The notes under the pieces: model-generated
Told to the model about the DNA's origin: nothing
What the model saw: only the letters and a program-made list of their open reading frames with translations
Database searches by the model: none
In this document: piece by piece, positions 1 through 64,000 of the stretch
Layout: the number at the start of each line of letters is the position of its first letter
Numbering within the stretch: the stretch's first letter is position 1
Virus record (IMG/VR): IMGVR_UViG_3300025073_000006
Length of the DNA stretch: 64,000 nucleotides
From: a virus
Direction: 5' to 3' (one strand)
Program-made: the position numbers and the translations under genes

Positions 1-44
1 GAGGACGGCTTCGAGCCCGACCCGTGGCCGGGGGAGGTGACGCC

Positions 45-365
45 GTGACCCGCTACGTCGTCCTGCGCTATCAGCCGTGGACATCCCTTGACCTCAGCGG
101 CATGGCCGTCAACGCCACCCTCACCGAGAGCGCGGACGGCTGCACCGGATTCTTGCCGGTGTACGGCTCTCTCGACGACGCTCGGGCGGCGTTCCCGGAC
201 GACGAGATCGTGGCGATGCGACCGTTACGGCAGCGCGATCACGCCACCGCCAGCGATGGTGAGCAGGAACGCGAGCAGCCCGCACCCGAAGGCCACGAGG
301 CCGAGTTGGGAGAGCTTCCCGGCGGCGAGCCCGTAGGCGAGGGCGCCGATCAAGGCGACGAGTAG
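45..365 (+). CDS. Hypothetical early protein with acidic C-terminal tail
   Basis: Frame of track ORF 24..365. GTG at 45 lies 7 nt after GGGAGG (32-37). The frame is open to the window start, so it may begin upstream. No domain recognised. Confidence 0.5.
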   Translation: MTRYVVLRYQPWTSLDLSGMAVNATLTESADGCTGFLPVYGSLDDARAAFPDDEIVAMRPLRQRDHATASDGEQEREQPAPEGHEAELGELPGGEPVGEGADQGDE

Positions 366-381
366 GGAGACGTAGATCGTC

Positions 382-918
382 ATGGACACCTCACCACACA
401 GCATAGCCCGCCCCACCCTCTACATCGACCACCCCGCCACCCTGACCGCACAGGCCCGCCGCGGCGAGATCCCGCTCCGGGGCGTCTACTGCGGGATGGC
501 CGGGCACACGCGCCACGGCTCGGAGGGCCGCGTGTCGGCCCTCGCTCCCCACTACGCCGACGTGCTCGACGTGCTGGCCGGGCGCCTGCCCCTTGACCTC
601 TACGCCCGGCTCTGCCTCGCCAAGTGGGCCAGCGCCGACATCCGACCCGGCCACCTGCTCACCGAGCACGGCGCCACCGTCCCCGACGGCGCGGGCCTGT
701 ACTGCGAGTGCGCGCGGCCGGGCTCCCCGTCCAGGCGCCACCCCTGCCACCGGGAGCTGTGGCCCCTGGTGCTGGTCCCGGCCGGCTGGGATGTCGTGCT
801 CTACGGCAACCGGCTTACGGACGGCGTGAACCCCGCGCCGCACGTCATCCACGCGACGACCGGCGCCCCCTACGCCCCCGCCGCCTACGGGTGGCCCAAC
901 ACGGAGACACCCCGATGA
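382..918 (+). CDS. Hypothetical protein, Cys/His-containing
   Basis: Track ORF 382..918 with GGGAGA upstream of the ATG and protein-like composition. LYCECA...PCHRELW is faintly reminiscent of DUF4326-type phage proteins (unverified). Confidence 0.6.
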   Translation: MDTSPHSIARPTLYIDHPATLTAQARRGEIPLRGVYCGMAGHTRHGSEGRVSALAPHYADVLDVLAGRLPLDLYARLCLAKWASADIRPGHLLTEHGATVPDGAGLYCECARPGSPSRRHPCHRELWPLVLVPAGWDVVLYGNRLTDGVNPAPHVIHATTGAPYAPAAYGWPNTETPR

Positions 919-1277
919 CCGTTCGACACTTCTGGCGCATCGAAACCCCCGGTGACGACACGCTCACCGTGATCGCCGAGACGCACGGTGACGCCGTCGA
1001 CTACGCGATGGACTACTGCGACGACAGCGACGACGACAACCGCGGCAAGTACATCGTCAACCACGACGGCGACATCCACCGCTGGGTCGGCTTCGAGTCG
1101 GCCGAGGACGCCGCCGACCAGGTCCGCGACCTCGACGCCCGCGGCGTCACAGTGGACCGCCTCCTGACGCGCACCACGTCGCAGCCCGGCATCGACGAGA
1201 TCCATTGGGAGGTCGGCGCGCGGGACGCGGACTGGTGCCTGCTCCCGTCCGGCGTGCTCTGCGGAGGTGCGGATTGA
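915..1277 (+). CDS. Small strongly acidic protein
   Basis: ATG 915 overlaps the upstream stop (ATGA) and is in frame with track ORF 624..1277. About 120 aa, rich in D/E (CDDSDDDN, ESAEDAADQVRDLD). Confidence 0.65.
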   Translation: MTVRHFWRIETPGDDTLTVIAETHGDAVDYAMDYCDDSDDDNRGKYIVNHDGDIHRWVGFESAEDAADQVRDLDARGVTVDRLLTRTTSQPGIDEIHWEVGARDADWCLLPSGVLCGGAD

Positions 1278-1780
1278 CCCCGCGCATCCACTACGCAGGC
1301 GCCGCACGGTACGGGCGCACCCGTATCCTCGCCGGCTGGGCGGCCTGCTGCTCCGGCACGAAGGCTGATCGCATCCGGGCCACCGGCCAGCACACCTACG
1401 TCCCTGCTGGCGTCACCTGCGCGGCTTGTCGCCGCGTGATGGCGAAGGCGGGGATCGTCGTCGAGGCCATGGTCGCGCTCCTCGACGCTGACGACGCCCC
1501 GCCCCCGGCTGACCCCGCGCTCCTGGCCGCCGCGAACCGGGCGCTGGCCGAGCAGGTCGAGCGCCTGGAGGCCAACGCCACCGCCCGCGAGGGCGTCCTG
1601 CGCCGCGAGCACGACGCGCTGCGGAAGGCCGAGCGCGAGCGGGACGCCCTGCGCGATGCGGTGGGGGCCCTGCTCGCTCGACACTTCTGGCACCCTCCCC
1701 CGCCCGATCCCGAGGCTGACGCCGCGTGGGCCGCGCTGTGCAGGTTGCTGACCCCTTCCACCCCCACGGAGACGACATGA
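1274..1780 (+). CDS. Hypothetical protein with coiled-coil segment
   Basis: TTG 1274 is in frame with ORF 1205..1780, GGAGG lies at 1263-1267, and the start overlaps the upstream stop. Heptad-like AEQVERLEANATAREGVLRREHDALRKAERERDALRD. Confidence 0.55.
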   Translation: MTPRIHYAGAARYGRTRILAGWAACCSGTKADRIRATGQHTYVPAGVTCAACRRVMAKAGIVVEAMVALLDADDAPPPADPALLAAANRALAEQVERLEANATAREGVLRREHDALRKAERERDALRDAVGALLARHFWHPPPPDPEADAAWAALCRLLTPSTPTETT

Positions 1781-2355
1781 ACTGGCTCACCCTCCCCGAT
1801 TCACGCGCCCTGATCCTGCTCACCGACGGCGGACGGCCCGCCCTGATGCGGCTCGATCCCCGCGACCCCTACACTGGTGCCCAGAACGCCATACTCGAGA
1901 TCGAGGTCGTTACCAACTGGCGGGTCGACACGCGGACCCTCACCAGCGCCGACGACCGCGACGGCTGGTGGCTCCTGGTTGAGTGGGTCGGGCGGCTGGC
2001 GGTGCCCTGCACCTACGCCGAGTTCAAGACGGCGCCCACGCATCCCTACCCCTCCTCCCCGACCTGCGACGCCGGCAGACTCACCGGCCTGGCTGGCGTC
2101 AGCGTGACCAACGCGCTCGCCGCCGAGTGGCGCGGGCACCCGGCGGGCTCCTACCTCGTGTGGGCCTCGCACCCCGGCGCCCTCGGCGTCGTGCGCCGGG
2201 TCGGGTGGGAGAGCGTGCTGCTCCGGCTGGCGATGGACCGGCTCCCGGAGGCGACGCCCACGCCGCCGGCTGAGTGCCCCGTGTGCCACCGCGTCGGGCG
2301 GGTCCACCTCGCGCACGCATGCTCGTGCGGGTGGGTCGCGGACGTGACGCCGTGA
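1777..2355 (+). CDS. Hypothetical protein with C-terminal zinc-ribbon-like CPVCH..HACSCGW
   Basis: ATG 1777 overlaps the upstream stop (ATGA) and is in frame with ORF 1726..2355. Confidence 0.6.
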   Translation: MNWLTLPDSRALILLTDGGRPALMRLDPRDPYTGAQNAILEIEVVTNWRVDTRTLTSADDRDGWWLLVEWVGRLAVPCTYAEFKTAPTHPYPSSPTCDAGRLTGLAGVSVTNALAAEWRGHPAGSYLVWASHPGALGVVRRVGWESVLLRLAMDRLPEATPTPPAECPVCHRVGRVHLAHACSCGWVADVTP

Positions 2356-2726
2356 AGCTCACCCCCGCCCAGGCCCGCCGCCGCGACCGCAAGATCGCGC
2401 GGCGCCGCCATGCCCGCACGCTCCGAATCTTCGCTTCGCAGGTCGCCGCCCTGATGCCCGAGGAGCCCGAGTGGGTCGGCGCCGATCCCGCGGCGCCCGA
2501 GGACGCACCGCCCGCGGGTCGAGCGGTGTTCGTGGACGCCGCCGGCGAGGGCCTGGACATCCTGCTCGACTGGGCGACCGACCCCGAGGTGTACCGCCCG
2601 CCGATCCCGTCGCCAGAGGAGCCGCGTCCGCCGCGCGCCAAACCCCACTATCCCAGGGTGCCCCTCATGCTGGCGCTCCTGCTCGCCGCCGCGTCGGGCT
2701 CGGGCGGGCCGGGCGGTGAGCGGTGA
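2352..2726 (+). CDS. Hypothetical protein, Arg-rich N-terminus, hydrophobic C-terminal segment
   Basis: GTG 2352 overlaps the upstream stop (GTGA) and is in frame with ORF 2274..2726. Confidence 0.5.
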   Translation: MKLTPAQARRRDRKIARRRHARTLRIFASQVAALMPEEPEWVGADPAAPEDAPPAGRAVFVDAAGEGLDILLDWATDPEVYRPPIPSPEEPRPPRAKPHYPRVPLMLALLLAAASGSGGPGGER

Positions 2727-4219
2727 GCCCCCTCGTCTCGGTCGACCTGTTCGCGGGCGGCGGCGGCGCCTCCGAGGGCATCCGCCGCGCGACCGGCCAC
2801 GCCCCCATTGTGGCGATCAACCACAACCCAGCGGCCATCGAGATGCACCGCGCGAACCACCCGGGCACCCTGCACCTGCTGGAGAGCGTGTGGGAGGTCA
2901 GCCCCTCCGCGACCGTGCGCCGCGGTGAGGTCGACCTGCTGTGGCTGTCGCCCGACTGCACCCACTTCTCCCGGGCCAAGGGCGGCGCCCCGAAGCGCGA
3001 TCGGGAGATCCGCTCGCTGGCGTGGGTCGGCGTGGAGTGGGCGCGTACGGTTCGCCCGCGCGTGATCTGCCTGGAGAACGTCGGCGAGTTCGTCACCTGG
3101 GGGCCCCTGGACGCCGACGACAAGCCCATCCCCGAACGCAAGGGCGAGACCTTCCGCGCCTTCGTCGGGCGCCTGGAGATGCTCGGCTACCGCGTCGAGT
3201 GGCGCGTGCTCTGCGCCGCCGACTACGGCGCCCCCACGTCCCGCCGGCGGCTGTTCCTGGTCGCGCGCTGCGACGGCGAGGCCATCGTCTGGCCCGCGCC
3301 CACCCACGGCCCGGGGCGTCCGTCGCCCTGGCGGACCGCTGCCGAGTGCATCGACTGGTCGATCCCGTGCCCGAGCATCTTCGAGCGCAAGAAGCCCCTC
3401 GCGGAGGCCACGCAGCGCAGGATCGCCGAGGGCGTCCGGCGGTACGTGCTGAGCGGGTCACCCTACATCGTGCAGACCGGCCACCAGTCCAGCGACGGCG
3501 GCAAGGTGCGGGGCATCGACGAGCCGTTGTCCACCGTCGTCACGAAGGCGGAACACCTGCTCGTGTCGCCCGCCCTGGCGCGGGTCGGCAACGGGGAGCG
3601 CAAGGGCCAACGCCCGCGCGCCGAGGACATCCAGCAGGCGCTCACGACCGTGACGGGCACGCACCGCCACGCTCTCGTCGCAGCCTTCCTCGCGAAGCAC
3701 AACGGCGGCGCGACCGGCCAACCCCTCGACACGCCCGCGCACACCATCGCCGGCAACATCAACCGCGGCCCGGTGGCGGTGTTCCTCGACAAGATGCACG
3801 GCAGCGCCAGGGCCGGCATCCCCCTCGACCAGCCGGCCCCGACCATCACCGCCGGCGGCGAGCGCGGGGGCGGACACGCGGCGCTCGTGGCCGCGTTCTT
3901 GCTCAGGTACTACTCGCAGGGCGGGCAGTGGGGCGCCGTTGGCGAGCCGATGCACACGATCGTCTCGAAGGCGCGCATGGGCCTCGTCACCGTCGACCTG
4001 GCGGGCGAGGAATACGCGCTCGTGGACATCGGGATGCGGATGCTTCAGCCGCGCGAGCTGCTCGCGGCGCAGTTCAGCCCCGAGGTCGCCGAGGGCTACG
4101 TGCTCACCGGCACCAAGAGCCAGCAGGTCGCGCGGATCGGGAACAGCGTGCCGCCGCTGGTCGTGGAGGCCATCGTGCGCGCGCAGTTCGGGTTCGGCGC
4201 TCGGCGGGAGGCGGCGTGA
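2723..4219 (+). CDS. DNA (cytosine-5) methyltransferase
   Basis: C5-MTase motifs in canonical order: DLFAGGGGAS (motif I), SPDCTHFS (catalytic Cys, motif IV), CLENVGEF (VI), TSRRRLFLVA (VIII), GNSVPP (X). GTGA overlap with the upstream gene. Confidence 0.9.
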   Translation: MSPLVSVDLFAGGGGASEGIRRATGHAPIVAINHNPAAIEMHRANHPGTLHLLESVWEVSPSATVRRGEVDLLWLSPDCTHFSRAKGGAPKRDREIRSLAWVGVEWARTVRPRVICLENVGEFVTWGPLDADDKPIPERKGETFRAFVGRLEMLGYRVEWRVLCAADYGAPTSRRRLFLVARCDGEAIVWPAPTHGPGRPSPWRTAAECIDWSIPCPSIFERKKPLAEATQRRIAEGVRRYVLSGSPYIVQTGHQSSDGGKVRGIDEPLSTVVTKAEHLLVSPALARVGNGERKGQRPRAEDIQQALTTVTGTHRHALVAAFLAKHNGGATGQPLDTPAHTIAGNINRGPVAVFLDKMHGSARAGIPLDQPAPTITAGGERGGGHAALVAAFLLRYYSQGGQWGAVGEPMHTIVSKARMGLVTVDLAGEEYALVDIGMRMLQPRELLAAQFSPEVAEGYVLTGTKSQQVARIGNSVPPLVVEAIVRAQFGFGARREAA

Positions 4220-4521
4220 CCCCCTCCTCCGCCGACTGGACCTGCGCCCGCTGGTGGCTGTCCGCGCCCGACCCGACGCACGCGCCCGTGGCGCCGCTCA
4301 CCGTGGGCCGCGACATCGGACGCCTCGCGCTGCCCGAGGTGCTGTCCCCGCTCGACGTGGGCGAGGCACCGCCGGACGGCGTGGCGCGGCGGCACTGGGG
4401 CGAGGATGGCGGCGGGTGGGTCGCGTGCGGCGAGGGGTGCGCGCACGGGCCGGTGCGGGTGACGGCGATGAGCGCACGTCCGGAGCCGCGCCAGGTGGCG
4501 ATGTTCGGGGGCGGGGCGTGA
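4216..4521 (+). CDS. Hypothetical protein
   Basis: GTG 4216 overlaps the MTase stop (GTGA). It is the 3' part of track ORF 2941..4521, whose 5' part is a shadow of the MTase gene. Confidence 0.5.
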   Translation: MTPSSADWTCARWWLSAPDPTHAPVAPLTVGRDIGRLALPEVLSPLDVGEAPPDGVARRHWGEDGGGWVACGEGCAHGPVRVTAMSARPEPRQVAMFGGGA

Positions 4522-4562
4522 CTCGGCCCGCCCCTTGCACCACTCCTCACCAGGAGGCCACC

Positions 4563-4961
4563 GTGCCCAGCTACCGCGCCCTCGCTCGCCCCCCTCGCCT
4601 CGTCGGTCCACTGGTCGAGGCCCTCGCCGCCACCCACCGCACGCGGGCCCAGCAGGCCCGCATCCTCGGCATCTCCCGCGCCCAGCTCCAGGACCGGCTC
4701 TCGGGGCGGCGGGGTGCTCGCGGCTGGACCGACCGGCAGATCCGGTGGCTGGCCGAGCTGCTCGACACGTCCACGGCCGAGGCCCGGCGGCTGGTCGAGC
4801 AACACCGCGACATTGCTGTCGCGGTCGACAACACCGCCACCATCGGCATTCTTGACGATTGCACCCCCGAGCATGACGCCAGTGTCGCGGTTTGTGAACC
4901 GTGCGAGAACGTCGTGTCCATCGGTGCTTACGCCGAATGTGGCGCTGGCACCGCGACATAG
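4563..4961 (+). CDS. Putative HTH DNA-binding protein
   Basis: GTG 4563 follows AGGAGG (4552-4557) and is in frame with ORF 3939..4961. Segment AQQARILGISRAQLQDRLSG resembles a helix-turn-helix. Confidence 0.55.
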   Translation: MPSYRALARPPRLVGPLVEALAATHRTRAQQARILGISRAQLQDRLSGRRGARGWTDRQIRWLAELLDTSTAEARRLVEQHRDIAVAVDNTATIGILDDCTPEHDASVAVCEPCENVVSIGAYAECGAGTAT

Positions 4962-5085
4962 ATGTCAGGGAATTCGTGGGCATGGTTCTTGCGCGTGACC
5001 GGTTCGGGGGCACGTTCGGCGCCGCCATTGTGCGTGCTCGTCGAGAATGCGCATGGTTACGGCGTGGTTGCTTGATAGCGCGACA

Positions 5086-5113
5086 TTGGCACGGACCATG
5101 CACTACCTATGGT
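5086..5113 (+). promoter_or_regulatory. Putative sigma70-like promoter TTGGCA-N16-TATGGT
   Basis: Located in the lower-GC 190-bp gap between 4961 and 5154, about 40 nt upstream of ATG 5154. Confidence 0.3.
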
Positions 5114-5153
5114 CACGAGGCAACGACGAACCCCCGCCTCCGGAGACCACACC

Positions 5154-5459
5154 ATGACGACCACCGACACCACGACCCTGACCCCCTCCGTCGTCGCCGA
5201 GAACCTCGGGTACCTCAGCGACTTCAGGCGCGCCGCTCGCCGGGCGGCTCGCTGCCCCTCGCGCGATTCGGTCCCGGTCGTCGTCGTCGAGGGCAACGCC
5301 AAGCCCCGCGAGGTGGGCTCGCACGCGTACTACACCACGCAGGGCGGCACCCTCATCCACCACCCCAACGCCTACGGGCGGAAGTGCTACGACATGATCC
5401 GCTACCCCTCTACCCGTCACGTCGAGGTCGGCGCCGACTGGCGCCCCGTGGACTGGTAG
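5154..5459 (+). CDS. Hypothetical protein
   Basis: ATG 5154 follows GGAGA and is in frame with ORF 5109..5459. Protein-like composition. Confidence 0.55.
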   Translation: MTTTDTTTLTPSVVAENLGYLSDFRRAARRAARCPSRDSVPVVVVEGNAKPREVGSHAYYTTQGGTLIHHPNAYGRKCYDMIRYPSTRHVEVGADWRPVDW

Positions 5460-5465
5460 CCGCCC

Positions 5466-5509
5466 GCCCCCGCTCGGGGGCCCCGCAGAGCCCTGGGCGC
5501 TCCAGGGCT
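5466..5509 (+). terminator. Two tandem GC-rich hairpins after the stop at 5459
   Basis: GCCCCC-gctc-GGGGGC (5466-5481) and AGCCCTGG-gcgct-CCAGGGCT (5489-5509). There is no U-tract, so terminator function is uncertain. Confidence 0.3.
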
Positions 5510-5550
5510 GCGCCGGATTCCCGAGCCTCACCCGCACCCAGGAGCCCCCC

Positions 5551-5742
5551 ATGGCACGCGTCCCCACCTACCCAGACATCGAGACCGCCCGCTACGCCGA
5601 CGGGCAGGTGTTCGCCCGCTGGCTGCTCCGGTCGCTCCGGAGCGGGCGCATCGTCGCCCGCGGGTCGGACCGCGAGTGGTGGGAAGACGAGGCGCGGGCG
5701 CTGGACGACGCTCGGCTGATGGCCGAGGCCCGAGCCGCGTAG
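5551..5742 (+). CDS. Hypothetical small protein
   Basis: Track ORF with AGGAG 6 nt upstream of the ATG. Confidence 0.55.
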   Translation: MARVPTYPDIETARYADGQVFARWLLRSLRSGRIVARGSDREWWEDEARALDDARLMAEARAA

Positions 5743-5829
5743 AGTTCCCCGCTGTCCGCCCGCCCCGGCGGCCAGCGTCCAACCCAGGGGCACCGCGCCC
5801 GGCCGGGAGCCGGGCACCAGGAGCACACC

Positions 5830-6027
5830 ATGGACAACGACCATCGGTATGACTACGCCACCTGTCCAGGGTGCGGCCAGCGGTTTCAGTTGATCGACTG
5901 GCGCTGCGCCGTCCACCAGATCTACCACCCGGGCGGCGTGATCCCGGAGCCCGGGGTCGCGTGCAGCCCCATCGACATCTACCCGCCCGACGCCGACGCC
6001 GACCTCGGGGACGAGGAGGCGCTGTGA
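5830..6027 (+). CDS. Hypothetical small protein with CPGCG zinc-ribbon-like motif
   Basis: Track ORF with AGGAG upstream. CPGCG...C..H pattern. Confidence 0.55.
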   Translation: MDNDHRYDYATCPGCGQRFQLIDWRCAVHQIYHPGGVIPEPGVACSPIDIYPPDADADLGDEEAL

Positions 6028-6341
6028 ACCCGGTGGCTGTTCGGCTGTACGGCGAGATGATCACGGTCCGAGATGCAGGCGGGCAATCGCTGACCAGTCG
6101 GCCGTTCTGCGACGGCGGCCCCCGGTGTCTGTGCGCCCTGCACCGGGCCGCAAGGGCGGACGCCGAGCTCAACGAGGTCTTCCAGCGCGTGGCCGCGTTG
6201 CCGCTGGACGTGGACCCGGACGAGCGCAGGGCCCTGCTCGACCGGCTGGCGGATCTGATCGGGCGGCGGACGGAGAGGGACCGGCCACCGACGCACGAAT
6301 TGCCCTACGGCATCGAGGAGGGGGGAGACGATGCCGACTGA
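6024..6341 (+). CDS. Hypothetical protein
   Basis: GTG 6024 overlaps the upstream stop (GTGA) and is in frame with ORF 5871..6341. Confidence 0.5.
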   Translation: MNPVAVRLYGEMITVRDAGGQSLTSRPFCDGGPRCLCALHRAARADAELNEVFQRVAALPLDVDPDERRALLDRLADLIGRRTERDRPPTHELPYGIEEGGDDAD

Positions 6342-6672
6342 CCACGCCGGAACCCCCACGATCCTCGCCCGCCTGGGCCACGCCCTCGGCGGGCCGACGT
6401 ACCTCCTGGCTCGTCCGGATCGCCGCGTGGTGATTCGGGTGGCGTTCGACGAGCACGAGCTGGAGGTGGACGCGTCAAGCCTCGACGAGCCCGTGGGCGT
6501 CCTGCTGCGGGACGGCTCGATGCGCGTGCTCGACGACGTGGCATCAGGGGCCATCCGGCTCGCCTACGGGGCCGAGGTGGACGGGCGCAGGATCTGGCTC
6601 TACTCGGGCCAGCGAGACCGCGGACGGGCTGTGTGGACGCGGGCTACCCCTGCTCCCGGATCCGCGCCGTGA
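6331..6672 (+). CDS. Hypothetical protein
   Basis: Track ORF with GAGGAGGGGGGAG upstream of the ATG. Confidence 0.55.
   Translation: MPTDHAGTPTILARLGHALGGPTYLLARPDRRVVIRVAFDEHELEVDASSLDEPVGVLLRDGSMRVLDDVASGAIRLAYGAEVDGRRIWLYSGQRDRGRAVWTRATPAPGSAP
6642..6658. repeat. 17-bp direct repeat GGCTACCCCTGCTCCCG, copy 1
   Basis: Identical to 7119..7135. The two copies bracket gene 6713..7117. Confidence 0.8.
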
Positions 6673-6700
6673 GCCATGCCCGCAGACGGTCGGGCTTCCT
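6644..6700 (-). pseudogene. 3' remnant paralogous to the end of gene 7121..7507
   Basis: The minus frame ends ..AWLTARIREQG-stop, against ..GYLTAKVREQG-stop for 7121..7507. There is no start codon for a plausible gene, and the region is overlapped by plus-strand coding sequence. Confidence 0.35.
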
Positions 6701-6712
6701 CACCGTCAGGAG

Positions 6713-7117
6713 ATGACCATGTTCAATGAGGAAACGCAATACATGACCCCAATCACCACCCACCACGACGGCCTCGGTCTGAACGACCTGCTCGTGCTTC
6801 ACCGCGACGACCGCGACCCGGTCGCCGGCAACGCGAGTCACCGCTACGTCGGTGACATCGACGGCGCCCGCGTGCTGGACATCCAGTTTCAGCACGGGGC
6901 CCGGACGAAGCCCTCCTCGACGCCGGGCTGCCTGGAGGGGGCGGTGCTGACCGTCCTGATCGACCGGCTGGAGGGGATGCAGGCTGGCCCCTTCGCCTGC
7001 ATCGAGAACGACATCGCCCTCGCCCACATCCGCAGCGCCAGGGCCATCATCACGGACCGGGCCGCCCGGCGGAAGGCCCAGGGGGTGCTCGGCACGGACG
7101 CCGCGCACAAGTCGTAG
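6713..7117 (+). CDS. Conserved-looking small phage protein (134 aa), function unknown
   Basis: Track ORF with diverse composition and a lower-GC 5' end. Motif string HRY..G....IQFQHG...E..L..LIDRLEGMQAGPFACIENDIAL.HI..A......R..RK.QGV.GT recalls a widespread small phage family (family identity unverified). Confidence 0.7.
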   Translation: MTMFNEETQYMTPITTHHDGLGLNDLLVLHRDDRDPVAGNASHRYVGDIDGARVLDIQFQHGARTKPSSTPGCLEGAVLTVLIDRLEGMQAGPFACIENDIALAHIRSARAIITDRAARRKAQGVLGTDAAHKS

Positions 7118-7118
7118 C

Positions 7119-7135
7119 GGCTACCCCTGCTCCCG
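7119..7135. repeat. 17-bp direct repeat GGCTACCCCTGCTCCCG, copy 2
   Basis: Identical to 6642..6658. Overlaps the stop of minus gene 7121..7507. Confidence 0.8.
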
Positions 7136-7507
7136 CACCTTCGCGGTGAGGTAGCCCACCCGCTCGGTCCACGAGTCATCGGGCTCCCGGCCGAGCGCGT
7201 GGGCCTGGCGGATCATCTCCCGGTAGTAGGCCAACTCCCGGACGTGAAGCCGGGTGAGCACGGCCTCGGGGCGGCCGTCCGGGTCCAGCCTGACGCCATC
7301 GTACCGCTCGACGACGAGCCAACCCGCCTCGTCGCGGTAGGTGACCACCTGCCCAGGCGAGAGCCAGCCGGACCGCTCGTGTCGCTGGACGGCGAGGTGG
7401 TCGAGCGGGGTGAGGGGGATCCGGTCGGCGCCGTGGAGGACCCGGTCTGCGCGTAGCAGGCCCTCCACGACCCCGGCGCCGTGGGCGAGGGCAAGGCGGG
7501 CGCTCAT
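7121..7507 (-). CDS. Hypothetical protein
   Basis: ATG 7507 inside track ORF 7121..7573. Last gene of the long minus-strand block. Confidence 0.6.
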   Translation of the reverse strand: MSARLALAHGAGVVEGLLRADRVLHGADRIPLTPLDHLAVQRHERSGWLSPGQVVTYRDEAGWLVVERYDGVRLDPDGRPEAVLTRLHVRELAYYREMIRQAHALGREPDDSWTERVGYLTAKVREQG

Positions 7508-7517
7508 GGCCACCACG

Positions 7518-7967
7518 TCACGACCCGTCGGCTTCGAGGCGGGCGAGGTACTTCTGCACGTCGCGGAGAGCAATGGTCACCTCCCCTGTCAGGTCGTCGC
7601 GGCGTTCCTCCCGCCTCTCCTTGTCGGCGATGTGCTCCGCGACAACGGCCTCGACTGCTTCCAGACGGCCGAGTAGCGACTTTCCGCCCGCGTCGGGGGC
7701 GCGCACGATCCGGTCGAGGCCCTCGACTTGGCGGCGTAGGGCGGTGATATCCTCCTGGATTCTCGACCACGGGCGGGTCAAGGTCCGCCACGCCATCGCG
7801 ACGGCCACCACCATCCCGGCCAGCGTGGCGAGCCCGACCACGACCAGGACCACGCTCGACCACGCGGCATCAGCGGAGGGCGGCGGGACCTGGGCCTGGG
7901 CGATACCGGCAAGGAGGAGGACCCCGGCGAGGATGGCGGCAGCGCGCCTCACGGTGCGGCCGGACAC
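7518..7967 (-). CDS. Membrane protein with coiled-coil (lysis-cassette accessory, spanin-like?)
   Basis: N-terminal signal/TM segment AAAILAGVLLLAGIAQA, second TM VVLVVVGLATLAGMVVAVAMA, then a charged helical C-terminus. Adjacent to the holin-like gene. Confidence 0.6.
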   Translation of the reverse strand: MSGRTVRRAAAILAGVLLLAGIAQAQVPPPSADAAWSSVVLVVVGLATLAGMVVAVAMAWRTLTRPWSRIQEDITALRRQVEGLDRIVRAPDAGGKSLLGRLEAVEAVVAEHIADKERREERRDDLTGEVTIALRDVQKYLARLEADGS

Positions 7968-8389
7968 ACGGGGCAGGTTGGGCAGGGCGTCGCAGCCAGG
8001 GCGGCGCTCACGTCCTGCTGGGCCTGCTGAAGGTTGAACGCGCCGCCGTCCTTCACCATCGCGCCCGAAACGCCGATGTCATACTCGACGAGAGCGGCGA
8101 TGGTACGGTGATTCGCGCCGTTCTCGACGAGGTATTCCATCCCGAGGCTGCGCACGGGCGAGGCCGCGATCTGCGCCCGGAGCTCCAGCTCGCGCAGGGG
8201 CTCGGCGTTGACGGCCTCGCCCGTCTCCTCGACGACGCCCGCGGTTGCGGCCACCGTCTCGGGCGCGTCGGTCGAGATGGTGATCTCGGTGGCCTGCTTC
8301 CCACCAGCCTTCGCCCCGATGTAGATGCCTTCACCCACAGCGACGAGTCCGAGCGTGATCGCGATGTACAGCAGCATCTTCGACTCCAT
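7949..8389 (-). CDS. Membrane-anchored protein with Cys-rich C-terminus (lysis-cassette accessory)
   Basis: N-terminal TM LLYIAITLGLVAVGEGIYIG. C-terminus ..TPCPTCPVCPAAP. Confidence 0.6.
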   Translation of the reverse strand: MESKMLLYIAITLGLVAVGEGIYIGAKAGGKQATEITISTDAPETVAATAGVVEETGEAVNAEPLRELELRAQIAASPVRSLGMEYLVENGANHRTIAALVEYDIGVSGAMVKDGGAFNLQQAQQDVSAALAATPCPTCPVCPAAP

Positions 8390-8391
8390 GT

Positions 8392-8646
8392 TCAGTCCTC
8401 GTCCTCGTCGGACGCGCAGGGTATCGGCCGGGTCGGTCCGGGCGGCGTGCGCTCGGCGCGTAGCTCGGCCGAGGTGGGCGCCCGGTTCGGCGTCGGGAAG
8501 TTCCTCGCACCGTAGGCGACCGTGGCGCCCGTGGCGACCATCGCGAGCGCCATCGCCCCCTCACCCACGGCCTCGGGCGGCCACAGGAGCGGCAGCAGGT
8601 AGATGGCGACGACGCCGACGAGCCCGAGGAGGACGGTGCGGCTCAC
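8392..8646 (-). CDS. Holin-like small membrane protein
   Basis: 84 aa with two hydrophobic segments (VLLGLVGVVAIYLLPLLW, GAMALAMVATGATVAYGA) and a charged C-terminal tail. GTGA overlap with the upstream gene. Confidence 0.55.
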   Translation of the reverse strand: MSRTVLLGLVGVVAIYLLPLLWPPEAVGEGAMALAMVATGATVAYGARNFPTPNRAPTSAELRAERTPPGPTRPIPCASDEDED

Positions 8647-9125
8647 GGGTGCACCCTCGTCGCCCAGGCCGCCGGGTCGCGATCGATCAGGATGGTCACC
8701 TCGTGGCCCCCGGCCTCAAGCACGGCGATCTGCTCGTAGAGCCAGGTGCAGGCCGCCCGGGACTTCCTCACCGTCATCGCGTCCATGTTGCGGAGGAGGC
8801 CCGGCACGATGCAGCCCGAGGTATCCGCCTCGTCGTTTCCGGAATGAATCCGCACACCTCTGAAGCCTGGCACGCCGAGCAGCACGGGCATCAGGCGCCC
8901 GTACTTGGGGCTGTGCGTGGTCTTCACGGCGTACATGCCCGCCGGAATCGCCGTCTCGTGCGCCACCTTGATCGCCAGCACCTCGGCCGGGGTCATGTCG
9001 GCGTCGAGGCCTCGGTCCTCGTCCTCGACGGTGAAGCCGAAGTCCAGGCCCTGCCACCGGAGCGTCCCGAGCGTGGCCTCGGCGCCGAACACGTCGCGGG
9101 TGAGGTGGAGGGTGGGTGCGGTCAC
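8643..9125 (-). CDS. DUF5675-like phage protein (candidate cell-wall enzyme)
   Basis: Matches my recollection of the DUF5675 pattern: TLGTL...F.FTVEDEDRGL.......K..ETAIPAGMY.V....SPKYGRLMPVLLGVPGFRGVRIHSGN..ADTSGCI. GTG 9125 overlaps the upstream stop. Confidence 0.7.
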   Translation of the reverse strand: MTAPTLHLTRDVFGAEATLGTLRWQGLDFGFTVEDEDRGLDADMTPAEVLAIKVAHETAIPAGMYAVKTTHSPKYGRLMPVLLGVPGFRGVRIHSGNDEADTSGCIVPGLLRNMDAMTVRKSRAACTWLYEQIAVLEAGGHEVTILIDRDPAAWATRVHP

Positions 9126-9808
9126 GGCAGATAGCCGACCGGCTGCTGCACCTCGAACGTCCACGCCCGGAATTTCACCGTCGCCGCGCCAGCGACGTTC
9201 GTCTTCCGGCCCATCGCCACGAACCCGATCGGCGTCGTCGCCAACCCCCATGAGCCGGTCCTGGCGGTCGTCGCGATCATCACGCCCGCCGAGTTGAGCC
9301 CCCAACCCCGCACCTGCTGGATGGAGTTGGGCCCGTGCTCAAAGGTGACCACGGCGTGCAGCGTGTTGGGGTTCTGGTCGCCGTCGGTGTACGCCGCCTG
9401 GTGGCCCGCCCGCATCAGCGGCCCGCCCGCCGCGTCCCAGCACAGCCCGGCATGGCGCCAGGAGCCGGTGAGCGCGGTCGCGTCGGTGATGCCCATTGCC
9501 AGCCAGAGGTCGGACGTGGCGGGTGGTGCGGTGATGGTTTCGAGGACCATCTGGAGTCCCCATGGTCTCGCCGTGCTGAGTGCGGTTCCGGCGCGATCCC
9601 GGAGCGTGAAGAACCACACGGCTCCGAGCGGCACGGTGTCCGCACCCACCCCACCCAGTAGGGTTACGTCGGTGCTTGCTGCCGTCTCCGCGTCCATCGT
9701 CGCGAGCCCGCTCGGGTCACTTGTCGCGGTGGCGCTGCCGAGTAGCAGCCTGCGACGGAGCCCGGTCGCGTCGTGCGTGTCGGCGATGTTGCGCTGGATG
9801 GAGCCCAT
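9122..9808 (-). CDS. Hypothetical structural/tail-associated protein
   Basis: Track ORF with AGGAAGG upstream of the ATG. Located between the tail-fibre region and the lysis genes. Confidence 0.65.
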   Translation of the reverse strand: MGSIQRNIADTHDATGLRRRLLLGSATATSDPSGLATMDAETAASTDVTLLGGVGADTVPLGAVWFFTLRDRAGTALSTARPWGLQMVLETITAPPATSDLWLAMGITDATALTGSWRHAGLCWDAAGGPLMRAGHQAAYTDGDQNPNTLHAVVTFEHGPNSIQQVRGWGLNSAGVMIATTARTGSWGLATTPIGFVAMGRKTNVAGAATVKFRAWTFEVQQPVGYLP

Positions 9809-9817
9809 GGAACCTTC

Positions 9818-10261
9818 CTATGCGCCGTCGCGGTCGTCGGTCCAGTGGACGCGGATGGTGGTGACGGTCACGGTGCCGGTGTCGACGAGAACGGTGCCGT
9901 AGAGCTTACCCTTCGTGGTTTGCCCGGCCGGGACGCGTGGCTGCGTGTTGACGCTGAGCGTGCCCATCCGCAGCGACGTGTCGGTGAGCCCGGCCGCGAG
10001 GTCGAAGTAGGCAGACGGACCGAAGGCGATGTTGTCGCCGAGCAAGTCCCAGAACAGGATGATCTTCGCCTGCGTCGGCGCGCCCGCCGTGGCATCGAGG
10101 ATCACGTCGACCTGGGTGATCTTCGCCTGCTGGGGGAGTGCGCCGTGCAGGGTGTTGGCGTCGCGAGCCGTGTCCTCGTGGAGGAGCACGAGCTTGGTGA
10201 GCGCGAATGCCTGTTGGACCGCCGTCGGCTGGGTGTCGTTGATGAGCATTCCGGCGTTCAT
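9818..10261 (-). CDS. Hypothetical structural/tail-associated protein
   Basis: ATG 10261 in frame with track ORF 9818..10864, whose 5' part is a shadow of the sulfotransferase gene. Confidence 0.6.
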   Translation of the reverse strand: MNAGMLINDTQPTAVQQAFALTKLVLLHEDTARDANTLHGALPQQAKITQVDVILDATAGAPTQAKIILFWDLLGDNIAFGPSAYFDLAAGLTDTSLRMGTLSVNTQPRVPAGQTTKGKLYGTVLVDTGTVTVTTIRVHWTDDRDGA

Positions 10262-10263
10262 GG

Positions 10264-10926
10264 CTACCTCGACAGAGGGGTAGGGGTGATGAGGCGCTTG
10301 GCCTCGCGCCAGAGGTCGCCGTCGACGCGCTTGACGCGGGCCCGCTCGGCGTTGGTGGGGCGGGGCAGCGTGGGCGCGTCGGCCGGGCGCGCGTTCACCA
10401 GCGGGACCGGCACCAGGCCCATCGCCTCGATGGTGGCGTCGGACGCGTCGACGGGGACCAACTCGTCCACCAGCCAGTCCCCGGCGGCGTTCTGGAAGAA
10501 GTACCGCATCGCGTTCGCCCAGAGCCCCTCGCCCTGGGTCCACCTGAACCGGCGCTTCGGGTGGTTGGCCCAGAGGATGCCAGGCGCGTGGATGAGGCGC
10601 GCGGGGCAGTCGCCGGACAGCCACCCCGCGAGCACGGCCTCGAAGTCCAGGGAGCCACCGCCCCACTCGGCCAGCATCGCCCGCCGCCGGTCGTCGCTCC
10701 GCATGATGTGGAGGTAGAGGGACCGGTACCAGTCCGATGGCGGACGGAGCAGGCCGAACGTCGTCAGGTCCTTGCGCAGGGCCTGCGACGCACTCGTCGC
10801 TGGGGCGTGGGTGGAGGCGTAGAGGGTCCGCGCCCCGGGTGTCGCCAGGAGCATGGCCCGCCACCGAATGCCCGAGGTCTTCGGCATGTGGATGAGCAGG
10901 CGGCCGATGTCGGGGGCGAGGACCAT
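10264..10926 (-). CDS. Sulfotransferase-family protein
   Basis: IHMPKTSG resembles the 5'-phosphosulfate-binding loop (PKTGGT type). RPPSDWYRSLY resembles the 3'-phosphate-binding R.P..R..S.Y motif of PAPS-dependent sulfotransferases. Confidence 0.7.
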   Translation of the reverse strand: MVLAPDIGRLLIHMPKTSGIRWRAMLLATPGARTLYASTHAPATSASQALRKDLTTFGLLRPPSDWYRSLYLHIMRSDDRRRAMLAEWGGGSLDFEAVLAGWLSGDCPARLIHAPGILWANHPKRRFRWTQGEGLWANAMRYFFQNAAGDWLVDELVPVDASDATIEAMGLVPVPLVNARPADAPTLPRPTNAERARVKRVDGDLWREAKRLITPTPLSR

Positions 10927-10927
10927 C

Positions 10928-11299
10928 TCACTCCTCCAGGGCGTCCACCACAGGCCCCTGGCTGTTCAGCACGGTCAGGGTGTCCGGGATGGGGTCGCCG
11001 TTCGATTCACACGGCGCGTCGACCGTGAGGCCGAGGTCATCGTTGCGGTACGTCCGGTGGAAGGTGGTCGTTCCCGTGTCGGCCATCATGACGACGCTCA
11101 CGCCGTCCAGCGTGGCCTCCCATCCGTCCGGCAGCAGAACCGGCGGCCACAGGGCGAGGGTGAGGCCCTGCTCGATCATGGGCGCCAGGCACGAAGCCAC
11201 GCCGTTGACGACCTCCTGCAACCGGACGCCGGACTGAGCAGGGGGGATGCTCCATCGGATACTGGTGCCGTCGCTTTCGATTGTGATTGACCAGCGCAT
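10928..11299 (-). CDS. Hypothetical protein
   Basis: Track ORF with GGAGG upstream of the ATG. Confidence 0.6.
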   Translation of the reverse strand: MRWSITIESDGTSIRWSIPPAQSGVRLQEVVNGVASCLAPMIEQGLTLALWPPVLLPDGWEATLDGVSVVMMADTGTTTFHRTYRNDDLGLTVDAPCESNGDPIPDTLTVLNSQGPVVDALEE

Positions 11300-11318
11300 G
11301 TAGCCTCCGTGGGCGTGA

Positions 11319-11353
11319 GGGCCCGAACCCAGGGTATCCCATGGGCCGGGCCC
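11319..11353 (-). terminator. GC-rich hairpin after the tail-fibre gene
   Basis: GGGCCCG (11319-11325) pairs with CGGGCCC (11347-11353), with an inner CCC/GGG extension. It starts about 10 nt past the stop at 11363. Confidence 0.3.
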
Positions 11354-11362
11354 CCGTCATGG

Positions 11363-13525
11363 CTACACGATGGTGATGTCGCCGGCGGCGATGCAGGCGC
11401 CGGTAACGAGGTAGTGCGTGGAGTCGATGCCCTGGAACCGCACCCAGTCACCCACCGACGCGGTCGCCACGAGGCTGAGCGTGGTGCCAGTCATCGCGGT
11501 GCTGACGTTGTTGACCGAGACGACGCCGTAGAGGTGCGCCGCGCCATCCGAGATGGTGACGGCGTTGCCGCCGGTGTCCAGCGTCATGAACGTGAAGTCC
11601 AGGCCCTGAGCCGGCGTCGGCAGGGTGATGGCGTAGGCGGTCTGCTTGTCGACCGAGAAGACACCACCCGAGTCCGCGGCGGTGAGGGACCGCGTCGTCG
11701 TGATCGCGGCGGCCGTGTCGCTCGTGACGCGCAGCCCCTTGGCGGCCGTGGTCGTCCCGGGCGTGCCGGAACCGGTCGCGGCTCCCGGGGTGAGCGTGAT
11801 GTCGCCACCGTTCGCGTTGCCGCCCGTCCCCGCATCCCCGGCCGCGATGGCGACCGACCCACCCGCGCCGCCAGTCCCGCCCGCGCTGTTCCCACCGACC
11901 GCGCCGACGAGGCTGGCCGCTCCGCCCGCCCCGCCGTTGCCGGTGCCCGCCGAGCACGCCCCGCCAGCCCCGGCGGTCACGGCCGATGCTCCACCGGCCC
12001 CGCCCGCGCCGGCCGTGCCGTCGCTCTGCGCGCCGCCCGCGCCAGCCGTCAGGGAGGTCGCTCCACCAACCCCGCCGTTGTGGGCGCCGGACGACGCCGT
12101 GGCGCCACCGGTCCCGGCGGTGAAGGACACGAGGCCGCCAGCCCCGCCCGCAGCCGACGCACCAACGAAGGACTGCGCGCCACCGTTGCCGGCCGTCGCG
12201 GAGTAGGCGCCACCCGCCCCGCCCGCGCCAGTGCCACCCGAGGACTCACCGCCCGCCCCGAGGGTGACGGTGAGCCCGCCGCCGATGCCACCCGCGCCGG
12301 CGGCGCTGGAGTTCGTCTCGCCGCCGACCCCGCCGGTGACGGTGATCGTGCCGGCGTTCCCGCCCGCGCCGCCCGCGGCGGCGGCGGTCTGCGCGCCGCC
12401 TCGACCGGACGTGACAGCGAGCGCCCCGCCGTTGCCGCCCGCCCCGGTCCCGGCGGTGGACTTGGTCCCGCCCGCGCCCGAGATGAGGGAGGCGTCTCCG
12501 CCGTTGCCGGCGGCCGTCGACGTGAGCCCCGAGGACGCGCCAGCCGCGCCGGCCTGCACCGTCGCGGCGCCGCCCGCCCCGGAGGCGTGGGCACCCGTGC
12601 TGTTGGTCGCGCCACCCGCGCCACCGAGGACCGAGGACGCGCCACCCGCGCCACCGACCTGTCCGGACGCGGCGCCCGTGTTGGCCCCGCCCGCTCCACC
12701 ACGGAGGTAGGAGGCACCACCGGCGCCGCAGGCCACCGCGTTGGCGGCCGAGGCACCGGCACCGGCACCCACGTCGTAGGCGGCGCCGGCCTTGGCCGTC
12801 GTCGGGGTCGCACCCGCGCTCGGGGCGCGCTCGTAATAGTCCACGCCCGCCGTGTCCGTGGCCGCCGCCACCGTGGGCGCGCCACCACCACTGATCCCCA
12901 GGGCGATCACGCCGCCCAGGGCGAGGGCCATGTCGTCGGCCGCGAGGTTGAACCAGCCGGTGTTCTTGTCGGCGAGGAAGCTCAGCGACGGTGCCGCCGC
13001 CGTGCCCGCGCCGGCCTGCACCGTGCCGTCCTTGACGAGGACCGAAGACGCGTCGAGGAGCACGCCCTCGCCAGAGGTGGACTCGTTGACCTGGTCGGCC
13101 TTGATGCCGTCGACGCCGAAGTCGTCACCCGAGGTCGCGTTCGCGACGTAGCCCAGCGCCCGCGTGGTCGTGCCGTCGCTGAAGACCTTACCGCCCTCGC
13201 CCTTGTCGATCTGGGCGATGGTCGAAGCGGCGCTGTTCTTGACGGTGACGGTGTAGGCGCCGCTCGAGATGTTGACGATCGTGCGCTCGCCGTGCCACAG
13301 CGACGGCGCGGGCAGGGTGAGGTCGCGGTCAGCGCCGTTGCAGTCGACGTAGATGATGTCGGCCGCCATCCGGGTGGCCTGGGCGCCGCCGATGGTCAGC
13401 GTGACGGCGCCGGACATCGTGAGCGTCTGGTGGGCGCGCTCGATCACGGCCTCGCCGGACGAGGGGACGCGAAGGTTGAAGCGGCCGTGGGCGATGGCGT
13501 CGGATGCCATGAAACTGGGGCGCAT
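11363..13525 (-). CDS. Tail fibre / receptor-binding protein with long Gly-Ala-rich central repeat region
   Basis: ATG 13525 follows GGAG (the track ORF extends to GTG 13582). Non-repetitive N-terminal domain, about 330 aa of GAGG/GGAGG-type repeats, and a distinct C-terminal domain. Follows the ejection-protein genes. Confidence 0.8.
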   Translation of the reverse strand: MRPSFMASDAIAHGRFNLRVPSSGEAVIERAHQTLTMSGAVTLTIGGAQATRMAADIIYVDCNGADRDLTLPAPSLWHGERTIVNISSGAYTVTVKNSAASTIAQIDKGEGGKVFSDGTTTRALGYVANATSGDDFGVDGIKADQVNESTSGEGVLLDASSVLVKDGTVQAGAGTAAAPSLSFLADKNTGWFNLAADDMALALGGVIALGISGGGAPTVAAATDTAGVDYYERAPSAGATPTTAKAGAAYDVGAGAGASAANAVACGAGGASYLRGGAGGANTGAASGQVGGAGGASSVLGGAGGATNSTGAHASGAGGAATVQAGAAGASSGLTSTAAGNGGDASLISGAGGTKSTAGTGAGGNGGALAVTSGRGGAQTAAAAGGAGGNAGTITVTGGVGGETNSSAAGAGGIGGGLTVTLGAGGESSGGTGAGGAGGAYSATAGNGGAQSFVGASAAGGAGGLVSFTAGTGGATASSGAHNGGVGGATSLTAGAGGAQSDGTAGAGGAGGASAVTAGAGGACSAGTGNGGAGGAASLVGAVGGNSAGGTGGAGGSVAIAAGDAGTGGNANGGDITLTPGAATGSGTPGTTTAAKGLRVTSDTAAAITTTRSLTAADSGGVFSVDKQTAYAITLPTPAQGLDFTFMTLDTGGNAVTISDGAAHLYGVVSVNNVSTAMTGTTLSLVATASVGDWVRFQGIDSTHYLVTGACIAAGDITIV

Positions 13526-13629
13526 GTTGGGCTCCGGGCAGAACGAGGGAGAGGCAGCGTGCGGGCACACGCGGCCCGCCACGCACTACGAATACCACGA
13601 CTACCGAGAATCGACGTGATACCGCGCGG

Positions 13630-16600
13630 TTACGGGTTATCGGCGCGCTTCAGTTCCCGCTTGTCGGCGCCCGCCTTCCCCGCCGCCCGCTGCGTGTCGC
13701 GGCGGCGAAGTTCCTGGGCTGTGTCGACGAGGATCGGCTTGGCGATGAAGAAGCCCACGAGTTCGTCGCCGGGGGTGCGGCCGACGCGTGGACCCTCCAA
13801 CGTCTCCCGGATGTAGGGGTGCGTCTTCCCGGGCGTCAACCCCAGCGCCTCGCGGGTCGCCAGCGTGCCCCGCACCAGGCGCTCGACGGGGCCGTGGTCG
13901 AAGGAGCGATCCAGCGCCTGCATCGTGGAGATTCCGCGCCCCATCCCAGGCAGGGCGTGGCCGAGGTTCTGAATCCCCCACCACCGCAGCTCGTTCCCTT
14001 GCCCCACGACCCAGCGGTAGGGGATGTCAACGTCGTACCGCTTCGCCGGGTCGGGTTCATCCACGGGCCGCACGCCCAGGAAGTCGTCGACGATCAGGCC
14101 GCCCGTGAGCGCGCGGTCCAGAGCGATGAACCAGGGCGGCACCGTGTTGAAGTTGCCGCTGTCGATGTTGTAGGAGGTCGACGGATCTACACGGGTCGCG
14201 GACACGATGGGAGCCTGCCACCAGGGCGGAAGCCGGTTGGCGACCCTCGCGGCCGCTTTGGGATCGTCGAAGGCCGACAGCGCCCAGGAGATGATCTCGC
14301 CCCACAGCGTGAAGCCATCGACCGCGGGCTGTTGGCGCGTCACGAACGCGAGGCCCAGGCGGCGCAGGGGGTCGGCCTCGACATCGACGCCGCGCACGTC
14401 CACCCGCACGCCGTCCTCGATGAAGCGGCGGTAGGCCACCATGAGCTGCCGCTCGTAGTTTTCGGGCCTGACGATCCGGTACTCGTCCTCCAGGTAGAGC
14501 TGCTGCATGTCGCGGATGAGCCGCACCTGACCCGCGACCCTGGACGGGTGGTTGAGCAGGGTCCACCAGAACAGGGTCTGGTTGGCGCGCTCGTAGGCGT
14601 AGAACAGGCTCACCTGCCGCATGACGCGCTGTTCGAAGTCGGTCATGTTGCCGTAGTCGTAGAGCGCCATGCGGGCGGCGGCAGCGGCTTCGGCCGGATC
14701 CGCGCCCTTGGCGAGGTGGTCGAAGAAGACGTGCAGGCGGCCGTAGTTGTCGATCGCGGTGTAGGCGCTGACGAGTTGCTCCTGCCACCACTCGAAGGGG
14801 AGCAGGACGTTCTCGATCCACGTCCTGTGCTCGCGCCGGATGTCGTCGGTGAGCGCGCGGGCGGACTCGGCGTGAACGAACGAGGAGTTGAGGCCGTAGC
14901 TACGTGCCATCTGTCGGAGCTGCTCGGCCGAGTAGACCCTGCCGTCCTTGGTCACCAGGACGCCCCGGCCCTCGATGGCCCGCTGTTCGCCCCAGAGCCC
15001 GATGAACACGTCCTTGACGAGCTTCTGCCTGGCCGGGTTGACCTGGGCACCGAAGACGGCGCGCAACCCGTCGCGCTGGAACCACTGCCACTGCCCGTCC
15101 AGTATGTTGCCGATGTAGCTGAAGACGTTCGGCACCAGGATACCGACGACCATGCCGACCTTGATCCGGCTGAACAGCTTAGGCACGGCGTCGAAGACGA
15201 CAAGCAGTGCGTTCTCGGCGTGAAGTGCTGCACGCGAACCCACCGCCGCACCGGGGGCGGGCTCACGAAGGGGGGCGATGGTCCCGACCACCTGGCCGGA
15301 CCTGCGCGCGGTGCCGACCGTAGCCGCCTCGTCGAGCGCCAGCTTGATCTGCTCCTGGAACATCTGCGGGACCATGATGCGGCGCCCGTCGAGGTCCATG
15401 GCCGTCCACAGCCCCTCGCCGCGCTTCCATCCCCAGCGGTCCATGAGGTCGTCGGCGTAGAGCAGCGCCGCCATGTCGGGGTGGCCGTGGAACGCGCCGG
15501 GCGGGCCAGCCAGCCGCCGCCTGTCGACGGTCGGCAGATCCTGGTGAGGGGCAGGCGGACCACGGCGGACCACGCTGCCCGTGTACTGGTCGAGCGCGGT
15601 GCTGTCGTTCCAGGCCACGCGGGCGTTGAGGGCCGCCACCACATGGTCGTAGAAGCGGTCACGCAGAGGCAGGCCGACGTCCACGTCCCGGCCGCGCTCC
15701 GGGCCGAGCAGGCCGTACTCGGCAAGTTCGTCGGCCATGCGCCCCAGGATGTCGTGGGCGCGCATCCGGACGATGGCCTCGGCGAGGGCGACGTTCGGGT
15801 CCATCTTGAACGTCCGCCGCCCCTGAACGGCGTCCTTGATGCGGCGCCAGAGTGACTTGTCCGCGAGCCCGGTCGCGCGTCCCATGCCGGCCATGATGTC
15901 GAACAGCGTGGGCGGGCGGTTGGGGAGCGGCACCTGGGGCCCGTGCTCGGGCAGCCAGCGGCCCTCATAGAAGGCCTTGTAGAGCGCGACCCGGTCGTAC
16001 CACTGGAGGGTCGCCAGGATGTTGGCTTCGCTCGACCCGGTGAGGATGATGGCGATCTCGTTGGCGCGCAGCTCGACGACGCGGACACGGTCACCCAGGC
16101 CCACGGCGATGCGGCTGACGGCGTCCTCCACGTCGAGCAGCTCGGCCGGCGCGAGGTTGACTGCCGTGCGCCCGCGGTAACTGTCGAGGATGCGGAGCGC
16201 TGCCTCTTCCTCGGGTGACAGGCCGTGACGCCAGGAGTCAAGGGCATCCTGGAGGGCCACGAGGCGGACGGGGTTGAGGATGGCGTCGACGTTCGGCGCG
16301 TCCCCCGATAGGGCCTGGTGTTGGGCAAACAGGATGTCGACGATCCCAACGTCGTGCCCGTTCCGGGCGACGGGCGGGGTGAGCTCGTTCGCGACGCCGC
16401 GCAGGCTCTCCATGATGGAGCCGACGTCCTTGAAGCCCATGCGGCTGTACCAGGGCCGCATGGCACGCTGTGCCCGCACCCCGTTGCGGACCCAGTCCTG
16501 GGCGCCGCCGAGCTCGCGCGAATGCCGCTCGACGATGTCCTGGACATGGGGGTCCGGGTAGCCGGCCATCGGGCGCTCGACGATGAACGCCTTCGTGAGC

Positions 16601-19600
16601 GTGTTCTTGAGCTTGGACGGGATGGCGCGACCCAGGACGTCGACGAACGCGGCGGCGGCGGACGGCGACACGCTGGCGGTGCGCCGGGTGCGGCGGGTTG
16701 CGGCGCCGGCCTCGACGTCCAGGGCCAGCTCCTGCAACCGGTTCACCTCGGCGAAGGTGATGGTGTCGAGGTTCGCTGCCGGGTCGAGCAGGCGCTCAGG
16801 GACCAGCGACCGGCCGTAGATGGTGGCGATGGGTTCCGACGCGAGTTGGCGGGCGTAGATGCGCAGGCCCGACTGCTGAGCGGGCGTCAGGCGCACACTG
16901 GCGTCGCCCTCCCGCGCCGTCGCCACCAGGTTGGCCGGGGTGTCGCCGAGCGCGCCCGCGAGCCGGCTCAGGGCGGCCTTGCGGACGCGGCCCAGCCTCG
17001 CCTTGGGGATGACGGTGCGCGGGGTCAACGTGACCATGTCGACGCCGATCATCCACTTACGGGCGTCCTCGACCACCATGTAGGCCGCGACCTTGCTGAC
17101 CAGCTCGTCGAGCGGGACCTGGTCGCCAACCTCGAGGCCGAGCTCCTGCAACAGCTCCTCGTCACGCACCGCGGTCCGCTTGGCCTCGCGCGCCTGTCCG
17201 GCCTTCCGGATCTTCTCCTCGACGGCGTACTCGGGCCCGGGGTCGACACGGACGATCGGGAAGTCGGGCCGTCCAGCCTCACCGATGACGACGAGGCGAC
17301 GCTGAGCCACGCCCTCGGGGCGGAGCAGGCGATCCCACGAGGCGCGAACCTCGGCGGGGAGCTCGACCTGCTGGCCCCGGAATTGCGCCCACGTCTCACG
17401 CAGGCGTTCACCGACCTCGGCGACCGCGCGCCCGAGCGCGCCCGTGGGCTGCATCCGGAGCTCGACGTAGCGACGGAAGGCGTCGGCGGCCTGGTCCATG
17501 CCGAGGCGCGTCAGCACCGGCTCGCCCGGGGTCGCGCGCAGGACGTTCTCGACGGTGAGCACGTCGGGTTCGATGCGCGTGCCGTTCATGTCCTCGACGT
17601 GGGTTTCGAGGCCGAGCGCCGTGGCGATCTGCGCGGGGCTCTCGCCAGCGTTGGCGCGCTGGTGGATGTCGTCGACCATGTGCTGGGGCAGGCTGTCGTA
17701 GTAGACGGCGAGCAGGGCGCGACCGTCCTCGCCGATGAACTCCTGGAGGAGGTGGCCGTTCTCGTGCAGGAGGGTGCGCCAGTCAGCGCCCCTGAAGAAT
17801 TCCAGGAGCCAGCGGGCGTTGCCGGGCGTGCCGGTGCCAGCGGCGCCGAAGAACTGGCCGGTGAGGGGGGCGCCCGGAGCGCGGCGGGAGTGGGTGATCC
17901 TGGGGTCACTGGTCGGCCTTTCGTTTGCGATGTCCTTGATCTGCTCTGGCTTGAACACCACGAACGAAATTGGCGCTCCCTCCGGCGACGGGTCGGTCAT
18001 GACGACGCTGTCGTAGCCCATGTGCTCGGCTGCTTTCACGAAGTCGTCTTGGTAGTTCATGTACCAGTTCTGGCTTCCCTCGTTGTGTGCGGCACGGGCC
18101 GCATCGATCTCGCGCGACCGCACCGGCATCGCCTCATCGAGCGCGGCCTTCAATGCCGGCGACTCACTAAGCAGCGTGTTCTCAATGTCGTACTCATCGA
18201 TGGCGTCGTAGTCGATGGCGTCGCGGAGGGCGTCAGGGTTGCCGACGAGTGGTTCGCCGGCCTGTTCGGCGAGGTCGTCCACCCACGCCTTGACCGCCGC
18301 GTCACTGCCGTACAACTTCGTCGCCTCGGCTGCGAGCCACTCACGGAAGTCGGAGTTCTCCATGTTGCGCATCTCGCCGTATCGGCCCAGAACTACACGC
18401 CCAGAGTCGTCATCCCAGATGGCCTCCTTCGCCACCGCCTCAAACACAGCCGGATCGTTGAAGTCGGCCGGGTTTTCCATCCGCAGGTACACCTCGTACC
18501 GACGCCCAACACCATCGCCGCCGCCCCGGTAGAAGTCAGCGGTGCGCGCATCTGGCGAGAAGAAGTAGCCGTAGGCAGTGTCCTGCTGCCTGAACTCATC
18601 AATGTTGTCGAACCGTGAGCCATGGAACGCGCGGACGATGGCGCCGCCTTCGGGGATGGCCTCGACGTCGTCGAAGTTGATGACCGGAAGACCGCGACTC
18701 CACTCCTGGAACTCCGGGGTGCTCGGGGCACGGCGACTGAACTGCGCCTGCCCCTGTTCCAGCACCGACCGCCTCATCTCGGGCGTGAGGCGGATCATGT
18801 GGACCGGATCCGCGATCCTGGTCGTCTGGGCGTAGTCGAGGCCCGCGAGGTCAGGGTCGCCGTCTTGCGCCGCCCGACTCACGTAGCTGGCGGCGTCTTG
18901 CTCGGTCCCGAATTGCGCAACGTCCTCACCCGTGGACTGCCTGAATACGTGCCAGTTTTCGGCGGGCATGTCACGAGTCAGGCCGATGTCGCCGACCTCG
19001 ACCCTCGCCCCCCACTTCGCCGCGTACTTGTTCATCCACGCGGGGAGCATCTTGTCGTAGAACCCGATCATCCCTTGGCCTCCGACCGTGAGGTCGGGGC
19101 CCTTCAGGGATCCGGACTGCTCGGGCGACGCCATGATGGCCTTCACCATGTCGCCGCCGATGACGCCCTTCATCTCGGTGGCGGACTTCGCGTCGTTGTG
19201 GACGACCCTGCCGTCCTTGATGGCCTCGATGACGATGCGGGACTCCGCGCCTGGGCCCATGCTGGCCGTTATCGCCGCCTGCTCCTTAGGGGTCAGCACA
19301 CTCCACGGCTCACCGTACTCGTCCATGGCTCGCGTCTCGCGAGCGTCGCGCCACAAGTAGGGCGACATCGGCTCTTTCCGCCACCGGATCTCGTCGACCA
19401 CCTTGCGCACCTGGTCTTCGTACCGCTTGACCTGCTGAACGCCGGTGGTCCAGGACACCGCGTCGTAGTCGTTTTCGGCGGCAAACCTCAGCATCCGCTT
19501 GAGGACCATCTCGTGCCAGGTCTTCGCGAAGGGGGCGTCTGGGACCCGGTTGGCGTTGAAGGCGTCGAACTCGTTCCTCGCCCACTCATCGCGGGCCGCC

Positions 19601-22600
19601 TCGCTGCGTTCCAACTGCCGATCCGCCATGGCGCGCAGATCATCCGGCGTCATCAGGCGGCCACCGAGGTAGAGGCCGGAGGGGACGTTCGGCGCTCCAC
19701 CAGCAAGTTCGAACCGCTGGTCGAACGCCCGACGAAGGGCGCTGATCGCCTCGCGTTTGCGGTCGAAGATATCACCGGCCGCGTCGGCCCACGCTTGCGT
19801 GTCACGCGTCCACTGTTCCACCTGCTCCGGTGGGGCGTCGCTCGGCATATTACGCGGCCGCGGCGTGGTGGTTTCGTACTGAGTGACCGCGTTGGCGGCG
19901 CTCTCGTAGGCCTCGATGGCGTCGAGTTGTGCCTGGTGCGCGGCTGTGCGCTCAGCCAGCGCGACAGTTTCCCTTGCCCGCAGCGCCTGCTCCATCTCGC
20001 CCGGCAACTCTTGTGTCTTGTACCCCTTCTCCCGCCCGGCCTGGTGCAGGTCGCTCTGCACCTCCTCGATGTGGAGGATCTTCTCGCCGTTGGGCCCCAC
20101 GCGGTCGTTGAACCGGACGTGGGCGAGGAGGTTCTCGCCTTCGCCGGAAGCGGGGAAGTGGGAGGAGCGGTACGGCGGCGGGCTTATGCGATCATCTTGC
20201 GCCTTCGCCAGTCGCAATTGCGCGTCCCTGTGCCCTTGCGGCCACACCCCGGTTTGGTTCGCGATTAACACACCCTCTTCCACTTGTCGCCTGAGGCGCG
20301 CGATCCGTAGGTCCATGTTCGCTTGCGTCATGCGTAGAAGCAACCCGCGCGGCATCTTGAACAGCAGCTCGCGGTAGTTCTCGCTGTCGCCGGACAGGAC
20401 GAGGCTGGCGTACTGTGCCGGCCCTTCCGACGGCGCGAACGTGCCATCTTGGAGCAACTCCGACACGTCGATCCGCTCGTGCTCACCGTCGCGGGTCCTG
20501 ACGTCGACGTATTCGTCCCAGTCCAGGCCGGTCCAGTTCAACGCGGCCGACTCAACCGCCGCCTCCAGTTGGGCGATCTCGTCGTCGGTCAGCCTCGCGT
20601 CCGGCACGTCCGACGTGTCTGTCGCGTCGGGTTCCGCGTCCTCAAGCGCGTCAACGGCCGCGTCGTGTTGATCATCGGCTCGCTGGATCAGGTCCTCCAG
20701 AAGCGAGCGAACCGGCTCCCACGTCGGGGAGTCACCATAGTTGTTTTCGATCGACACGGACTCGTCGAGGTAGTCCTTGGCGTTGTCGATGTCCTGCCAG
20801 CCCCTCCGTAGCGCCGCCACAGCATCCCGTCCGCGGCTCGCGGCTCGTCTCGCGTCTCGCGCCACCTTTCGTTCCACGTCGCGAGCCTTCTCGATCGCGT
20901 CTTCCATGTCCGACGGGTCGACGTTGTACCGGTCCATCAGCGCACTCGACGGCGTCCCCAGCACCACCTCCCCCAACTCGACCTTGTTCTTGTCCAGGTA
21001 CGCCAGCACCTCGGCCTTCGTGACCGTCTTCTTGCCCTCCAGGAACTCGTTGAGCCGCGTCCACTTCACCTCGTCGACCTTGACACCGGCCGGGCCAGCG
21101 AACGAGGCCACACCGCCCACACGGGCCGCGTGCGCCTCAGCCTCGGCGCCCTGGTTGAGCGGGTACGTGGCGAGCATCTTGCCGTCGCGCATCACCGGCT
21201 CGTTGCCCTTCATGACCGGCTTGCCGTCCTTCACCTCGGGGACGCGCTCCTTGACCTGCCACTTACCCAGCGCGCCACGAAGTTGGTCCGGGGTGAACCG
21301 GTCCTGCTTGAGGCCCTCGACGGCGCGGCGCAGGCCCGAGTACCAGATCGGGGCGGGGTCGACGCGGCGGCTGAACTGGGGACGCTGCCCATCAGGCCAG
21401 TAGCCCCACTCGTGAATCGAGTCCCCGTTGGTGAAGATGTCCGCCGCCTTCACCCGGGCGCTCAGGATCGTGTAATCGCCGCGCAGCGCCGATTCCCCGT
21501 GGTCCTTCGCGTAGGCCTTCGTGATGGTCACCCAGTCGCCCGGGTTGATGCGCCGCGCTTCGTTGGGCGGGGCCTGCCGTAGTCGCTCCAGCTCGGCGCC
21601 CAGGCGGTCGTACTCGCCCGGGTCGCTTGCGCCGCGCTTGAGGATCCGCGCCATCCGATGCTCGATGTCGCCGACCCGCTCTGCGTTGTCCTTCGGCACC
21701 GCGCGGTAGATGGTGACCTTGGCATCGGGCCGCCCCTTCATGGCGCGGGCTATCGCGAACGCCTGGCGGTCCAGAACCTCGTCACCGGTACCGTAGTAGC
21801 GGACACCGTTCGGCCCGTAGACATCATCTGGGTACACCACGCCGGCGCCGGTCAGGTCGTGTAGCGGCGCGCCCTCTTCTGGGCCAGTGGGCCGGTGCTC
21901 GCCAGCGTAGTCGTCCTCAGCGCGGCGGCTGAACCTGGCCCGCGTCCGCTCGCTCACGGTGTCCCCGCCCCTCACGTCGATCTCGGTCACCTCCATGTCG
22001 GCCCACTCGCCGGGCAGGGCGAGGTCAGGCAGGGGCGTCGTCGTCGCAGCCTGTTCCCGGGGCGCCATGGCCCCTGTGTCGGCCTGGGCGACCTCGGGCC
22101 TGTACCGACCCCTGAACCGCGCCAGGTCCAGCGCCGTGGCTCCGGTATACGTGGACTCCGGCAGCTCGTCCATGCCCACGCCGTCCCACGCGGCCCGATG
22201 ACCGGCCGTGACGACCTCGTCGTAGAGGCCTTCGCGGGGCGGCTCGGTGCCGAACGCGAGGGCGTCGAAGTTGCGGCGGCTGAACTGCGGCTGGCCCTCG
22301 GCGATGGACTCGCGCATGGCGTCGGTCACCGGCAGGTGGTGGACCTTCTCCGACCTGTCGTGGGCGAATGATGTGTCCTTGGCGATGGGGACCTGAATGT
22401 CCGTCATCCCAGGTTTCGCGTCCCACTTCGCCGCGTACCGCTTGAGGAACCCCGGGATCATGCCGTCGTACAGGTGTTCGGCCCATTTGCCGCCGATCTT
22501 GAGGTCGAGCCCGCTGATGGACGGGTAGCCTTGGCTCTCGTCCTCCTGGACGAGGTCGTAGTTGATGCGCTCCTCAGCGCCTGCGCGATCAACGAACCGC

Positions 22601-25600
22601 TCGGGCGCGAAGTCCGGGTGGTTCATGTCCAGCGTGTAGTCGCCGTTCGTGTTGATGATCGCGAAGGCGTCCGGATCGTCAGGGTGCTCGACGACCTCGA
22701 AGAGGCTGTTGCGGTCGTACTCGCGCCGCTTCACCTCCTCACGCAGTTTCGCTCCCGGTTTCTCACCGATGTACTCGTCGATCTCGTCGATGCCCACGGT
22801 TTTGTTGATGACCGTCTTGCCATCGTGGTCGTAGGCCAGAAGGGTTTCGCCATTCGGGTCGTAGGCGACCTCGCGCACCCGCTTCGCCAAGTCGTAGCGG
22901 TCCTGCTGCGTCTTCCCGGTCGTCCACGTCACGCCGTCATAGCCGTCCTCGACGGCCATTCGCAGCGCCACCTTCATCGTGAGCTCGTGCCAGTCCTGGG
23001 GAAAGGGGGTGGGGGGCACGCGCTCACTGTTCTTCACGGCGATTTCGCGCTGCATGTCCAGGCGTTCGCGGTTGAGCACCCTCGCCCCGTAGGATGGTGC
23101 CTCGTCGCGTCCGACTGTTCCCTTGCCGACCTTGACCTCGCGGCCATCGGGGTGGCTGACGATCCACTGGTACTCGGTCTCAGCGACGGAAAGGTCTTCT
23201 GGTTGAACCTCGACAGGAAGCCCGGTGTCGGCCTCGTCGCCGCGCACGCCCTTCTTCCGCACGTCCGCCGCCCAGTCCGACTGCACCTCCTCAACGTGCA
23301 GTAGCCGCTCGCCCTTGGGGCCGAGGCGGTCGTTGACGCGGAGGTGGGCGAGGAGGTTCTCACTCATGCCGCTGAAGTGGGGAGCCTGGTATGTCGGTTG
23401 CTGGTCGCGCCACTGGTTCTCACGGTCGCTGTTCACCCGTCCGAGGGCGTCGGCGATGGCGGCTTCACGGGTCGGGTGCAGCCCGTTCCACGGCCGGGCG
23501 TGGATCTGTCCCGGAGGCGTGATGCCCCACTGCCGGGACTCGGGCTGGTTCCGGTCGACGATCGGTTCGTAGCCCTCTGGCAGCGTGGTCAGCGGTTCGG
23601 GGGGCGTCCCTCCTGGGTTGAGGCGCAGCAGCACCTCCCGGTAGTTCTCGCCGCCCGGAAGAACGTGGGCGTCGTACTGCGGCTTCGTGATGGCACCGTA
23701 TGCGAGTTCCACTTCACGGCGCGCGTCCTGCCATTCGCTCGACGCGAGCAGGTAGTCCGTGAGCGCCTCCTCGAAGGCATACGCCTCTACATACTTGTTC
23801 AGGCGGTGCAGCAGGTCAGAGACCTCGCTGGGGCCGATCCTGGTCCCGTTGTTGAGGTCGATCATCGGCTGGGCGCCGTCCATGTAGACGCCCATGATTC
23901 GCGTGTCCTGCTGGCTCGGGTAGATCGCGATGCCCTCGACCGCGCTGCGCACCTTCGCCTCTGCCGCCACCTTCCGCCGATGAACCTCCTGCATCGCGGT
24001 CTTGGCGGCCTCGGCGCGAGGGCTCTTGCCGCCCAGCACCTTCTCCTCGATCTCCACGCGGTTCGACTTGACGAACGCCCGGACCTCCTCCCGGGTCACC
24101 ACGCCCCTTCCCGCCGCCCAGGCTTCGATGCCCAACCAGTCGAGTTCGGACTGCTTGACGCCCGGCCGCTTCTTCAGGCTGGCGACCAGCGACCGGCCCT
24201 TCATCTGCTTGGCGGCACCGAAGGCGTCGTCGACGCTGCGCTCGACCGCTGAGTAGAAGGTGTCCTGGGCGCGGCGGGAGAACAGGGCCGGGCCATACTC
24301 CACGTCGGCCTCGGCATAGAACCGCTCCCACTCGGCCCGCAGCTCGGGATCGGCGGCCATCAGGCGGGTGGCGATCTCGCCCTCCCAGAACCGCCGGTCG
24401 TGCGCAGGGTCGCGCATGAACCCGGGCTCGAGGCCGGCCGCGCGCTCGATGTCGGCGAGAATGTCAGCGGTGCCTATGTTCACGCTCGGCCCAACGTCGC
24501 TGCCCCACTCGTGAAGCGCCTTCAGCAAAGCGGGCCCGCTGACGCCGTCCGTCACCGGCATGGCGGCGATGGCCTCGTTGGTGCGCTGCAACCAACGGTC
24601 GTACTCGGGGCCACGGCGAGAGTACAGGATGCGTGGGTCGCCGGGGTCGAAGGTGCCCCGGTTGCTGATCGACTTGATCTGCGTGGGCTCGAATGCCGCC
24701 ACCACCATCGGGTTGCGCACGGTGAACTTGCCGAGTTGTTCGGCACTTGACGCGACGATGAGGCCATCATGCCCGGCGGCAATCTGCTTCTCGCGCCACG
24801 TCGACCACCACGCCGTGTCGCCGCCGTGGGCCTCGCGAAGCGAATTCCACTTCCCCTGCGTCAACACCAGAGGATTCGCGATCTTGAGATAGACCGGCAT
24901 CGTGCTGTCGCCGAACATGGAGGCGAACTCGCCGTCATCGGTGAACCAGAACCCCACCTTTGACGGCCCCTTGCCGGACTTCGCCCTGTCGAATGCGTCG
25001 ATATCTGCGGCGTCGGTTCCGTGGTACACCACCAGCGGCTGTCCCTTGTCGTCCACCACCTTGCTGTCGCCGAACCACCGCTTGAACCACGGCGAGTCCG
25101 TCTTGAGGCTGGTCCAGGCATCGCGGGCTCGCGCGAAGGGATCCTCGGCGGCCGCGTAGGCGATGATGGAGGCGTCCCCACCCAGCGCCGTCCGCGCCGC
25201 CTTGAACGTCGCCCCGGTCGATACCACGTTGTCGACCAGGAACACCCGGCCCTCGGGGACTGTGGCGTTCTCGCGGAGCCGCATCGTCATCTCGCTGGCG
25301 AGCATGTCGGGGCCGCCGGACACCTTGCGGTCGTAGCTCCGGGCCCTGGCCTCGCCCGTGAGCACGTCGGCCACAGTCGCCCCGGACCGCTCGGCGATGG
25401 CCTGGGCGAGCGCGAGGTTGACGGTCGTGTCGCCCTTCGACGACGGCACCGGCACCAGGACGGCGCCCTTCGGCACACGCGGGGCCAGCAAGTCGGCCGC
25501 CGCGTCGATGCTCTCGGGCGAGCCGTTCTTGATGGCGTGCGCGACCGTGCGGCCCTCGTTGTACGGGACGCCGATGATGGCGTCGTCGGGCAGTTCGGCG

Positions 25601-28600
25601 GCGTCGGCCCGCTTGCTGAACCTCGGGCTCGCCGCGACCCCGCCCGTCTCCTCGAACACGCCCTTCCGCGCGAGCCCGGCCTGCTGCCTGAGCGAGGCCA
25701 CGGCGAGCGCCTGGATGTCGGCCTCGGTGAGGTCCAGGTACTTCCGCAGCGTCCCGAACGTCCGGTAGATCCATGCCCGGATCTGTGCCAGCAGGCGCCG
25801 CACCAGGGGCGTGTCGGGGTGGAACTCGACGAGGTAGGCCAGCCGCTCGCGCCGCACCGCCAGGTCCCGAGCCGGGCCAGGGTCTCCATCGACGCCAGCC
25901 TCGGCCGTGCGCGCCACCTCGGCGGCGAGGACCGTGTTCTTCTTGAGCAGCGCGTCCACCCGGTCGATCAGCGCCAGTTCGGCCGCCTTACCACCGAGCA
26001 TCGTCGCCATGCCGGCGTGAACACCGACCTCGTGGAGCAGGACGCGGGCCACCTCGCCCTCGGACATCTCGCGCACGTTGAGGTAGGTCTTGCCCTCGTG
26101 AAACACGCCCTTGACGCCGCGCATGTCCGACGACTTGAGCCCATCCGGCAGGGTGTCGAGGTCGTCGACAAGGACCACCTGCTCGGCCTCGAGCAACGCC
26201 TGGGCGTCTTGGCCGAACCGCTCGGTGATGATGGCGCGGGCCTGCTCGGCGGACTCCATGCGAGGTCCGAACTCCCAGGGCCGGTTGCGCGCGACGAAGC
26301 CGATGCCTCGACGCTGCTCGGCGAGGCCCATCCTCCCCGGCTGAACCGGCCCCTGCACGTCGGCCACACGGAACTGCACGTCGTCGAAGTGCCCTGCCAG
26401 CGACGTGATCTCGCCCGCCTCCAGCCGCCTCCACGCCGTCACCTCGTCGTAGGCCAGCATCATGCGGGCGGTGTCGTCGTCGATGATGCCGGTGCGGACC
26501 ATCTCCTCGAAGGCGTTCAGCCTCTCGGCGTAGCCCTGGGACGCCCGCATCTCCAACGACTCGGGGTCGACTTTGTCAAGCCGGGCCCGCCAGTTGTCGA
26601 TGGTCTGGCTGCGGGCCACCTTCGCCCGCTCGCCGAACTCGGCCAGCGTCTTGCGGACCGTCGCCTCGTCCTGGCCGGTGAGGTGCCGGATCAGGGTGGT
26701 GGCGTTCTCGCGCTGCGCCTTCGACATGACGTCGAGCGGGTTCATGCCCTTGCGCACGGCGTCCCGCATGACCTTGGCGGTGACGTGGTTGGCGGCGTCG
26801 AGGGGGTCGCGGATGGTGATCTTCGCCCGTCCGGCGGCGTCCTCGGCGTCGAGGAGGCGCCCGATCTGGACGGCCTCGGGAGCGAGCCCTGCCCATGCCC
26901 CCTCCAGCGCAGCCGTCATGCCCGCCCCGCGCAGATCGCGGTACAGTCCCGCGCCAACCCAGCCGCGACGGATCCCGGAGCCGAGGCCACGCAGCGCGAT
27001 GTCCTCGCCGGGGAACACGAAGTCGGCGATGATCCCGGAGGCGTTCAGGAACTTCCACTGCCAGGAGTCCTCGGCGAGGCCCATCCCGCGCCCGATGTTC
27101 TGCATCCCGAACATCCAGCCGGTTTCGCCCGTCTCGGTGCCCGCCAGAACGCGGGCGGTCCAGCCAGCCGACTCGAAGTCGCGCTGCGGCACGTAGTCGG
27201 ACGGGCCCCACCGCTGAAGCCCCCAGTCGACCCCTGCCAGGACCACCTCCTCAGCCATCGCCGAGGGCACACCGAAGGGGACGCGCATGGCCCAGCCGAA
27301 CGTCGTCTCGCCCCGGGCGCTCATGCTCACGGCCCCAAGGAACTCCTCGGCGTAGTCGAGCGCAGCGCCACCCGTCCGCTCGTAGGCCTCCCGGTTCGCG
27401 TCCACGCCGGCCTTCATCGAGTCGACGGTGATGGCCTGCTCGAGCGTGGCCTTGGGCAGGTCTGCCAGCGTGGCGCGCCGCCAGAACCGATTCCACACGG
27501 CGGCGACGGCCTCGTCGCGGTCGGCATCCGGCCCCTTCTTGCCCGCCGCCCGCAACGTCGGGTCGCTCGTGGCGTGGATGCCGTCCAGGTCGGCGATGAG
27601 TTCGAGCACGAGCGGGGAGGCGTCCTCGCCATCACGACGACCATCGGCCACGACGCGGGGCATCGTCGGCGCCTCGCCACCCACCCACACCCCCGACGGC
27701 AGGTTGCGGATCTCCAACGCGGGGAACAGCGGCGCCAGGTCCGCCGTCGTCTCGGCCGCCTCAATAATTTCCGCGTTCGTGAGCAGGTCGTTGTGCCGCG
27801 ACCCGTCGCGCTGGAGCTGTTCGTAGGCCTCCCGCGCGTCCTCGGGCAGCAACTTCGCCACGACCGGCGAGACGGGGCCCTCGACGGCGCGCACCAGGTC
27901 CCGGACGGCCTTGGGCGCCATCACGTTGGGCAGGAAACCCCATTCGGGATCCGCGTCTGCCGCGACCTCGCCCGCCACGGTGATCGTGCGCAGCTCGACA
28001 GGCTTGAGCCCCTCCTTGATCTCGGCCAGCGCCTCGTCCTTCCGGGGGTGGTTCCACGGCGCGATGGGCTCCTCGCCACGCGCCCGTCTCGCCATCCCCT
28101 CTTCTGAGTCGAGGATGCTGCTCCAGGTGTCGCGGATGACGCTCGCGATGGCCGATCCCTCGGGGATTTCTGCGCCCTCGGGCGGTTCGAGGCGATCCCA
28201 TGTGGCCCTTTTGATGGCGGCGAGTACGGCGCGGGGGCCGTCCCGGAGATTGTCCTCGTAGTCGGCCGCCCTCTCGATGCCGGCCGCCGTTGCCTTCTCC
28301 GCGGTCCACACCTCGCCTTCCGGCCGCCCGGTTTTCACCATGCCCGGCGCCATCGCACGCAGGGCCACATACCCGGCGTTGTCGCGCGGTGTCCCCTTGG
28401 CCTCGAAGGCGTCGAGCAGGAAGCCTGGCAGCGTCTCCGCGCCCTCAGCGTAGCTGATGTCGCGCTGAATCCGCTCCCACTCCTCACGCCTGACTGTCTC
28501 CTCGTCCAGGCTGCGGTCGGATTCGAGGCGCGTCTTCACCCTGGCCTCGGCGTAGTCTTCCAGCGCCGCCCTCAACTCGGGCTCGGACTTCGCGATGGGC

Positions 28601-28821
28601 GGGTCGCCGGGCGCCTCCTGCCGTTCGATGGGGCTGAAGTCGTCATCGTCGTCATCGTCGTCGTCGACGCCCACGTCAAGGGGCGCGACCGCGGCCCGAT
28701 CCATGGGTTCGTCGATCGGCTCGGCGCGCATCCGGTCGACCATCGCCTCAGCCTCGGAGCGAGGGAGCTTCGTGCGGGCCATGAGGTCGCGGATCGTGCG
28801 CTCGCGGTCGGTCGATGCCAT
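13630..28821 (-). CDS. Giant polyvalent virion (ejection) protein, 5,063 aa
   Basis: Single uninterrupted ORF. HEVGVH (26017-26034), ComF-like PRTase (VFLVDNVVSTGATF, 25204-25245), two ART-like modules (YHG 25018-25026, FHG 18619-27), duplicated module with H[VI]EEVQSD (23272-98, 20047-73), HENGH (17752-66), poly-Asp run (28639-65), C-terminal region with TM-like segment. Confidence 0.9.
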   Translation of the reverse strand: MASTDRERTIRDLMARTKLPRSEAEAMVDRMRAEPIDEPMDRAAVAPLDVGVDDDDDDDDDFSPIERQEAPGDPPIAKSEPELRAALEDYAEARVKTRLESDRSLDEETVRREEWERIQRDISYAEGAETLPGFLLDAFEAKGTPRDNAGYVALRAMAPGMVKTGRPEGEVWTAEKATAAGIERAADYEDNLRDGPRAVLAAIKRATWDRLEPPEGAEIPEGSAIASVIRDTWSSILDSEEGMARRARGEEPIAPWNHPRKDEALAEIKEGLKPVELRTITVAGEVAADADPEWGFLPNVMAPKAVRDLVRAVEGPVSPVVAKLLPEDAREAYEQLQRDGSRHNDLLTNAEIIEAAETTADLAPLFPALEIRNLPSGVWVGGEAPTMPRVVADGRRDGEDASPLVLELIADLDGIHATSDPTLRAAGKKGPDADRDEAVAAVWNRFWRRATLADLPKATLEQAITVDSMKAGVDANREAYERTGGAALDYAEEFLGAVSMSARGETTFGWAMRVPFGVPSAMAEEVVLAGVDWGLQRWGPSDYVPQRDFESAGWTARVLAGTETGETGWMFGMQNIGRGMGLAEDSWQWKFLNASGIIADFVFPGEDIALRGLGSGIRRGWVGAGLYRDLRGAGMTAALEGAWAGLAPEAVQIGRLLDAEDAAGRAKITIRDPLDAANHVTAKVMRDAVRKGMNPLDVMSKAQRENATTLIRHLTGQDEATVRKTLAEFGERAKVARSQTIDNWRARLDKVDPESLEMRASQGYAERLNAFEEMVRTGIIDDDTARMMLAYDEVTAWRRLEAGEITSLAGHFDDVQFRVADVQGPVQPGRMGLAEQRRGIGFVARNRPWEFGPRMESAEQARAIITERFGQDAQALLEAEQVVLVDDLDTLPDGLKSSDMRGVKGVFHEGKTYLNVREMSEGEVARVLLHEVGVHAGMATMLGGKAAELALIDRVDALLKKNTVLAAEVARTAEAGVDGDPGPARDLAVRRERLAYLVEFHPDTPLVRRLLAQIRAWIYRTFGTLRKYLDLTEADIQALAVASLRQQAGLARKGVFEETGGVAASPRFSKRADAAELPDDAIIGVPYNEGRTVAHAIKNGSPESIDAAADLLAPRVPKGAVLVPVPSSKGDTTVNLALAQAIAERSGATVADVLTGEARARSYDRKVSGGPDMLASEMTMRLRENATVPEGRVFLVDNVVSTGATFKAARTALGGDASIIAYAAAEDPFARARDAWTSLKTDSPWFKRWFGDSKVVDDKGQPLVVYHGTDAADIDAFDRAKSGKGPSKVGFWFTDDGEFASMFGDSTMPVYLKIANPLVLTQGKWNSLREAHGGDTAWWSTWREKQIAAGHDGLIVASSAEQLGKFTVRNPMVVAAFEPTQIKSISNRGTFDPGDPRILYSRRGPEYDRWLQRTNEAIAAMPVTDGVSGPALLKALHEWGSDVGPSVNIGTADILADIERAAGLEPGFMRDPAHDRRFWEGEIATRLMAADPELRAEWERFYAEADVEYGPALFSRRAQDTFYSAVERSVDDAFGAAKQMKGRSLVASLKKRPGVKQSELDWLGIEAWAAGRGVVTREEVRAFVKSNRVEIEEKVLGGKSPRAEAAKTAMQEVHRRKVAAEAKVRSAVEGIAIYPSQQDTRIMGVYMDGAQPMIDLNNGTRIGPSEVSDLLHRLNKYVEAYAFEEALTDYLLASSEWQDARREVELAYGAITKPQYDAHVLPGGENYREVLLRLNPGGTPPEPLTTLPEGYEPIVDRNQPESRQWGITPPGQIHARPWNGLHPTREAAIADALGRVNSDRENQWRDQQPTYQAPHFSGMSENLLAHLRVNDRLGPKGERLLHVEEVQSDWAADVRKKGVRGDEADTGLPVEVQPEDLSVAETEYQWIVSHPDGREVKVGKGTVGRDEAPSYGARVLNRERLDMQREIAVKNSERVPPTPFPQDWHELTMKVALRMAVEDGYDGVTWTTGKTQQDRYDLAKRVREVAYDPNGETLLAYDHDGKTVINKTVGIDEIDEYIGEKPGAKLREEVKRREYDRNSLFEVVEHPDDPDAFAIINTNGDYTLDMNHPDFAPERFVDRAGAEERINYDLVQEDESQGYPSISGLDLKIGGKWAEHLYDGMIPGFLKRYAAKWDAKPGMTDIQVPIAKDTSFAHDRSEKVHHLPVTDAMRESIAEGQPQFSRRNFDALAFGTEPPREGLYDEVVTAGHRAAWDGVGMDELPESTYTGATALDLARFRGRYRPEVAQADTGAMAPREQAATTTPLPDLALPGEWADMEVTEIDVRGGDTVSERTRARFSRRAEDDYAGEHRPTGPEEGAPLHDLTGAGVVYPDDVYGPNGVRYYGTGDEVLDRQAFAIARAMKGRPDAKVTIYRAVPKDNAERVGDIEHRMARILKRGASDPGEYDRLGAELERLRQAPPNEARRINPGDWVTITKAYAKDHGESALRGDYTILSARVKAADIFTNGDSIHEWGYWPDGQRPQFSRRVDPAPIWYSGLRRAVEGLKQDRFTPDQLRGALGKWQVKERVPEVKDGKPVMKGNEPVMRDGKMLATYPLNQGAEAEAHAARVGGVASFAGPAGVKVDEVKWTRLNEFLEGKKTVTKAEVLAYLDKNKVELGEVVLGTPSSALMDRYNVDPSDMEDAIEKARDVERKVARDARRAASRGRDAVAALRRGWQDIDNAKDYLDESVSIENNYGDSPTWEPVRSLLEDLIQRADDQHDAAVDALEDAEPDATDTSDVPDARLTDDEIAQLEAAVESAALNWTGLDWDEYVDVRTRDGEHERIDVSELLQDGTFAPSEGPAQYASLVLSGDSENYRELLFKMPRGLLLRMTQANMDLRIARLRRQVEEGVLIANQTGVWPQGHRDAQLRLAKAQDDRISPPPYRSSHFPASGEGENLLAHVRFNDRVGPNGEKILHIEEVQSDLHQAGREKGYKTQELPGEMEQALRARETVALAERTAAHQAQLDAIEAYESAANAVTQYETTTPRPRNMPSDAPPEQVEQWTRDTQAWADAAGDIFDRKREAISALRRAFDQRFELAGGAPNVPSGLYLGGRLMTPDDLRAMADRQLERSEAARDEWARNEFDAFNANRVPDAPFAKTWHEMVLKRMLRFAAENDYDAVSWTTGVQQVKRYEDQVRKVVDEIRWRKEPMSPYLWRDARETRAMDEYGEPWSVLTPKEQAAITASMGPGAESRIVIEAIKDGRVVHNDAKSATEMKGVIGGDMVKAIMASPEQSGSLKGPDLTVGGQGMIGFYDKMLPAWMNKYAAKWGARVEVGDIGLTRDMPAENWHVFRQSTGEDVAQFGTEQDAASYVSRAAQDGDPDLAGLDYAQTTRIADPVHMIRLTPEMRRSVLEQGQAQFSRRAPSTPEFQEWSRGLPVINFDDVEAIPEGGAIVRAFHGSRFDNIDEFRQQDTAYGYFFSPDARTADFYRGGGDGVGRRYEVYLRMENPADFNDPAVFEAVAKEAIWDDDSGRVVLGRYGEMRNMENSDFREWLAAEATKLYGSDAAVKAWVDDLAEQAGEPLVGNPDALRDAIDYDAIDEYDIENTLLSESPALKAALDEAMPVRSREIDAARAAHNEGSQNWYMNYQDDFVKAAEHMGYDSVVMTDPSPEGAPISFVVFKPEQIKDIANERPTSDPRITHSRRAPGAPLTGQFFGAAGTGTPGNARWLLEFFRGADWRTLLHENGHLLQEFIGEDGRALLAVYYDSLPQHMVDDIHQRANAGESPAQIATALGLETHVEDMNGTRIEPDVLTVENVLRATPGEPVLTRLGMDQAADAFRRYVELRMQPTGALGRAVAEVGERLRETWAQFRGQQVELPAEVRASWDRLLRPEGVAQRRLVVIGEAGRPDFPIVRVDPGPEYAVEEKIRKAGQAREAKRTAVRDEELLQELGLEVGDQVPLDELVSKVAAYMVVEDARKWMIGVDMVTLTPRTVIPKARLGRVRKAALSRLAGALGDTPANLVATAREGDASVRLTPAQQSGLRIYARQLASEPIATIYGRSLVPERLLDPAANLDTITFAEVNRLQELALDVEAGAATRRTRRTASVSPSAAAAFVDVLGRAIPSKLKNTLTKAFIVERPMAGYPDPHVQDIVERHSRELGGAQDWVRNGVRAQRAMRPWYSRMGFKDVGSIMESLRGVANELTPPVARNGHDVGIVDILFAQHQALSGDAPNVDAILNPVRLVALQDALDSWRHGLSPEEEAALRILDSYRGRTAVNLAPAELLDVEDAVSRIAVGLGDRVRVVELRANEIAIILTGSSEANILATLQWYDRVALYKAFYEGRWLPEHGPQVPLPNRPPTLFDIMAGMGRATGLADKSLWRRIKDAVQGRRTFKMDPNVALAEAIVRMRAHDILGRMADELAEYGLLGPERGRDVDVGLPLRDRFYDHVVAALNARVAWNDSTALDQYTGSVVRRGPPAPHQDLPTVDRRRLAGPPGAFHGHPDMAALLYADDLMDRWGWKRGEGLWTAMDLDGRRIMVPQMFQEQIKLALDEAATVGTARRSGQVVGTIAPLREPAPGAAVGSRAALHAENALLVVFDAVPKLFSRIKVGMVVGILVPNVFSYIGNILDGQWQWFQRDGLRAVFGAQVNPARQKLVKDVFIGLWGEQRAIEGRGVLVTKDGRVYSAEQLRQMARSYGLNSSFVHAESARALTDDIRREHRTWIENVLLPFEWWQEQLVSAYTAIDNYGRLHVFFDHLAKGADPAEAAAAARMALYDYGNMTDFEQRVMRQVSLFYAYERANQTLFWWTLLNHPSRVAGQVRLIRDMQQLYLEDEYRIVRPENYERQLMVAYRRFIEDGVRVDVRGVDVEADPLRRLGLAFVTRQQPAVDGFTLWGEIISWALSAFDDPKAAARVANRLPPWWQAPIVSATRVDPSTSYNIDSGNFNTVPPWFIALDRALTGGLIVDDFLGVRPVDEPDPAKRYDVDIPYRWVVGQGNELRWWGIQNLGHALPGMGRGISTMQALDRSFDHGPVERLVRGTLATREALGLTPGKTHPYIRETLEGPRVGRTPGDELVGFFIAKPILVDTAQELRRRDTQRAAGKAGADKRELKRADNP
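17925..18640 (-). other. ART-like module 2 inside the giant protein
   Basis: VRAFHGSRFDNIDEF....GYFFSPD...ADFY...YEVYLRMENP...GYDSVVM....SFVVFKPEQIKDIAN. Confidence 0.45.
24660..25035 (-). other. ART-like module 1 (ART-PolyVal-like pattern) inside the giant protein
   Basis: VVYHGT..ADIDAFD....GFWFTDD...ASMFG..VYLKIANP...GHDGLIV....VVAAFEPTQIKSISN. Same pattern as module 2. Confidence 0.45.
25145..25470 (-). other. ComF/type-I phosphoribosyltransferase-like domain inside the giant protein
   Basis: VLVPVPSSKG...LALAQAIAERSG......R.......M.........EGRVFLVDNVVSTGATFKAARTAL. The PRPP-loop-like acidic-hydrophobic stretch followed by STGAT is typical of type I PRTases. Confidence 0.6.
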
Positions 28822-28833
28822 GTGCTGCCTCTG

Positions 28834-31662
28834 TTACGGCGCGGCCAGTGCGTCAGCTTCGGCGTACTTGGCGCGCATCTGCTCGATGGTAATCTGCTTC
28901 GCGTTGTACGCCTGCATCGCGTCCTTGCGGATCTGGGCCGCCCTGGCGATGTCGACCGGATCGGCTGGCAGGTACGTAGTTGTGCGCGGCTTGCGTGGGC
29001 CGGCGGCCTGGGCCTTGGGCCGCCGGGGTGCGTCGGCCGCACGGTCCATCGGCTCGACGGGCGCGGGCGCCGTCGGGGCCGCCCGCGGGGACAACTCAGC
29101 GGCCTCGGCTTCCACCTCCTCGATGGCCTCGGCGAGGGTCTGGAGCGACGTGAGCACCCGGTCGCGTTGCAACTCCAGGTCGTCGATGTCGGTCTGCCGG
29201 CTGGCCTTGGCGAGTTTGGCGTCGATGGCCGCCAGAGTCTTCGTGTGCTCAGCCTGCAACGACAGGATGTCCGGCATGTCGCCGTAGATGTCCGTCAGCG
29301 CCTTCGCCTTCGCGGACGCCGCGCGGTCGGCGTCAGTGGGCGGGGGTTCGGGCACAGGGGCCGGCGTGGGCATCGTCGCCGTCTGCCCCGACGGCACACC
29401 CTCAGTGGCCCGCCCCACGTCCGGGGTCCACGCTCGCGCTGCCTCGCCCTGCCGGCGGCGGTCGGTGGGGCTGACGACGTCCCATCCGGCAACCCGCGGG
29501 CCCACGCGGACATGGGGCAGCGGGCCCGCGGACCCCAACGGGGCACCGGAATTGGGCGGGCCCTCAAACGGCGCCAACCGCCCCCGTGCCGCCTCGTCTT
29601 TGAGGCGCTGAGCCTCGATGGCGTCCCTGCGGGTGTCGATGTCCTCGCGCGAGACGCTCTCCCGCTCGTCCGCGCCGAGGGCCCAACCCTGGCGAGAGAG
29701 GTTGAGCGTGTCGTTGCGAAGCCCCACCCTGTCACCGGCGTTGAAGTGCCGCCGCTCGATCTCGACGAGAGTGCGACCGAAGGAGCCGACGAGCTCGGGC
29801 GGCATCCCCTGCGTCATGCTGGTGATGTCGTAGATCCGCTGCACCGCCTCGTCGGTGTCGCCCGCCGCGTGGGCATCGGCCAGGGCGTTGGCGGCCACCT
29901 CCGAGAAGTAGACGTCGTCGCGGGCCCGGTCGTTGGCCGTCGCCGCCGCCGTGCCGAGATCGGCCACCACCTCGCCCATGACGTCCGCCCGGGGGCGCTG
30001 CGCTGGGTGCTGCCCGATCATCTTGACGATCGCGGCGGCCGCATCGCCCTTCGCGAGGGTCGCCTGGTCGCTGGTGGGGGTGCCCTCGGCGTCGAGGGCC
30101 ACGAAGTACACCGAGCCGTCCGCCCTCTGGAGGTAGCGGTAGGTCCCGTTGTCGTCGTCGACGACGCGGTCGGCCTGTCCCGTCGCCATCGTCAGCGCGT
30201 CGATCGCCTTCGCGAGGTTGTCGAACAGCGCCGGGGCGTCGGCGTACAGGCCGGGGTCCATGTCGAGCAGCGACGCGGTCGACTGCTTGAGCGCCAGGAG
30301 CCGCTGCCCGCCCTCGTCGACAGTGGCCGGGTCGGCGAGCAGGCCACGAATCGCGGCAAGTTCGTCGTACAGCCAGTCGTGGACGCCGGTGAGCCCGAGC
30401 ACCTTGTCCTCGTCACCTGCCCGGTTCGCAGCAGTGTAGGGGATGGGCAGGCCAGCCGGGGCGCCGGGCTCAAGTCGGTAGTCCTGGGACGCCTCCGCCG
30501 CTGCCTTCTCGGGGTTGCCGCGGTTGCGCAGGATGTAGGTGTCGGCCTCGCCCCGCACGACGGGATCGGTGTCGGCGCGCATGTCCAGGCCCGCCTGCAA
30601 GCGCCCCAGCCGTCCCAGCGAACCCCGGGCGGGCGTCTGGAACGGCGTCTCCAGCAGGTAGTTGAAGCCGTAGCCCGCGAACAGGTCGGCACCACCCTGC
30701 GCCCGGATCCGGGCCCGCTCGGCCACGAGGTCGTCGCGTCGCTTGCGGAGGTCGGCGAGTTCGGCCTCGCTCTGTTCGGCCCCCGGCTTGACGATGGTGT
30801 CGTACCAGTCCTGCCAGCTCCCCGCGCCGGACACGCCCACGCCCGGTCCGCCGCCACTCGTCCCGACGCTACCGCCGCTCCTGGCGCTTGAGGAACGCTC
30901 GCCCAGGCCGCCAACGCCGTGGCTCATCACCCGCTGCCGCCTGGCGGCGGCTGCCTCTGGCGACAACGGGCCGAACTGCGCCTCGGCCCACTCCACCGGG
31001 GTCCTCCCGCCGAAGTGCTCCTCGCCCCACCTGGTCGCTTCCGCGCCGGCCGCGCTCTCCGGCGACAGACTCGCCGCCGCGTTGAGGTAGAGCCCCACCT
31101 TGTAGCGCAGGGCCCTGTCCTGCACCGACCCTGGCTGGATGCCCTCCTCGGCCCGGATGCGCTCGTAGGTCTGCTTGGCCTGCTCGCGCGCCATCGCCGG
31201 GTCGTCCATCGACGCGACGTTCTTGACCATCTCGCCCAGGTGCGCCTCGGACTCGCTGGAGAGGTTGGCGATCTCGCGCTGCGCCGTGCGTTCCTCGGCG
31301 GCGATCTCCTCAAGGTCCACCTCGGCCCCGATCTTGGCGGCCTCGACGGTCGCTTGACCTCTCGCAGTCGCGGCGGCGACCATGCCCGCGCTGTTGGTGG
31401 CGACCTTGACGATGTCGCCGAACTTCGCGGACGCCGAGAGTCGCAAGTTGTCGCGACTCTTGATGATCTGTGCGATCTGCTTGTCGATGTCCCGGATCTC
31501 GTCGCTGAGCGCCTTGGGGTCCATCTGGGCGAGCCGCGCTTCCATCGTGGCGTTGAACATGCGTTGGCGCTCGCCGATGAACGCCGCCCAATAGGAGACG
31601 ATGGCGGGCGTGCCCATGTCGAAGTGGGGGTCGTAGGTCGGCCGGATGAGCGGGGTCGCCAT
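28834..31662 (-). CDS. Large internal virion / ejection-associated protein (942 aa)
   Basis: Track ORF immediately upstream of the giant gene. Long helical, charged regions. Function assigned by position only. Confidence 0.75.
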   Translation of the reverse strand: MATPLIRPTYDPHFDMGTPAIVSYWAAFIGERQRMFNATMEARLAQMDPKALSDEIRDIDKQIAQIIKSRDNLRLSASAKFGDIVKVATNSAGMVAAATARGQATVEAAKIGAEVDLEEIAAEERTAQREIANLSSESEAHLGEMVKNVASMDDPAMAREQAKQTYERIRAEEGIQPGSVQDRALRYKVGLYLNAAASLSPESAAGAEATRWGEEHFGGRTPVEWAEAQFGPLSPEAAAARRQRVMSHGVGGLGERSSSARSGGSVGTSGGGPGVGVSGAGSWQDWYDTIVKPGAEQSEAELADLRKRRDDLVAERARIRAQGGADLFAGYGFNYLLETPFQTPARGSLGRLGRLQAGLDMRADTDPVVRGEADTYILRNRGNPEKAAAEASQDYRLEPGAPAGLPIPYTAANRAGDEDKVLGLTGVHDWLYDELAAIRGLLADPATVDEGGQRLLALKQSTASLLDMDPGLYADAPALFDNLAKAIDALTMATGQADRVVDDDNGTYRYLQRADGSVYFVALDAEGTPTSDQATLAKGDAAAAIVKMIGQHPAQRPRADVMGEVVADLGTAAATANDRARDDVYFSEVAANALADAHAAGDTDEAVQRIYDITSMTQGMPPELVGSFGRTLVEIERRHFNAGDRVGLRNDTLNLSRQGWALGADERESVSREDIDTRRDAIEAQRLKDEAARGRLAPFEGPPNSGAPLGSAGPLPHVRVGPRVAGWDVVSPTDRRRQGEAARAWTPDVGRATEGVPSGQTATMPTPAPVPEPPPTDADRAASAKAKALTDIYGDMPDILSLQAEHTKTLAAIDAKLAKASRQTDIDDLELQRDRVLTSLQTLAEAIEEVEAEAAELSPRAAPTAPAPVEPMDRAADAPRRPKAQAAGPRKPRTTTYLPADPVDIARAAQIRKDAMQAYNAKQITIEQMRAKYAEADALAAP

Positions 31663-31665
31663 GAC

Positions 31666-32460
31666 CTACTCCGACGCGGGCGTGGTGCGGTACAGGCTGT
31701 TCGTCGCGGAGGTGTCCCGCCCGGTGAACGCCCTCATGTAGAAGATCTGCATCGTGGGGTCGGTGTCGCCCCAGTCCACCTTTTTGACGTGCTGCGCGGC
31801 GGCGACCTGGCCCGCGAGCCCGGCGACCTGGCCGATCCCCTGCGCGATAGCCTGCCTGCGCTCCTTGACGCGCTCCGACTTGTAGGCGGTGGCGCTGTCG
31901 GCGCGGTCGAGCTGGCGGCCCATCTCCTGGAGGCGGGCCATGGTGTTGGCCTGGTTGACGGCCAGCGCCGCCTCCTGCGCGGGGCGCGCGGCCCCCTCCT
32001 CCATCGTCCGGATGTCGGCGGCCGAGGTCGTGCCGCCCGTCGCGGCGATGCGTGCGCCGGCCGCCTGCTGGGCCTCGCGCTGGATGCCGCCGGCGCGAGC
32101 GAGCCCCTGCCTGTGCTGCTCCTCGATGATCTTGGCCTGCGGGGTGGCAGCGAGTTGGCCCTTGGCGTGGGCGGCGTTCAGCTTTTCCAGCTCGGCGTTG
32201 TTGCGGCGGTCCTGGTCGGTGTTCCACGCTGCCGCGGCGATCTGCGCGGTGGTCGCCGCGGCCGAGACGCCGAGGCCGATCCCGAGCTGCTTCGCGTACT
32301 GCTGGCGAAGCGCGACGTCGGGGCTGACGGCAGCGCGGTCCATCGGGGACAGCTTCTGCGGCGTGACCCCCGCCCCTGGCGCGATCGTGAACGACTGCGG
32401 CGCGTTGGGGTCCTCGTACATGATGGAGTAGGGATTCTGGGAGGGGCTGCTTGTTGCCAT
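31666..32460 (-). CDS. Internal virion protein (264 aa), Ala/Gln-rich
   Basis: Track ORF. Position and composition only. Confidence 0.7.
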   Translation of the reverse strand: MATSSPSQNPYSIMYEDPNAPQSFTIAPGAGVTPQKLSPMDRAAVSPDVALRQQYAKQLGIGLGVSAAATTAQIAAAAWNTDQDRRNNAELEKLNAAHAKGQLAATPQAKIIEEQHRQGLARAGGIQREAQQAAGARIAATGGTTSAADIRTMEEGAARPAQEAALAVNQANTMARLQEMGRQLDRADSATAYKSERVKERRQAIAQGIGQVAGLAGQVAAAQHVKKVDWGDTDPTMQIFYMRAFTGRDTSATNSLYRTTPASE

Positions 32461-32509
32461 GGTGTCATCCTACTTCCGTCAGGGGTGCGCCACCCGATAC
32501 CGCCAGGTG

Positions 32510-32911
32510 TCAGCCGCCGAACACGCCGCCATACCACGAGTCGAACTGGCCCCCGCCCGCGGCCCGGAGCATGGGGTCGTTGCCGCCACTCGCTGCCGCG
32601 ACGGGCCTCTTGAACGCGACCGCCTCAGCCTCCTTGGCGAGCCGGTTCTGCTCGTAGGTGGCCTGCCGCGCCAGCCTGTCGCGCTTCGCCTGGGCGGCCT
32701 CAGCCTCGTTGTAGGCGTCCTTGGCGCGCTTGGCCCCGAGGAGCCCGCCCGCGACGGCCCCGGCGACGGCGCCGACGACGCCACCCACAACGGTCCCGAT
32801 GGGCCCCGCCGCGGTTCCCACGGTCGCGCCGAGCGCCGCACCCTGCCCGGCACCGCTCAGCGCGCCCTGCGTGGCTCCTGCCCGTGCTGCCTCCTGTTCT
32901 TCCGTCGGCAT
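32510..32911 (-). CDS. Glycine-zipper membrane protein (133 aa)
   Basis: AGGAGG upstream of the ATG. GxxxG-rich hydrophobic core GPIGTVVGGVVGAVAGAVAGGLLGA. Confidence 0.65.
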   Translation of the reverse strand: MPTEEQEAARAGATQGALSGAGQGAALGATVGTAAGPIGTVVGGVVGAVAGAVAGGLLGAKRAKDAYNEAEAAQAKRDRLARQATYEQNRLAKEAEAVAFKRPVAAASGGNDPMLRAAGGGQFDSWYGGVFGG

Positions 32912-32920
32912 CGCGACCTC

Positions 32921-33754
32921 CTACACCGGCACCAGGATACCCGTGAACGTCCCAAAGAAGGTATCCGTATCCGCCCCGGTCTTCCCCTGGAGGCGCACGA
33001 TGGAGCCGGCCGGGATCGCCTCCACGCCCTCGAAGTCGAACGTGGACCACACGCCCGCCGCCACGCCCCACAGGGCGATGGTGCGCCACACGCTGCCCGT
33101 CGCCTTGACCTGGAGGCGTGCGGCACCGACCGCCGTGGTGTCGAGCATCCCGACGCGGGCCCGGTCGAGCACCAGGACGTAGCCCGTCGGCACCCGGTCC
33201 CAGGCGTGCTGGATCTCGCCGGTGAAGTCGTCGCTACTCGCCGTGAGCTTCGCCCAGGTCGTGCCCTTGTTCGCGGTCCCGAAGCTGATGACGCCTGCCT
33301 GTGCGGCGGCTGAACCCACCGAGGCGGGCCGGGCGTAGAGGATGGCGTCGTAGAGGTATGCCGAGGCGACGACGGTGGTGCCGTTCATGGACACCGTCTC
33401 CTCGACGAGGGCGCCCGTGGTCGCCTGGATGCCGCCCAGCGTGACGGTCCGCACCCCGGTCCCTGCTGCGGTGTCGGCAGCCTCGGCGCTCCACACGTAG
33501 ACGGTGGCGGCGCTTGGCTGAACCACCGTGCCGTCGCCCTGGTTGGCGATGTCCTTGTAGGCGGTCCCAATGCCAGCCAGGACGCCCGTGCGCCTCACCA
33601 CGAGGCGCCTGCCCGGGGAGCGCCCAGCCGCCACCGAGGCCCGGTCGAAGTCGCGCACGGCCCTGTCGCGGGTGACAGCCTGGATGGGCACGGCCACCTG
33701 GACGACGCGCACGTCGCTGGTGTCCTTGCGGCTCTGACCGTCACGCCACGTCAC
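32921..33754 (-). CDS. Virion structural protein (277 aa)
   Basis: Track ORF (GTG start) with beta-rich, protein-like composition. Confidence 0.7.
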   Translation of the reverse strand: MTWRDGQSRKDTSDVRVVQVAVPIQAVTRDRAVRDFDRASVAAGRSPGRRLVVRRTGVLAGIGTAYKDIANQGDGTVVQPSAATVYVWSAEAADTAAGTGVRTVTLGGIQATTGALVEETVSMNGTTVVASAYLYDAILYARPASVGSAAAQAGVISFGTANKGTTWAKLTASSDDFTGEIQHAWDRVPTGYVLVLDRARVGMLDTTAVGAARLQVKATGSVWRTIALWGVAAGVWSTFDFEGVEAIPAGSIVRLQGKTGADTDTFFGTFTGILVPV

Positions 33755-33771
33755 GATGCACCTCGGTCGCG

Positions 33772-33800
33772 TTGCAGCCCGTGATGGCGGGCGCTACCTT
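33772..33800 (+). promoter_or_regulatory. Putative promoter TTGCAG-N17-TACCTT for the lipoprotein moron
   Basis: Located 31 nt upstream of GTG 33831, on the strand opposite to the surrounding late genes. Confidence 0.3.
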
Positions 33801-33830
33801 GAGGGTGAACCGAGGATACGGAGGTGTCTC

Positions 33831-34163
33831 GTGATTCACTACCTGCTTGTGGCGGTTGTTCTGACGGCGTGCGACGACGCGGCCGACGAGGTGGAAGTCG
33901 AGGTCGTCGAGGAGTGCCCGACGTTCGAGGCTCGGGCGAACCGGTGTCCCAACGGCGACCCGGACTGCTGCGAGGCGGCCGGATTCGATGACTGCGGGTG
34001 GGGCATGTTCCCGGTCGCAGTGAGTCACGATCCGGACAGCGACTGCCAGCGCGCCTACTGTGCGGCGTACTCGGACAACGGGGCGGGGTGCTGCTCGAGC
34101 TCCAGCTACAACGACTACTTCTACAATTGCGACTGCGTGGGGTTCCACTACGAGGGCGAGTAG
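33831..34163 (+). CDS. Cys-rich acidic lipoprotein (moron)
   Basis: GTG 33831 follows GGAGG. Signal peptide with lipobox VIHYLLVAVVLTAC. The 97-aa mature part has 12 Cys. Only plus-strand gene inside the minus-strand structural block. Confidence 0.7.
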   Translation: MIHYLLVAVVLTACDDAADEVEVEVVEECPTFEARANRCPNGDPDCCEAAGFDDCGWGMFPVAVSHDPDSDCQRAYCAAYSDNGAGCCSSSSYNDYFYNCDCVGFHYEGE

Positions 34164-34193
34164 GATCATCGGTACACCACGCGCACGATGATC
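34164..34193. terminator. 8-bp inverted repeat GATCATCG..CGATGATC at the convergent gene junction
   Basis: Stem 34164-34171 pairs with 34186-34193 around a 14-nt loop. Starts 1 nt after the lipoprotein stop and overlaps the 3' end of minus gene 34166..34855. Confidence 0.3.
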
Positions 34194-34855
34194 GCACGGG
34201 CGCGGACCCAGGCGAACTTCCATAACCTGGCGGTTCCGCCGTTGTGGATCATGTAGCAAGCCACGCCGAAGGAATGACGCCCACGGGTGATGCCGGTCCA
34301 GCGTCCCTCCAAGAAGTGCCATTGGCGGTATGCGTCGTTTGTGGCCACCGTGGTGCCGGTGTTGTAGATGCGGCGCGCCCCGCCGGTCCACGCCGTAGCG
34401 GAGAAACTCTCATTGGGATCACGGAAAAGGGCGAACCTGGCTGCCTCGTTTGCGCCCGCCGCGGCAGTTCCCTCTTGCTCGTAGGCGTGAAAGCACGCCC
34501 GCACGATGACCTTGGCCGTGCTCTCAGTGGTCGACGGCTGCACGTCGACGGTGCGCCACAGGCCGGGAATGGGTGTCCAGGCGTTCTGGAGCACGTCGTC
34601 GGCGATGACAAACCCCTCGAGCCTGTCGTCCGTCACGGTGTTGTGGTTGATCTCGCATGTCTGCATCACGGCGCGTTGGGGTGTGGGGATGAAGTCGGGC
34701 CGGATGACGTTGGCGCTGCTCACGAACGGGGTGGCGTCGTAGTCGGCCGCCACGATGCCGCCATTGAGCCACGTCTCGACCTCGTCGACGCGGGACAGCA
34801 GGCCAGCAGCGGTGAGGGTGTCGCCACCTGCGTAGGCGGTGAGGGTGACGGGCAT
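34166..34855 (-). CDS. Virion/tail structural protein (229 aa)
   Basis: ATG 34855 shares one nt with the upstream TAA and is in frame with track ORF 34166..34942. Confidence 0.7.
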   Translation of the reverse strand: MPVTLTAYAGGDTLTAAGLLSRVDEVETWLNGGIVAADYDATPFVSSANVIRPDFIPTPQRAVMQTCEINHNTVTDDRLEGFVIADDVLQNAWTPIPGLWRTVDVQPSTTESTAKVIVRACFHAYEQEGTAAAGANEAARFALFRDPNESFSATAWTGGARRIYNTGTTVATNDAYRQWHFLEGRWTGITRGRHSFGVACYMIHNGGTARLWKFAWVRARAIIVRVVYR

Positions 34856-35448
34856 TAGCGGAGGATCCTCTCGACGTAAAACGTCACGTCCTGGATGTCG
34901 ATCTGCACGGCCCCAATCGACCACGCGTAGAGTGCATACCACCGCTTATCTGTCGTGCTACCAGTGGTGTCGCGGGTGCTCATTCCGCCGCTAAACCATT
35001 TGTCGTCAATGCCCGCGTAGGTGCGCTGCGTCTGGTCCAACTGCGCAAACACCCCAATGCCGACCGCTCCGTCGTCGGAGTACCACAGCGAGAACTCGTG
35101 GTCATCGGCGCACTTATGTTCAAACACGCAGCGGACGATCGTTTCGTAATCCGCGTCGTCGCCAATGAAGAAGAATCCGATCTCGATATTGACGCCGCCG
35201 ATTTGTACCGGGACCGGAAACGCTGACACCACGGTACCGGCTGCATCGTCGGCGTAGACGCGGGGCACCGTATCCATGCCGTCGTTCACGGCGTCGACAG
35301 CAATGTTCCGTCGGTCAATCCCCTCCTGGGCGATGTTGACGGCGCCGATGTCGCCGCTCTGCGTGTTCCACGCAGTCTGCGTGGTGTTGAGGGCGGCGAT
35401 CTCGCCGTCGTCGCGCTTCAGGATCTCGGTGACGGTGACGCGTGCCAT
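34855..35448 (-). CDS. Virion/tail structural protein (197 aa)
   Basis: ATG 35448 shares one nt with the upstream TGA and is in frame with track ORF 34855..35463. Confidence 0.7.
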   Translation of the reverse strand: MARVTVTEILKRDDGEIAALNTTQTAWNTQSGDIGAVNIAQEGIDRRNIAVDAVNDGMDTVPRVYADDAAGTVVSAFPVPVQIGGVNIEIGFFFIGDDADYETIVRCVFEHKCADDHEFSLWYSDDGAVGIGVFAQLDQTQRTYAGIDDKWFSGGMSTRDTTGSTTDKRWYALYAWSIGAVQIDIQDVTFYVERILR

Positions 35449-36014
35449 CAGTGCCCCCGCCACACGGCGATGAGTTCAACCAGGTCCAGAACGCAGTTGT
35501 CGCCCGTGGGGCTCGTCGAATCAGTCAACCATGTTCGCGCCTGAACGGTGATGGTTGCTGTTCCTGCCCCCACGGTGGCCTCCCCGAACAGGAACGTCGA
35601 CCACGGATCCAGCGCCCCGGCGAATTGCGGCGCGAGCGCCACCTCGGTACCCGCGCAGACGATCCGGAACGCCACGTTGTTGCTACTGCTGCCGGTGGTC
35701 CATGCCCACGTCCCGCCCCATTCAATCTCGATAACGCCATCCGACGGCACTTCGATCGACATGGTCTGGACGGTCTGCCAACCGATACGCTGCCCGTCGA
35801 TCGATGCCCCGCCCGGGTCGGCGGTGATATCGCCAGCGATGACGTTGAACGTGCCCGGCACGATGTCCTCGGTGTCGACGGACACCTCGGGCAGGTTGTC
35901 GCGGTCGACGTGGCCGTTGAACTCGGCGGCGAGGGCGGCGTGGTTGAGGTTCCAGTCGCGGGCGTCGGCGACATCGCCGGCCTCGACATGCCTCACGCGG
36001 TACCGGAACGCCAT
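35448..36014 (-). CDS. Virion/tail structural protein (188 aa)
   Basis: ATG 36014 shares one nt with the upstream TGA. The 5' part of track ORF 35448..36740 is a shadow. Confidence 0.7.
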   Translation of the reverse strand: MAFRYRVRHVEAGDVADARDWNLNHAALAAEFNGHVDRDNLPEVSVDTEDIVPGTFNVIAGDITADPGGASIDGQRIGWQTVQTMSIEVPSDGVIEIEWGGTWAWTTGSSSNNVAFRIVCAGTEVALAPQFAGALDPWSTFLFGEATVGAGTATITVQARTWLTDSTSPTGDNCVLDLVELIAVWRGH

Positions 36015-38188
36015 CAGACCGACCCCCCGCCGAAGTTGTCGGTGAGCGGCACGATCCGGCGCTCGCCCTTGACTTCCAACTCCCAGCCGAGGATCTGCAC
36101 CCGCCGCCCGGCCGGGGTGAAGGCGAGTTGAAGTTCGGACATCGGGCCGTCGTTCATCGTCGAGAAGTTCCACCACACCACGACCGGCCGGTGTTCCGCC
36201 CAGGTCCACGTCACCGCCACCACGCCCGTCGACCCCAGCACGGCCGAGTCGTAGCGCGGCATCATCGACACGGAGGAGTCGGACGGGTCCACGGCGCCGT
36301 CGTCGAGCGGGTACATCTGGTCGTGGAGCAGGTAGGCGTTGCCGGACTCCGAGCGGGCGGCGTCGAAGCTCACCTCCATGCCACGGTTCACGGTGTAGGT
36401 CGCCCGGATGTCGTTCTCGCCGTAGCCGACGCAGTAGATCCCGATGCGGTGCGCCTCCACCGCGCGCCAGAGCGAGGCGAAGTTGATGTGTACCGTCTCG
36501 TACAGCGGCTCGATGTCCCACACGCCGCCCTTGTCGGACCACCCCGGGGAGTAGACGTGCAGGCCGGGCGTGCTGGCGGTGTTGCTCGACCCGAAGATCA
36601 GGTAGCCACGGTGGTCGGCCGTCTCGATGATGGCGCCGATGGGGTAGTTCTCGCGGTAGGACCAGGCACCGATCTCGTAGTGGTAGACGAGGACGCGGGT
36701 GGGGTAGGTCTCGCTGAGCGTCGGGATGGCTACCCACCATTCCTTGTCAGCGTGGTAGACGGCGCTGCGGACGTTGGCGAGGGCCGAGGTGTTGACGCGC
36801 TCCCACTCGTCGGGGAGCTGCGTGCCGAGGTTCACCACGCGCGTCGTCGTGCCGGTGTTCTCGAGCGCACCTTCGAGCAGCTTGATGCCACCCGTGCCGA
36901 TGAAGGCCACGCCGAGCCCGGGGATCTCGCTGACGCAGCCAGGCCCGCCCGCACCGTCGTTCAGCGTGAGCGTCTGCGAGTAGAACCCGTTCACCGGGTC
37001 GCCTTTGATCAGGTAGATGCCCCGCTCCTTGAAGACGACCACCGCGTTCTTCGTGGGGTAGAGGCACGTCGGCGAACCGCCCACGCCGTCGGACAGCGGG
37101 AAGCGGTTGTCGGGTGGGAAGACCTCGGGCATCCCGGGCGCGCTGTAGTAGACGCCGCCGTAGGTCGCCGTCGCCACGAACATCGTGTTCTTGAAGGTGC
37201 AGAGGAGCGTGGCGTTCGTCGGCCACGGCCCAAAGTCGAGCTCGTCGACCGCCGCCCCGAGCTGCGCATCCGGCTTCACGTCCATGAAGATCCGGGTCAC
37301 GTTGTCGAGGATGGTGGTCAGGTAGTAGAAGTTCTCGCCGCCGCTCAGGGCCAGCGGGTAGCCGTCGGCGTCGAGGATGTCCTGGGTGCGGTAGACGACC
37401 CTTCCCACCACGCTCTCGTCGCCCGTGGGCACGTCGACAGTCAAGAAGTGGCGACTTCCTGCCGCGTTGGTGAACGTCACCATGCCGCTGGCAACGCTCA
37501 ACGGCGACAACTGCCCGCGATCGTTGAGGAACGCCACCTTGTACCGGACCCCGCTGGCGGTGTCGTATTTGCCGAGCCCAATGGTGTCCGACTCGGTCTG
37601 GTTGGTGATCGAGCCTGTTGACACGTTTTTGTTGGCGGCGTAGCCGCTCGGCGGCGGCGGCGGCGACAGGAACCCGGCCCGGTCCGCCTTGCGCCCGTCG
37701 AAGACGAGGGCGTCGGACGCCCCGGTCACCATGTAGCAGAGGTTCCCCCAGGTCTGGTACTGCGGGCCCCACCACACGCCGTCAACGCTGGCGATGGACC
37801 GTGCTGTGCCGTTGAACAGGTCGCCGTCGATGTAGTAGATGTCGCTATGGTTGCCGTCCGGGGCCAGGCTGCCGTTGAAGTAGCTCCACCGCCCGGACTC
37901 CGTGGTGTAGAGCAGCCACTGCACCACGCCCGAGTGCTGGGCGAACCAGTGCAACGACGTGATCCGCGACTCGCTGTCGTAGCTGTTGACGCTGACGGTC
38001 GCCTCGCCCTGGACCTCGTCGTAGTTGTTGGTCAGGTTGCGAAACCCGCCCGCGTCCTGCCAGCCGTCCTTCGGGTTCCAACGCATGTCGCGGATGCGCG
38101 CGGCGAACTCGCGGGACGGCGACCACCGCTGGTCCATGCCCCGGAGCGGGCGGGCCTCGATGATGCTGGTGTCCTTGGGGTCGAGCAC
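36014..38188 (-). CDS. Large tail structural protein (724 aa; tail-tubular-B/nozzle-like by size and position)
   Basis: Track ORF (GTG start after AGGAAG). Beta-rich and W/Y/N-rich. Downstream of the capsid and 436-aa genes, as in podovirus tail modules. No motif-level confirmation. Confidence 0.75.
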   Translation of the reverse strand: MLDPKDTSIIEARPLRGMDQRWSPSREFAARIRDMRWNPKDGWQDAGGFRNLTNNYDEVQGEATVSVNSYDSESRITSLHWFAQHSGVVQWLLYTTESGRWSYFNGSLAPDGNHSDIYYIDGDLFNGTARSIASVDGVWWGPQYQTWGNLCYMVTGASDALVFDGRKADRAGFLSPPPPPSGYAANKNVSTGSITNQTESDTIGLGKYDTASGVRYKVAFLNDRGQLSPLSVASGMVTFTNAAGSRHFLTVDVPTGDESVVGRVVYRTQDILDADGYPLALSGGENFYYLTTILDNVTRIFMDVKPDAQLGAAVDELDFGPWPTNATLLCTFKNTMFVATATYGGVYYSAPGMPEVFPPDNRFPLSDGVGGSPTCLYPTKNAVVVFKERGIYLIKGDPVNGFYSQTLTLNDGAGGPGCVSEIPGLGVAFIGTGGIKLLEGALENTGTTTRVVNLGTQLPDEWERVNTSALANVRSAVYHADKEWWVAIPTLSETYPTRVLVYHYEIGAWSYRENYPIGAIIETADHRGYLIFGSSNTASTPGLHVYSPGWSDKGGVWDIEPLYETVHINFASLWRAVEAHRIGIYCVGYGENDIRATYTVNRGMEVSFDAARSESGNAYLLHDQMYPLDDGAVDPSDSSVSMMPRYDSAVLGSTGVVAVTWTWAEHRPVVVWWNFSTMNDGPMSELQLAFTPAGRRVQILGWELEVKGERRIVPLTDNFGGGSV

Positions 38189-38197
38189 GGGCGCTTC

Positions 38198-39508
38198 CTA
38201 CGAGATGGACGGGGTGCCGAGGTTGCGGTCGCGGGGGCTCACCCACCGGGATTCGAGCTGGTCCTCCTTCCACGAGCTCATGCGGTACCGCTCGTCGATC
38301 TTGGTCATCGAGGCCTTGAGGTTGTCGAGCGCCTCCATCGCCCTGGCGTAGTAGGCGCGGCGGTCGTCGCCCTTGAGGATGTCGGCCAGGACCGAGTTGA
38401 CGAGGTAGTCCGACACGGCAGAGGGGCCGAGCGGGGCGTCGGCCTTGCTCTGGAACGGGCGAGGCCTGAACCAGAGACGCAGGCTGATGGTGCGGTCCTC
38501 GTCGGCGGTGTAGTAGAGGCGGACGGTCTGCCTGGTGCCCTCAGGGTTGTCGTAGACCACGTCGTCGTAGGTGGCGGCGTAGGTCGGCAGCATCGTCGTG
38601 TCCGAGATGCCTGCGGCGGCCTGGGTGCCGGTGATGGTGCGGATCGCCATCCAGCGGCCGCGCTTGGTGATGTCGCGCCGGTAGACCCGGATGCGCAGGC
38701 CCGTCTCGACGAGGCCGGTGCCGGGGTTGTGGCGGATCTCCTCGAAGCCGGAGAGGTCGACCTGGTCCTGGCTCCCGGTGAGGGTGATCTGCGCCTCGGG
38801 GCTCGGCGCGGATTCGAGCCCGGCGCCCATGATGGTGTAGCGGTACTCGTAGGTACGCAGGGATAGCGCGCCCGACGTGTTCGCCGCCAAGGTCGGCGCC
38901 TCGAAGGGCGGCCGGCGCTGCTTGCTATCGTCCTCGATGGCCCACTGCGGCCGGCCGGTGGTGCTGCGCTTGAGCGTCTCCATCTCCTCGGTGAGCCGCC
39001 CGACGGAGGGGATCTTGCCCCAGCCGTCCGTCTCGCGGTCGTCCCGGTAGCCGAGCACCTGGATGGTGTCGCTGGGCAGCAGGTACTTCCAGAACTTGAT
39101 GGTCCACGCAGTCCGCTCGGTGCCAGCCAGGGCCACGCTGACCGGGGCGTCCAAATAGATGTAGCCGTTCGCCGTGTCGACCTGGACGATCTCGTACTCG
39201 GTGCCGTCCTCGTGGATCCAGGTGCCCTGCCCGGCCCAACTCGCGTTGAGCCAGGTCGGGTCCGTCGTCTCGAGGCGGCGGAGGTTGAGCGTGGTGCTGC
39301 CGAGCGAAATCGTCGCGGCTGGGTTGATCTGGGCGTAGAGGGGCAGCGTCGTCGTTCGGATGAAGAACTCGTAGGGCGGCGCGCTCTCGGCGAGGCTGTT
39401 GTACTTGTTCTGGAGTCGGCGCACGAACGAGTCGGTGTAGGTCTTGAGATCAGGGTTGAACATGATCTCGTCGTGCAGTTCCTGGACCATGCGGCCGAGC
39501 GTGCGCAT
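38198..39508 (-). CDS. Head-tail adaptor / tail structural protein (436 aa)
   Basis: ATG 39508 follows GGAG (the track ORF starts one codon earlier at TTG 39511). Function by position only. Confidence 0.7.
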   Translation of the reverse strand: MRTLGRMVQELHDEIMFNPDLKTYTDSFVRRLQNKYNSLAESAPPYEFFIRTTTLPLYAQINPAATISLGSTTLNLRRLETTDPTWLNASWAGQGTWIHEDGTEYEIVQVDTANGYIYLDAPVSVALAGTERTAWTIKFWKYLLPSDTIQVLGYRDDRETDGWGKIPSVGRLTEEMETLKRSTTGRPQWAIEDDSKQRRPPFEAPTLAANTSGALSLRTYEYRYTIMGAGLESAPSPEAQITLTGSQDQVDLSGFEEIRHNPGTGLVETGLRIRVYRRDITKRGRWMAIRTITGTQAAAGISDTTMLPTYAATYDDVVYDNPEGTRQTVRLYYTADEDRTISLRLWFRPRPFQSKADAPLGPSAVSDYLVNSVLADILKGDDRRAYYARAMEALDNLKASMTKIDERYRMSSWKEDQLESRWVSPRDRNLGTPSIS

Positions 39509-39598
39509 CAAGACACTCCAGACGAAGGCGCCCGGCGCCCCGCGGAGGACGAGGTCGCCGGGCGCGGCGAGGACCAGCCCGAGGGGGCCGGCACAGGA

Positions 39599-40099
39599 TC
39601 AGTTCCCGTCGATCGCGAACTCGATGACGTCGTACTCCACCTCGAAGTAGATGGGGGAGTCGCCGGTGGTGAGGTCGGCATTGCTCACGGTGAGCACGAG
39701 CGCGGCGTTCTCGACGGGGACGATGGCCTCGGGCGTGGCGACGGCGGCCGATGCGGGCTTGACGATGACGTGCTCGTCGTTCGTCTGGTCCACGAACCCG
39801 GTCATCTCGATGCTCGCCACTTCCTGCCCGGAGGCGTTCGTGTAGCGGATCTCCATGTCGTCGGTGCTGGCGGTGCCGATGACGTAGACGGCCGAGTTGT
39901 AGTCGAGGAAGAGGTGGGCCTCCTTGAAGACGAGCGCCTTGCCCGAACCGGGCGCGGCAACCAGCGTCTTCGGCGTGTCCTTGAGGTCAAGGACCTGCGC
40001 CGAGGTGATGGTGCCCTTGGCGAGTTGCGTGCCACCGAAGCCGGGGAACACGCTGGTACCGAGGACGCCGTCGGACTTGTACGGAACGGTTGAGGACAT
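39599..40099 (-). CDS. Virion protein (166 aa; head decoration or accessory?)
   Basis: Track ORF directly downstream of the capsid gene, beta-rich. Confidence 0.65.
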   Translation of the reverse strand: MSSTVPYKSDGVLGTSVFPGFGGTQLAKGTITSAQVLDLKDTPKTLVAAPGSGKALVFKEAHLFLDYNSAVYVIGTASTDDMEIRYTNASGQEVASIEMTGFVDQTNDEHVIVKPASAAVATPEAIVPVENAALVLTVSNADLTTGDSPIYFEVEYDVIEFAIDGN

Positions 40100-40171
40100 T
40101 GGGGTCGACTCCGAGATGAAGGGGATGGAGAGGGTTCGCGCCGACCGTCACGCGACGGTCGGCGCTGGAGA

Positions 40172-41248
40172 TCAGAAGGACTCGCCGTCGTAGAACAGGG
40201 CGGTCGAGTCGAACCGCTCGCCCATCCACTGCCCGGCGCAGTCGACGTAGCCGACGTCCACGCGACGGTCGCCCGAGTGCTGGTTGCCCTGCATCGGGAC
40301 CACGCCGAACATGCCGTCGATCTCGTCGTTCTTGAGGAAGATCGGGTAGATGCTGCCCAAGTCGAGCGAGAGCACCGACCACGGGGCCGCCGTCGTGACG
40401 GTCCCGGCCGTCGGCATGTCCGAGGTCGGGTAGCAGTCCTGCCCGTCGATCTTGAAGTCGGGACCGATGATGTCGGCCGACTGCGTGCCGGTGTACTGGC
40501 GGTAGGGGTGCATGACGCGGGCGAAGTGCGTCGCGCCGGACTGCGAGGCCAGGTAGATGACCTTCGACTTGTCGATCAGCCTCTCGCGCTGGAGGTTGCG
40601 GACGGTGATGAAGCCGAGCCGCCCGTTGGAGCCCACGGCCCCGCCCAGGTCGTAGCTGTGGTTGTTCATCCCGCTGGCGGTGGCGTAGGTCGACTTCGAC
40701 AGCCCGCCGACCGTGTTGCCCTGCGACCCGTGCGCGTCCTCTTCGATGTAGCCGGCGGATCCGACGGTCGCGTAGTCCGAACCGTTCAGGGTGGCCCATC
40801 CGCCCGTCGTGAACGCGGCGACGCCACCCGTGAGGGAGTGCGTGTGCCAGTAGCGCATCACGGCCGCGGTGACGTTCTTCGCCCTGCGCGCGATGGCCGC
40901 CTTGGCCTCGTTGCTGCCGTTGAACACGGCGCGCTCGACGATGCTGGCGAGGAACGGCGCGGTGACGAAGCCCGGCGAGAAAATCATCGACTGGAGGATG
41001 CCGACGACCGTGAGGTCGATCGACTCGTAGCCGGTCGGGATGCCGGTGAGGCTGGAGTGCTCGCTCACCTCGACGTCGGCCTTCCACTTCTGGCCGCCGT
41101 TCTTGGTGAATCCGCCCTTGCCGTAGATGCGGTGGTAGGCGTCGAGCAGCGGGAGCTGCCGACGGAGCATGTCCTGCGTCTCGGCGACCGTGATCATCAC
41201 GAGCGCGGCGAGCTCGTCGGTTTCGAAGGTGACGGAACGGGATCCCAT
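40172..41248 (-). CDS. Major capsid protein (358 aa)
   Basis: Directly follows the scaffold-like gene. Size and composition are typical of HK97-fold capsid proteins. Assignment is positional, not motif-based. Confidence 0.7.
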   Translation of the reverse strand: MGSRSVTFETDELAALVMITVAETQDMLRRQLPLLDAYHRIYGKGGFTKNGGQKWKADVEVSEHSSLTGIPTGYESIDLTVVGILQSMIFSPGFVTAPFLASIVERAVFNGSNEAKAAIARRAKNVTAAVMRYWHTHSLTGGVAAFTTGGWATLNGSDYATVGSAGYIEEDAHGSQGNTVGGLSKSTYATASGMNNHSYDLGGAVGSNGRLGFITVRNLQRERLIDKSKVIYLASQSGATHFARVMHPYRQYTGTQSADIIGPDFKIDGQDCYPTSDMPTAGTVTTAAPWSVLSLDLGSIYPIFLKNDEIDGMFGVVPMQGNQHSGDRRVDVGYVDCAGQWMGERFDSTALFYDGESF

Positions 41249-41277
41249 GGTTCACTCTCTGAAGGGGAGGGGGTTGC

Positions 41278-42216
41278 TCACCCGCGCAGACTGTTTGCGT
41301 AGGCGATGGCTTGTTTCGGGTTGCGCGCCACCCAGTCGGTCATGGCGTCTGGGTTGGAGCGGATGTGTGCGGGCGGGCCTTCGATGGTCGAGCCGCCCCC
41401 GCCACCGCTGGCACGGGCGACCTGGCGCTGGGAACGCGCGGCGGCGTCGGCGCGGCGCGCCTTGCGCTGCGTCTCGGCCGCCATCATGCGGCGCAGTTTG
41501 GCCTCGCGGACGGCCTCGTCGAGGCGCCCCGCGGGGTCTTCGCCCGCCTTCTCCCAGCCGACGATGACGGCGTTCACGTCGTCCTTGAAGGTGGGATCCG
41601 CGAAGTCGTCGGCGTACTTCTCGACGACGGCCTGGCGGCGGGCCTCGCGCTGGGCCTTGAGGGCGTGCTCCTGGATGGGCTCAGCGAACTCGCCCAGGGC
41701 CTCGGCCATCTCCTTCTTGGCGATGCTGCGCATACCCTCGGGCGTGGTCGGGTCGAGCTTGTCGACGTCGACCTTCTTGCCCTCCGCGATCAGCTTGCGG
41801 ATCTTCGGGTTGCCGAACATCTCGGCGAACGCGGCACGGGACCGCCCGAGCTCGCGCTGCTGCTCCTTGACGCTGAGCTCGACCGCCTCGGCCTGGCGAA
41901 GGGTCGCCTGGGCCACCTCGTCGGCGTGGGCCGCGCGCTTGTCCGCCACGCGCTTGAGGGCGCGGATGATGTGCCGCGCCTCGGGGGGCATGTCGGCGAT
42001 GGTGCGCTCGTTGAGGCTGGTGAGGTCGACGATGTCGTCGTCGCCGGGCTCGCCGAGCATCTCCAGCACCTTGGCGAGTGCGTCGGCTTCGGCCTCGGCG
42101 GCGGCTGCGGGGTCCGGTTCGTCGGCGGCGGCTTCTTCCGGGGTTTCCAGCTCGCCGCCTGCGTCCAGGTTCTCGTTGTCCAGTTCTTCGACTTCTTCGA
42201 TGGGTGTCGTCGGCAT
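41278..42216 (-). CDS. Scaffolding protein (312 aa)
   Basis: ATG 42216 inside track ORF 41278..42564. Acidic N-terminus, then long charged helical sequence (AEAVELSVKEQQRELGRSRAAFAE..). Located between the portal and capsid genes. Confidence 0.65.
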   Translation of the reverse strand: MPTTPIEEVEELDNENLDAGGELETPEEAAADEPDPAAAAEAEADALAKVLEMLGEPGDDDIVDLTSLNERTIADMPPEARHIIRALKRVADKRAAHADEVAQATLRQAEAVELSVKEQQRELGRSRAAFAEMFGNPKIRKLIAEGKKVDVDKLDPTTPEGMRSIAKKEMAEALGEFAEPIQEHALKAQREARRQAVVEKYADDFADPTFKDDVNAVIVGWEKAGEDPAGRLDEAVREAKLRRMMAAETQRKARRADAAARSQRQVARASGGGGGSTIEGPPAHIRSNPDAMTDWVARNPKQAIAYANSLRG

Positions 42217-42233
42217 CTCGTGGTCCTCGCGTG

Positions 42234-42848
42234 TCACATCGCCGCCCGGGACATCGCGTCCTCGCCGCCGGCTTCTTCCGGGGCGGGGGCAGGGCGAGCC
42301 GGGGAACCCTCCGGTCCGGCTCCACCACCGATGTCGGCCGAGACGGCCTCGATGAACTTCTTGTCGTTGGCCATGACCCGGAGCTTGGCGGCGACCGCCT
42401 GGTAGTCGTCCGGGGTCTTCATGGTGGTCGGGTCGAACCCGTGCTTCGGCGCGTACTTGCCTCCCTCGACCTGCATCGCCATGATGAACAGGGTCGCCAG
42501 GGGCAGCCAGATTGCCGGCGGCAGCGCGGCCGACCACGTCTTCTCGCCCTTGGTGGGCTCCCACACGATCGGGCGGATGGCGTCATAGCCAGCGGGCAGG
42601 CTGTCGCTGATCTTGCCGAGCACCCCGTTGACCTCCTCCAGCACGCGCTCCACGTCGCGGATGGGGACGGCCTGGGTGGGCACGGGGCTTTGGTCCATCA
42701 GCGAACCCTGGACGGCCTCCAGGCGCTGCTGCTCGCTGGCCGCGACATCCGCCGGTCCAGGCGGCGGCGCGGTCCCTGCTGGCGCGGGCGGCGCTCCGGG
42801 CGCGGGCGGAACGGGAACGGTTGCGGGGGGTGGTGCGAGCTGGGCCAT
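42234..42848 (-). CDS. Head-module protein (204 aa), Pro-rich N-terminus
   Basis: Track ORF with AGGAGG upstream. The C-terminus ends with DAMSRAAM. Confidence 0.6.
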   Translation of the reverse strand: MAQLAPPPATVPVPPAPGAPPAPAGTAPPPGPADVAASEQQRLEAVQGSLMDQSPVPTQAVPIRDVERVLEEVNGVLGKISDSLPAGYDAIRPIVWEPTKGEKTWSAALPPAIWLPLATLFIMAMQVEGGKYAPKHGFDPTTMKTPDDYQAVAAKLRVMANDKKFIEAVSADIGGGAGPEGSPARPAPAPEEAGGEDAMSRAAM

Positions 42849-42905
42849 AGGGCCTCCTACTCGCGTTGTAGCACCCTCAAGCGAAACCGACGTGATACCG
42901 AAAGG

Positions 42906-43604
42906 TTACACCCCAACCAGGGGCTTGGCGGCGACGTTGACCTGCCGACCCGCCATCTCTCCCGTGAACGCACGATCGCCCGCCTTGGCGATGGCCTCGT
43001 GGTATGTGCGGCGGACCTCGGGCTCGGGATGATTGGCGTAGAAGTCCATGTCTTCGCGGTATGCTGCGTAGTCCGCGGCCTCGGCTTCGCGCCGCTTCGC
43101 CATCCTGGCGTCGACGATCTCGTCGAGCTTGCCGCCCGCCTCCTCGACGTGGTTCGCCCGCATCCAGGCTTGACGTTCGGCGCGGTTCGTGAACGTGCGG
43201 CCCGCGCCCTCGTCGTAGGTGCCGTAGGGGTACTTGTCGTTGTCCATGAGCGTGGTGAACAGCGGGCGCATGGTCGCGCCGCAGTCGGGGCAGGGGTTGC
43301 CGGTGTTCGAGCCACCCGCCCGGAAGTCGATGTCGAGATGGTGTTCCTTGCCGCAGGCGTCGCAGTAGAACGGCCGGGCGACGAGCCCACGCCACCGCTT
43401 GCCGTTGCGGACGCGGATCACGGTGCCGCCCGGCGCCTCACGCAGCTCGTCGGCGTCGTCGGCGTCGCCGTCGGCCCGTGCCAGAAGGTCGTACCGCGCG
43501 GGCTCGCCGCAGGTGGGGCAGTCGCGCTCGGTGTCGCGCTCGGCGATGGACGACGAGAAGCGGAACTGGTGGTTGTTGGCGCACTGCGCCACGTAGATCG
43601 GCAT
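42906..43604 (-). CDS. Double zinc-ribbon protein (232 aa)
   Basis: ATG 43604 (the track ORF begins at TTG 43610). C..NH....CPTCG and CDACG....CPDCG motifs resemble FmdB-type zinc ribbons. Confidence 0.6.
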   Translation of the reverse strand: MPIYVAQCANNHQFRFSSSIAERDTERDCPTCGEPARYDLLARADGDADDADELREAPGGTVIRVRNGKRWRGLVARPFYCDACGKEHHLDIDFRAGGSNTGNPCPDCGATMRPLFTTLMDNDKYPYGTYDEGAGRTFTNRAERQAWMRANHVEEAGGKLDEIVDARMAKRREAEAADYAAYREDMDFYANHPEPEVRRTYHEAIAKAGDRAFTGEMAGRQVNVAAKPLVGV

Positions 43605-43606
43605 GG

Positions 43607-43792
43607 TCAACCCTGGGTCTGTGGGCCGATGCGCCCGGCGCGGAACATGGAGAGGGCCTCGGTGACCGCCTGTTCGCGCGTCTTGCCCTCGGCCACGAGC
43701 TTGTCGATCTTCGCGCCCACCGCGTCCCGTTCCGCCTGGGTGCGCGGGGTTGCGTGAGGAGCCGCCGCCCTGTCGATGGGGGAACCGCTCAT
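43607..43792 (-). CDS. Small head-module protein (61 aa)
   Basis: ATG 43792 overlaps the upstream stop (ATGA) and is in frame with track ORF 43607..43957. Confidence 0.5.
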   Translation of the reverse strand: MSGSPIDRAAAPHATPRTQAERDAVGAKIDKLVAEGKTREQAVTEALSMFRAGRIGPQTQG

Positions 43793-44067
43793 TTGCGCGG
43801 CTTCGCCGTGGCGACGAAGCGGATGGCGCCGAGGGGGATAGATGCCGGGCGCTTGTAGGATGACGTCCGGATCTTGCCCCGGTAGGCGTAGTAGCCGTCG
43901 GGATCCTTGCCGAGGCTCACGCCGGACACGCCCGCCTTCTGCTTGCGGGCCTGCCACTGCGACTGCGCCGAGGGCGGAATGCCGCGCTGCTTGGACGGCG
44001 TGTGCGGCTTGGCGGCGGCGCGCTTGCCGCGCGTCCCCGTGGCCCGAAGCATGGGGTCGGAAGGCAT
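43789..44067 (-). CDS. Small basic protein (92 aa)
   Basis: ATG 44067 in frame with track ORF 43789..44424. Lys/Arg-rich. Starts MPSDPMLRATGTRGKR. Confidence 0.5.
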   Translation of the reverse strand: MPSDPMLRATGTRGKRAAAKPHTPSKQRGIPPSAQSQWQARKQKAGVSGVSLGKDPDGYYAYRGKIRTSSYKRPASIPLGAIRFVATAKPRK

Positions 44068-44069
44068 GG

Positions 44070-44258
44070 TCAGTTCCCCCGTCGGCGGTTCTGGAGCCGG
44101 CGCATCGCGGGCGACCGCTCCTCGTCGGTCTTTGCCATGCGCTTGGGGTGGCGCTTGGCGCGCTTCGGCATGGCCGCTCGGGACATCGGGTCGTCGTCGG
44201 TGCTGCCGGATGCGACGAGTTCGTCGGCGTCGAAGGTGATGGTACGGGTCGTCATCAC
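44070..44258 (-). CDS. Small basic protein (62 aa)
   Basis: Track ORF whose start overlaps the portal stop. Contains DPMSRAAMPKRAKRHPKR. Confidence 0.5.
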   Translation of the reverse strand: MMTTRTITFDADELVASGSTDDDPMSRAAMPKRAKRHPKRMAKTDEERSPAMRRLQNRRRGN

Positions 44259-46516
44259 GCCTCCGGGGTCGGTGCGGGTTGCGCGGCGCCCTGGGTGAGC
44301 ACCTGCTGGATGCTGGCGATGAGGGCGCGCACGGCGTCGGGTTGCTGCTCGGGGGGCAGGGTGCGGATGCGTGCGACCTCGGCCTTGACCGTCGGGTCCT
44401 CGCCGAATTGCGCCTCGATCTCACCCAGGGCGGCCTCGGCCATGACCCCTGGGTCCTCGGCCGGCGCCTGGGTGGGCTGCTCGACCGGACCTGGCGCGGC
44501 GGGCGGCGGGGCGTCGGTCGGTGCGGGTTCGGCCGCTCGGTCGATGGGCGAGGGCTTCGTGGTCTTCGCGGCCTTGGCGGCGTCGAGTGCCGCCCACAGG
44601 CGGTCCGGGCTCAGGTTCGGGGGCAAGGTGAAGTTGTCGTAGATCGCCTGCATGGCCTCGCGGGCGATGATGGCCTCCGGTGAGCCCGGATCCTTGGTCG
44701 CCATCACCCACAGCTCCATGTACTTCGGCAGCACCTCGGACAGGTTGGCCCGGATCTCGAGCCGTGCGCCCGGTGTCCGGCCAACATCCGAGAAGCTGAA
44801 CTTGAACCAGGAGTCGAGATCCTTGACGGTGACCTCGACCTTGTTGCCTGTGGTGTCGAACAAGGTGATGCTCTGGCTCGCAGCCTTGCCCCGGGGCGGC
44901 TTGGACCCCTTCGGCATCCGCGCCATCATCTCGTCGGTCGGCGCGGCCCGCATCATCGGGTCCTCGTCCTCGTCCTTGTCGCGCTCCCGGGTGTAGTCCG
45001 GCTGGATGTCGACCGAGTCCTCGTCGCCGTCGTCTTCACCCTCGGCCCACTCGCCGTCGGGGGTGGGCCGCATCGCCGCCACGAGGGTCTGGACGTAGGC
45101 CTCCGCGAGCTGCTCGAGCGTCCGCTCCCAGGCCGAGGCGTAGCGACCGAACTCGGAGTCGGTGAAGTCGCGCTGGTACTGGATTTCCTCGGCGGTGACG
45201 TTCTGCCTCACGCCAAACGCCGAGGGCGACAGCGCCACCTCGGCGACGAAGTCACGCTCGGCGATGTCGGCGAACCGCTCGATGTCCACCGACGCCTTCG
45301 CGGGCTGGACCTGAGCGATGTACCGGCGGGCGTCCGAGCCGATCTCCTTCCAGGTCTTCTGGTCGGGGAACAGCACCTCCATGTCCTTGGCGCTGACCAC
45401 CTTCTTCTTCTCGTCGCTGCTCATGCCCGGCGCGCCCACCCAGATCACCTTGTCGCGGGATGCCTTGTCAGCCATCTGCGAGCGGTAGGCGTTGAGCTCG
45501 CGCTGCTGGGGCATCCACTGCGCGGCGGGGGCGAGGCCTTGGAGCGGGTACTCGGCGCGCGTCTCGAAGAAGTGGACGAAGATGTGCGGGGCCGGCTCGC
45601 CGTCGGCGTCGAGGCCGGGCATCGGGCCGACGTAGAGGGGTTCGTCCTTGCCTGCCAACTCGGCAGGCTGGTCGAGCAGGTAGACCTCGTAGGAGCCGCG
45701 GTAGACCTCGCCGTCGTCGTCCACGTAGTCCTCGGCGAAGTTGCAGAGCTCCATCACCCGCACCCACTTCGCCTCGGTCCCGACGAGCGAGGTTGACGTG
45801 GAGTCCTGAGCGCCGGGGCTCTGCGCCGTGCCGCGTGATGACCCGCGCGAGTCGAGGAAGTCGTTGCGGTACTGGCCTGCCAGCTTGTCCTTGGGCAGGT
45901 TGTACTCGGCCGCCACCTGCTCCAGGGGTCGCCATCCGACGTGGCCCCGAAACCGCTGGTGGCGCACGTCGTAGACCTCGCGGTCGATGACGGCCTCCCA
46001 GATCGGGCACACGTAGAGCTCGACCCGGTCGGGCGGCGGCTTGGCGCAGTCCTCGTGGTTGACGGCGAACCGGAAGCACACGCCCGGGTAGAGCAGGGCC
46101 TGGCGCACCGCCGAGTCCCACCGCTGGCGCTGCTCGGCGGCGAACATCCAGTCGTTGACGACCAGGCCGGCCTTGTCGGGGTCGCCCGTCGTGGTTGCTG
46201 ACGGGGAGACGTCGACGCGCATGGAGCGCGGGAACAGGTTGGCGTAGTAGGCCGACGCCGCGGGCTTGATCTTGTTCGTCTCGTACCGGTTGGAAATCGA
46301 CTTGATCTCCTCGCTCACCTCGCCCTTCGCCTCGCCGATCACCCACTGCCACCACCTCGTCTCGTAGACGGCGGCCACTCCTGCGAGCTCGGCCTGCCGC
46401 TCTTTCCAGAAGGCGTCGTGCTCAGCCAGGGCAGCCATGGCGCGCTGACGGCGCTGGCGAGGGGTCGTCGGCTCCGGCTTGGGGTCGTCGTTGATCGTGA
46501 TGTCGTCGGTGCTCAC
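44255..46516 (-). CDS. Portal protein (753 aa)
   Basis: Immediately downstream of the large terminase with a GTGA overlap. Size typical of portals. Acidic C-terminal region. Confidence 0.8.
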   Translation of the reverse strand: MSTDDITINDDPKPEPTTPRQRRQRAMAALAEHDAFWKERQAELAGVAAVYETRWWQWVIGEAKGEVSEEIKSISNRYETNKIKPAASAYYANLFPRSMRVDVSPSATTTGDPDKAGLVVNDWMFAAEQRQRWDSAVRQALLYPGVCFRFAVNHEDCAKPPPDRVELYVCPIWEAVIDREVYDVRHQRFRGHVGWRPLEQVAAEYNLPKDKLAGQYRNDFLDSRGSSRGTAQSPGAQDSTSTSLVGTEAKWVRVMELCNFAEDYVDDDGEVYRGSYEVYLLDQPAELAGKDEPLYVGPMPGLDADGEPAPHIFVHFFETRAEYPLQGLAPAAQWMPQQRELNAYRSQMADKASRDKVIWVGAPGMSSDEKKKVVSAKDMEVLFPDQKTWKEIGSDARRYIAQVQPAKASVDIERFADIAERDFVAEVALSPSAFGVRQNVTAEEIQYQRDFTDSEFGRYASAWERTLEQLAEAYVQTLVAAMRPTPDGEWAEGEDDGDEDSVDIQPDYTRERDKDEDEDPMMRAAPTDEMMARMPKGSKPPRGKAASQSITLFDTTGNKVEVTVKDLDSWFKFSFSDVGRTPGARLEIRANLSEVLPKYMELWVMATKDPGSPEAIIAREAMQAIYDNFTLPPNLSPDRLWAALDAAKAAKTTKPSPIDRAAEPAPTDAPPPAAPGPVEQPTQAPAEDPGVMAEAALGEIEAQFGEDPTVKAEVARIRTLPPEQQPDAVRALIASIQQVLTQGAAQPAPTPEA

Positions 46517-48132
46517 GGGGTCGCCATCCGGGCCAGGGCGTGCGGATCGATACGTCCTGTCCGCTGTTGTAGCGCCGATCTGCCCCTGGTGGGGCGATAC
46601 TGGCGGGTTTCAACCGTCGGGAGGTCCCGCCTGGCCCGCGCGGCGAGGCCGAGGGCGAGGACGTGGTCGTCTGTGTGGCCGTCCTGGCCCTGGAGGCGGC
46701 CGTTGTGCTCGCGGAAGTGCGTCATCTCGCGCAGGGTTTCGAGGTCGGGGATCAGGAGCGCGCCCACGTTGACCTCCTGACGGAGCTGCGACAGCATGGC
46801 CTCGCGGCTGCCTCCCGTCGTCACCCAGTCCTTCGGGTGCCCGCTCGACGTGTCCCGCCAGAGGTTGACGCCCTCGTCGTAGAGCAAGCGGATCACCTGC
46901 TTTCCGATGGCGTTGCTCTCAACGAGGGTGAGCGCGCCGCCGTACATGCGGGCGAGGGTGCTCACCTTGCGCGAGAAGTCGACCTCGCCGCCGAAGCGTG
47001 AGGTGAGCACGGCGCACATGCGGCCCAGGTCGTCGAGCACGATGGCGACCGCGAAGTCGCCGCCGTTGCACCACGACGGGTCGACGCCGATGCAGTAGGA
47101 GCGGGTCACGTCCGGGCGGCGGTAGAAGCGGATCTCGCCTGCCGGGTTGTCGGCGGCCTCTTGAAGCGTGATCAGGTGGTTGAGCCACGCGATGTCGAAC
47201 CAGCCGCCCTCCCAAGCGAGGAAGCCCTCGTCGAGATTGGACGGGTAGTCCTTGCGGAATTCCTCAAGGCCAACACCCCTGGGTCCGCTGATCTTCTGGC
47301 GCCTCCAGTAGAGGCGGGCCAAGGTTTCCGCGTCCGCGATCTGGAGGCCGATGTCCTCGGCGTAGGCGACCTCCTCCTGGTCCGGCTCCCACCCGTCCGG
47401 CGGCGTGGTCTGATACTCGGGATGCCGGTACCACGGCCAGAAGTTGACGCGCACCGACTTGTCGCCCAGGGCCACGGCGCGGCGGGCGCCGCGGACCTTC
47501 TCGGCGTACAGCGTGCCCGGCCCGGTCGGCGTCGAGATGATGTGCGTGGGGCAGTTGTCGGGCACGGTCGCCTGGATGGAGGCCCAGTTCGTGCGGGCGT
47601 TCACCCACTTGCCCATCTCCTCGCACACGACGGCGTGGTAGTTCCACGACTTCGCCTCAGTCGAGCCGCCGACGGTGACGTGCTGGATGAGGGCGTCGTT
47701 GCGCTCGAAGATGACCGAGTTCTTCGACAGGTTCAGGCGGACCGGGCCGTGGCGCTTGAGCCCGGACGCCATGTGGTCGACGAACACCCGGTAGCGCCGC
47801 ATCGAGGAGTCGGTCGTGCTCTGGTGGTTCGTCGCGATCAGGACCTTGTAGGGGAACGGCGCGGCGTGAGCCGAGGCCTGCTGGTTGGCGGCTTCCTGTG
47901 TCGAGCGGCCCACCTGCCGGGCCTTGACGTCGATCGTCTGGGTGACCGCCGGGTCCTCGTAGGCCGGCTGCGCCTCGACCTGCATCGGGTGCGGGTGGAC
48001 GAACGGGCCTGGCGGGTCGCGGGGGTCGCGCTTCTCGATGTGGAGGTTGGCGATGTAGGCCCGTCGCCCCGTGCTCGTCGTCCAGACCCAGTTCAGGTAG
48101 GCGCCCCAGTCGGGGACGTGGGCGCCCGTCAT
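46513..48132 (-). CDS. terL: Terminase large subunit
   Basis: Walker A-like KARQVGRST, Walker B-like AVVCEEMG, coupling motif STPTG, nuclease-domain acidic motifs IGVDPS and HTDDHVLAL. Confidence 0.9.
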   Translation of the reverse strand: MTGAHVPDWGAYLNWVWTTSTGRRAYIANLHIEKRDPRDPPGPFVHPHPMQVEAQPAYEDPAVTQTIDVKARQVGRSTQEAANQQASAHAAPFPYKVLIATNHQSTTDSSMRRYRVFVDHMASGLKRHGPVRLNLSKNSVIFERNDALIQHVTVGGSTEAKSWNYHAVVCEEMGKWVNARTNWASIQATVPDNCPTHIISTPTGPGTLYAEKVRGARRAVALGDKSVRVNFWPWYRHPEYQTTPPDGWEPDQEEVAYAEDIGLQIADAETLARLYWRRQKISGPRGVGLEEFRKDYPSNLDEGFLAWEGGWFDIAWLNHLITLQEAADNPAGEIRFYRRPDVTRSYCIGVDPSWCNGGDFAVAIVLDDLGRMCAVLTSRFGGEVDFSRKVSTLARMYGGALTLVESNAIGKQVIRLLYDEGVNLWRDTSSGHPKDWVTTGGSREAMLSQLRQEVNVGALLIPDLETLREMTHFREHNGRLQGQDGHTDDHVLALGLAARARRDLPTVETRQYRPTRGRSALQQRTGRIDPHALARMATP

Positions 48133-48690
48133 CTACGCCTCCGCAGTGGGCGTCATCCAGGCGCTGGCCTGCGCGACCTTGAGGTGCCGGGCGATCTCGG
48201 CCGCGTCGGCCGCGGGGTCGCCCTGGAGTCCGTGCATCCGCGAGTAGAGGTTGAGCCCGGCCGGGTCGCCCGACTCGACGAGGCGGCTGACCTCGCGCCA
48301 GAACGCGCCGTCGAGGCGGATCAGGTCGAGTTTTGTCAACCCCTGCGCCGTCGGAAACGCGGACAACCACCAGGCCGTGAAGCCGGGGACCCCCTCCCAC
48401 TCGTCCCACTCCTTACGCGTCAGGGGCGGCCCGACCCAGGGGCACGCCACCATCACCTTCTCCTCGGTCACCCGGCCGTCGCTGGCCTTCACCCACTCGC
48501 CCGTCCAGAACGTGACCTCGCCACCCACCACGCCGATGGTGGCCTCGAGGGTGCAGGACACCTGCCGGGACATCGAGTCCCACCACAGCGCCCGGGCGAT
48601 GTCACGGGCCCGCTGTTGACGGGCGCCGGGCGTGAACTCCCGCGGCTTCACGCGCGGCTCGATCCTCTTCCGTGGCTTCTTTGCCGTCAT
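48133..48690 (-). CDS. Hypothetical protein (possible terminase small subunit by position)
   Basis: Track ORF ending at the terL start. Basic N-terminus MTAKKPRKRIEPRVKPR. Confidence 0.5.
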   Translation of the reverse strand: MTAKKPRKRIEPRVKPREFTPGARQQRARDIARALWWDSMSRQVSCTLEATIGVVGGEVTFWTGEWVKASDGRVTEEKVMVACPWVGPPLTRKEWDEWEGVPGFTAWWLSAFPTAQGLTKLDLIRLDGAFWREVSRLVESGDPAGLNLYSRMHGLQGDPAADAAEIARHLKVAQASAWMTPTAEA

Positions 48691-48872
48691 CGGACCTTCC
48701 TCCCGTGCTCGTTCAGGTGGCCCTCGACCGCCGCCTCGCGTGCGTCCGACGTGATCTGCGCGTCGTCCATGCGCTCTGCTGCCGGGCGCTGTTGGTTCTC
48801 GCTTTCCAGGATGAGCCTGTACCTCGCCGCCCGGAGCGCCTCGTCAGGTGTCATCGTGCGCGTCGTCGCCAT
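48687..48872 (-). CDS. Hypothetical small protein
   Basis: Track ORF with overlapping start/stop arrangement. Confidence 0.45.
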   Translation of the reverse strand: MATTRTMTPDEALRAARYRLILESENQQRPAAERMDDAQITSDAREAAVEGHLNEHGRKVR

Positions 48873-49086
48873 CGTCGCCTCCGTCGGCCACCAGGGCCTG
48901 CATCCAGTCTACCCGCTGCCCCCCGAAGTCGCTCCGTGCCACCGCGGGCGCCGAGATGGGCCGCGTGTTCACCGGCTCGTCGAGGAGCACCATGACGGGG
49001 TGTGGCTTCCGGTTGGGGCACGCGCCCGTGTAGCACTCGCACTGGCCCATCGCGTCCAGCATGTCGCCACAGCAGCCGCACCTCAT
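48844..49086 (-). CDS. Small Cys-rich protein (80 aa)
   Basis: ATG 49086 inside track ORF 48844..49323. MRCGCCGDMLDAMGQCECYTGAC, acidic C-terminus. Confidence 0.45.
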   Translation of the reverse strand: MRCGCCGDMLDAMGQCECYTGACPNRKPHPVMVLLDEPVNTRPISAPAVARSDFGGQRVDWMQALVADGGDDGDDAHDDT

Positions 49087-49397
49087 GACGCACCGCCATC
49101 GGGGGCCACATCTCCCGGCCCGGTGTCGCCGTCGACCATCGAGATCCACGTCGAGTCTGACTCGGGGTCCACCACGATCACGACGCGGGGGTAGTCGTAC
49201 TCGACCATCGCGATCCGCAGGTACTGTCGTGCGCGCTCGGCCCGGATGACCTGACCGCGGGCGATGTTGCGGATGTAGGCGCCGGTCACCCCGAACGCCT
49301 CGCCGATCTCGCGCGAGCTCCATGTCCGCATACAGCCCTGCGTGCGGAGGAACCTCACCAGCGTCGGGCCCAGGTCGTCAGGCGTGCTGGCTGGCAT
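49083..49397 (-). CDS. HTH DNA-binding protein (104 aa)
   Basis: ATG 49397 inside track ORF 49083..49940. WSSREIGEAFGVTGAYIRNIARGQ resembles an HTH. Confidence 0.55.
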   Translation of the reverse strand: MPASTPDDLGPTLVRFLRTQGCMRTWSSREIGEAFGVTGAYIRNIARGQVIRAERARQYLRIAMVEYDYPRVVIVVDPESDSTWISMVDGDTGPGDVAPDGGAS

Positions 49398-50049
49398 GGG
49401 CGCCCTCCTCGATGGGTTCGGCGTGGGCGTCGAGGATGCGGAGTACACGCGTCTCGTTGAGGCCTGGCACGACGATGCGCGGCACGATCCCCGCGTACTC
49501 CATCGCCATCCTGACGCGGAGTCCCCCAGGAAGGCCTGTGGCCTGCTCCCGGGCGAGGGCGTCCCAGTCGCCGGCCCTCGCTGCGTGGACCAGGGCCGTG
49601 ATGGGCTTGCCGTGGCCGTGGAAGCTGCCCACCATGACGTGAGCACACCTGGCGCAGATGGCACCGGCGCCTTCGTAGACGTGGCACCTCGTGGGCCTGG
49701 GGTAGTACAGCACCCGCTTGTTTCCGCCGCACCCGGCACAGCGGGCGTACCATTGCCGGTTGAAGGTCCTGAACTCGTGCTGCGCCCATTCGCGGTCGTC
49801 GAATTGCAACTCGAGGACGCCCCCACCCATCCGCCTGACACGCCCAGGCCAGCGAACACACCCGATAATCGCCCGCCAGGACATGACGTGACCGGTGAAG
49901 AACTCCACCCTGCCGCCCGCGATCCACCGCTTGGGCACATGCGTCCCGACGACTGACGGCGGTAGCGCCGTCGCCAGCAGGGAGCCGACGACGAACGAGG
50001 GGTGGAATTCAGCGCGCCGCGTCCCGAGCCCGGTGAGGTTCAGGCCCAT
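49378..50049 (-). CDS. Hypothetical protein with CxxC..C..CxxC cluster
   Basis: Track ORF. CAGCGG...RCHVY....CARCAH. Confidence 0.5.
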   Translation of the reverse strand: MGLNLTGLGTRRAEFHPSFVVGSLLATALPPSVVGTHVPKRWIAGGRVEFFTGHVMSWRAIIGCVRWPGRVRRMGGGVLELQFDDREWAQHEFRTFNRQWYARCAGCGGNKRVLYYPRPTRCHVYEGAGAICARCAHVMVGSFHGHGKPITALVHAARAGDWDALAREQATGLPGGLRVRMAMEYAGIVPRIVVPGLNETRVLRILDAHAEPIEEGAHASQHA

Positions 50050-50053
50050 CAGC

Positions 50054-50923
50054 TCACGACTTGCCCCGCTGGGGCTTCCGGATCGGGACCTTGGATGGGG
50101 AGCCGTCGAGCTGGCGGCGGAACTCGGCCAGGGGATCGGGCGCCACTGGGTTGTCCTCGCCGCCGTTGGCGGCGGCGGCGGCGGCCGGGGCGGGCGCCGT
50201 GGGCGTGGTGGCGGCGAGCAGGGCGGCCTCCAGGCGGGCGAGGCGGTCGCGCAGCTCGGCGTTGTCCGACTCGTAGGCGACCGTCGCCTTGCCGTTGCTG
50301 CCCGCGTTGGCGGCGATGTCCTGCATGGCCTGGGCGAGGGCGGGGTCCATGTTGCGCATCCCGGTCACCACGGTCCCGTCGACCTCGGAGTACGTGAGCG
50401 GCGCCGCACCCGTCACCTCGCCGAACACCATCGGGAGGTAGAAGTGCCTTTCGCGGCGGCTGACGGTGCGCTCCTCCTGCTTGCCCTCCTGGCCGACGAA
50501 CTTGCCGCGCTTGTCGGTGTAGTGCTTGAAGATCGTGTTCCAGTCGGCGTAGATCAGCACCCACTTGCCGCTGCGCCGGTGGGTCAGGTCGCGCAGCTTG
50601 GTCTTGATCGCGGTCTGGATCATGGCGAACCAGGCCCCGTCCGTGACCTGGTTGATGTAGCCGGCGGCGTGGGGGGCCCAGAGCGATCCCAGCATCTGGT
50701 GGCGGTTCTTGCGGATGCGGGCCACGAGCTCTGGCGTGACCTCCTGCTCCTCCATCAGGGCCTGGATGGCGTGCCGGCTCACCCGCTCGAAGTCGTCGAG
50801 GCTGTCGAGCATCGGCTTGTGAGCAGGGGGAGCGGCGGGCCCCTCACCCGTGGCGTTCTTGACTCGCATCTCCTCGATGAGGTCTGCGAAGTTGTCCTGA
50901 GAGTTCACCTGGATCTGGGGCAT
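50054..50923 (-). CDS. Hypothetical protein (289 aa)
   Basis: Track ORF with AGGAGG upstream and protein-like composition. First gene after an intergenic gap. Confidence 0.65.
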   Translation of the reverse strand: MPQIQVNSQDNFADLIEEMRVKNATGEGPAAPPAHKPMLDSLDDFERVSRHAIQALMEEQEVTPELVARIRKNRHQMLGSLWAPHAAGYINQVTDGAWFAMIQTAIKTKLRDLTHRRSGKWVLIYADWNTIFKHYTDKRGKFVGQEGKQEERTVSRRERHFYLPMVFGEVTGAAPLTYSEVDGTVVTGMRNMDPALAQAMQDIAANAGSNGKATVAYESDNAELRDRLARLEAALLAATTPTAPAPAAAAAANGGEDNPVAPDPLAEFRRQLDGSPSKVPIRKPQRGKS

Positions 50924-50953
50924 CGGGCCTCCTGTGGGGTTCCTCGCGACTCT

Positions 50954-50982
50954 GTTGTACCACTTTGGATCAGTGATCGCAA
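50954..50982 (-). promoter_or_regulatory. Putative promoter TTGCGA-N17-TACAAC (minus strand)
   Basis: In the 79-bp gap upstream of 50923. The -10 lies about 30 nt from the ATG. Confidence 0.3.
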
Positions 50983-51002
50983 TCGGCGCATATCACTCGG
51001 CG

Positions 51003-51728
51003 TCATCCGCGGGCCGTCTCGTCAGCCGTGGACGTCGCCTCGCGCTCGGCGAGCCACGCTTCGATGGCGGCGGCGCGGTAGACCACGCGGGCACCGCTTG
51101 ATTTTCCGAGCCGGATGTACTTCGGGCCAATCCCCCTCAATCGCCACATCCGGAGAGTCTGGGGCTGAATGCCGAGGTAGCGGGCGACCTCGGGGCCGCT
51201 CAGGAGTTGGGGCAGGCGGTCATCGCGGAGGTGCTGTGGGGTCGATTCCGGCGGCATCGTAGACTCCTTGGAAGGGGTGGGCCCGGGGAAGACCTCGGGC
51301 GGGCCGGGTTGACTGTGGAAGATCGGGGGTGGCTGTGGCGCGACGATGAGCCGATTGTGGCCCAGCACCTCGTCTTCATCCGGGCGCCGGCCCTCCATCA
51401 ACTGGTCGATACGGCGACCCTCCATCTCCCGCACCCGGTCAATGTCGGGGTACCAGCGGAGGTGGGGGTACAGCGCCTCCAGTTCCTGCACCGTCCGCCC
51501 GAACGCGTGGTAGCCCCAGCGGTTAGGCAGTACACCGCCAGGGCTCCACAGGGACAGACCCCAGACGACGCAGCCAACGCCGGCCTTCCGGGTGACCCTG
51601 AAGTAGCCGTCCTGCCCCACTGTGTCCGGCAGTCCGGGGATCATCCAGTAGCCGGCGTACACCTTGTCGGTTGTCACCCAGGCGGGCATGGGTTCGGGCA
51701 CCGTGTCGCGCTTGATCTCGGTCATCAT
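51003..51728 (-). CDS. Protein with C-terminal excisionase/AlpA-type HTH (possibly also expressed alone from internal ATG 51257)
   Basis: Open frame from ATG 51728 (ATGATGA overlap with the upstream gene). C-terminal LLSGPEVARYLGIQPQTLRMWRLRGIGPKYIRLG....VYRAAAIEAWL is excisionase/MerR-like. AAGGAG lies 6 nt before internal ATG 51257. Confidence 0.6.
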   Translation of the reverse strand: MMTEIKRDTVPEPMPAWVTTDKVYAGYWMIPGLPDTVGQDGYFRVTRKAGVGCVVWGLSLWSPGGVLPNRWGYHAFGRTVQELEALYPHLRWYPDIDRVREMEGRRIDQLMEGRRPDEDEVLGHNRLIVAPQPPPIFHSQPGPPEVFPGPTPSKESTMPPESTPQHLRDDRLPQLLSGPEVARYLGIQPQTLRMWRLRGIGPKYIRLGKSSGARVVYRAAAIEAWLAEREATSTADETARG

Positions 51729-52243
51729 CGCCGCCTCCGCGCCGCCCGGTTGTTCGCCCCGGGCAACTCCAGCGGCCCACGCGCGCGGACCACCTCCGCG
51801 GCGGGCGGGGGCTTGCCGTCGGCGTCGAGCATGAGCTGGACGAGGGCCAGCAGGTCGTGAAGCACGTTGAACTCGTCCGCCGCTCGCAGCACCGACTCGA
51901 GGACGGCGTAGGTTGTGGCGACGGTGGCTCGCACGATCAGCGGCTCGACGAAGAAGCCGAGGCGGTGGTCGTCGAGCTCGGCGGTGCGCGTGACGAGCAG
52001 GTCGAAGTCGGACACCGGGATCGGGTGCTCGATCTTCACGCTGGGGGCCAGCGCCAGGACGCCGACCGACAGCACGCCGGCCGGCGGTCCTGCTGGCTCG
52101 GCCGGTGGGAGCAGCTCGTAGCGGATGCTGGCGCCGGACTGCTGGGCGAGGGGGTGAGCCGCTGCCGCCGCGTTGAGGCGGGTGAGCCAGCGCATACGAT
52201 CGATCGGCGTGATGAAGGGGGCGGTGTTGGTGGGCTCGGTCAT
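51725..52243 (-). CDS. Hypothetical protein
   Basis: Track ORF with ATGA-type coupling at both ends. Confidence 0.55.
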   Translation of the reverse strand: MTEPTNTAPFITPIDRMRWLTRLNAAAAAHPLAQQSGASIRYELLPPAEPAGPPAGVLSVGVLALAPSVKIEHPIPVSDFDLLVTRTAELDDHRLGFFVEPLIVRATVATTYAVLESVLRAADEFNVLHDLLALVQLMLDADGKPPPAAEVVRARGPLELPGANNRAARRRR

Positions 52244-52536
52244 GGCTCTGATCCGTCGGCGGTGGATGGAATCCGCGTCGTGATGGGTGGTGTGCCGTGC
52301 TCGAAGATGGTGACGTAGACGGACCGAGAGGGGACCTCGTCGAAGGGCAGCACCCCGTTATCGGGCGTGACACGAACCATGGGCGTACAGTCGGGCAGCG
52401 GGCACTTCGCCAGCGACTCGATCAGCGCGTAGCCCGTGCCCCGTCGAGGATGCACGTAGAGGCCGTGCCATTTCCAGCCGGGTTGGGCGCGCAGCCGGGC
52501 GATGGCGGCCTCCTCTCGCTCGGCGTAGTCCGTCAT
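52240..52536 (-). CDS. Hypothetical protein
   Basis: ATG 52536 overlaps the upstream stop (ATGA) and is in frame with track ORF 52240..52554. Confidence 0.55.
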   Translation of the reverse strand: MTDYAEREEAAIARLRAQPGWKWHGLYVHPRRGTGYALIESLAKCPLPDCTPMVRVTPDNGVLPFDEVPSRSVYVTIFEHGTPPITTRIPSTADGSEP

Positions 52537-53090
52537 GGCCGCCCCGCCCACCACTGCTCCCTGGCCTTGATCGCCACGTCGAACTGCTCCAAGCAGCCCA
52601 CCAGGTAGGCGGCCAGGATGAAGTCAGGCGTGTTCGACCCGTTCTCGGCACTGTGCCGGTTGATGGCCGACGCGATGTCCTCGCGCAGGGTCGGCGGCCT
52701 CTTCCCGGCTGCCTCCCCGCGCGTCATCTCCCACGCCTCCAGCCAGTTCAGCATCTCCTCGGGCCGGTTGCAGCCCGTGATCCGCTCGACGGACTCCAGG
52801 ATCTGGGTGACGGTGTCGGACAGCGGGGCGGGGTCGGACGGGATGTCCGTCTTCACGGTAAGCCGCCCAGCCAACGCCTTGAAGCAGCGGGCCAGAAGCC
52901 TCGCGCCGTCCTCATCCAGGAGGCTCTCTGTCCACCCGACGCGGATCGTGCCGGTGTCGCCGCGGGGCATCTCGATGTCGACGAAGACGGACTGCTTGGC
53001 CTCCGGGATGTCCCACTGCGCGTGGTCGGTCATGGTGACCCGGATGATGTAGGCCTCGGCCGGGATGCTGCTGATGTCGACGTGGATCAT
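52533..53090 (-). CDS. Hypothetical protein
   Basis: ATG 53090 overlaps the upstream stop (ATGA) and is in frame with track ORF 52533..53129. Confidence 0.6.
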   Translation of the reverse strand: MIHVDISSIPAEAYIIRVTMTDHAQWDIPEAKQSVFVDIEMPRGDTGTIRVGWTESLLDEDGARLLARCFKALAGRLTVKTDIPSDPAPLSDTVTQILESVERITGCNRPEEMLNWLEAWEMTRGEAAGKRPPTLREDIASAINRHSAENGSNTPDFILAAYLVGCLEQFDVAIKAREQWWAGRP

Positions 53091-53509
53091 GAAGGCTCCC
53101 GGCAGGCGATGGCCGACGACGCCCACCACCGGGCCATCCGGAGCTGATCGCGTGCGATCCCGTTGAGCCGCTCCAGGTCAGCCGCTTCCGGCATGGCCGG
53201 TGACGCGAGCAGCGAGATCGCCTCGTTGAGCGCGTTGCGGGCGAGCCGGATGCAGCGGATCGCCGCCGTCTGGTCAGCGACCGGGGGCGTGTACTCGACG
53301 ATAACCTCGGCGAACGCGCGGCAGTGGCTGTTCACTCGGTCGTAGGGGTTGGCGCTGTCGATGGAGTCGTGACCCGCGATGCAGCGGGCCAGCCAGCCGC
53401 ACAGGTCGGCGGCGTTGCACTCAGCCAGGCGGATCGCGGCGTAGTGCGGGGCCTGCTCCTGGGTGGGCGGGTGGTAGGTGAACCAGAGGTCCAGGGTCGG
53501 GTTGTTCAC
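53087..53509 (-). CDS. Hypothetical protein
   Basis: GTG 53509 is in frame with track ORF 53087..53644. The start WFTYHPPT..Q...Y..IR is common in small phage proteins (family unverified). Confidence 0.55.
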   Translation of the reverse strand: MNNPTLDLWFTYHPPTQEQAPHYAAIRLAECNAADLCGWLARCIAGHDSIDSANPYDRVNSHCRAFAEVIVEYTPPVADQTAAIRCIRLARNALNEAISLLASPAMPEAADLERLNGIARDQLRMARWWASSAIACREPS

Positions 53510-53510
53510 G

Positions 53511-54524
53511 TCAGGCTCCTGTGTAGTCGATGGCGTCCATGTCGAGTGTGTCCAGCGTGGCGTTTGCCGGGGCTGTGGGGGCCGTGGCCGCGTCGGCGAC
53601 CGGTACCCCCGCCATCTCCCGCCTGCGCATCTCGACGAGCACACGGGCGGCAGCTCGGGCGTCGTCGAGGGCGCGGTGGGCCTGGCCCTGCTCGACGCCG
53701 AAGTGGGTGCAGGCGGCGGCGAGGCTCACGCTGTTCTTCGCCCGGCCCTTGCGGTCGGCGATGGTGACGCTGCGGGCCCTCATGTGGTCGTGGGCCGCCA
53801 GCATGATGCAGTGGCCCCACGACCACCACAGGGCGGTACCGTGTGCGGCGATGTAGGCCGGATCGGTGGACGAGCAGCGGATACCCGTGCGCACCATCAT
53901 CGGCGCGTCGAAGGCGACGCTGAACGCCGTCACGATGATCGGGCCCGCCGCGCGGCGCAACAGGGACTCGAACAGCACCTTCGCACCCGACTCGGGTGGC
54001 GCGTGTTCGAGCATCGCCCGGGTGATGCCGTTCACCGCGAGCGCCTGGTCTGCACGCTCGTCGAGGATGTCGGGCCGCACGAGGGTCGACATGCAGGCGA
54101 CCTCGTGGCCGTAAAAATCAAGCAAGACCGCGCCGAGCTCGACGACGCGGGCCCAGTCCTGGCCCGGGAAGCCCGTCGTCTCGGTGTCGACGACGACGGT
54201 GAAGGCGTCGAAGAGGACGGGGGCGGTCGCCGGGGCTGGCTCGCGTGATGATGCGGGCGGGCGGTCGATGAGCGGGGGCAGTGGCTGGTTCAGGGCGTCA
54301 CGAACAACGGCCAGGCTGTGCGTTTTCGCCCACTCATTCACCTTCACCTCGACTTCGCCCTCGGTGCCGGTGACCTGGTCGACCACCATCAGGCCGTCCT
54401 TGACGCGCTGCACGAGGACTGCAGCGGCGTAGTCACCCTCGTCCCCGTAGTCGGCGCCGATCCCGTAGGCCCCCACCTTGTCGAGAGCGGGCAGCACTAC
54501 TGACCTCTCGCCGTTTCCTGCCAT
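53511..54524 (-). CDS. DEDDh 3'-5' exonuclease (DnaQ/epsilon-like) with N-terminal extension
   Basis: Exo I VVDTETTG, Exo II AFSVAFDAPMM, Exo III HRALDDARAAA. Confidence 0.85.
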   Translation of the reverse strand: MAGNGERSVVLPALDKVGAYGIGADYGDEGDYAAAVLVQRVKDGLMVVDQVTGTEGEVEVKVNEWAKTHSLAVVRDALNQPLPPLIDRPPASSREPAPATAPVLFDAFTVVVDTETTGFPGQDWARVVELGAVLLDFYGHEVACMSTLVRPDILDERADQALAVNGITRAMLEHAPPESGAKVLFESLLRRAAGPIIVTAFSVAFDAPMMVRTGIRCSSTDPAYIAAHGTALWWSWGHCIMLAAHDHMRARSVTIADRKGRAKNSVSLAAACTHFGVEQGQAHRALDDARAAARVLVEMRRREMAGVPVADAATAPTAPANATLDTLDMDAIDYTGA

Positions 54525-54559
54525 GTCGCCTCCGCTGGAGCGTGTAACCGGGCGGTGTC

Positions 54560-54588
54560 AGTGTACTTGATCCAGGTGGGCGAGGCAA
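54560..54588 (-). promoter_or_regulatory. Putative promoter TTGCCT-N17-TACACT (minus strand)
   Basis: In the 129-bp gap upstream of exonuclease ATG 54524, followed by a GGAGG RBS. Confidence 0.35.
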
Positions 54589-54653
54589 CGGGGGGTGAGG
54601 AAGATGCCCGCGATTTCCAAATAGCTGGCGTAGTGCCGAAATAAACCGCACCA

Positions 54654-54854
54654 TCACCGCCGCCCCTCCTGCCCCTCGCACCCCGCCTCCGCCTCGTCCA
54701 GCGCGTCGAGCACCCGATGCAGGGCCCACGTCGCCCGTGAAGCCCTCCCCCTCGCCTGGTCGAGTCGGTGGAGGTCCGCGGGGCTCAGGGACAGCCCTAC
54801 GCGCTCACGGGGGCGGCGTTCGGTGTCGGGGGTGTGTGCCGGGGTGCTGGACAT
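54654..54854 (-). CDS. Small ribbon-helix-helix-like regulator (66 aa)
   Basis: RVGLSLSPADLHRLDQARGRASRATWALHRVLDAL fits a strand-helix-helix pattern. No SD. TATACT ends 6 nt upstream of the ATG. Confidence 0.5.
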   Translation of the reverse strand: MSSTPAHTPDTERRPRERVGLSLSPADLHRLDQARGRASRATWALHRVLDALDEAEAGCEGQEGRR

Positions 54855-55025
54855 GCTCGGAGTATAGCGGGTGCGGTCGCCCGTGGCTACCCGTGGGGCG
54901 ATGGGGACATGCCGCGCCCCTGCTCATCCGTGCGTCCTTCCTCCTCCCGGGCGTCGTTGTGATCGTCGCCGTCGGTGCTTTCCCCTCCACGCCCTCACCT
55001 CTGCGCCCCCTTGAGCGTCCTCTAC

Positions 55026-55402
55026 TTGCGACGGTTGCGACGGCTTGCGACGGATCTTGCGACGTGACTTGTCTACCTTCTAGTTATGTTTTACCTCAAC
55101 TAGAATATATACGTCGCAATGTCGCACCCCAAATCGTCGCAGAGCATTTTCGCCAAATGGGTACACCCTTACCACAGGGGTATGATCCATTTCCCCGATC
55201 CCTATAGGGGCTTTTGGCGGCGACGTTGCGACGTGGCGGTGAAACCGCCGCATAGTTGGCGTTCCACCGATACACCTTACGTCGCAAGTCACTTGCGACG
55301 GCTTGCGACCGCCTGCGACGTTGACTTGCTGATTCCCCACACGCAACGCCACATTACAGCGTCACACGGATCGCGTCAAGGCGATCTGCGACATTGCGAC
55401 GG
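55026..55402. promoter_or_regulatory. Iteron cluster (TTGCGACG) with AT-rich core: putative replication origin and/or operator array
   Basis: Perfect TTGCGACG on plus at 55026, 55035, 55045, 55057, 55226, 55293, 55394. Inverted copies at 55111-55119 and 55279-55287. Near copies at 55303, 55313, 55386, 55120, 55133. AT-rich 55078-55112. Lies in the largest non-coding gap (54855..55411), next to the helicase gene. Confidence 0.65.
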
Positions 55403-55411
55403 ACCGCCCCC

Positions 55412-57451
55412 TCAACGCTCGTCGAGGCCGTCCATCGCGTCCTGGCTCTCGGCGAGCAGGGCGATGCCGGTGGGTCGCGTGTCGAGGTTCGGGGGCTGCA
55501 CCGGCATCCGGTAGTCGGTGCGCCCCTTCGCCGTCTTGGTCCATCCCCGGGCGGCCCACTGCCGGAAGATCGTGCCAGGCTCGCCGAACCCAGCCTGTTG
55601 CAGCACCCGCCGCAGGTGTGCCGACGAGCAGAGCCAGTAGTCGCCGCCGGACGACTTCCACCCGAGCCACCCACCAGGGGGCGGTTTCGTCACAGAGTCC
55701 GGGCTGTGGAAGAACTCGCCGTTTGAGCCGATCCACGCCCACGTCGTCTCCAGCGCCCTGAGCGCCTGGTCCGCCTCGCCGCACGCTTTGAGGACCTGCT
55801 GCCAGATCCACGCCAGCGTGGCGTCCGCCCCGCCCTCGGGCTTGGGGCATCCGACCGCGTGGACGAATGCCGCGGTGGCGCCGATGGTCGCCATGTACTT
55901 GGCCGCGCGTCCGGCGATCCGCGTCGTCGCGTCCTTGGCATAGTCCGCTTCGCTGCGGCGGTACGCCGCCCGCATCCCGTCGACCTGTTCGTGCGTCAAC
56001 CCGACGAGCCTGTCGAGGATGCGCGGGTAGAGGTGGCCGTGGTGCTGTCGGATGGCGGCCACGAGATCGTCAGCCTGCTTCTTGTCGCGCATGGGTGCGC
56101 CGTGGACGACGAGGATACGGGCCCGCACGCCGTCGGTGGGCGCCCAGTTCGTGATCCCCTCCTCGCTGGTCGAGATGACCACGGTGCGCCAGTCGTCGAC
56201 GTGGGCGAGCCCCAGGCGCCCCAGCGCGCCCTTGGCCCGGCTGCTGCCCTCAGCCAGGGCGTAGAGCAGGGCACCGGCGGCCGGACGGTCCTGGGGCTTC
56301 ACGAGCTGCCCCTCATTCAGAGCCAGCGGCAGGTCGCAGAGGATCCCCGCCGTCCCCTCGGCGCCGGCCAGCGTCGCACCCCACGACCGATAGCCGCGCC
56401 CGTTGCGGGGCATCCCGTAGGTGCTCACCCCGAACTCGAGGACTGTCGACTTCCCGCTTGAGCTGTCCCCGGCGAAGTCGACGCCGAAGTTCGGCGCGTC
56501 GAGGATGCGCAGGAACGGCGCGGCGGCGGCGGCGTACATGGCGAGGAAGGCGTGCGGTCGGTCCGCCACGACGCGCACCGCGTCACACCACCCCTCCCAC
56601 GTCCCCAGCGGCGCGATGGATTCGGCGAGCTGCCGGGCACCGGCCGACGAGGGCACGTAGCGGGTCGGCGATGGCGTCTGGCCGAACGGCTGGATGCACA
56701 GGTCACCCAGCAGGTAGGCGCTCCTCGACCGCCCCACCCACCCCATTCGCGCAGCCCCCGTGATGGTCGGGATGGCGGCCTGCTGATCAAGGCGGGTCAG
56801 CCACTCGACGAGGCGACGGGCCGACGACGATGACACCGGCAGGCCCTGGTCAGCGAGGCGCACAAGGGCGCGGGAGTCCAGCGCGACGGACCGGGGTACG
56901 CGCTCACGCTTCCACTCGTAGCCGTCCAGCCATGCCAGCTCGACGGAATAGGACCCGTCATCGGCGTCGACGAGGCGCGACGTGATCAGCAGGGGCACGC
57001 CGACGTGTTCGAGGTGGACCTGCCCGTCCGAGACACGGAGCCGGTGCAGCCCGTCGTCGTCTAGCCGCCATCCCGAGGGCACCGTCACGCCGGGCGGGTA
57101 GTCATCCCACCCCGACGCCTCACGCACCGTGATCGCCTCCTCGTGGTCGTCGACGACGCGGAGGTTCCGGTTTCGGCGCTTCTCGCGGTCGCGCTTCTCC
57201 TCCTTGAGCCTCGACCTGAGCAGGCCGGCGGCGGTCGCGGTCAGCACGGCGCCGAGCCTCATGCACTGCGCCTCGACTTCCGCCCCCCGGGTGAGGTAGG
57301 CGTCGACGACGCGGCCGAACAGGTCGCAGTCGCTGAGCAAGTCGATCAGGGGGCCTTGTCGCTCGGACGATGTCTCGCCCCCGTCCGCTGCGATCTGGTC
57401 GACCGTGGCCGCGAGGATGGCGACGCCGTCTCGGTGGTCGGGTGCGTTCAC
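55412..57451 (-). CDS. DUF927-type P-loop replicative helicase / origin-binding ATPase
   Basis: GTG 57451 follows GGAGGAG (the track ORF extends to 57571). Walker A FAGDSSSGKST, Walker B-like region, about 680 aa as in plasmid/phage DUF927 helicases. Adjacent to the iterons. Confidence 0.75.
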   Translation of the reverse strand: MNAPDHRDGVAILAATVDQIAADGGETSSERQGPLIDLLSDCDLFGRVVDAYLTRGAEVEAQCMRLGAVLTATAAGLLRSRLKEEKRDREKRRNRNLRVVDDHEEAITVREASGWDDYPPGVTVPSGWRLDDDGLHRLRVSDGQVHLEHVGVPLLITSRLVDADDGSYSVELAWLDGYEWKRERVPRSVALDSRALVRLADQGLPVSSSSARRLVEWLTRLDQQAAIPTITGAARMGWVGRSRSAYLLGDLCIQPFGQTPSPTRYVPSSAGARQLAESIAPLGTWEGWCDAVRVVADRPHAFLAMYAAAAAPFLRILDAPNFGVDFAGDSSSGKSTVLEFGVSTYGMPRNGRGYRSWGATLAGAEGTAGILCDLPLALNEGQLVKPQDRPAAGALLYALAEGSSRAKGALGRLGLAHVDDWRTVVISTSEEGITNWAPTDGVRARILVVHGAPMRDKKQADDLVAAIRQHHGHLYPRILDRLVGLTHEQVDGMRAAYRRSEADYAKDATTRIAGRAAKYMATIGATAAFVHAVGCPKPEGGADATLAWIWQQVLKACGEADQALRALETTWAWIGSNGEFFHSPDSVTKPPPGGWLGWKSSGGDYWLCSSAHLRRVLQQAGFGEPGTIFRQWAARGWTKTAKGRTDYRMPVQPPNLDTRPTGIALLAESQDAMDGLDER

Positions 57452-57452
57452 G

Positions 57453-58094
57453 TCAGAACTCCTCCATCTCGGCGTCAGCACCCTCGGCGTTTCGCGCTCG
57501 ACAGTACTCCTCGAACGGCTCGCCCAGGTAGATGGTCCGGATCCCCTTGTCGCGCAGCGTGGCCCGGTCATCGGCGGACATGCGCCAGCACGTCGCTACG
57601 ACGAACTTCACCCCATCCGTGTGCTCGCGGTAGAGCGCCATCTGGCGCGCGATGTCGCCGATGTCCACCGGCTTGACTTTGACTTCAACCATGGCCAGCC
57701 GAACATCCCCACTCCCCCGCCACACCCGCACTTCGTGCGAATACGGTCGGACTTCCGCGAACCCGACGATCGACAAACGCACCCTCAACACCACGTCGAC
57801 GAACCCGACGAGGTACCCGTGGCTTTTGGTGATCGGGGCCTCGATCACACTGCTCACGAAGGTCAACCCCGTCGTCCACTCCGATCTCCGCCGCCGATCT
57901 GACGGGTCGCTGGCGATTCTCACCATCTCCTCATCGGTGGGATGGTCCCCGTTGGGCCAGATCATGCCCGCGAGTTTCAGCGCCACGTCCTCGCGACAGA
58001 GGTACTGACAGGCGAGTGTGTGCCGCCGGTCGCGCTTGTCGGGGTCGCTGAACCCGAGCGATGCGAGCAGGGTCCGCTCGTGTGAATGAGCCAT
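57453..58094 (-). CDS. PD-(D/E)XK nuclease-fold protein
   Basis: GYLVGFVDVVL ... LAMVEVKVKP fits the D...(D/E)xK signature. Confidence 0.55.
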   Translation of the reverse strand: MAHSHERTLLASLGFSDPDKRDRRHTLACQYLCREDVALKLAGMIWPNGDHPTDEEMVRIASDPSDRRRRSEWTTGLTFVSSVIEAPITKSHGYLVGFVDVVLRVRLSIVGFAEVRPYSHEVRVWRGSGDVRLAMVEVKVKPVDIGDIARQMALYREHTDGVKFVVATCWRMSADDRATLRDKGIRTIYLGEPFEEYCRARNAEGADAEMEEF

Positions 58095-58236
58095 GTCAAC
58101 TCCAGCGCCGCCCAGCCTGCCGGTACTTCACTCCCGACAGGCGGGCGGCTGGAGGTGGCCCTCATGGGGGCCGACAGAGAACAGGGGCTGGTGAAGTTCA
58201 GCCACGTCCAGACAGTAGCAAGCGGCGCCGTCAAGG

Positions 58237-59817
58237 TCAAGCGCCCTCCCCGGCCGGCGCCATCTTCCGCCCGCCTCGCCCCGCCGCGAGGATGGCCTCA
58301 TGGTCGGGAACCTGCACGCGCACGAGTCGCGCATCCCACTGCACCATGTTCGGGTACACCCCCGCCTCGACGTCGATCCTCGGCCTCGCCCACCGCGCGC
58401 CGCCGTACAGCACGTCGAGCAGGTCCGCCGCCTGCCCCCTCGTCAGCGCGTAGGGCACCTTCACCAGCGCCTTGATCGCGTCCCGGTGTTCGTCGGGGAT
58501 GTGCCGGGTCTGCTTGCTGGCGCCCTTGATGGCCTCGACCTGGCGCTCGGTCACGGCGGCGAGGCACCACCCGCCCCGGTCGTATTTGGGCGGTTCAAGG
58601 ATGCCCGCGCTCAAGAGCTGCTGCCGGAGGTCGTCGAGGTAGCTCACGAGCAGGTCGAGTGCCGTCGCCTCCTCGGCGGTGGGCTCGCGGTCGCTGTGCT
58701 TGGCGCCGCCCTCCCGCTGCTCAGCCTCTGCCATCTCGACGAGCGAGCCATAGATCGCGGCCGGCGTCGACCAGCCGAACCGGCCGGACACGAGCCACGG
58801 GTCGATGATGATCCCCTCTGTCTTCGGCCCCCACCGATCTGGTTCGTCGAGCGCGCCGAGCACGCGCATGGACTCCTGGATCCACCGCACGGACGCGCCC
58901 ACGTTGCGCCGGATGGCGATCCACCGAAGCCCCGGCAGCGTCACGCCCTCGCTCAGCAGCGAGACGTGGACGAGGCAATCCGTCTCCCCCGTCCAGAGCG
59001 ACCCGATGCGCCGGGCCTGCTCCTCGGGCGATTGCCGGGAGTGGATAGGCAGCGCCCGCCAGCCTCGCTCACCGAGCCATTCCGCGTACCTCTCGGCGTC
59101 GGGGATGTCCCACGCGCTGACGACGCCTGGCCCGACGCCGCGGGCGTGCTGCTCCATCAGCGCCAGGGTCGCCTCGTCGATCCGGTCGGTGTCGTAGCCC
59201 TCGATCCGGACGATGCGCGGCGGGACCACGGCGCCGTCACGGATGGCGTCGAGCAGTCCGTACTCGACCACGACCTCGTGGAACAGCTCCAGCACCTCGC
59301 CCTTCTTCGAGCGGTACGGGGTCCCGGTGCAGCCCAGGAGCGCAGGAGGTGCCATCGCGCGGACGGTGGACAGCACGCCATCAGCCTGGGAGCGGTGTGC
59401 CTCGTCGAGCATCAGCAGCGCGACCTTGCGCCCGCGGCTGGCGAGGTCAAGGTGAAGGCGTGGGAGCGAGTCGTTGCAGCAGATGATCACGTCGCGAGTC
59501 GGCTGCTTCTTGCGCCCGTAGTACTTGCCGACGTGCTGGGCTCCGAGGCGCTCGGCGAAGGTGTTGTGCAGGTCGTTGACGAGGCGATCCTTCGGGGTCA
59601 CGACGACGACAGCCCGCCCGGCGAGGCGGGGCAGAGCAACCCATGCGACCTCGGCGAGCAGGACCGACTTCCCCGATCGCGGCGTAGCTGAGATTAAGGA
59701 AGGCGCCCGCCGCCGCATCGCCCCGACGACGAGCGGCAGCGCCTCGGCCTGCCACCGGCGAGGGGGCCGGGGTGCGCCGTCCCAGGGGGTCACAGCGCCG
59801 CCGCCCACGTCGTCCAC
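58237..59817 (-). CDS. SF2 DEAD/DEAH-box helicase
   Basis: Motif I ATPRSGKS, motif II MLDEAH, motif III GCTGTP, C-terminal RecA-like lobe. An alternative GTG start at 59793 overlaps the upstream stop (GTGA). Confidence 0.85.
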   Translation of the reverse strand: MDDVGGGAVTPWDGAPRPPRRWQAEALPLVVGAMRRRAPSLISATPRSGKSVLLAEVAWVALPRLAGRAVVVVTPKDRLVNDLHNTFAERLGAQHVGKYYGRKKQPTRDVIICCNDSLPRLHLDLASRGRKVALLMLDEAHRSQADGVLSTVRAMAPPALLGCTGTPYRSKKGEVLELFHEVVVEYGLLDAIRDGAVVPPRIVRIEGYDTDRIDEATLALMEQHARGVGPGVVSAWDIPDAERYAEWLGERGWRALPIHSRQSPEEQARRIGSLWTGETDCLVHVSLLSEGVTLPGLRWIAIRRNVGASVRWIQESMRVLGALDEPDRWGPKTEGIIIDPWLVSGRFGWSTPAAIYGSLVEMAEAEQREGGAKHSDREPTAEEATALDLLVSYLDDLRQQLLSAGILEPPKYDRGGWCLAAVTERQVEAIKGASKQTRHIPDEHRDAIKALVKVPYALTRGQAADLLDVLYGGARWARPRIDVEAGVYPNMVQWDARLVRVQVPDHEAILAAGRGGRKMAPAGEGA

Positions 59818-60287
59818 CCGAGATCCAGGGCCGAGTCCAGCGTGAGCCCTCCCTCACCCCGGTCCGCGCCGCCTGCCGCCCACCTCTGCCACCGGCTTTC
59901 GATAGCCTCCCACGGCACGAGGACCGCGACCTTCTGGCGGTCGAGCACGTAGCGCACGAGGATCGCTGCCCGGCGGCGCGCGTCGACGGACTGCCACGCA
60001 GTCAGCTTCCCGCCCTCGTCGCTGGTGATCGCCGACCACGGCAGACGGCGCCCCTCGATCTGCTTGGCTTCGAGGAGCCACGTCAAATGGTGCGCGGCGA
60101 CGACGAAATCGCACAGGGACCGCTCGCCGCGCTCCTGGACCCACACGACCTGCCGCCCCTGTTTGACGGCGCGCATCGGCGGGTACTGCTTCGCCCAGGC
60201 GTGGATCGCGCCCTGCCCCACCAGGGCGTCGAGCCCGTAGCGGATCATCGACTCCCATTCCTCCCCGGATTGCTGGGCGTGGGTCAT
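59790..60287 (-). CDS. RecU-like Holliday-junction resolvase (PD-(D/E)XK)
   Basis: GEEWESMI..Y......GAI.....K........then CDFVVAA....WLLEAKQ. Order and spacing resemble RecU. Confidence 0.6.
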   Translation of the reverse strand: MTHAQQSGEEWESMIRYGLDALVGQGAIHAWAKQYPPMRAVKQGRQVVWVQERGERSLCDFVVAAHHLTWLLEAKQIEGRRLPWSAITSDEGGKLTAWQSVDARRRAAILVRYVLDRQKVAVLVPWEAIESRWQRWAAGGADRGEGGLTLDSALDLGWTTWAAAL

Positions 60288-60979
60288 CTCCCCTCCAGTG
60301 GATTGCGGGGCCTGAGCGCGCCCCTGTCGAGTCCGCGCGCCACGGTGCGGCGGATGTCCCTGTCCAACACCCCGAGCCCGCCAGCGGACGCCTCCAGGGC
60401 AGCGCGGGCCGTCTCCCTGTCCAGCAGGCCGGCGCCGACGAGCCCCCCGAGAGAGTAGGCGATCCGGAACAGCCCCGGCGTGCGCTCACCCTGGGCAAGC
60501 CCCGCGACATCGCCGCACGCCCGATCCAGGGCCACTGCGACGAACCGCTCCGCACGCCCGTCCCCCTCGTCGAGCCGCGCCTTGACGCGCGCCCGCATCT
60601 CCCGGGCCCGCTCCTCTCGCACCGCCCGGTGTCGCTCGTCGCGCTCGTCCAGCGTCTCGACCCCCCACGATCGCCGCCGCAGCGCCACCCTCACCGCCTC
60701 ATCGTCGAGGCCCGGGTCCTCGACGTGCAGCGCCTCTGCCGCCAGGGCCAGCGCGCGAGCCGGCGAGATCGCCATCAGGGTCGACCACCACGCCGCGAGC
60801 CGTGCGCCTGTCCCCTCACCCTCGGGCGTGGCGAGCAGGTCGGCCCAGGCGTCGAGGAGGCAGCGACGGAGCAGGCCGAGCGGGTCGTCAGACGGGCGGG
60901 CGAGGGTATCGATGTGCGTCTCGAGACACCGCCGCTCGTGGTCGAGCAGGCAGAGTGGTCCGTGGATCTCGGGGGTCAC
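60284..60979 (-). CDS. Hypothetical protein (231 aa)
   Basis: Track ORF with GTGA/ATGA coupling at both ends. Confidence 0.55.
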   Translation of the reverse strand: MTPEIHGPLCLLDHERRCLETHIDTLARPSDDPLGLLRRCLLDAWADLLATPEGEGTGARLAAWWSTLMAISPARALALAAEALHVEDPGLDDEAVRVALRRRSWGVETLDERDERHRAVREERAREMRARVKARLDEGDGRAERFVAVALDRACGDVAGLAQGERTPGLFRIAYSLGGLVGAGLLDRETARAALEASAGGLGVLDRDIRRTVARGLDRGALRPRNPLEGR

Positions 60980-61512
60980 GCGCCGCTCCTCGCCAGCGCA
61001 GCCACCGCGGCCTCAACAGCGCACCCATAAACATCACACACGCGCCCAAGCCAACTCGCCCGGGGGGCGCCGCCGCCGCACTCCCACTGCGAAACAGCCT
61101 GCCGCGTGACAGCAACGCCCAAATCCGCAAGCGCAAAAACGATGGCATCCTGCGACAAATCGCGGCGCTGACGACAGGCCACAAGCATCGCCGCGAACGA
61201 CGCCGGCCGATGTGCCTCCACGCTGGGCAACAACGACTTCTTGTGCTGCCACGGCCTCGTGGGTGTCACCATTCGATCAGGCGTAAGGAGCCCCGCATCG
61301 TATCGGCCAGAGTGCACCCGACGATGACAAGTCGAGCACAACGGAACCACGTCGAGCGGTCGCGAGTAATCAACATGGTGGTAGTGAAAACGCCGCCGCT
61401 TACCGTCATTCTCGCCGCTCACGCCGCAATAAGCACACTGCCACGGCCTTCCCAGAACGCCGGTTTTCACCGCGCGTGTGCAAATCATATGCGCCCGCTG
61501 TTCCTCAGTCAT
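60976..61512 (-). CDS. HNH endonuclease-like domain fused to XRE-type HTH
   Basis: ATG 61512 inside track ORF 60976..61662. CAYCG....HYHHVDYSRPLDVVPLCSTCHRRVH (HNH/beta-beta-alpha-Me), then LSQDAIVFALADLGVAVTRQAVSQWECG (HTH_XRE). Confidence 0.6.
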   Translation of the reverse strand: MTEEQRAHMICTRAVKTGVLGRPWQCAYCGVSGENDGKRRRFHYHHVDYSRPLDVVPLCSTCHRRVHSGRYDAGLLTPDRMVTPTRPWQHKKSLLPSVEAHRPASFAAMLVACRQRRDLSQDAIVFALADLGVAVTRQAVSQWECGGGAPRASWLGRVCDVYGCAVEAAVAALARSGA

Positions 61513-61729
61513 GGGTCCCCTTCTCCTCGTCCCCGCCGACGACGACCGACACCCCGACGGCCTCGGCCACCGCCGCCAGGGACCGGAACGCGATCCCCTC
61601 CCGCACGCCGCGCTCCAAGTCGCTGACGGTCGGCTGGGACACGCCCGCCCTCGCCGCGACATCCTCCTGCTTGAGCCCGAGCCGCACTCGGGCTTCCTTG
61701 AGTCGACGACCCACCTGCACGTAGTCCAT
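61505..61729 (-). CDS. XRE/Cro-CI family transcriptional regulator (74 aa)
   Basis: ATG 61729 follows AGGAG. VGRRLKEARVRLGLKQEDVAARAGVSQPTVSDLERG is a canonical XRE HTH. First gene of the leftward block at the divergent junction. Confidence 0.75.
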   Translation of the reverse strand: MDYVQVGRRLKEARVRLGLKQEDVAARAGVSQPTVSDLERGVREGIAFRSLAAVAEAVGVSVVVGGDEEKGTHD

Positions 61730-61756
61730 GACCGCTCCTGTTTCCGGCACCGTACC

Positions 61757-61770
61757 CCGCGCCGTTATCC
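61757..61770. promoter_or_regulatory. Operator-like element CCGCGCCGTTATCC (left copy)
   Basis: Inverted partner at 61811..61823 (13 of 14 positions). Lies in the spacer of a candidate leftward promoter (GTGACG-N17-TACGGT, plus coordinates 61749-61777). Confidence 0.4.
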
Positions 61771-61800
61771 ACGTCACGTATTTTATTTGCGCCGTCCATA

Positions 61801-61829
61801 TTGACGCCCCGGATACGGCGCGGTAAGGT
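61801..61829 (+). promoter_or_regulatory. Putative rightward promoter TTGACG-N17-TAAGGT
   Basis: Located 23 nt upstream of ATG 61852 with a GGAGG RBS between. The spacer contains GGATACGGCGCGG (61811-61823). Confidence 0.4.
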
Positions 61830-61851
61830 CCCCTCATCACCTGGAGGCCCG

Positions 61852-62709
61852 ATGCCCGACACCGACGACCCGATCCCCGGCATCTACAACATGCCCTTTC
61901 CGGCGTACAAGGCCATCAGGGCTGTGAACGCGAGCAGCCTCAAGGTCGCCGCGTCCCGGTCCTGGGCCGCCTACCGCTACGACCAGGATCACCCGACCGA
62001 CGGCCACACGGCGAGCAGGGGCGCGCTGCGTGCCTACCACTGCATGACCCTCGAGGGCGCGGAGGAGTTCGACCGTCAGTTCTGGGTTCACGACCTGCAC
62101 CGGGCCAGCAAAGAGTACAAGACCATCGCGCCCGGGATGACAGCGTTGGGCAGGACCGACATCAAGACGGCCGAGCGCGACACGGCCACCGCCCTCAGCG
62201 CCAAGCTGCGCGCGGATCCGAAGACCGCCCGCTACCTCACCGGGGACGGCCATTCCGAGGTCACCCTGGTCTGGGTCGACCCCGAGACGGGTATCCTCTG
62301 CAAGGCGCGCCTCGACCGTCTCGTCCCTGGCATCATCGTCGACCTCAAGAACGTGGGCAGTACCGACGAGCGCCTTGTCCGTAGCCAGTGCCACAGGCTG
62401 CACTGGCACCTCCAGGCGGCTCACTACGTCACCGGCGCCAAGGTGCTGCTTGGGCGCGATCACGGGTTCCGCCTGATCGGTTTCGAGGACCGCCAGCCCT
62501 ACGAGTCCGCGGTGTTCGCTTTCACCCCTGACGACCTGCTCGGAGTCGGCGAGCGCCTGCGGTTCGACTTGATGCGCGAGCTGGCCGAGAACCGCAAGAA
62601 CAACACCTGGCCCGAGCGTCACGAGGACGAAGTGGAGCTTGAGGCCCCCGACTACCTCCTCCCCGAGATGGAAGACATCGACACCGACAACACGGAGGAC
62701 ATGCCATGA
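61852..62709 (+). CDS. RecE/exonuclease VIII-like PD-(D/E)XK recombination exonuclease
   Basis: GIYNMPFPAYKAI...SSLK start, E..L.W.D..TG..CKARLDRL....IVDLKNV catalytic core, Q.A.Y motif. This is the pattern of DUF3799/RecE-like phage exonucleases. Confidence 0.7.
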   Translation: MPDTDDPIPGIYNMPFPAYKAIRAVNASSLKVAASRSWAAYRYDQDHPTDGHTASRGALRAYHCMTLEGAEEFDRQFWVHDLHRASKEYKTIAPGMTALGRTDIKTAERDTATALSAKLRADPKTARYLTGDGHSEVTLVWVDPETGILCKARLDRLVPGIIVDLKNVGSTDERLVRSQCHRLHWHLQAAHYVTGAKVLLGRDHGFRLIGFEDRQPYESAVFAFTPDDLLGVGERLRFDLMRELAENRKNNTWPERHEDEVELEAPDYLLPEMEDIDTDNTEDMP

Positions 62710-63350
62710 GCCGCGACGATCTCGACCTCACCGAAGCAATGGCCGTCGATTCTACCCGACTGAACGCCGATGATCTGATCTCGGGATCGATCACGGTTCA
62801 GATCACGGGCGCCAAGACCTACCGCGCGAACGGCAAGCAGCGGGTCCAGTACGCCATCACGGGCGGGCACATGCCCTGGCACCCGTGCAAGACGCAGATG
62901 CGGCTGATGACCGAGATCGCCGGATCCCCCTCCGCTCGCCCGTGGGTGGGCAAGTGGGTTGCGCTGTTCCGCGATCCCGAAGTCACGTTCGGCAGCGACA
63001 AGACCGGCGGCGTTCGGCTCGCCGCCGTCGACGCCTCCATGTTGGACCGCCCGCGCGAGTTCAGCGTGCGGACCGGCAAGACGGCGCGCACGACCTACGA
63101 GATCGACGTGATCCGCAACCAGCGCAACCGGGGCGCACCGACCGCTGACCTCGACGGCGTGCTGGCCGATGCTGGCCTCACCGTCGCCGACCTCGACGCC
63201 TACCGCGCCACCCTCGGCAAGTCCCCCACGTCCGACCTCACCGCCGACCAGCGCGCCCAGATGGCCGTCTGGCTGGCCGATCCCCGCAACGCCGACAAAG
63301 TCCGTCCGTCCGCCGACACCGGCACCGCCCGCGAACCGGGCGAGGAGTAG
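62706..63350 (+). CDS. Hypothetical recombination-module protein (214 aa)
   Basis: Track ORF with ATGA overlap with the exonuclease gene. Confidence 0.6.
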   Translation: MSRDDLDLTEAMAVDSTRLNADDLISGSITVQITGAKTYRANGKQRVQYAITGGHMPWHPCKTQMRLMTEIAGSPSARPWVGKWVALFRDPEVTFGSDKTGGVRLAAVDASMLDRPREFSVRTGKTARTTYEIDVIRNQRNRGAPTADLDGVLADAGLTVADLDAYRATLGKSPTSDLTADQRAQMAVWLADPRNADKVRPSADTGTAREPGEE

Positions 63351-63353
63351 ACC

Positions 63354-64000
63354 ATGTCCAGCGACCACACCCACAACACCATCACCAGCGCCGAGGTCCA
63401 CGCCCTGCACGGCGGCACCCCGACCGGCCTCAAGCGCCAGGTGTTCCGCAGCGTCTTCGCGGGCGTCGACCTGTTCATCGGCCCCAACGGCGCGGGCAAG
63501 ACCACGCAGGGCCCGCTCGTCCTGGTCACCGCACAGGAGGGCCTCGCCGAGAAGCCCACCGACACGCGCCGCCCCTACCTGGGCTCGACGCTCCCCCGCG
63601 ACACCGGCCTCACCGTGACCGTGCGACTCCCCTCACGCGAGGAGCGGAGCTGGACCCGCGACCTGGGCGCCACGCGCGGCAACGCGAAGGCCGAGCCCGA
63701 CGGGCAGGCGCGGACCTACCTGGGCCATCTCCCGACCGCGTGGGACCTGAGCGACTTCTCGAGCGGCACGGCCGGCGACCGCGCGAAGATCCTCGACGCC
63801 GCTGCCAGGGCGGGCGGGGCCATCGAGGCGTGGGACGCGAAGACCGCACAGGCCAAGGTCCGCGCGCACATCCTCCCGGCCCTCGTCGACGGCGAGCAGG
63901 CGAGCGCCCGCGAACCGGCCGAGGTGGCGCTGACCGAAGCGACCCTCGAAACCCTCGACGAGTGCATCGCGGCGCTCCCGACCGCCGCGACCGGCGCCGA
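63354..64000 (+). CDS. SMC/SbcC/RecF-type P-loop ATPase, 5' partial (runs off the window)
   Basis: Not on the ORF track because there is no stop in the window. ATG 63354 follows GAGGAG. My own translation gives ..FAGVDLFIGPNGAGKTTQ.., the N-terminal Walker A typical of SMC-like ATPases. Confidence 0.65.
   Translation, partial: MSSDHTHNTITSAEVHALHGGTPTGLKRQVFRSVFAGVDLFIGPNGAGKTTQGPLVLVTAQEGLAEKPTDTRRPYLGSTLPRDTGLTVTVRLPSREERSWTRDLGATRGNAKAEPDGQARTYLGHLPTAWDLSDFSSGTAGDRAKILDAAARAGGAIEAWDAKTAQAKVRAHILPALVDGEQASAREPAEVALTEATLETLDECIAALPTAATGA

Follow-up and report, generated by a model that had tools for sequence, protein, structure and literature searches.

A probable PAPS-dependent sulfotransferase encoded by an accessory gene beside the putative tail fibre of a groundwater phage

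Introduction

PAPS-dependent sulfotransferases are defined by a pair of sequence elements, a 5′-phosphosulfate-binding (PSB) loop and a 3′-phosphate-binding motif. In the cytosolic sulfotransferases (SULTs), such as human SULT1A3 (1cjm) and Arabidopsis SOT18 (5mek), these elements supply a Lys, a His and an Arg...Ser pair in a common order and register, with the His set in a T/S-H-x-P context, and the sulfuryl group is transferred in line from PAPS. Cytosolic SULTs are proteins of ~295–350 aa with substrate-gating loops and an RKGxxGDWK element. Carbohydrate enzymes of the Sulfotransfer_2 type, exemplified by HS 6-O-sulfotransferase (HS6ST, 5t03), combine an H-x-PKTGGT-type PSB loop with the sequence R-D-P-x-x-R/W-x-x-S-x-Y. 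The bacterial carbohydrate sulfotransferases NodH and Stf0 are small, cytoplasmic and act on sugars.

Accessory phage genes that alter a host receptor glycan are familiar from serotype conversion. The enzymes concerned, Oac of Sf6 and the Gtr modules, are membrane proteins that use acetyl-CoA or Und-P-glucose, and their genes mostly lie close to the integrase in temperate phages. We know of no sulfation-based conversion by a phage that has been demonstrated so far.

Sulfotransferase-like genes are nonetheless scattered through phage and giant-virus genomes, and we found no assigned role for any of them. Proteins annotated as ‘sulfotransferase family protein’ occur in the Prochlorococcus phage P-SSM7 (E3SP23), the Synechococcus phage ACG-2014f, the Ralstonia phage phiRSL1 (B2ZYD5), Pithovirus and uncultured Caudovirales; they are compact (mostly 196–285 aa) and presumably owe their names to profile matches. 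The role of sulfotransferases in phages “remains unclear” (PMC10580990), and our literature search turned up no experimental study of such an enzyme from a phage. A further viral protein, gp5.1 of Roseobacter phage SIO1 (Q9G0I0, 188 aa), is annotated merely as ‘gp5.1’ and is encoded near the left end of the 40-kb SIO1 genome among unannotated genes and not next to a fibre gene. Here, we describe a protein of similar size and of the same family from a groundwater phage, where its gene lies near the putative tail fibre.

Results and discussion

Coding status and reading frame

The window, as the whole analysed stretch is called here, comprises 64,000 nucleotides of the IMG/VR virus record IMGVR_UViG_3300025073_000006. 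The gene under study and its upstream signal are as follows.

10264..10926, minus strand: 220-aa soluble protein of the sulfotransferase superfamily, from an unnamed SIO1 gp5.1-like phage family (open reading frame, GC3, homologues, profile and model)
10931..10937, minus strand: Shine–Dalgarno-like GGAGGAG within the 3′ end of the upstream open reading frame, 4 nt before the ATG

The open reading frame begins with ATG and has a GC3 of 0.95, a strong coding signal in a phage of ~70% GC. An identical 220-aa product was called independently on more than 20 metagenome contigs, and together these two observations establish the frame as a real gene, as originally predicted. Dozens of metagenome contigs carry the identical sequence (66 collection blocks index it; 24 contigs were read). 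The 220-aa sequence shows neither a signal peptide nor a transmembrane segment.

The gene is closely packed between its neighbours. The TGA of the upstream frame (10930..10928) lies 1 nt from the sulfotransferase ATG (10926), and 2 nt separate the sulfotransferase TAG (10266..10264) from the start codon of the following gene (ATG at 10261). Together with the GGAGGAG sequence, these gaps provide the tight spacing required for the translational coupling that had been proposed, and the coupling itself is a plausible reading of them. Between positions 7000 and 14000, no promoter-like sites were found on either strand and no terminator-like sites on the minus (coding) strand.

Conserved residues of the PAPS-binding site

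Three elements of the protein correspond to the nucleotide-binding and catalytic residues of known sulfotransferases.

10870..10893, minus strand: 5′-phosphosulfate-binding loop IHMPKTSG, aa 12–19, with the catalytic-type Lys16 (sequence, alignment and model)
10807..10809, minus strand: His40 in S-T-H-A-P, candidate catalytic base (alignment to SULT1A3 and SOT18)
10714..10746, minus strand: 3′-phosphate-binding motif RPPSDWYRSLY, aa 61–71, with Arg61 and Ser69 (sequence, alignment and model)

Conservation was counted over an alignment of 145 homologues. Lys16 is kept in 132 of these and replaced by Arg in another 6, the preceding Pro is kept in 130, and Thr17 in 124. His40 is present in 142, Arg61 in 141 and Ser69 in 139, while the remaining core of the 3′-phosphate-binding motif is retained to a similar degree (Pro63 in 139, Trp66 in 138 and Tyr67 in 140 homologues). 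The two motifs singled out in the original prediction are thus no chance resemblance, and the loss of PAPS-binding residues among homologues, which was to count against a sulfotransferase, is not observed. The closest relative, P0002, shares only 45% identity with the window protein and keeps K16, H40, R61 and S69, which implies purifying selection on these positions.

The family profile aligns K16, H40, R61 and S69 with Lys48, His108, Arg130 and Ser138 of human SULT1A3. The PSB loop falls on Y-P-K48-S-G-T-T-W of that enzyme, and the Arg-to-Ser spacing of eight residues matches that of R130 and S138 in the cytosolic sulfotransferases. His40 also aligns with the T-H-I-P histidine of SOT18; its counterpart in SULT1A3 is K-S-H-L-P. 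This register makes His40 a candidate for the catalytic base, and the same in-line transfer chemistry may apply to the window protein. The string RDPWSWYAS is also present in Pfam-verified Sulfotransfer_3 proteins.

The family has invariant positions of its own (W66, Y67, H73, G91, N178 and D202). The window protein carries each near-invariant family residue (K16, H40, R61, P63, W66, Y67, S69 and G91), its membership being given by construction, as it seeded the profile of the alignment (A2). Its PSB loop is atypical for the family, reading PKTSGIR against a consensus of PKTGGTW, with S18, I20 and R21 in place of G, T and W. Position 20 is Thr or Ser in 102 of the 145 members, and on sequence grounds the Ile found here could weaken PAPS binding. 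Both the substrate-gating loops and the GxxGxxK (C-terminal RKGxxGDWK) element of cytosolic SULTs are absent from the window protein; in the region aligned to the latter, the family has N-x-R...Y..Y.D.EM and the window protein PLVNARPADAP...TNAERARV.

A family outside the curated profiles

Taken as a single sequence, the window protein gives no match to the Pfam Sulfotransfer profiles even at E ≤ 1, has no match in single-sequence scans of Pfam, PHROGs and NCBIfam, and recovers only chance matches from the PDB (SGF29 and myotilin; E > 0.1). The Sulfotransfer profile search put forward in the original prediction as its first check is therefore negative for this sequence, an outcome that the prediction itself had counted against a sulfotransferase. 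At the level of the family, however, the assignment holds up, through the family profile, the register with PDB sequences and the viral structural neighbours.

A word-indexed homologue search with the single sequence returned the open reading frame itself and one relative at 45% identity, and the same search run with the 145-sequence profile brought in almost no new members. An exhaustive HMMER search identified 199 relatives (at least 199 sequence clusters), nearly all of 180–280 aa. The only recurrent Pfam matches among the 145 aligned members are to Sulfotransfer_1 (three members, best E = 4.4e-5), Sulfotransfer_4 (two) and Sulfotransfer_2 (two), the seven ranging from 4.4e-5 to 3e-3. Searched against PDB sequences, the family profile yields 26 matches at E ≤ 10, and all 26 have the sulfotransferase fold. 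SOT18 is the best of these (E = 1.1e-3); the cytosolic SULTs as a group reach E-values of only 1e-3 to 4e-2 and are not close by fold search, and HS6ST is matched at E = 9e-3. The family HMM also detects cellular Sulfotransfer_3 proteins of Pfam (E = 4.3e-14) and cellular proteins with a sub-threshold Gal-3-O-sulfotransferase/Sulfotransfer_2 match. Neither the window protein nor any individually scored member reaches the Sulfotransfer_2 threshold of Pfam.

SIO1 gp5.1 is matched by the family HMM at 47 bits, with PKT, the His and RNPxxWxxSxY in register, but differs in its low identity (~22–30%) and in its PSB loop, PKTATIA. A Pfam scan of hand-picked divergent members together with gp5.1 gave a single weak match, to Sulfotransfer_4. 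Among cultured phages, tblastn with the window protein finds SIO1-type phages only, and with the family consensus finds no match.

Loci encoding family members were located with a degenerate DNA pattern for RDPWSWY; a locus search with the single protein found no viral contig. Members lie on 16 IMG/VR loci. In the genome collection, matches to the pattern are mostly due to chance and only about eight loci hold true members, and the few members in cellular assemblies are mostly on short MAG contigs. The family is therefore found mainly on phage contigs, nearly all from phages that have not been cultured, and has no existing name. By its sequence, the window protein is placed at the superfamily level only, outside the Sulfotransfer_1, _2, _3 and _4 families. 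A family that includes a protein of a cultured phage thus goes undetected by the standard models of Pfam, PHROG and NCBIfam while retaining the complete catalytic set in its sequences, and its profile can be used by annotators.

Predicted structure

The AlphaFold (AF2) model of the 220-aa protein has a pLDDT of 93.9 and a pTM of 0.90. A strand (residues 9–12) leads into the PSB loop, which is followed by a helix (19–27); Arg61 follows the strand formed by residues 55–60, and Ser69 lies in the helix formed by residues 63–75. Both PAPS motifs are thereby placed at strand-to-helix junctions.

In a Foldseek search of BFVD, SIO1 gp5.1 is the top match (E = 2.6e-4, TM 0.56/0.64) and hence the best structural neighbour. 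It is followed by about a dozen viral ‘sulfotransferase’ proteins (probability 0.9–1.0, TM 0.42–0.56), and the annotated viral proteins introduced above have the same predicted fold as the window protein (probability 0.87–1.0, TM 0.42–0.56) at only 13–18% identity; the window protein, unlike them, has no Pfam match. The three leading PDB matches, two entries of HS 6-O-sulfotransferase and one of NDST, have weak scores. HS6ST is the best solved-structure neighbour, at E = 0.26 and TM 0.43. HS 6-O-sulfotransferase and NDST are both carbohydrate enzymes. Lower in this weak list, tyrosylprotein sulfotransferase 2 is found mixed with adenylate and other nucleotide kinases.

Gene order and accessory status

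The gene lies among the following frames, all read in the same direction.

11363..13525, minus strand: 720-aa putative tail fibre, conserved in its N-terminal domain, rich in Gly/Ala in the middle and lineage-specific at its C-terminus
10928..11299, minus strand: 123-aa open reading frame directly upstream, its stop 1 nt from the sulfotransferase start
9818..10261, minus strand: 147-aa jelly-roll protein directly downstream (14 homologues; AF2 pLDDT 88)

The original prediction placed the gene two genes downstream of the tail fibre, and this layout is right; the label ‘fibre’ is based on size, Gly/Ala-rich repeats and an N-terminal domain shared with small proteins of related phages. Residues 44–162 of the 720-aa protein match a 155-aa protein at the same position in two marine relatives (L160 and L161), its Gly-rich DNA weakly matches gp58 of Burkholderia phage BcepB1A, and Pfam and PHROG scans of it gave no match. 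Foldseek places the jelly-roll protein near a carbohydrate-binding module (E = 3.9e-4), phage tail knob domains and TNF/C1q-like trimers. The protein is the product of a conserved core gene of this phage group and probably serves as a tail or receptor-binding component.

The marine relatives L158–L161 have the gene order giant protein, fibre-anchor protein and jelly-roll homologue, and the sulfotransferase HMM finds no match in them. In L001, the sulfotransferase directly precedes the jelly-roll homologue. The occurrence of the same gene order without the enzyme marks the sulfotransferase as an accessory insertion in a host-recognition module, and the 123-aa frame, missing from L001 and from the marine relatives, as a second accessory gene at the site. 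Both genes are inserted between the tail-fibre gene and the conserved jelly-roll tail gene and are not part of the phage core. A functional pair with the 147-aa gene, as L001 had suggested, was rejected, since in relatives that core gene adjoins the giant and fibre-anchor genes with no sulfotransferase present.

In other lineages, the gene occupies different positions. In L028 it begins at the stop codon of an 805-aa protein and is followed by head-closure and tape-measure genes, whereas in L011 it has terminase/head genes on one side and a neck gene on the other; its position differs even between the related siphovirus-like contigs L006 and L011, and one family member adjoins a transposase-like gene. 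At least three unrelated phage groups have members within their structural modules, the other groups at varying positions in head or neck modules, and sulfotransferase-family genes are annotated in cultured phages, so that the unusual setting first proposed finds no support for this family. Its members behave as movable accessory genes with a tendency to lie in late modules for structure or host recognition. A comparison by all-against-all BLAST and with HMMs of the neighbouring families revealed no neighbour conserved across lineages, and no glycosyltransferase, polysaccharide gene or conserved partner was found to accompany the family across them.

The roles tentatively put forward in the original prediction (receptor masking, exclusion or fibre modification) are all compatible with this gene context, which does not discriminate among them. 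Members repeatedly embedded in structural operons and tightly spaced with virion genes (as in L028 and L011), and a window gene sitting between fibre and jelly-roll tail protein, would suit an enzyme that sulfates its own virion, with the fibre, the jelly-roll protein or, in other lineages, a head protein as its target. Late co-expression would bring enzyme and virion proteins together in the cytoplasm, and sulfation on Tyr, Ser, Thr or an attached glycan would then change virion charge, adhesion or stability; the presence of tyrosylprotein sulfotransferase 2 among the weak fold matches points the same way. We nevertheless consider virion sulfation, the main rival to an envelope acceptor, unlikely. 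No virion protein partner is conserved beside the gene across lineages, the gene shifts position even among related phages, it is missing from relatives that share the fibre-anchor and jelly-roll genes, and the nearest solved structures are carbohydrate rather than protein sulfotransferases.

Among the 36 larger open reading frames of the window, Pfam identified no APS kinase, sulfurylase or PAPS reductase family (neighbouring genes were checked separately), so the enzyme would need PAPS from the host. The same window encodes a Tad1-like sponge and a polyvalent ART-containing giant protein.

Proposed mechanism and its alternatives

The best explanation of these data is that the protein is a sulfotransferase, encoded by a late accessory gene, with, more tentatively, a carbohydrate-type acceptor of the host envelope, and we assign this reading as a whole a probability of about 0.7. 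Membership in the PAPS-dependent superfamily and accessory status are highly probable. As acceptor, we tentatively propose a carbohydrate-type molecule that is synthesized in the cytoplasm and destined for the host envelope.

If the protein works as the solved sulfotransferases do, its loop P15-K16-T17-S18-G19 would hold the 5′-phosphosulfate of PAPS, while R61 and S69 would hold the 3′-phosphate. H40 would deprotonate an acceptor hydroxyl, upon which the sulfuryl group would move over and PAP would be left. The gene would be read within the late structural/lysis operon, with PAPS supplied by the host. The acceptor might be an O-antigen, capsule or glycolipid precursor, such that the receptor on cells that are infected or lysogenic would be altered by sulfation. 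The benefit could be superinfection exclusion, or progeny kept from sticking to debris, following the logic of the phage O-antigen acetylases and glucosylases. To Oac and the Gtr modules the likeness is one of role only, with no homology: the window protein is soluble and encoded in the tail-fibre region, where those enzymes are membrane proteins.

More speculatively, the phage family as a whole might serve to control host range or exclusion through sulfation. A late enzyme would use host PAPS to place sulfate esters on the receptor glycan of the infected cell or on the receptor-binding proteins of the phage itself, and would thereby alter which phages adsorb to which cells. We regard this extension as doubtful. 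If true, it would be the first demonstration of sulfation as a phage-encoded surface modification and would provide a function for many viral auxiliary ‘sulfotransferase’ genes. Sulfation of either receptor or virion would represent a new chemical modification in phage–host recognition; if neither occurs, the protein would be an ordinary accessory enzyme. SIO1 and its Roseobacter host are both cultured and offer a tractable experimental entry point.

An enzyme whose substrate is a soluble cytoplasmic molecule (a host metabolite, defence signal or antibiotic-like compound), or one that simply drains PAPS, would serve counter-defence or metabolic takeover. The small, soluble, cytoplasmic nature of the protein is compatible with such a role, as is the other counter-defence cargo of the window (the sponge and the ART-containing protein), and the literature files phage sulfotransferases under auxiliary metabolic genes. 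Late structural/lysis operon placement in several lineages is, however, ill-suited to early counter-defence, and the other loci examined show no linkage to defence-related genes. To our knowledge, no defence signal is inactivated by sulfation, and we judge a soluble target improbable.

It is comparably improbable that the protein is no active sulfotransferase at all, whether a decayed copy left with nucleotide binding or a structural role, or a P-loop kinase-like enzyme with another donor. The missing curated profile match, the kinases in the weak fold list and the PSB loops PKTSGIR of the window protein and PKTSCMW of P0002, which depart from PKTGGTW, are what such a protein might show; the intact K16, H40, R61 and S69 in both proteins at 45% identity, and the recurrence of the identical protein on dozens of metagenome contigs, argue against it. 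The P-loop kinase reading was rejected, as the whole protein lacks a Walker A motif (GxxxxGK[ST]), the loop region being G8-R-L-L-I-H-M-P-K16-T, and the sequence-profile PDB matches all have the sulfotransferase fold and include no kinase.

Downstream lysis genes

Beyond the jelly-roll gene, two further frames lead into the putative lysis block.

9122..9808, minus strand: 228-aa open reading frame between the jelly-roll gene and the lysin candidate
8643..9125, minus strand: 160-aa DUF5675 protein, candidate endolysin at the start of the lysis block (Pfam DUF5675, E = 1.4e-22)

DUF5675 has been described as a candidate C82-peptidase-like lysin domain (2026 preprint). Three small proteins are encoded after the DUF5675 gene, the translations of two showing hydrophobic N-terminal segments, and the lysis genes that had been proposed downstream are thus plausible as candidates. 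In L001, a Peptidase_M15_3 gene occupies the place equivalent to that of the DUF5675 gene.

A predicted sulfotransferase gene in a tightly packed, probably late operon

The window phage, whose DNA has a G+C content of ~70%, carries terminase, internal virion protein, primase/helicase, methyltransferase, exonuclease and repressor-type genes, and recurs in aquifer metagenomes on contigs of 57–79 kb. The genes and motifs relevant here, in minus-strand order, are:

13630..28821 (-), polyvalent protein, 5063 aa, with two ART-PolyVal (PF18760) domains
11363..13525 (-), Gly/Ala-rich putative fibre, 720 aa
(-), 123-aa ORF, directly upstream of the sulfotransferase ORF
10264..10926 (-), predicted sulfotransferase, ATG start, 220 aa
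10870..10893 (-), motif IHMPKTSG, residues 12–19
10714..10746 (-), motif RPPSDWYRSLY, residues 61–71
9818..10261 (-), 147-aa protein
(-), 228-aa protein, after the 147-aa protein
8643..9125 (-), DUF5675 protein (E 1.4e-22), candidate peptidase-type lysin
(-), three small proteins, two with hydrophobic N-terminal segments

The original prediction placed here a 220-aa ORF with both motifs, closely abutting its two neighbours, and all of this was borne out. The GC3 of the ORF (0.95) is what a real gene should show at the G+C content of the window, and independent gene calls give the same boundaries on more than 20 metagenome contigs with an identical protein. The stop codon of the 123-aa ORF lies 1 nt from the sulfotransferase ATG, which is shortly preceded by a GGAGGAG, and 2 nt separate the sulfotransferase stop codon from the following ATG. 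Across 7000..14000, terminator-like sites are absent from the coding strand and promoter-like sites from both strands.

A divergent protein family carried mainly by phages

Scanned singly, the protein matched neither a Pfam family (E ≤ 1) nor a PHROG, had no meaningful NCBIfam match and showed only chance matches among PDB sequences. A word-indexed search yielded one relative, P0002 (45% identity), which retains MPKTS and LRxPxDWYRSL. Exhaustive HMMER searching with a profile of these two sequences retrieved 199 proteins at E ≤ 1e-3, nearly all 180–280 aa long. In an alignment of 145 of them, K16 (132/145), H40 (142/145), R61 (141/145), P63, W66, Y67, S69 (139/145) and G91 are near-invariant. 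No name-giving source offers a functional name for the family; the few names are "hypothetical protein" or "gp5.1". The latter protein, from Roseobacter phage SIO1, scores 47 bits against the family HMM with its motifs in register and is, on sequence grounds, a family member; this long-studied cultured marine phage provides a culturable system in which to study the function. Its gene occupies 4974..5540 of the SIO1 locus L024 (AF189021.1, 4688..5254), where "gp5.1" is the sole annotation.

Family loci were sought with a degenerate DNA pattern for RDPWSWY. In IMG/VR the pattern matched 22 stretches (parent contigs up to 297 kb), 16 of which encode family members. Matches in 185,579 species genomes were mostly due to chance, with true members at ~8 loci, mostly on short MAG contigs and in one case in the isolate Ideonella oryzae. 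By these counts, phages are the main carriers of the family. An 8-kb Nannocystaceae MAG contig (L099, 4977..7406; CAYGMZ010000297.1) bears three or four family paralogues in tandem, head to tail, an arrangement suggestive of duplication in place and of diverging acceptor specificities.

Sequence and structural evidence for the sulfotransferase superfamily

When each family member was scanned against Pfam, the only families matched by more than one member were Sulfotransfer_1, Sulfotransfer_4 and Sulfotransfer_2. The family profile matches 26 PDB sequences at E ≤ 10, the best being SOT18 (E = 1.1e-3). All share the sulfotransferase fold: 24 are sulfotransferases, and retinol dehydratase is also among them. 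Aligned to full-length SULT1A3, K16, H40, R61 and S69 correspond to Lys48, His108, Arg130 and Ser138, which in the SULT family are the catalytic lysine, the catalytic base and the two 3′-phosphate ligands, respectively. The family HMM also finds cellular Sulfotransfer_3 proteins (E 4.3e-14) carrying the string RDPWSWYAS, and a neighbouring cellular protein with a sub-threshold Gal-3-O-sulfotransferase/Sulfotransfer_2 match.

An AlphaFold2 model of the window protein, built from the family alignment (pLDDT 93.9, pTM 0.90), places both motifs at strand-to-helix junctions, as in sulfotransferases. Among predicted viral structures, its best match is SIO1 gp5.1, followed by ~12 "sulfotransferase family protein" entries (probability 0.9–1.0) from Pithovirus, uncultured Caudovirales, P-SSM7, phiRSL1 and ACG-2014f. 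Matches to solved structures are weak, led by heparan sulfate 6-O-sulfotransferase (E 0.26, TM 0.43), with nucleotide kinases lower in the list. From these profile and structural matches, we conclude that the window protein probably belongs to the PAPS-dependent sulfotransferase superfamily, outside every curated Pfam family. Unlike cytosolic sulfotransferases, it has no GxxGxxK element.

Annotations of sulfotransferase-family genes already exist for cultured phages and giant viruses, as the viral structure matches illustrate, and viral sulfotransferases have been discussed as auxiliary genes of unclear role in phages (PMC10580990). We found no experimental study of a phage sulfotransferase in the literature. 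The advance here is modest: a divergent, mainly phage family missed by standard profile libraries, the assignment of SIO1 gp5.1 to it, and evidence that the family acts as a mobile insertion in structural modules.

Insertion between host-recognition genes

The 147-aa protein has 14 homologues and a predicted jelly-roll fold (pLDDT 88) resembling carbohydrate-binding modules, TNF/C1q-like trimers and phage tail knob domains. Distant relatives conserve it, again beside the giant and fibre-anchor genes, which hints at a core protein of receptor binding or of the tail tip, as yet without a family name. The 5063-aa product contains a phosphoribosyltransferase-like stretch (VDNVVSTGATF) besides its two ADP-ribosyltransferase domains. 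Marine relatives encode giants of 4705 and >2671 aa in this position that share homology with its final ~1100 residues; a polyvalent protein that is ejected is the probable reading.

In these marine phages (~50% G+C), the giant gene is followed by a 155–200-aa protein and then the jelly-roll homologue, and the sulfotransferase is absent; the 155-aa protein of two of them (L160 and L161) is homologous to fibre residues 44–162. In the closest relative, L001, the sulfotransferase directly precedes the jelly-roll homologue and the 123-aa ORF is absent. These gene orders mark the putative sulfotransferase as an accessory insertion, with a conserved host-recognition gene on each side and neither of them a fixed partner.

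Other phages carry the gene elsewhere. The family member of L028 begins right at the stop codon that ends an 805-aa protein, and separates capsid genes from head-closure and tape-measure genes. The head/neck module houses the gene in a set of related contigs (L006, L011, L017 and L019), but its place there differs between L006 and L011. In L025 (10001..11675), a metagenome contig of 104 kb, the gene immediately after the family member matches a PHROG transposase family (E 2.7e-19), which fits gene mobility. No common neighbour family was found across lineages among the loci compared. Overall, the gene looks like movable cargo with a tendency to settle in late operons.

Proposed mechanism and acceptor

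Alignment and model show the residues and predicted fold of a PAPS-type sulfotransferase in the window protein. Its gene is tightly spaced within the probable late operon, and none of the 36 larger window ORFs is a PAPS-synthesis gene. The enzyme would work in the cytoplasm on PAPS made by the host, with Lys16 and His40 catalyzing transfer to a hydroxyl group. We tentatively favor a carbohydrate-type precursor of the host envelope as acceptor (roughly one chance in three), because the closest solved structures belong to enzymes acting on carbohydrates, the gene lies in a receptor-recognition module, and phages alter receptor glycans by other chemistries. Sulfation of virion proteins is the main rival, at about one chance in four. 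The late-operon placement makes a soluble target, or a role in counter-defence, a less probable reading. The 5′-phosphosulfate-binding loop reads PKTSGIR against a family consensus of PKTGGTW, and this atypical loop is a caveat on the putative activity; the conserved catalytic set argues against an inactive or non-sulfotransferase protein, also a less likely reading.

Other features of the window

The DUF5675 protein sits at the endolysin position, where L001 has a Peptidase_M15_3 gene, which supports a preprint's description of DUF5675 as a peptidase-type lysin domain. A 166-nt part of the Gly/Ala-rich middle of the putative fibre gene (~12276..12441) is ~70% identical in DNA sequence to gp58 of Burkholderia phage BcepB1A; this is the only nucleotide-level match of the fibre region to any deposited phage and may reflect repeat composition only. 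The window (1..64000) holds no tRNA genes and no Rfam families at the gathering threshold. The majority of the large structural proteins (942, 753, 724, 539, 437, 430, 428 and 358 aa) have no Pfam family, and the phage thus represents a poorly charted lineage. A 134-aa ORF at 6713..7117 (+) is homologous to Tad1, which counters Thoeris defence (E = 3.3e-10 in a phmmer comparison with the Tad1 chains of the PDB), and is presumably the one of 36 window ORFs that matches Pfam Acb2_Tad1_hairpin; on this homology, the phage seems to encode a cyclic-nucleotide sponge, on the strand opposite to the lysis block and just past it.

Follow-up and report, generated by a model that had tools for sequence, protein, structure and literature searches.

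Genomic context and integrity of the giant gene

The window analyzed here, a stretch of 64,000 nucleotides of the IMG/VR virus record IMGVR_UViG_3300025073_000006, encodes a giant protein of 5,063 amino acids (Table 1). Its reading frame starts with an ATG, contains no internal stop upon translation and has GC1/GC2/GC3 values of ~0.70/0.46/0.89 in each 500-aa block. The two independent assemblies L003 (ENA ERZ28564033) and L005 (JGI 3300025012) encode the same 5,063-aa product with a DNA identity of 99.98–100%, i.e., a near-identical giant is called from separate samples and pipelines, and no DNA near-identical to the window was found in GenBank phages. The apparently shorter giants of the assemblies L004 and L006 were considered as variants and are read as scaffold gaps, since both match the window at 100% identity on either side of gaps that are 100 bp long and show an overlap of 55 nt. 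Cysteine is completely absent from the giant while 50 residues would be expected (P 1e-22); correspondingly, TGY codons are missing from this frame, whereas the two alternative frames contain 203 and 63 of them. That the frame is an assembly chimera or a gene fusion created by sequencing errors would be in line with the breaks that some assemblies show inside it (window ~23705–23759 and 25706–25760) and with the origin of every assembly from short-read metagenomes of related samples. We regard this as extremely improbable given the identical call from separate samples and pipelines, the even GC3, the lack of in-frame TGY codons and a module order (M0b, M0c, ART ... M8a-c) that is common to relatives of 4,482 and 5,508 aa. 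The single uninterrupted 15.2-kb frame reported in an earlier note on this DNA is one genuine gene.

The giant gene is located downstream of the terminase gene (46513–48132) in the late or structural block of a phage-like element, as assumed in the earlier note; in the same block, positions 36014–38188 match a PHROG annotated as 'internal virion protein'. The window furthermore contains a viral replication module. Most structural genes of the window have no match in PHROGs or Pfam, profile searches of the window genes revealed no recognizable prohead protease in the head module, and no tRNA genes were found. A scan of GTDB genomes with the terminase as query yielded neither a relative nor a clue to the host. 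The giant is preceded by three co-oriented genes that are packed closely against it as in an operon, the last of which encodes 942 aa and ends 12 nt before the ATG, with a GAGG sequence 8–11 nt upstream of the start codon; the closest relative, P0121, shows the same upstream gene order. Both flanking genes of the earlier note exist, but their functions are putative: the 942-aa product, named an internal-virion protein, has no family match in profile searches, and the downstream 'tail-fibre gene' is a real gene that is fibre-like by composition only. For the 133-aa upstream protein a function as lysin, suggested by PHROG matches, was dropped; Pfam gives only a sub-threshold glycine zipper.

Table 1. 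Position of the giant gene, its modules and joints and its neighbours in the window.
Feature	Position (nt)	Strand	Remarks
Upstream co-oriented genes	28834..32911	-	133 aa (Gly-zipper-like), 264 aa, 942 aa; gaps 49, 3, 12 nt to giant
Whole giant ORF	13630..28821	-	5,063 aa, 560 kDa, pI 5.1, zero Cys
M0a, aa 1-420	27562..28821	-	N-terminal region; poly-Asp DDDDDDDDD aa 53-61 (28639-28665)
M0b, aa 421-800	26422..27561	-	Gly/Trp-rich, N-proximal; conserved scaffold part
M0c, aa 801-1071	25609..26421	-	HEVGVH aa 930-935 (26017-26034); ends FSKR
PRTase-like module, aa 1072-1240	25102..25608	-	PRPP-loop motif VFLVDNVVSTGAT; scores all sub-threshold
ART1, aa 1241-1403	24613..25101	-	ART-PolyVal; ends YSRR
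M2, aa 1404-1517	24271..24612	-	small module; ends FSRR
M3 (big module copy 1), aa 1518-2183	22273..24270	-	ends FSRR
M4, aa 2184-2300	21922..22272	-	small; common to P0121 and P0122; ends FSRR
M5, aa 2301-2486	21364..21921	-	PHROG 2579 domain (label 'ParB C-terminal domain'); ends FSRR
M6 (big module copy 2), aa 2487-3364	18730..21363	-	33% identity to copy 1, insertions; ends FSRR
M7 / ART2, aa 3365-3647	17881..18729	-	ART-PolyVal with insertion; ends HSRR
M8a, aa 3648-3900	17122..17880	-	conserved domain; HENGH aa 3686-3690 (17752-17766)
M8b, aa 3901-4540	15202..17121	-	conserved scaffold domain
M8c, aa 4541-5063	13633..15201	-	family-defining C-terminal domain; includes hydrophobic hairpin 15100-15162
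Module joints [FYH]S[RK]R, four of eight	25609-25620, 24613-24624, 24271-24282, 22273-22284	-	joints span 17881..25620
Module joints [FYH]S[RK]R, other four	21922-21933, 21364-21375, 18730-18741, 17881-17892	-	
739-aa Gly/Ala-rich repeat protein	11363..13582	-	downstream of giant; fibre-like by composition only; GC3 0.91

Modules of the giant

About nine enzyme-like modules, connected by a recurring four-residue joint, are strung on a conserved end-piece that is also found in hundreds of other giant viral proteins. Translation confirms the poly-Asp run in M0a and the HENGH motif in M8a that were noted earlier. M0a has no match in any of the 150 relatives listed (of 712), and M0b is assigned to the conserved scaffold because it is common to 11 of these 150 and to many giants in IMG/VR. 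The HEVGVH sequence of M0c is present as reported and retained as HE[VA]G[VA]H in four relatives, but its HExxxH spacing differs from the canonical HExxH motif of the zincins. Two ART-like modules had been proposed and both score above the gathering threshold of 31.2 bits of ART-PolyVal (PF18760): ART1 (24660–25035) over aa 1257–1387 (E 1.6e-22, 81.2 bits) and ART2 from aa 3393 onward (E 1.5e-13, 52.2 bits). The start coordinate given earlier for ART2 (17925) lies 2 nt out of frame. For the proposed ComF-like phosphoribosyltransferase (25145–25470) the evidence is divided: a PRPP loop is discernible and the top PDB matches, which span this loop, are all PRTases, but every score is sub-threshold (14.9 bits against PF00156 with a cutoff of 26.3; E 0.002 and far below the cutoffs in NCBIfam; E 0.1 in the PDB), and the loop (VFLVDNVVSTGAT) reads D-N instead of D-D. 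The N-terminal MuF domain (PF04233), which targets MuF-anchored polymorphic toxins of phages to the head, has no match in the whole giant in Pfam or PHROGs. Judged from its sequence, the giant combines at least two distinct effector or enzymatic domains, as expected for a polyvalent protein, namely the two ART-PolyVal domains together with the PRTase-like module, the conserved HExxH domain and the enzyme-like big modules. An origin from a phage or conjugative element is likewise indicated by the terminase, the internal-virion-like gene and the replication module as well as by the relatives on IMG/VR viral contigs.

The two copies of a module of ~0.7–0.9 kaa seen earlier turned out to be true paralogues, with BLAST segments between aa 1546–2190 and aa 2571–3364 down to E 7e-16. 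More than 368 stand-alone homologues of this big module exist (E to 6e-57), which are ~700–800 aa long. Around 40 positions, many of them charged or polar, are invariant in an alignment of 108 sequences and M3 retains all of them. Its predicted model retrieves only phage proteins from BFVD, several of them polyvalent, and finds no similar fold in the PDB by Foldseek (best E 0.065). Two T7-like contigs of ~34 kb (L007, L008), which possess portal and scaffold genes of the T7 family, carry a big-module homologue between the genes for the nozzle and small proteins on one side and the tail fibre on the other. The slot of podovirus ejection proteins invoked by the earlier note is used by big-module homologues in T7-like podoviruses; an assignment of the window phage itself to the podoviruses would be tentative. 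Small podoviruses encode a ~950-aa protein after their big-module homologue; an origin of the giant by fusion with this protein was rejected, since no BLAST or HMM similarity was detected between the two.

Conserved joints between the modules

All eight cargo-module ends of the giant carry a short motif, [FYH]S[RK]R. FSRR occurs five times compared to 0.05 expected, and [FYHW]S[RK]R eight times compared to 0.21 expected, with a maximum of four in 5,000 shuffles; the remaining 12,146 aa encoded in the window do not contain the motif. Joints were also found at module ends in the relatives P0121 (8 sites), P0122 (6), P0127 (2) and P0163 (6), and the core is retained between relatives just 46–48% identical. 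The extended consensus reads R-x-L-[FY]-S-R-[RA]-A and is followed by an Ala/Pro/acidic, linker-like sequence, and stand-alone homologues end at the aromatic residue of the joint or ~15 aa beyond. Since codons of the AGY as well as the TCN family are used for the joint serine, selection probably acts on the protein sequence, and a DNA recombination scar is disfavored. The joint is non-random and conserved at the protein level.

Two further explanations for the motif were rejected: it is not a Tat-type SRR signal, as no hydrophobic region follows the sites, and it is not a general feature of ART-PolyVal proteins, as unrelated members end with the aromatic residue and lack the SRR. The strict array is limited to a small subclade, in which all checked members (the window, P0121, P0122, P0127, P0163 and P0170) contain ART-type modules; it could be a lineage-specific linker inherited together with the cassettes. 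M8a as an obligatory protease acting in cis on the joints is not supported: P0163 has six joints and a dead M8a (LLEQNAQ), P0127 has two joints and no HExxH, and the presence of HExxH shows no significant association with that of joint arrays (Fisher p 0.68).

The C-terminal scaffold and its family

An exhaustive HMMER search with the C-terminal 1,200 aa of the giant revealed 712 relatives, whereas none were retrieved by a word-based search for which the last 1,416 aa served as query. The best relatives of the M8 unit are giants of 2,000–7,833 aa that are matched at their C-terminus, and the family comprises at least 700 clusters at 50% identity with a GC content of 45–70%, known only from metagenomes. 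M8c is present in 149 of the 150 relatives listed. Among 24 relatives in IMG/VR, 21 show the order M8a-M8b-M8c and three, which are cut at the 5′-end, M8b-M8c, all at the end of a giant ORF. Two 'minimal' members (991 and 1,258 aa) were suspected to be truncated calls, which was rejected because of an in-frame stop upstream. Taken together, the family scaffold consists of an N-terminal region, variable cargo and then M8a with its HExxH motif, M8b and M8c, and the giant belongs to this family by its C-terminal M8a-M8b-M8c unit and the core motif of M8c (IDN..R...DY..LTDFEK...MFYSY.R.N, ~380–490 aa from the C-terminus). The cargo of relatives includes ART, C-5 DNA methylase and PBECR5 RNase domains, and the members reside in very diverse viral backbones. 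The M8 family is widespread in uncultured viruses and has a plug-in layout, in which interchangeable enzymes of as many as several thousand residues lie between two constant parts. No relative of the M8 unit was found in ~50,700 GenBank phage records (tblastn) or in PLSDB plasmids, a scan of GTDB genomes with M8c likewise gave no relative that could hint at a host, the family was not detected in the profile libraries of PHROGs v4, Pfam and NCBIfam, and the neighbours of relatives (L023) have no match in PHROGs or Pfam.

M8a, a candidate zincin-like metallopeptidase domain by its motif, has no sequence match in Pfam, NCBIfam or the PDB. Its HExxH motif is invariant in an alignment of 14 sequences (A6), and the acidic residue in G.[ED]QAA and D183 are conserved downstream of it. 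Of 90 family members, 45 retain HExxH. HExxH-positive members have a longer cargo region (median 1,934 compared to 1,225 aa, p 6e-4, without correction for phylogeny). The predicted model of M8c is confident (pTM 0.85) and mostly helical, and has no neighbour in the PDB by Foldseek (best E 1.3); PDB profile searches with the big module and M8c gave nothing meaningful. M8c contains the sole hydrophobic window of the giant (aa 4554–4574, Kyte-Doolittle 1.64), which had been described as TM-like. The stretch is there, but it coincides with the conserved motif G.T.G..PN..Y and forms a helix hairpin in the confident model with no evident membrane anchor.

Proposed role and alternative explanations

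We consider it probable that the giant is a virion-associated polyvalent effector built on a conserved viral scaffold, which is packaged and ejected. It would be made late, its gene and the neighbouring genes being translated together as a single operon. The constant parts are the N-terminal region with M0b and the C-terminal ~1,400 aa with M8a-M8b-M8c, which would insert the giant into the particle and/or its ejection apparatus; the ~2,600 aa in between are exchangeable cargo, i.e., the HExxxH module, the PRTase-like module with ART1, two small modules, the two big modules, the PHROG-2579 domain and the second ART. After packaging the giant would leave the capsid together with the DNA in an unfolded state, fitting the complete lack of cysteine, and deliver ADP-ribosyltransferase and other activities into the cell. 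The 'injected multi-effector' of the earlier note is supported as far as a multi-module polyvalent protein is concerned (two ART-PolyVal domains, the cargo of the relatives), but its injection, like packaging, cleavage and the identity of the protease, is what we infer. The reading as ejection protein derives from gene position only, since neither the big module nor M8c resembles solved ejection proteins or other PDB folds. Proteins travelling with the phage DNA decide the first minutes of infection, e.g., by anti-restriction and host take-over, and the big module and M8c are well-defined targets for structural and functional work.

The joints are most likely processing sites, at which the 560-kDa chain may be cut into pieces of 12–157 kDa. 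We propose only tentatively, and with some doubt, that [FY]-S-R-[RA] is a dedicated processing code by which the polyprotein gives rise to nine or more effectors in the capsid or after ejection. If true, a dsDNA phage would pursue a polyprotein strategy similar to the one known from RNA viruses, the protease activity would reside in the conserved HExxH domain of M8a or be provided in trans, and the big module and the M8c fold would constitute new classes of ejection-associated proteins. The giant might alternatively be packaged as an intact chain of beads on a string, in which the joints serve as flexible hinges or docking peptides. Joints in relatives lacking HExxH (P0127) or having a dead M8a (P0163), a head module in which no prohead protease was recognized, the linker-like Ala/Pro/acidic sequence after the joints and the N4 vRNAP, a polyvalent virion protein which according to PMC5512222 is packaged unprocessed, are all compatible with such a chain. 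A plain hinge, however, does not need an invariant aromatic-Ser-Arg core that is kept over both serine codon families and at 46–48% identity, and retention of HExxH tracks cargo length (not corrected for phylogeny), so that we judge an intact chain to be unlikely. The fixed joint offers a concrete, mutable sequence for testing the processing of such giants, a question that the consulted literature on polyvalent proteins raises and leaves unanswered.

The M8 unit could also be an external part of the tail such as a hub, needle or fibre anchor, with cargo that is displayed or acts at the cell surface. This would agree with the adjacent Gly/Ala-rich fibre-like gene, with an M8c that matches no known ejection protein and with the occurrence of the family in very diverse viral backbones. 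It is difficult to reconcile with the cargo: the ART, PRTase, DNA methylase and RNase classes use NAD+, PRPP, DNA and RNA, and ART-PolyVal, PRTase-like, DNA-methylase and PBECR RNase domains would need cytoplasmic substrates. Moreover, the stand-alone big-module homologues occupy the internal-virion slot before the fibre, and the virion-packaged giant of the Bcep22 type is likewise free of cysteine. An external tail part therefore seems improbable to us, and the packaged and ejected effector is the reading we prefer.

Comparison with known systems

Iyer, Burroughs, Anand, de Souza and Aravind (2017; PMC5512222) described polyvalent proteins that occur in phages and conjugative elements. The giant resembles these proteins in combining many effector-type domains in one phage polypeptide, in carrying the ART-PolyVal signature twice and a PRTase-like domain next to an ART, in having an embedded HExxH domain of the kind proposed there to process the chain by peptidase activity, and in having relatives with DNA methylase and PBECR5 RNase domains. 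It differs in that beyond ART-PolyVal no match to the other Pfam families of that paper, such as MPTase-PolyVal, LPD, MuF or ParB, was found, and in that its constant part is composed of a hitherto undescribed C-terminal unit of ~1,400 aa and an N-terminal module with the cargo in the center. Furthermore, the modules of the giant are punctuated by a fixed joint, whereas the passages of PMC5512222 consulted give no cleavage-site motif and contain the word 'linker' 0 times.

The 'DarB-like' giants of the Bcep22 type (Bcep22 gp75, 4,602 aa; JC1 gp69, 4,515 aa) had been cited earlier as precedent, and for JC1 gp69 virion association is documented by mass spectrometry (PMC9144972). They share with the giant a similar size and a genome proportion of ~22–24%, are likewise encoded where the morphogenesis module ends, and also lack cysteine. 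However, they have no detectable sequence link to any of the 14 window modules (phmmer; HMMs of the big module, M8a, M8b and M8c), and tblastn of aa 2401–5063 against GenBank phages retrieved no Bcep22-type record; the giant is an analogue of gp75 and not a homologue within its family. The 4,012-aa 'lysin' of the Nostoc phage Nsp-JY18 (PP438410.1) contains a big module (aa 1565–2729) and, directly after it, an HExxH domain of the M8a type (E 6e-13). This protein also lacks cysteine, accounts for ~25% of a 47.6-kb genome and has related proteins in Microcystis and Dolichospermum phages; unlike the giant, it has no detectable M8b or M8c and no [FY]SRR joints (a single YSR only). That three giant phage proteins, which are unrelated or related only in part, are all free of cysteine, with one lineage proven in virions, hints at a general constraint imposed by passage through the tail.

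Finally, no similarity in fold or sequence to gp14, gp15 and gp16 of T7 was found by Foldseek and PDB profiles, in a PDB copy that may not include the T7 ejectosome entries. The stand-alone big-module homologues nevertheless hold the equivalent gene slot, as judged from the gene order of L007 and L008, while the flanks of the giant in the window are unannotated. As in the case of T7 gp16, the giant would be a large component of the virion that is made late and has an enzymatic activity.

Integrity of the Giant Open Reading Frame

The window has a GC content of ~70% and, as a consequence, many long spurious ORFs among the 145 that reach 150 aa or more. The ORF at 13630-28821 on the minus strand is not one of these. 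Its 5,063 codons contain no internal stop, GC1/GC2/GC3 are ~0.70/0.46/0.89 per 500-codon block with all blocks alike, and its ATG start follows the upstream gene's stop codon at 12 nt and is preceded by a GAGG 8-11 nt before it. The source of the window are metagenomes, in which assemblies of the element are present on contigs of 57-71 kb; the sample names (ENA 'ANAN16-1_SAMN03203xxx', JGI 3300002093 and 3300025012) hint at a groundwater aquifer study. The independent assemblies L003 (ENA ERZ28564033) and L005 (JGI 3300025012) are 99.98-100% identical to it in DNA and likewise have the gene called at 5,063 aa, so the single unbroken ORF proposed in the earlier note holds without splitting frameshift or stop as far as short-read assemblies tell. 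All sub-features which that note had placed within the ORF were found in position by translation. Shorter versions of 3,360 aa and 4,023 aa in two further assemblies are read as scaffold gaps, as the flanks of their 100-bp gaps are identical to the window. These breaks, with 55-nt overlaps, are at ~23705-23759 and ~25706-25760 of the window and may stem from micro-diversity or repeats.

Module Composition and Family Scaffold

Self-comparison of the giant protein bore out the duplications described before: a big module is present in two paralogous copies, at aa ~1546-2190 and at aa 2571-3364, and so is an ART module, both copies of which Pfam assigns to ART-PolyVal (aa 1257-1387, 81 bits; from aa 3393, 52 bits; cutoff 31). 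The stretch previously described as a ComF-like PRTase is consistently PRTase-like but stays below threshold in every search. Concerning the two histidine motifs, HENGH in module M8a is a true HExxH, invariant in a 14-sequence alignment together with an Asp and accompanied by a conserved acidic residue in 'G.[ED]QAA', whereas HEVGVH is an H-E-x-x-x-H without zincin spacing, albeit conserved in all four relatives carrying its module. Neither region matched peptidase models in Pfam, NCBIfam or the PDB. The M5 domain, with PHROG-2579 at aa ~2417-2482 in a PHROGs scan, shares 57% identity across 68 aa with hypothetical proteins encoded by spring-water Caudoviricetes genomes of 34.7 kb (MW202462.1 26471-26674), and no solved relative of it was found.

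With aa 3864-5063 as query, exhaustive searching by HMMER identified 712 relatives, 89 of them at E <1e-30. The best are giants (4,482, 5,508 and 7,058 aa, the largest 7,833 aa) in which the match sits at the extreme C-terminus. When the window modules were mapped by single-sequence phmmer, M8c was found in 149 of the 150 relatives listed, M8b in 46, M8a in 39, ART in 22, the big module in 12 and M0b in 11. With the M8c-core profile, 24 IMG/VR viral contigs were recovered (22-75 kb, GC 45-67%), and in 24/24 the core lies 372-494 aa from where a giant ORF ends; these giant ORFs encode 0-2 Cys each, complete ones have ~2,300-3,500 aa and several contig-end-cut ones >3,700 aa. According to family HMMs, all IMG/VR giants intact at the 5' end carry M8a-M8b-M8c, and ten carry M0b at residue ~440-810. 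Judged from this layout, the family scaffold is an N-terminal region with M0b, variable cargo, and M8a, M8b and M8c, and the window protein is this scaffold with a cargo of ~2,600 aa. In 12 relatives, the cargo recognized by Pfam comprises ART-PolyVal (5), C-5 DNA methylase (2), PBECR5, DUF7178, DUF3990 and HATPase. M8b and M8c alone also exist, as complete ORFs of 991 and 1,258 aa. Upstream of the closest relative, P0121, genes for 128, 246 and 915 aa are present, with window counterparts of 133, 264 and 942 aa; in the 24 IMG/VR loci, no window gene besides the giant has a BLAST-level homologue. In four IMG/VR contigs of 34-37 kb (L015, L016, L023, L027) the family ORF of 2,300 to >3,700 aa would fill 20-30% of the contig. 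No M8 relatives were found in GenBank phages and PLSDB plasmids.

M8c is modeled confidently, as a mostly helical domain (pLDDT 86.7, pTM 0.85). The model has no neighbor in the PDB (best E 1.3, TM ~0.1), and the sequence search of the PDB gave nothing meaningful. What had been taken for a TM-like stretch is instead the conserved motif K.G.T.G..PN..Y..GN, modeled as two helices with a short break between them at Pro-Asn.

The Big Module

Copy 1 of the big module has >368 homologues (E to 6e-57, coverage up to 99%), and 120/120 of those listed are unannotated proteins of ~560-810 aa. In ~34-kb contigs (L007, L008) a stand-alone homologue is encoded alongside a T7-family portal (PF12236), T7 scaffold (PF05396), capsid and nozzle. 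It lies past the nozzle and two smaller proteins and ahead of a ~950-aa protein and the next large ORFs, which are in T7 tail-fiber position without family annotation. By gene position, the homologue occupies the internal-virion-protein slot. In an alignment of 108 sequences ~40 positions do not vary, with charged or polar residues frequent among them (GENYRE; N.LAH.R.NDR; L.VEE.QSD; K; TTG..R; YD). All are retained by both window copies, which share only 33% identity, each being no nearer to its sister copy than to stand-alone homologues. The AlphaFold model (pLDDT 72, core 80-93) has no PDB neighbor (best E 0.065); its BFVD matches are exclusively uncharacterized proteins of uncultured phages, several also with ART-PolyVal, LPD or lysozyme domains.

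The Module Joint

All cargo modules terminate in one short joint, [FYH]S[RK]R. FSRR occurs 5 times in the giant protein (0.05 expected) and the degenerate pattern [FYHW]S[RK]R 8 times (0.21 expected; maximum 4 in 5,000 shuffles), with 0 occurrences in the window's other 46 predicted proteins (12,146 aa in total). The joint recurs at independently mapped module ends of the close relatives P0121 (8), P0122 (6), P0127 (2) and P0163 (6, as LYSR[AS]), and P0123 has the variant 'PLFQ' 5 times. Eight proteins together have 54 [FYH]SR sites, a small number of which fall within M8 and away from module ends; these sites give the consensus R-x-L-[FY]-S-R-[RA]-A-[P/E/D], past which the sequence is Ala/Pro/acidic. 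Stand-alone big-module proteins end ~15 residues past 'KGQPLF', which aligns with 'GQPQF-SRR', so that conservation within the module stops with the joint's aromatic residue. In unrelated ART-PolyVal proteins that stand alone, the C-terminus usually coincides with the aromatic position and SRR is missing; SRR is thus a joint that was added in the giant's lineage and is specific to it. Its serine is encoded by AGC, AGT, TCT and TCC, which favors selection at the protein level over a common DNA scar.

Cutting at the joints would give nine pieces of 12.7-157 kDa, and it would be natural to suppose that the joint is a protease site and M8a the protease. In its strict form this assignment of M8a is not borne out, as P0163 combines six joints with a dead M8a and P0127 has two joints without HExxH. 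HExxH is retained in 45/90 distinct family members and shows no association with joint arrays (Fisher p 0.68). The cargo region is longer in HExxH-positive members (median 1,934 vs. 1,225 aa, p 6e-4 in a test that ignores phylogeny), which constitutes a weaker remaining link of M8a to processing. HExxH is absent in eleven compact forms of ~2,100-2,400 aa with <~930 aa upstream of M8a, and a small number of members of comparable length retain it. Should cleavage at the joints take place, a protease acting in trans would be no less likely than M8a.

Other Genes of the Window

Features of the window and joints of the giant protein
Feature	Position	Strand	Remarks
C-5 cytosine DNA methylase gene	2723-4219	+	Pfam 9e-28; opposite-strand arm of element
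DUF5675 protein	8643-9305	-	Pfam 1.4e-22; near strand switch at ~7117/7121
739-aa protein, gene directly after giant	11363-13582	-	22% Gly, 20% Ala; GGAGG-type repeats
M5 domain	21364-21921	-	PHROG 2579, label 'ParB C-terminal domain' (PHROGs)
133-aa protein	32510-32911	-	19 PHROG matches (tape-measure, tail-lysin and internal-virion proteins)
140-aa product	~53087-53509	-	faint precomputed match to Acb2_Tad1_hairpin
RNase_T exonuclease gene	53511-54524		adjoins gene of 140-aa product
DUF927 (primase/helicase-type) protein	55412-57571	-	
SNF2/ResIII helicase	58237-59817	-	
Joint FSKR	aa 1068		
Joint YSRR	aa 1400		
Joint FSRR	aa 1514, 2180, 2297, 2483, 3361		
Joint HSRR	aa 3644		

The PHROG matches of the 133-aa protein are confined to a glycine-zipper-like segment (Pfam Gly-zipper_Omp, sub-threshold E 0.0014), and the protein may be a membrane-active component of the ejection module. 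The Gly/Ala-rich 739-aa protein has no family match; its gene has a GC2 of 0.68 and a GC3 of 0.91, and the GC2 caused its rejection by a GC3-based gene filter. The methylase domain type encoded on the opposite strand is found inside the giant protein itself in two giant relatives. Acb2_Tad1_hairpin is a family of anti-CBASS/Thoeris sponges. The DUF927 protein and the SNF2/ResIII helicase make up the element's replication module.

Comparison with Known Systems

The giant protein fits the definition of polyvalent proteins and has their signature ART domain (PMC5512222). From this domain content, the gene position, the internal-virion-slot homology of one module and analogy, it is at present best read as a putative packaged and injected multi-effector. 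The Bcep22-like giants invoked in the earlier note are indeed virion proteins by mass spectrometry (4,500-4,600 aa; PMC9144972), but Bcep22 gp75 shares no module with the window protein (phmmer, family HMMs). The 4,012-aa 'lysin' of the cultured Nostoc phage Nsp-JY18, a relative in part only, couples the big module to an M8a-type HExxH domain behind it and, unlike the window protein, lacks M8b and M8c.

What these three have in common is the lack of cysteine: there are none in the window protein (50 expected from the window's other genes, P ~1e-22), in the sequence-unrelated gp75 (4,602 aa; locus L034 27951-41759) or in the Nsp-JY18 protein (locus L033 5287-17325), and counts are 0-9 among the 150 relatives listed and the 24 giants from IMG/VR. 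The window ORF has 0 in-frame TGY codons, and its two remaining frames contain 203 and 63. The absence of cysteine may reflect a constraint under which very large virion proteins converge. New here are the family-level architecture, an undescribed C-terminal fold, an enzyme-like big module, a fixed joint and the cysteine-free composition.

Follow-up and report, generated by a model that had tools for sequence, protein, structure and literature searches.

The window analysed here, a stretch of 64,000 nucleotides from IMG/VR virus record IMGVR_UViG_3300025073_000006, has a phage context: among its genes are those for a terminase, an internal-virion-protein-like product, a primase/helicase and a lysin. 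Where the structural gene block ends, adjoining the gene for the internal-virion-protein-like product, the ORF list and translation place a giant gene on the minus strand (positions 13630–28821; GC3 of 0.89) that encodes a protein of 5,063 aa, and public data contain identical full-length gene calls (P0124 and P0126). The product is a phage polyvalent protein: it is very large, it comprises many unrelated domains (at least nine homology blocks), and it contains two copies of the hallmark ART-PolyVal domain (PF18760), both above the curated cut-off. In virions of phi24B a related giant LPD38-containing protein, gp47, is abundant (10.64898/2026.04.10.717836), and from the position of the gene and the likeness of its product to gp47 we propose that the giant protein is virion-delivered.

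All features described below lie on the minus strand. Residues 851–1067 (25621–26271) form a module with the conserved motif LHEVG[EV]HA, in which an HExxxH spans residues 930–935 (26017–26034); a Pfam search of this module gave no match, eight homologs keep the motif, and the module is possibly a second metal-binding module. It is followed by a PRTase-like segment and the first ART-PolyVal copy (residues 1072–1399; 24625–25608; E = 4.9e-23), the Pribosyltran match to the PRTase-like segment (E = 0.017) falling below its cut-off. Comparison with homologs further delimits two copies of a large module, at residues 1518–2179 (22285–24270; about 80 homologs and no match in a Pfam search) and at residues 2487–3360 (18742–21363), which are 27–47% identical in local patches. 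The second ART-PolyVal copy (residues 3365–3643; 17893–18729; E = 7.7e-14), which has weak PARP/tankyrase fold matches, precedes a zincin-like module at residues ~3648–3910 (17092–17880) that is a candidate processing peptidase. This module, named from its motifs, contains HENGH at residues 3686–3690 (17752–17766) and Asp3776 at a near-invariant Glu position; it had no Pfam match above threshold, no PDB sequence match and no fold match from a model of moderate confidence (pLDDT 64.5). A preliminary description of this DNA had counted two embedded HExxH motifs; there is one, at residue 3686, and the sequence at residue 930, HEVGVH, is an HExxxH.

Bordering these modules are eight copies of the tetrapeptide [FYH]S[RK]R, and retranslation of the ORF reproduced exactly the residues and DNA coordinates first reported for them. 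Site 1 (FSKR, residues 1068–1071; 25609–25620) marks where the HExxxH module gives way to the PRTase-like module, with 11 BLAST HSP termini within ±20 aa, and site 2 (YSRR, residues 1400–1403; 24613–24624) lies in the conserved tail of the first ART-PolyVal copy (..QIKSISNRGTFDPGDPRILYSRR), with 164 termini within the same distance. Site 3 (FSRR, residues 1514–1517; 24271–24282) stands directly ahead of the first large module, 34 HSPs starting in residues 1501–1525, and site 4 (FSRR, residues 2180–2183; 22273–22284) ends that module (..AMRESIAEGQPQFSRR), the homolog alignments stopping 0–3 residues away with ..GQPLF[SQ].. in the subject. Site 5 (FSRR, residues 2297–2300; 21922–21933) is ahead of a YRAVP..GDWVT unit, and site 6 (FSRR, residues 2483–2486; 21364–21375) is between that unit and the second large module; because homologs of the unit end in ..EWGYxP without the motif, the motif at site 6 has been appended after it. 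Site 7 (FSRR, residues 3361–3364; 18730–18741) separates the second large module from the second ART-PolyVal copy, and site 8 (HSRR, residues 3644–3647; 17881–17892) is in the tail of that copy, 41 residues before the HExxH histidine. The residue that follows the tetrapeptide is Ala at five sites and Gly, Asn or Val at the others.

The number of sites far exceeds that expected from the composition of the protein (8 observed, 0.16 expected), and none of 20,000 composition-matched shuffles gave more than 4, a count reached only twice. FSRR alone, present five times against an expectation of 0.047, is the commonest non-homopolymer 4-mer of the giant protein, and [FYH]S[RK]R occurs nowhere in the window's other predicted proteins (12,388 aa). 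HSP starts and ends from BLAST comparisons with our set of 119 homologous giant proteins cluster at all eight sites (each has three or more termini no further than ±20 aa away, P ≈ 0.03 versus random placement), in agreement with the claim that recognisable units are bounded by the sites, and alignments of the duplicated modules end 0–3 residues from the motif in most homologs. The Ser codons of the eight sites (AGC four times, AGT, TCT, and TCC twice) include members of both the AGY and the TCN family, and we detected no DNA identity between sites beyond the 12 nucleotides themselves, which together indicate that the tetrapeptide is under selection at the protein level. In the AlphaFold2 model, site 7 (model residues 312–315) lies in a coil, 308–315, between two helices, and site 8 (model residues 595–598) lies in the coil after the last ART strand, both with pLDDT below 50. 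The two modelled sites of the eight are thus predicted to be in flexible coil rather than inside a folded domain and, as in an autoprocessing polyprotein, a short site recurs in accessible inter-domain linkers.

Conservation of the motif at module borders in homologous giant proteins, which had been put forward as a check, held in a general form only: FSRR itself is rare among the 119 homologs, whereas a junction motif at module ends is widespread. Judged from sequence, FSRR is a local dialect of the motif [RLQ]-[FY]-[SQ...]-x-x-x, which is common to many polyvalent proteins. ART-PolyVal tails have the logo F-D-P-x-[ND]-P-D-I-[RL]-[FY]-[SQ] (n = 291), the large module in homologs ends in ..GQPLF[SQ], and the dialects found elsewhere include LFQ, RFSRQR, KSADR, FAPR and LxEDEKP. 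The Ser of the motif is exchanged for Q, A, E, K, N or D in homologs, and the dibasic pair is not a general feature: Q, SPK, APR or EDEK are used in other lineages. In the cultured Pseudomonas phage F116, the ART of p60 is flanked by QAFSRT and DILFSRS.

The dialect is a property of the individual protein. Residues +1 to +4 after the aromatic agree within a protein between these two unrelated module ends, of the ART-PolyVal domain and of the large module (BLOSUM 6.31 versus 0.15 ± 0.57, 0 of 2000 permutations, with kinship ignored). This agreement is kept when neither junction precedes an ART (4.67 versus −0.43 ± 0.75) and when the 150 aa that follow the junctions are dissimilar (6.40 versus 0.24 ± 0.63, 0 of 2000 permutations; 57 pairs in 41 proteins), and control positions −12 to −9 gave no within-protein match. 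Moreover, each protein's own pentapeptide is found again elsewhere in the same protein (158 versus 72.8, pooled), and P0098 has 6 extra xAPR sites where 0.33 are expected. These comparisons suggest a reader that is encoded by the element itself and co-evolves with the motif; on the strength of sequence comparison it is most plausibly the embedded HExxH module.

The zincin-like module of the giant protein clusters with 42 HExxH modules of homologs, and in 31 aligned sequences the H, E and H of HExxH are invariant and the downstream E is near-invariant, being D in the window's protein. The family comprises 12,739 cluster representatives, nearly all of 2,000–3,500 aa. Among 149 independent modules, 75% have [LIMVF][FYHNM]Q 22–55 aa upstream of HExxH, compared with 7.5% of control windows (kinship ignored), and the Q of this upstream motif lies at −29 to −38 from HExxH; overall, a motif stands at a fixed distance ahead of HExxH in 75–89% of the 149. 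The Q dialect occurs in 26 of 33 proteins with the window's zincin family and is rare in proteins without the zincin (kinship again ignored), and the pairing of zincin and Q dialect is spread across several branches of a module tree; the S dialect, as in the window's protein, is that of a minority among zincin-bearing proteins. In the independent zincin set, [LIMVF][FY]Q occurs 423 times against a shuffle expectation of 275.5, an excess of about one per protein, so that many relatives may have only the zincin-flanking site. Site and protease therefore co-vary between lineages and the candidate protease has a site of its own beside it, as in autoprocessing systems, kinship being ignored in these comparisons.

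We give about even odds to the reading in which the eight tetrapeptides are cleavage or recognition sites for the embedded zincin, in which case the giant protein would act as a phage polyprotein. The central effectors (the PRTase-like segment with its ART, the two large modules, the YRAVP unit, the second ART and two short units) would be strung on flexible linkers, with the same short peptide in every one, and the zincin-like module, which starts right after site 8, would recognise the peptide and cut the chain, either inside the capsid or, following ejection, in the host. This would yield seven central pieces of ~12–96 kDa, an N-terminal piece of ~117 kDa and a C-terminal piece of ~155 kDa that retains the peptidase, and every lineage would have its own site dialect, co-evolving with its peptidase. 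A cut just ahead of the aromatic (P1′ = F/Y) would, as a guess, suit the usual specificity of zincins. The preliminary description had called the tetrapeptides processing or linker sites and had named the embedded HExxH motifs, or a host protease, as candidate processors; they are inter-module junctions and the zincin-like module is the most plausible reader, while we infer its zincin activity, its role as reader, proteolysis as the outcome and the bond cut. A literature search found no experimental termini or cleavage data for the giant protein or its relatives. It is possible, although here our confidence falls somewhat short of even, that tailed phages use a polyprotein strategy at scale, with thousands of giant virion-delivered effector strings and a private, lineage-specific cleavage code co-evolving with an embedded zincin family not catalogued so far; if so, the window's protein, with its eight sites, would be among the clearest examples of the strategy.

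Several observations count against cleavage by the zincin, among them the Asp at the near-invariant Glu position, the failure of the module to match Pfam, PDB sequences or a known fold, the minority standing of the S dialect and, in the independent set, an excess of only about one motif per protein. In addition, the ART tail is kept even where the ART is the last domain and there is nothing to release, and N4 vRNAP, ArdC and TraC1, polyvalent proteins with peptidase domains, are reportedly delivered unprocessed (PMC5512222). The retained ART tail would be accommodated if the tetrapeptides were not cut at all and instead served, in the manner of capsid-targeting or cargo-loading peptides, to dock a phage-encoded partner (the capsid interior, portal, scaffold or a chaperone) so that the giant protein is loaded into, or threaded out of, the head module by module. 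We consider this unlikely. A lineage-specific dialect implies a co-evolving partner without saying that the partner is a protease, the modelled sites are in flexible coil, and virions do contain related giant proteins. However, docking predicts neither the fixed spacing ahead of a conserved HExxH module in most of the 149 independent cases nor the tracking of the dialect with the presence of that module, and we identified no candidate binding partner.

The sites might be cut by an enzyme other than the zincin, namely a phage head-maturation protease, the HExxxH module or a host enzyme that reads RR as a dibasic pair with a small residue after it. Head proteases of the T4 and phiKZ types, whose targets are short consensus sites in internal proteins (T4 gp21 at L/I-x-E, phiKZ gp175 at S/A/G-x-E), provide a precedent, in that packaged proteins are cut before or during maturation as proposed here. 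In those systems, however, the prohead protease is encoded by a separate gene, and the window differs both in the motif and in its confinement to one protein. Searches of 20 neighbouring proteins against PHROGs, and of 10 of these also against Pfam, gave no match to any protease family; many of the proteins had no match of any kind, so that the absence of such a protease is not proven. The RR or KR followed by a small residue does resemble a dibasic site and the HExxxH is a second conserved metal-binding-like motif, but the dibasic feature is limited to some lineages, a host enzyme would leave the protein-specific dialects unexplained, and the HExxxH module is present in only 8 of the 119 homologs. 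We regard cleavage by any of these enzymes as quite improbable.

Least probable, and to our minds very doubtful, is a motif without a reader, a structural end-cap or linker preference spread by module duplication and recombination with the junctions as leftovers of cassette shuffling: each large module and each ART has a paralogous partner, which would allow four of the eight sites to have come along with their module, and ART tails (sites 1400 and 3644) are conserved well beyond the tetrapeptide, but four sites (1068, 1514, 2297 and 2483) come after unrelated modules, the large modules retain Q-x-Q-F-S-R-R despite their divergence, codons vary from site to site, the co-variation persists with both flanks non-homologous, and the modelled sites are predicted coil outside folds.

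Cleavage by the embedded zincin can be set beside several known systems. Zincin-mediated processing of polyvalent proteins was predicted by Iyer, Burroughs, Anand, de Souza and Aravind in 2017 (PMC5512222), and the window's protein resembles those described there: it is a phage protein of giant size and many domains, among them ART-PolyVal domains and a module resembling an HExxH peptidase. Its zincin module is matched by no Pfam model, and the text of that paper is silent on linkers, junction motifs and any cleavage-site consensus. What our analysis adds to the polyvalent-protein picture is a junction peptide that recurs, differs in dialect between lineages and stands at a fixed position ahead of one zincin family. 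We found no description of the junction motif in the searchable literature, and the site code appears undescribed so far, as first supposed, although the idea of zincin processing was not new.

In the HFS autoproteolysis of Nup98, PIDD and ZU5, a folded domain surrounds His-Phe-Ser and the Ser hydroxyl is needed. The Phe-Ser dipeptide at the proposed cut site is shared, but we rejected a Nup98/PIDD-type mechanism, since R, Q, L or T rather than His precedes the aromatic at every site, the Ser is replaced in homologs and the modelled sites are in coil. MARTX and large clostridial toxins contain an internal cysteine protease that is activated by InsP6 and cleaves after Leu. There, as proposed here, several effectors share one giant chain and, once delivered, are released by the embedded protease, which cuts at a short site that recurs in the unstructured linkers. 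Unlike those toxins, the giant protein has a candidate zincin, other sites, a proposed delivery by the phage virion and no sequence relationship to them. The polyproteins of picornaviruses (3C, Q|G), coronaviruses (Mpro, LQ|S/A/G) and flaviviruses (NS3, after dibasic sites) belong to eukaryotic RNA viruses and are cut by chymotrypsin-like proteases of serine or cysteine type, whereas we deal with a dsDNA phage, a metallopeptidase-like module and a putative cleavage. Common to both are a short recurring site between units, a protease (here a candidate) flanked by its own site, and co-evolution of site and protease, and the LFQ and RR-A dialects superficially resemble the viral sites.

The largest ORF in the window (13630..28821, minus strand; window G+C ~70%) encodes a giant protein of 5,063 aa in which the regular expression [FYH]S[RK]R has eight matches: FSKR at residue 1068, YSRR at residue 1400, FSRR at residues 1514, 2180, 2297, 2483 and 3361, and HSRR at residue 3644, all read from the minus strand. 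A preliminary description had listed eight such tetrapeptides as processing or linker sites between modules, and our search of the translation reproduces its residues and DNA coordinates. Composition predicts 0.16 matches in this protein and the highest count in 20,000 composition-matched shuffles was 4. FSRR by itself occurs five times (0.047 expected), and the window's other predicted proteins (12,388 aa) contain no match. The Ser codon varies from site to site (AGC at four, TCC at two, AGT and TCT at one each) and no shared DNA was seen beyond the 12 nt of each site, which argues that the repeat is kept at the protein level and led us to reject a DNA repeat or recombination signal.

To map the sites relative to module borders, we aligned the giant protein by BLAST with 119 homologous giant proteins and placed the starts and ends of the HSPs on it. 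(Its own 90% cluster, 12 members sharing at least 99.96% identity, is uninformative about site conservation.) HSP termini pile up at all eight sites, with at least three termini within ±20 aa of each (P≈0.03 versus random placement), which places the sites at module borders. For a large module that is duplicated in the giant (copy 1, residues 1518-2179, window 22285-24270; copy 2, residues 2487-3360, window 18742-21363; both minus strand), most homolog alignments end 0-3 residues from the motif. The two copies are 27-47% identical in local patches, Q-x-Q-F-S-R-R closes both, and neither has a Pfam match. The module (FYSxLxRAIE .. ENYRE .. EEVQSD .. PFxxxWHELxLKRxLRxAAExGYDxxxWTTG .. GGxGMxxFYD .. 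ITPxMR) is found in ~80 of the 119 homologs. When residues 3050-3700 were modelled with AlphaFold2 (15-sequence alignment, mean pLDDT 62), FSRR 3361-3364 came out as coil with pLDDT below 50 between two helices, and HSRR 3644-3647 lies in low-confidence coil behind the last strand of the ART domain.

For most of the 119 homologs, the literal tetrapeptide stays at background (25 occurrences versus 14 expected, 7 of the 25 in the window's own protein), so we dropped exact-regex conservation as evidence; the protein-specific versions of the junction sequence, here called dialects, are visible only by position-aligned comparison. ART-PolyVal domains end in a conserved tail, F-D-P-x-[ND]-P-D-I-[RL]-[FY]-[SQ] (n=291), and sites 1400 and 3644 are therefore ART tails. 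The large module ends in ..ITPxMRxxVxxGQPLF[SQ] in homologs, as located from BLAST-mapped positions in place of a loose regular expression that gave mostly false matches. Past the aromatic residue, the sequence differs between proteins and is common to junctions within one protein: large-module end and ART tail read LFEDEKP and LQEDEKP in homolog P0082, QFAPRSK and RFAPRKA in P0098, LFSRQRA and RFSRQRV in P0008, SFQVQPP and SHQVQPS in P0063, and LFQPDPD and LYQPEPG in P0079. In a permutation test, the BLOSUM score of positions +1 to +4 after the aromatic, compared between large-module end and ART tail within proteins, was 6.31 for all pairs (null 0.15±0.57; 0 of 2,000 permutations at or above the observed value), 4.67 where neither junction is followed by an ART (null -0.43±0.75; 0 of 1,000), and 6.40 for the 57 pairs from 41 proteins whose downstream 150 aa are dissimilar (null 0.24±0.63; 0 of 2,000). 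Survival of the signal in the latter two subsets argues against paralogous ART units after both junctions as its cause, and control positions -12 to -9 gave no within-protein signal. The private pentapeptide of each protein also recurs elsewhere in the same protein (pooled, 158 versus 72.8 expected), and P0098 carries six additional xAPR sites versus 0.33 expected. The window's FSRR is one of the dialects in which a general junction motif occurs. Many homologs (P0002-P0012 and others) carry 5-12 tandem ART-PolyVal domains per protein, which start with ..TPEFxxWFGxSKVVD and close with the tail motif; the 1,790-aa homolog P0092 has PRFSI before and DIRFSV after each ART.

As candidate processors the preliminary description had named two embedded HExxH motifs, but the giant contains a single one, HENGH at residue 3686; the HEVGVH found at residue 930 has the form HExxxH. 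Among homologs, 42 HExxH modules of A[DN]xSTFLHExGHxFLE type cluster with the HENGH module (residues ~3648-3910). In a 31-sequence alignment the H, E and H are invariant and a downstream Glu, Asp3776 in the window's protein, is near-invariant. A search with the module profile among 1.84 billion proteins retrieved 12,739 representatives (50% identity clustering) at E≤1e-3, nearly all of 2,000-3,500 aa. Pfam gave no match at E≤0.001 among the 31 sequences scanned, the profile had no sequence match in the PDB, and Foldseek found no PDB fold match for an AlphaFold2 model (pLDDT 64.5); we therefore use the term zincin for its motifs. The module appears to represent a family that is very large and uncatalogued. 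Its motifs run A[DN]xSTFLHExGHxFLE ... HEKFARGFExYLxEGKAPS ... VFDRMLATDEEI (window 17092-17880, minus strand; representatives P0132-P0279).

The junction peptide is linked to this module by position, the start of the module always lying a short way past a junction motif. In an independent set of 149 modules, from the best 148 of the 12,739 representatives picked without regard to ART, [LIMVF]xQ occurs 22-55 residues upstream of HExxH in 89% of modules versus 35% in control windows, and [LIMVF][FYHNM]Q in 75% versus 7.5%, with the Q at -29 to -38 (mode -33). Among the 119 homologs, in raw counts that ignore kinship, the Q dialect (LFQ, LYQ) is present in 26 of 33 proteins with the zincin-like module and rare in those without it, and the pairing is scattered across several branches of a poorly resolved large-module tree. 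The window's protein and homologs P0025, P0041 and P0095 form a divergent module subgroup with an S dialect.

The HExxxH module (residues 851-1067; window 25621-26271, motif 26017-26034, minus strand) has no Pfam match, and its LHEVG[EV]HA is kept in eight homologous giants (P0007, P0011, P0019, P0022, P0026, P0036, P0103 and P0112); the giant may thus have in it a second metal-binding or peptidase module. Across all segments of the giant, Pfam (E up to 5-10) gave only ART-PolyVal (PF18760) twice and a sub-threshold Pribosyltran, and the two ART-PolyVal domains make the giant a polyvalent protein sensu Iyer et al. 2017 (PMC5512222). Its acidic, Pro/Glu-rich N-terminal leader includes nine consecutive Asp (residues 53-61; window 28639-28665, minus strand).

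Because the peptide lies in accessible linkers, is repeated after unrelated modules, is private to lineages and stands at a fixed distance before the HExxH module, the simplest account is a polyprotein whose embedded putative peptidase cuts at the junctions. A cut that leaves F or Y at P1' would be typical of zincins. Cleavage at the eight junctions by the HExxH module, which would take place in the head or after ejection, would yield an N-terminal piece (residues 1-~1067, ~117 kDa), the PRTase-like unit plus ART (~36 kDa), a small unit (~12 kDa), large module 1 (~73 kDa), a second small unit (~12 kDa), the YRAVP unit (~20 kDa), large module 2 (~96 kDa), ART2 (~31 kDa), and the zincin-like module with the C-terminal region (~155 kDa). 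Against the polyprotein reading, the excess of [LIMVF][FY]Q in the independent set is only about one per protein (423 versus 275.5), the tail motif persists after C-terminal ARTs, and delivery in unprocessed form is reported for some polyvalent proteins (PMC5512222).

A non-proteolytic docking peptide serving packaging or ejection would be compatible with lineage dialects, but is at odds with the link to the HExxH module. The sites could also be cut by another protease, against which stand the failure to recognise a prohead protease among the window genes searched and the fact that the dibasic appearance of FSRR↓A is not general among homologs. A passive remnant, whether structural or from recombination, conflicts with the diversity of the codons and with the co-variation seen where the flanks are non-homologous. 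HFS-type autoproteolysis is excluded (none of the eight sites has His before the aromatic, homologs substitute other residues for the Ser, and modelled sites are in coil). We dropped 2A-like ribosome skipping (NPG|P) at the ART-tail NPDI, which lacks the G-P; the mechanism is not known from bacteria.

Few phage and plasmid proteins are as large or as widespread as polyvalent proteins, and the junction peptide bears on the question of whether they function as single giant molecules or release a set of separate effectors. Among systems known to work, MARTX toxins and viral polyproteins come closest. So far, processing has been proposed solely on the grounds that peptidase domains are present; the junction peptide makes it testable by giving exact expected termini and a candidate protease whose catalytic residues are named, and the co-variation pattern predicts which protease cuts which dialect. 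If true, the polyprotein reading would permit automatic annotation of effector boundaries in thousands of uncharacterised giants, explain the exit of a 550-kDa protein from a podovirus-type head, and provide a source of orthogonal protease/site pairs. Zincin-mediated processing of polyvalent proteins was proposed by Iyer et al. 2017 (PMC5512222), whose text does not mention linkers, junctions or a site consensus, and literature searches on Bcep22-like, phi24B and F116-type giants and on the motif strings found no report of cleavage or processing. Our finding is thus a specific, testable form of a predicted mechanism and not a new category.

The window is phage DNA. Its genes include those for a large terminase (46513-48132), a lysin (32510-32911) and an internal-virion-protein-like product (36014-38188), together with a primase/helicase, a helicase, an exonuclease and a DNA methyltransferase; the structural block ends with the giant gene. 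Many public contigs carry identical full-length gene calls of the giant, and several calls are shortened to 1,577-4,023 aa by contig ends or later start codons. The NCBI copies (P0121-P0123) are tagged as a 'Patescibacteria group bacterium' MAG, yet the contig is phage DNA of ~70% G+C. Within the structural block, part of 34001-40000 has a G+C of 0.64-0.68 versus about 0.70 elsewhere, and first-codon-position G+C is likewise lower in genes 36014-41248. Comparable giants occur in related podoviruses: Bcep22-like phages encode a 'DarB-like' giant with LPD38 (PMC9144972), and phi24B gp47, a presumed ejection protein, is an abundant component of virions (10.64898/2026.04.10.717836). The cultured Pseudomonas phage F116 (NC_006552) repeats the junction pattern: in its p60 (1,649 aa; 4444-9393), QAFSRT and DILFSRS flank an ART-PolyVal. 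The protein also has two HExxH modules and, at its C-terminal end, an LPD38-like region, and could serve as a cultured system in which to test the junction hypothesis. The C-terminus of F116 p59, considered as a natural terminus at a junction, proved uninformative. Near its N-terminus, 38 residues past the start Met, p60 carries ..PVQYSFAG.., which resembles the DIRFSFAG junctions that other proteins have ahead of their HE[IV]QHAIQ-type module.
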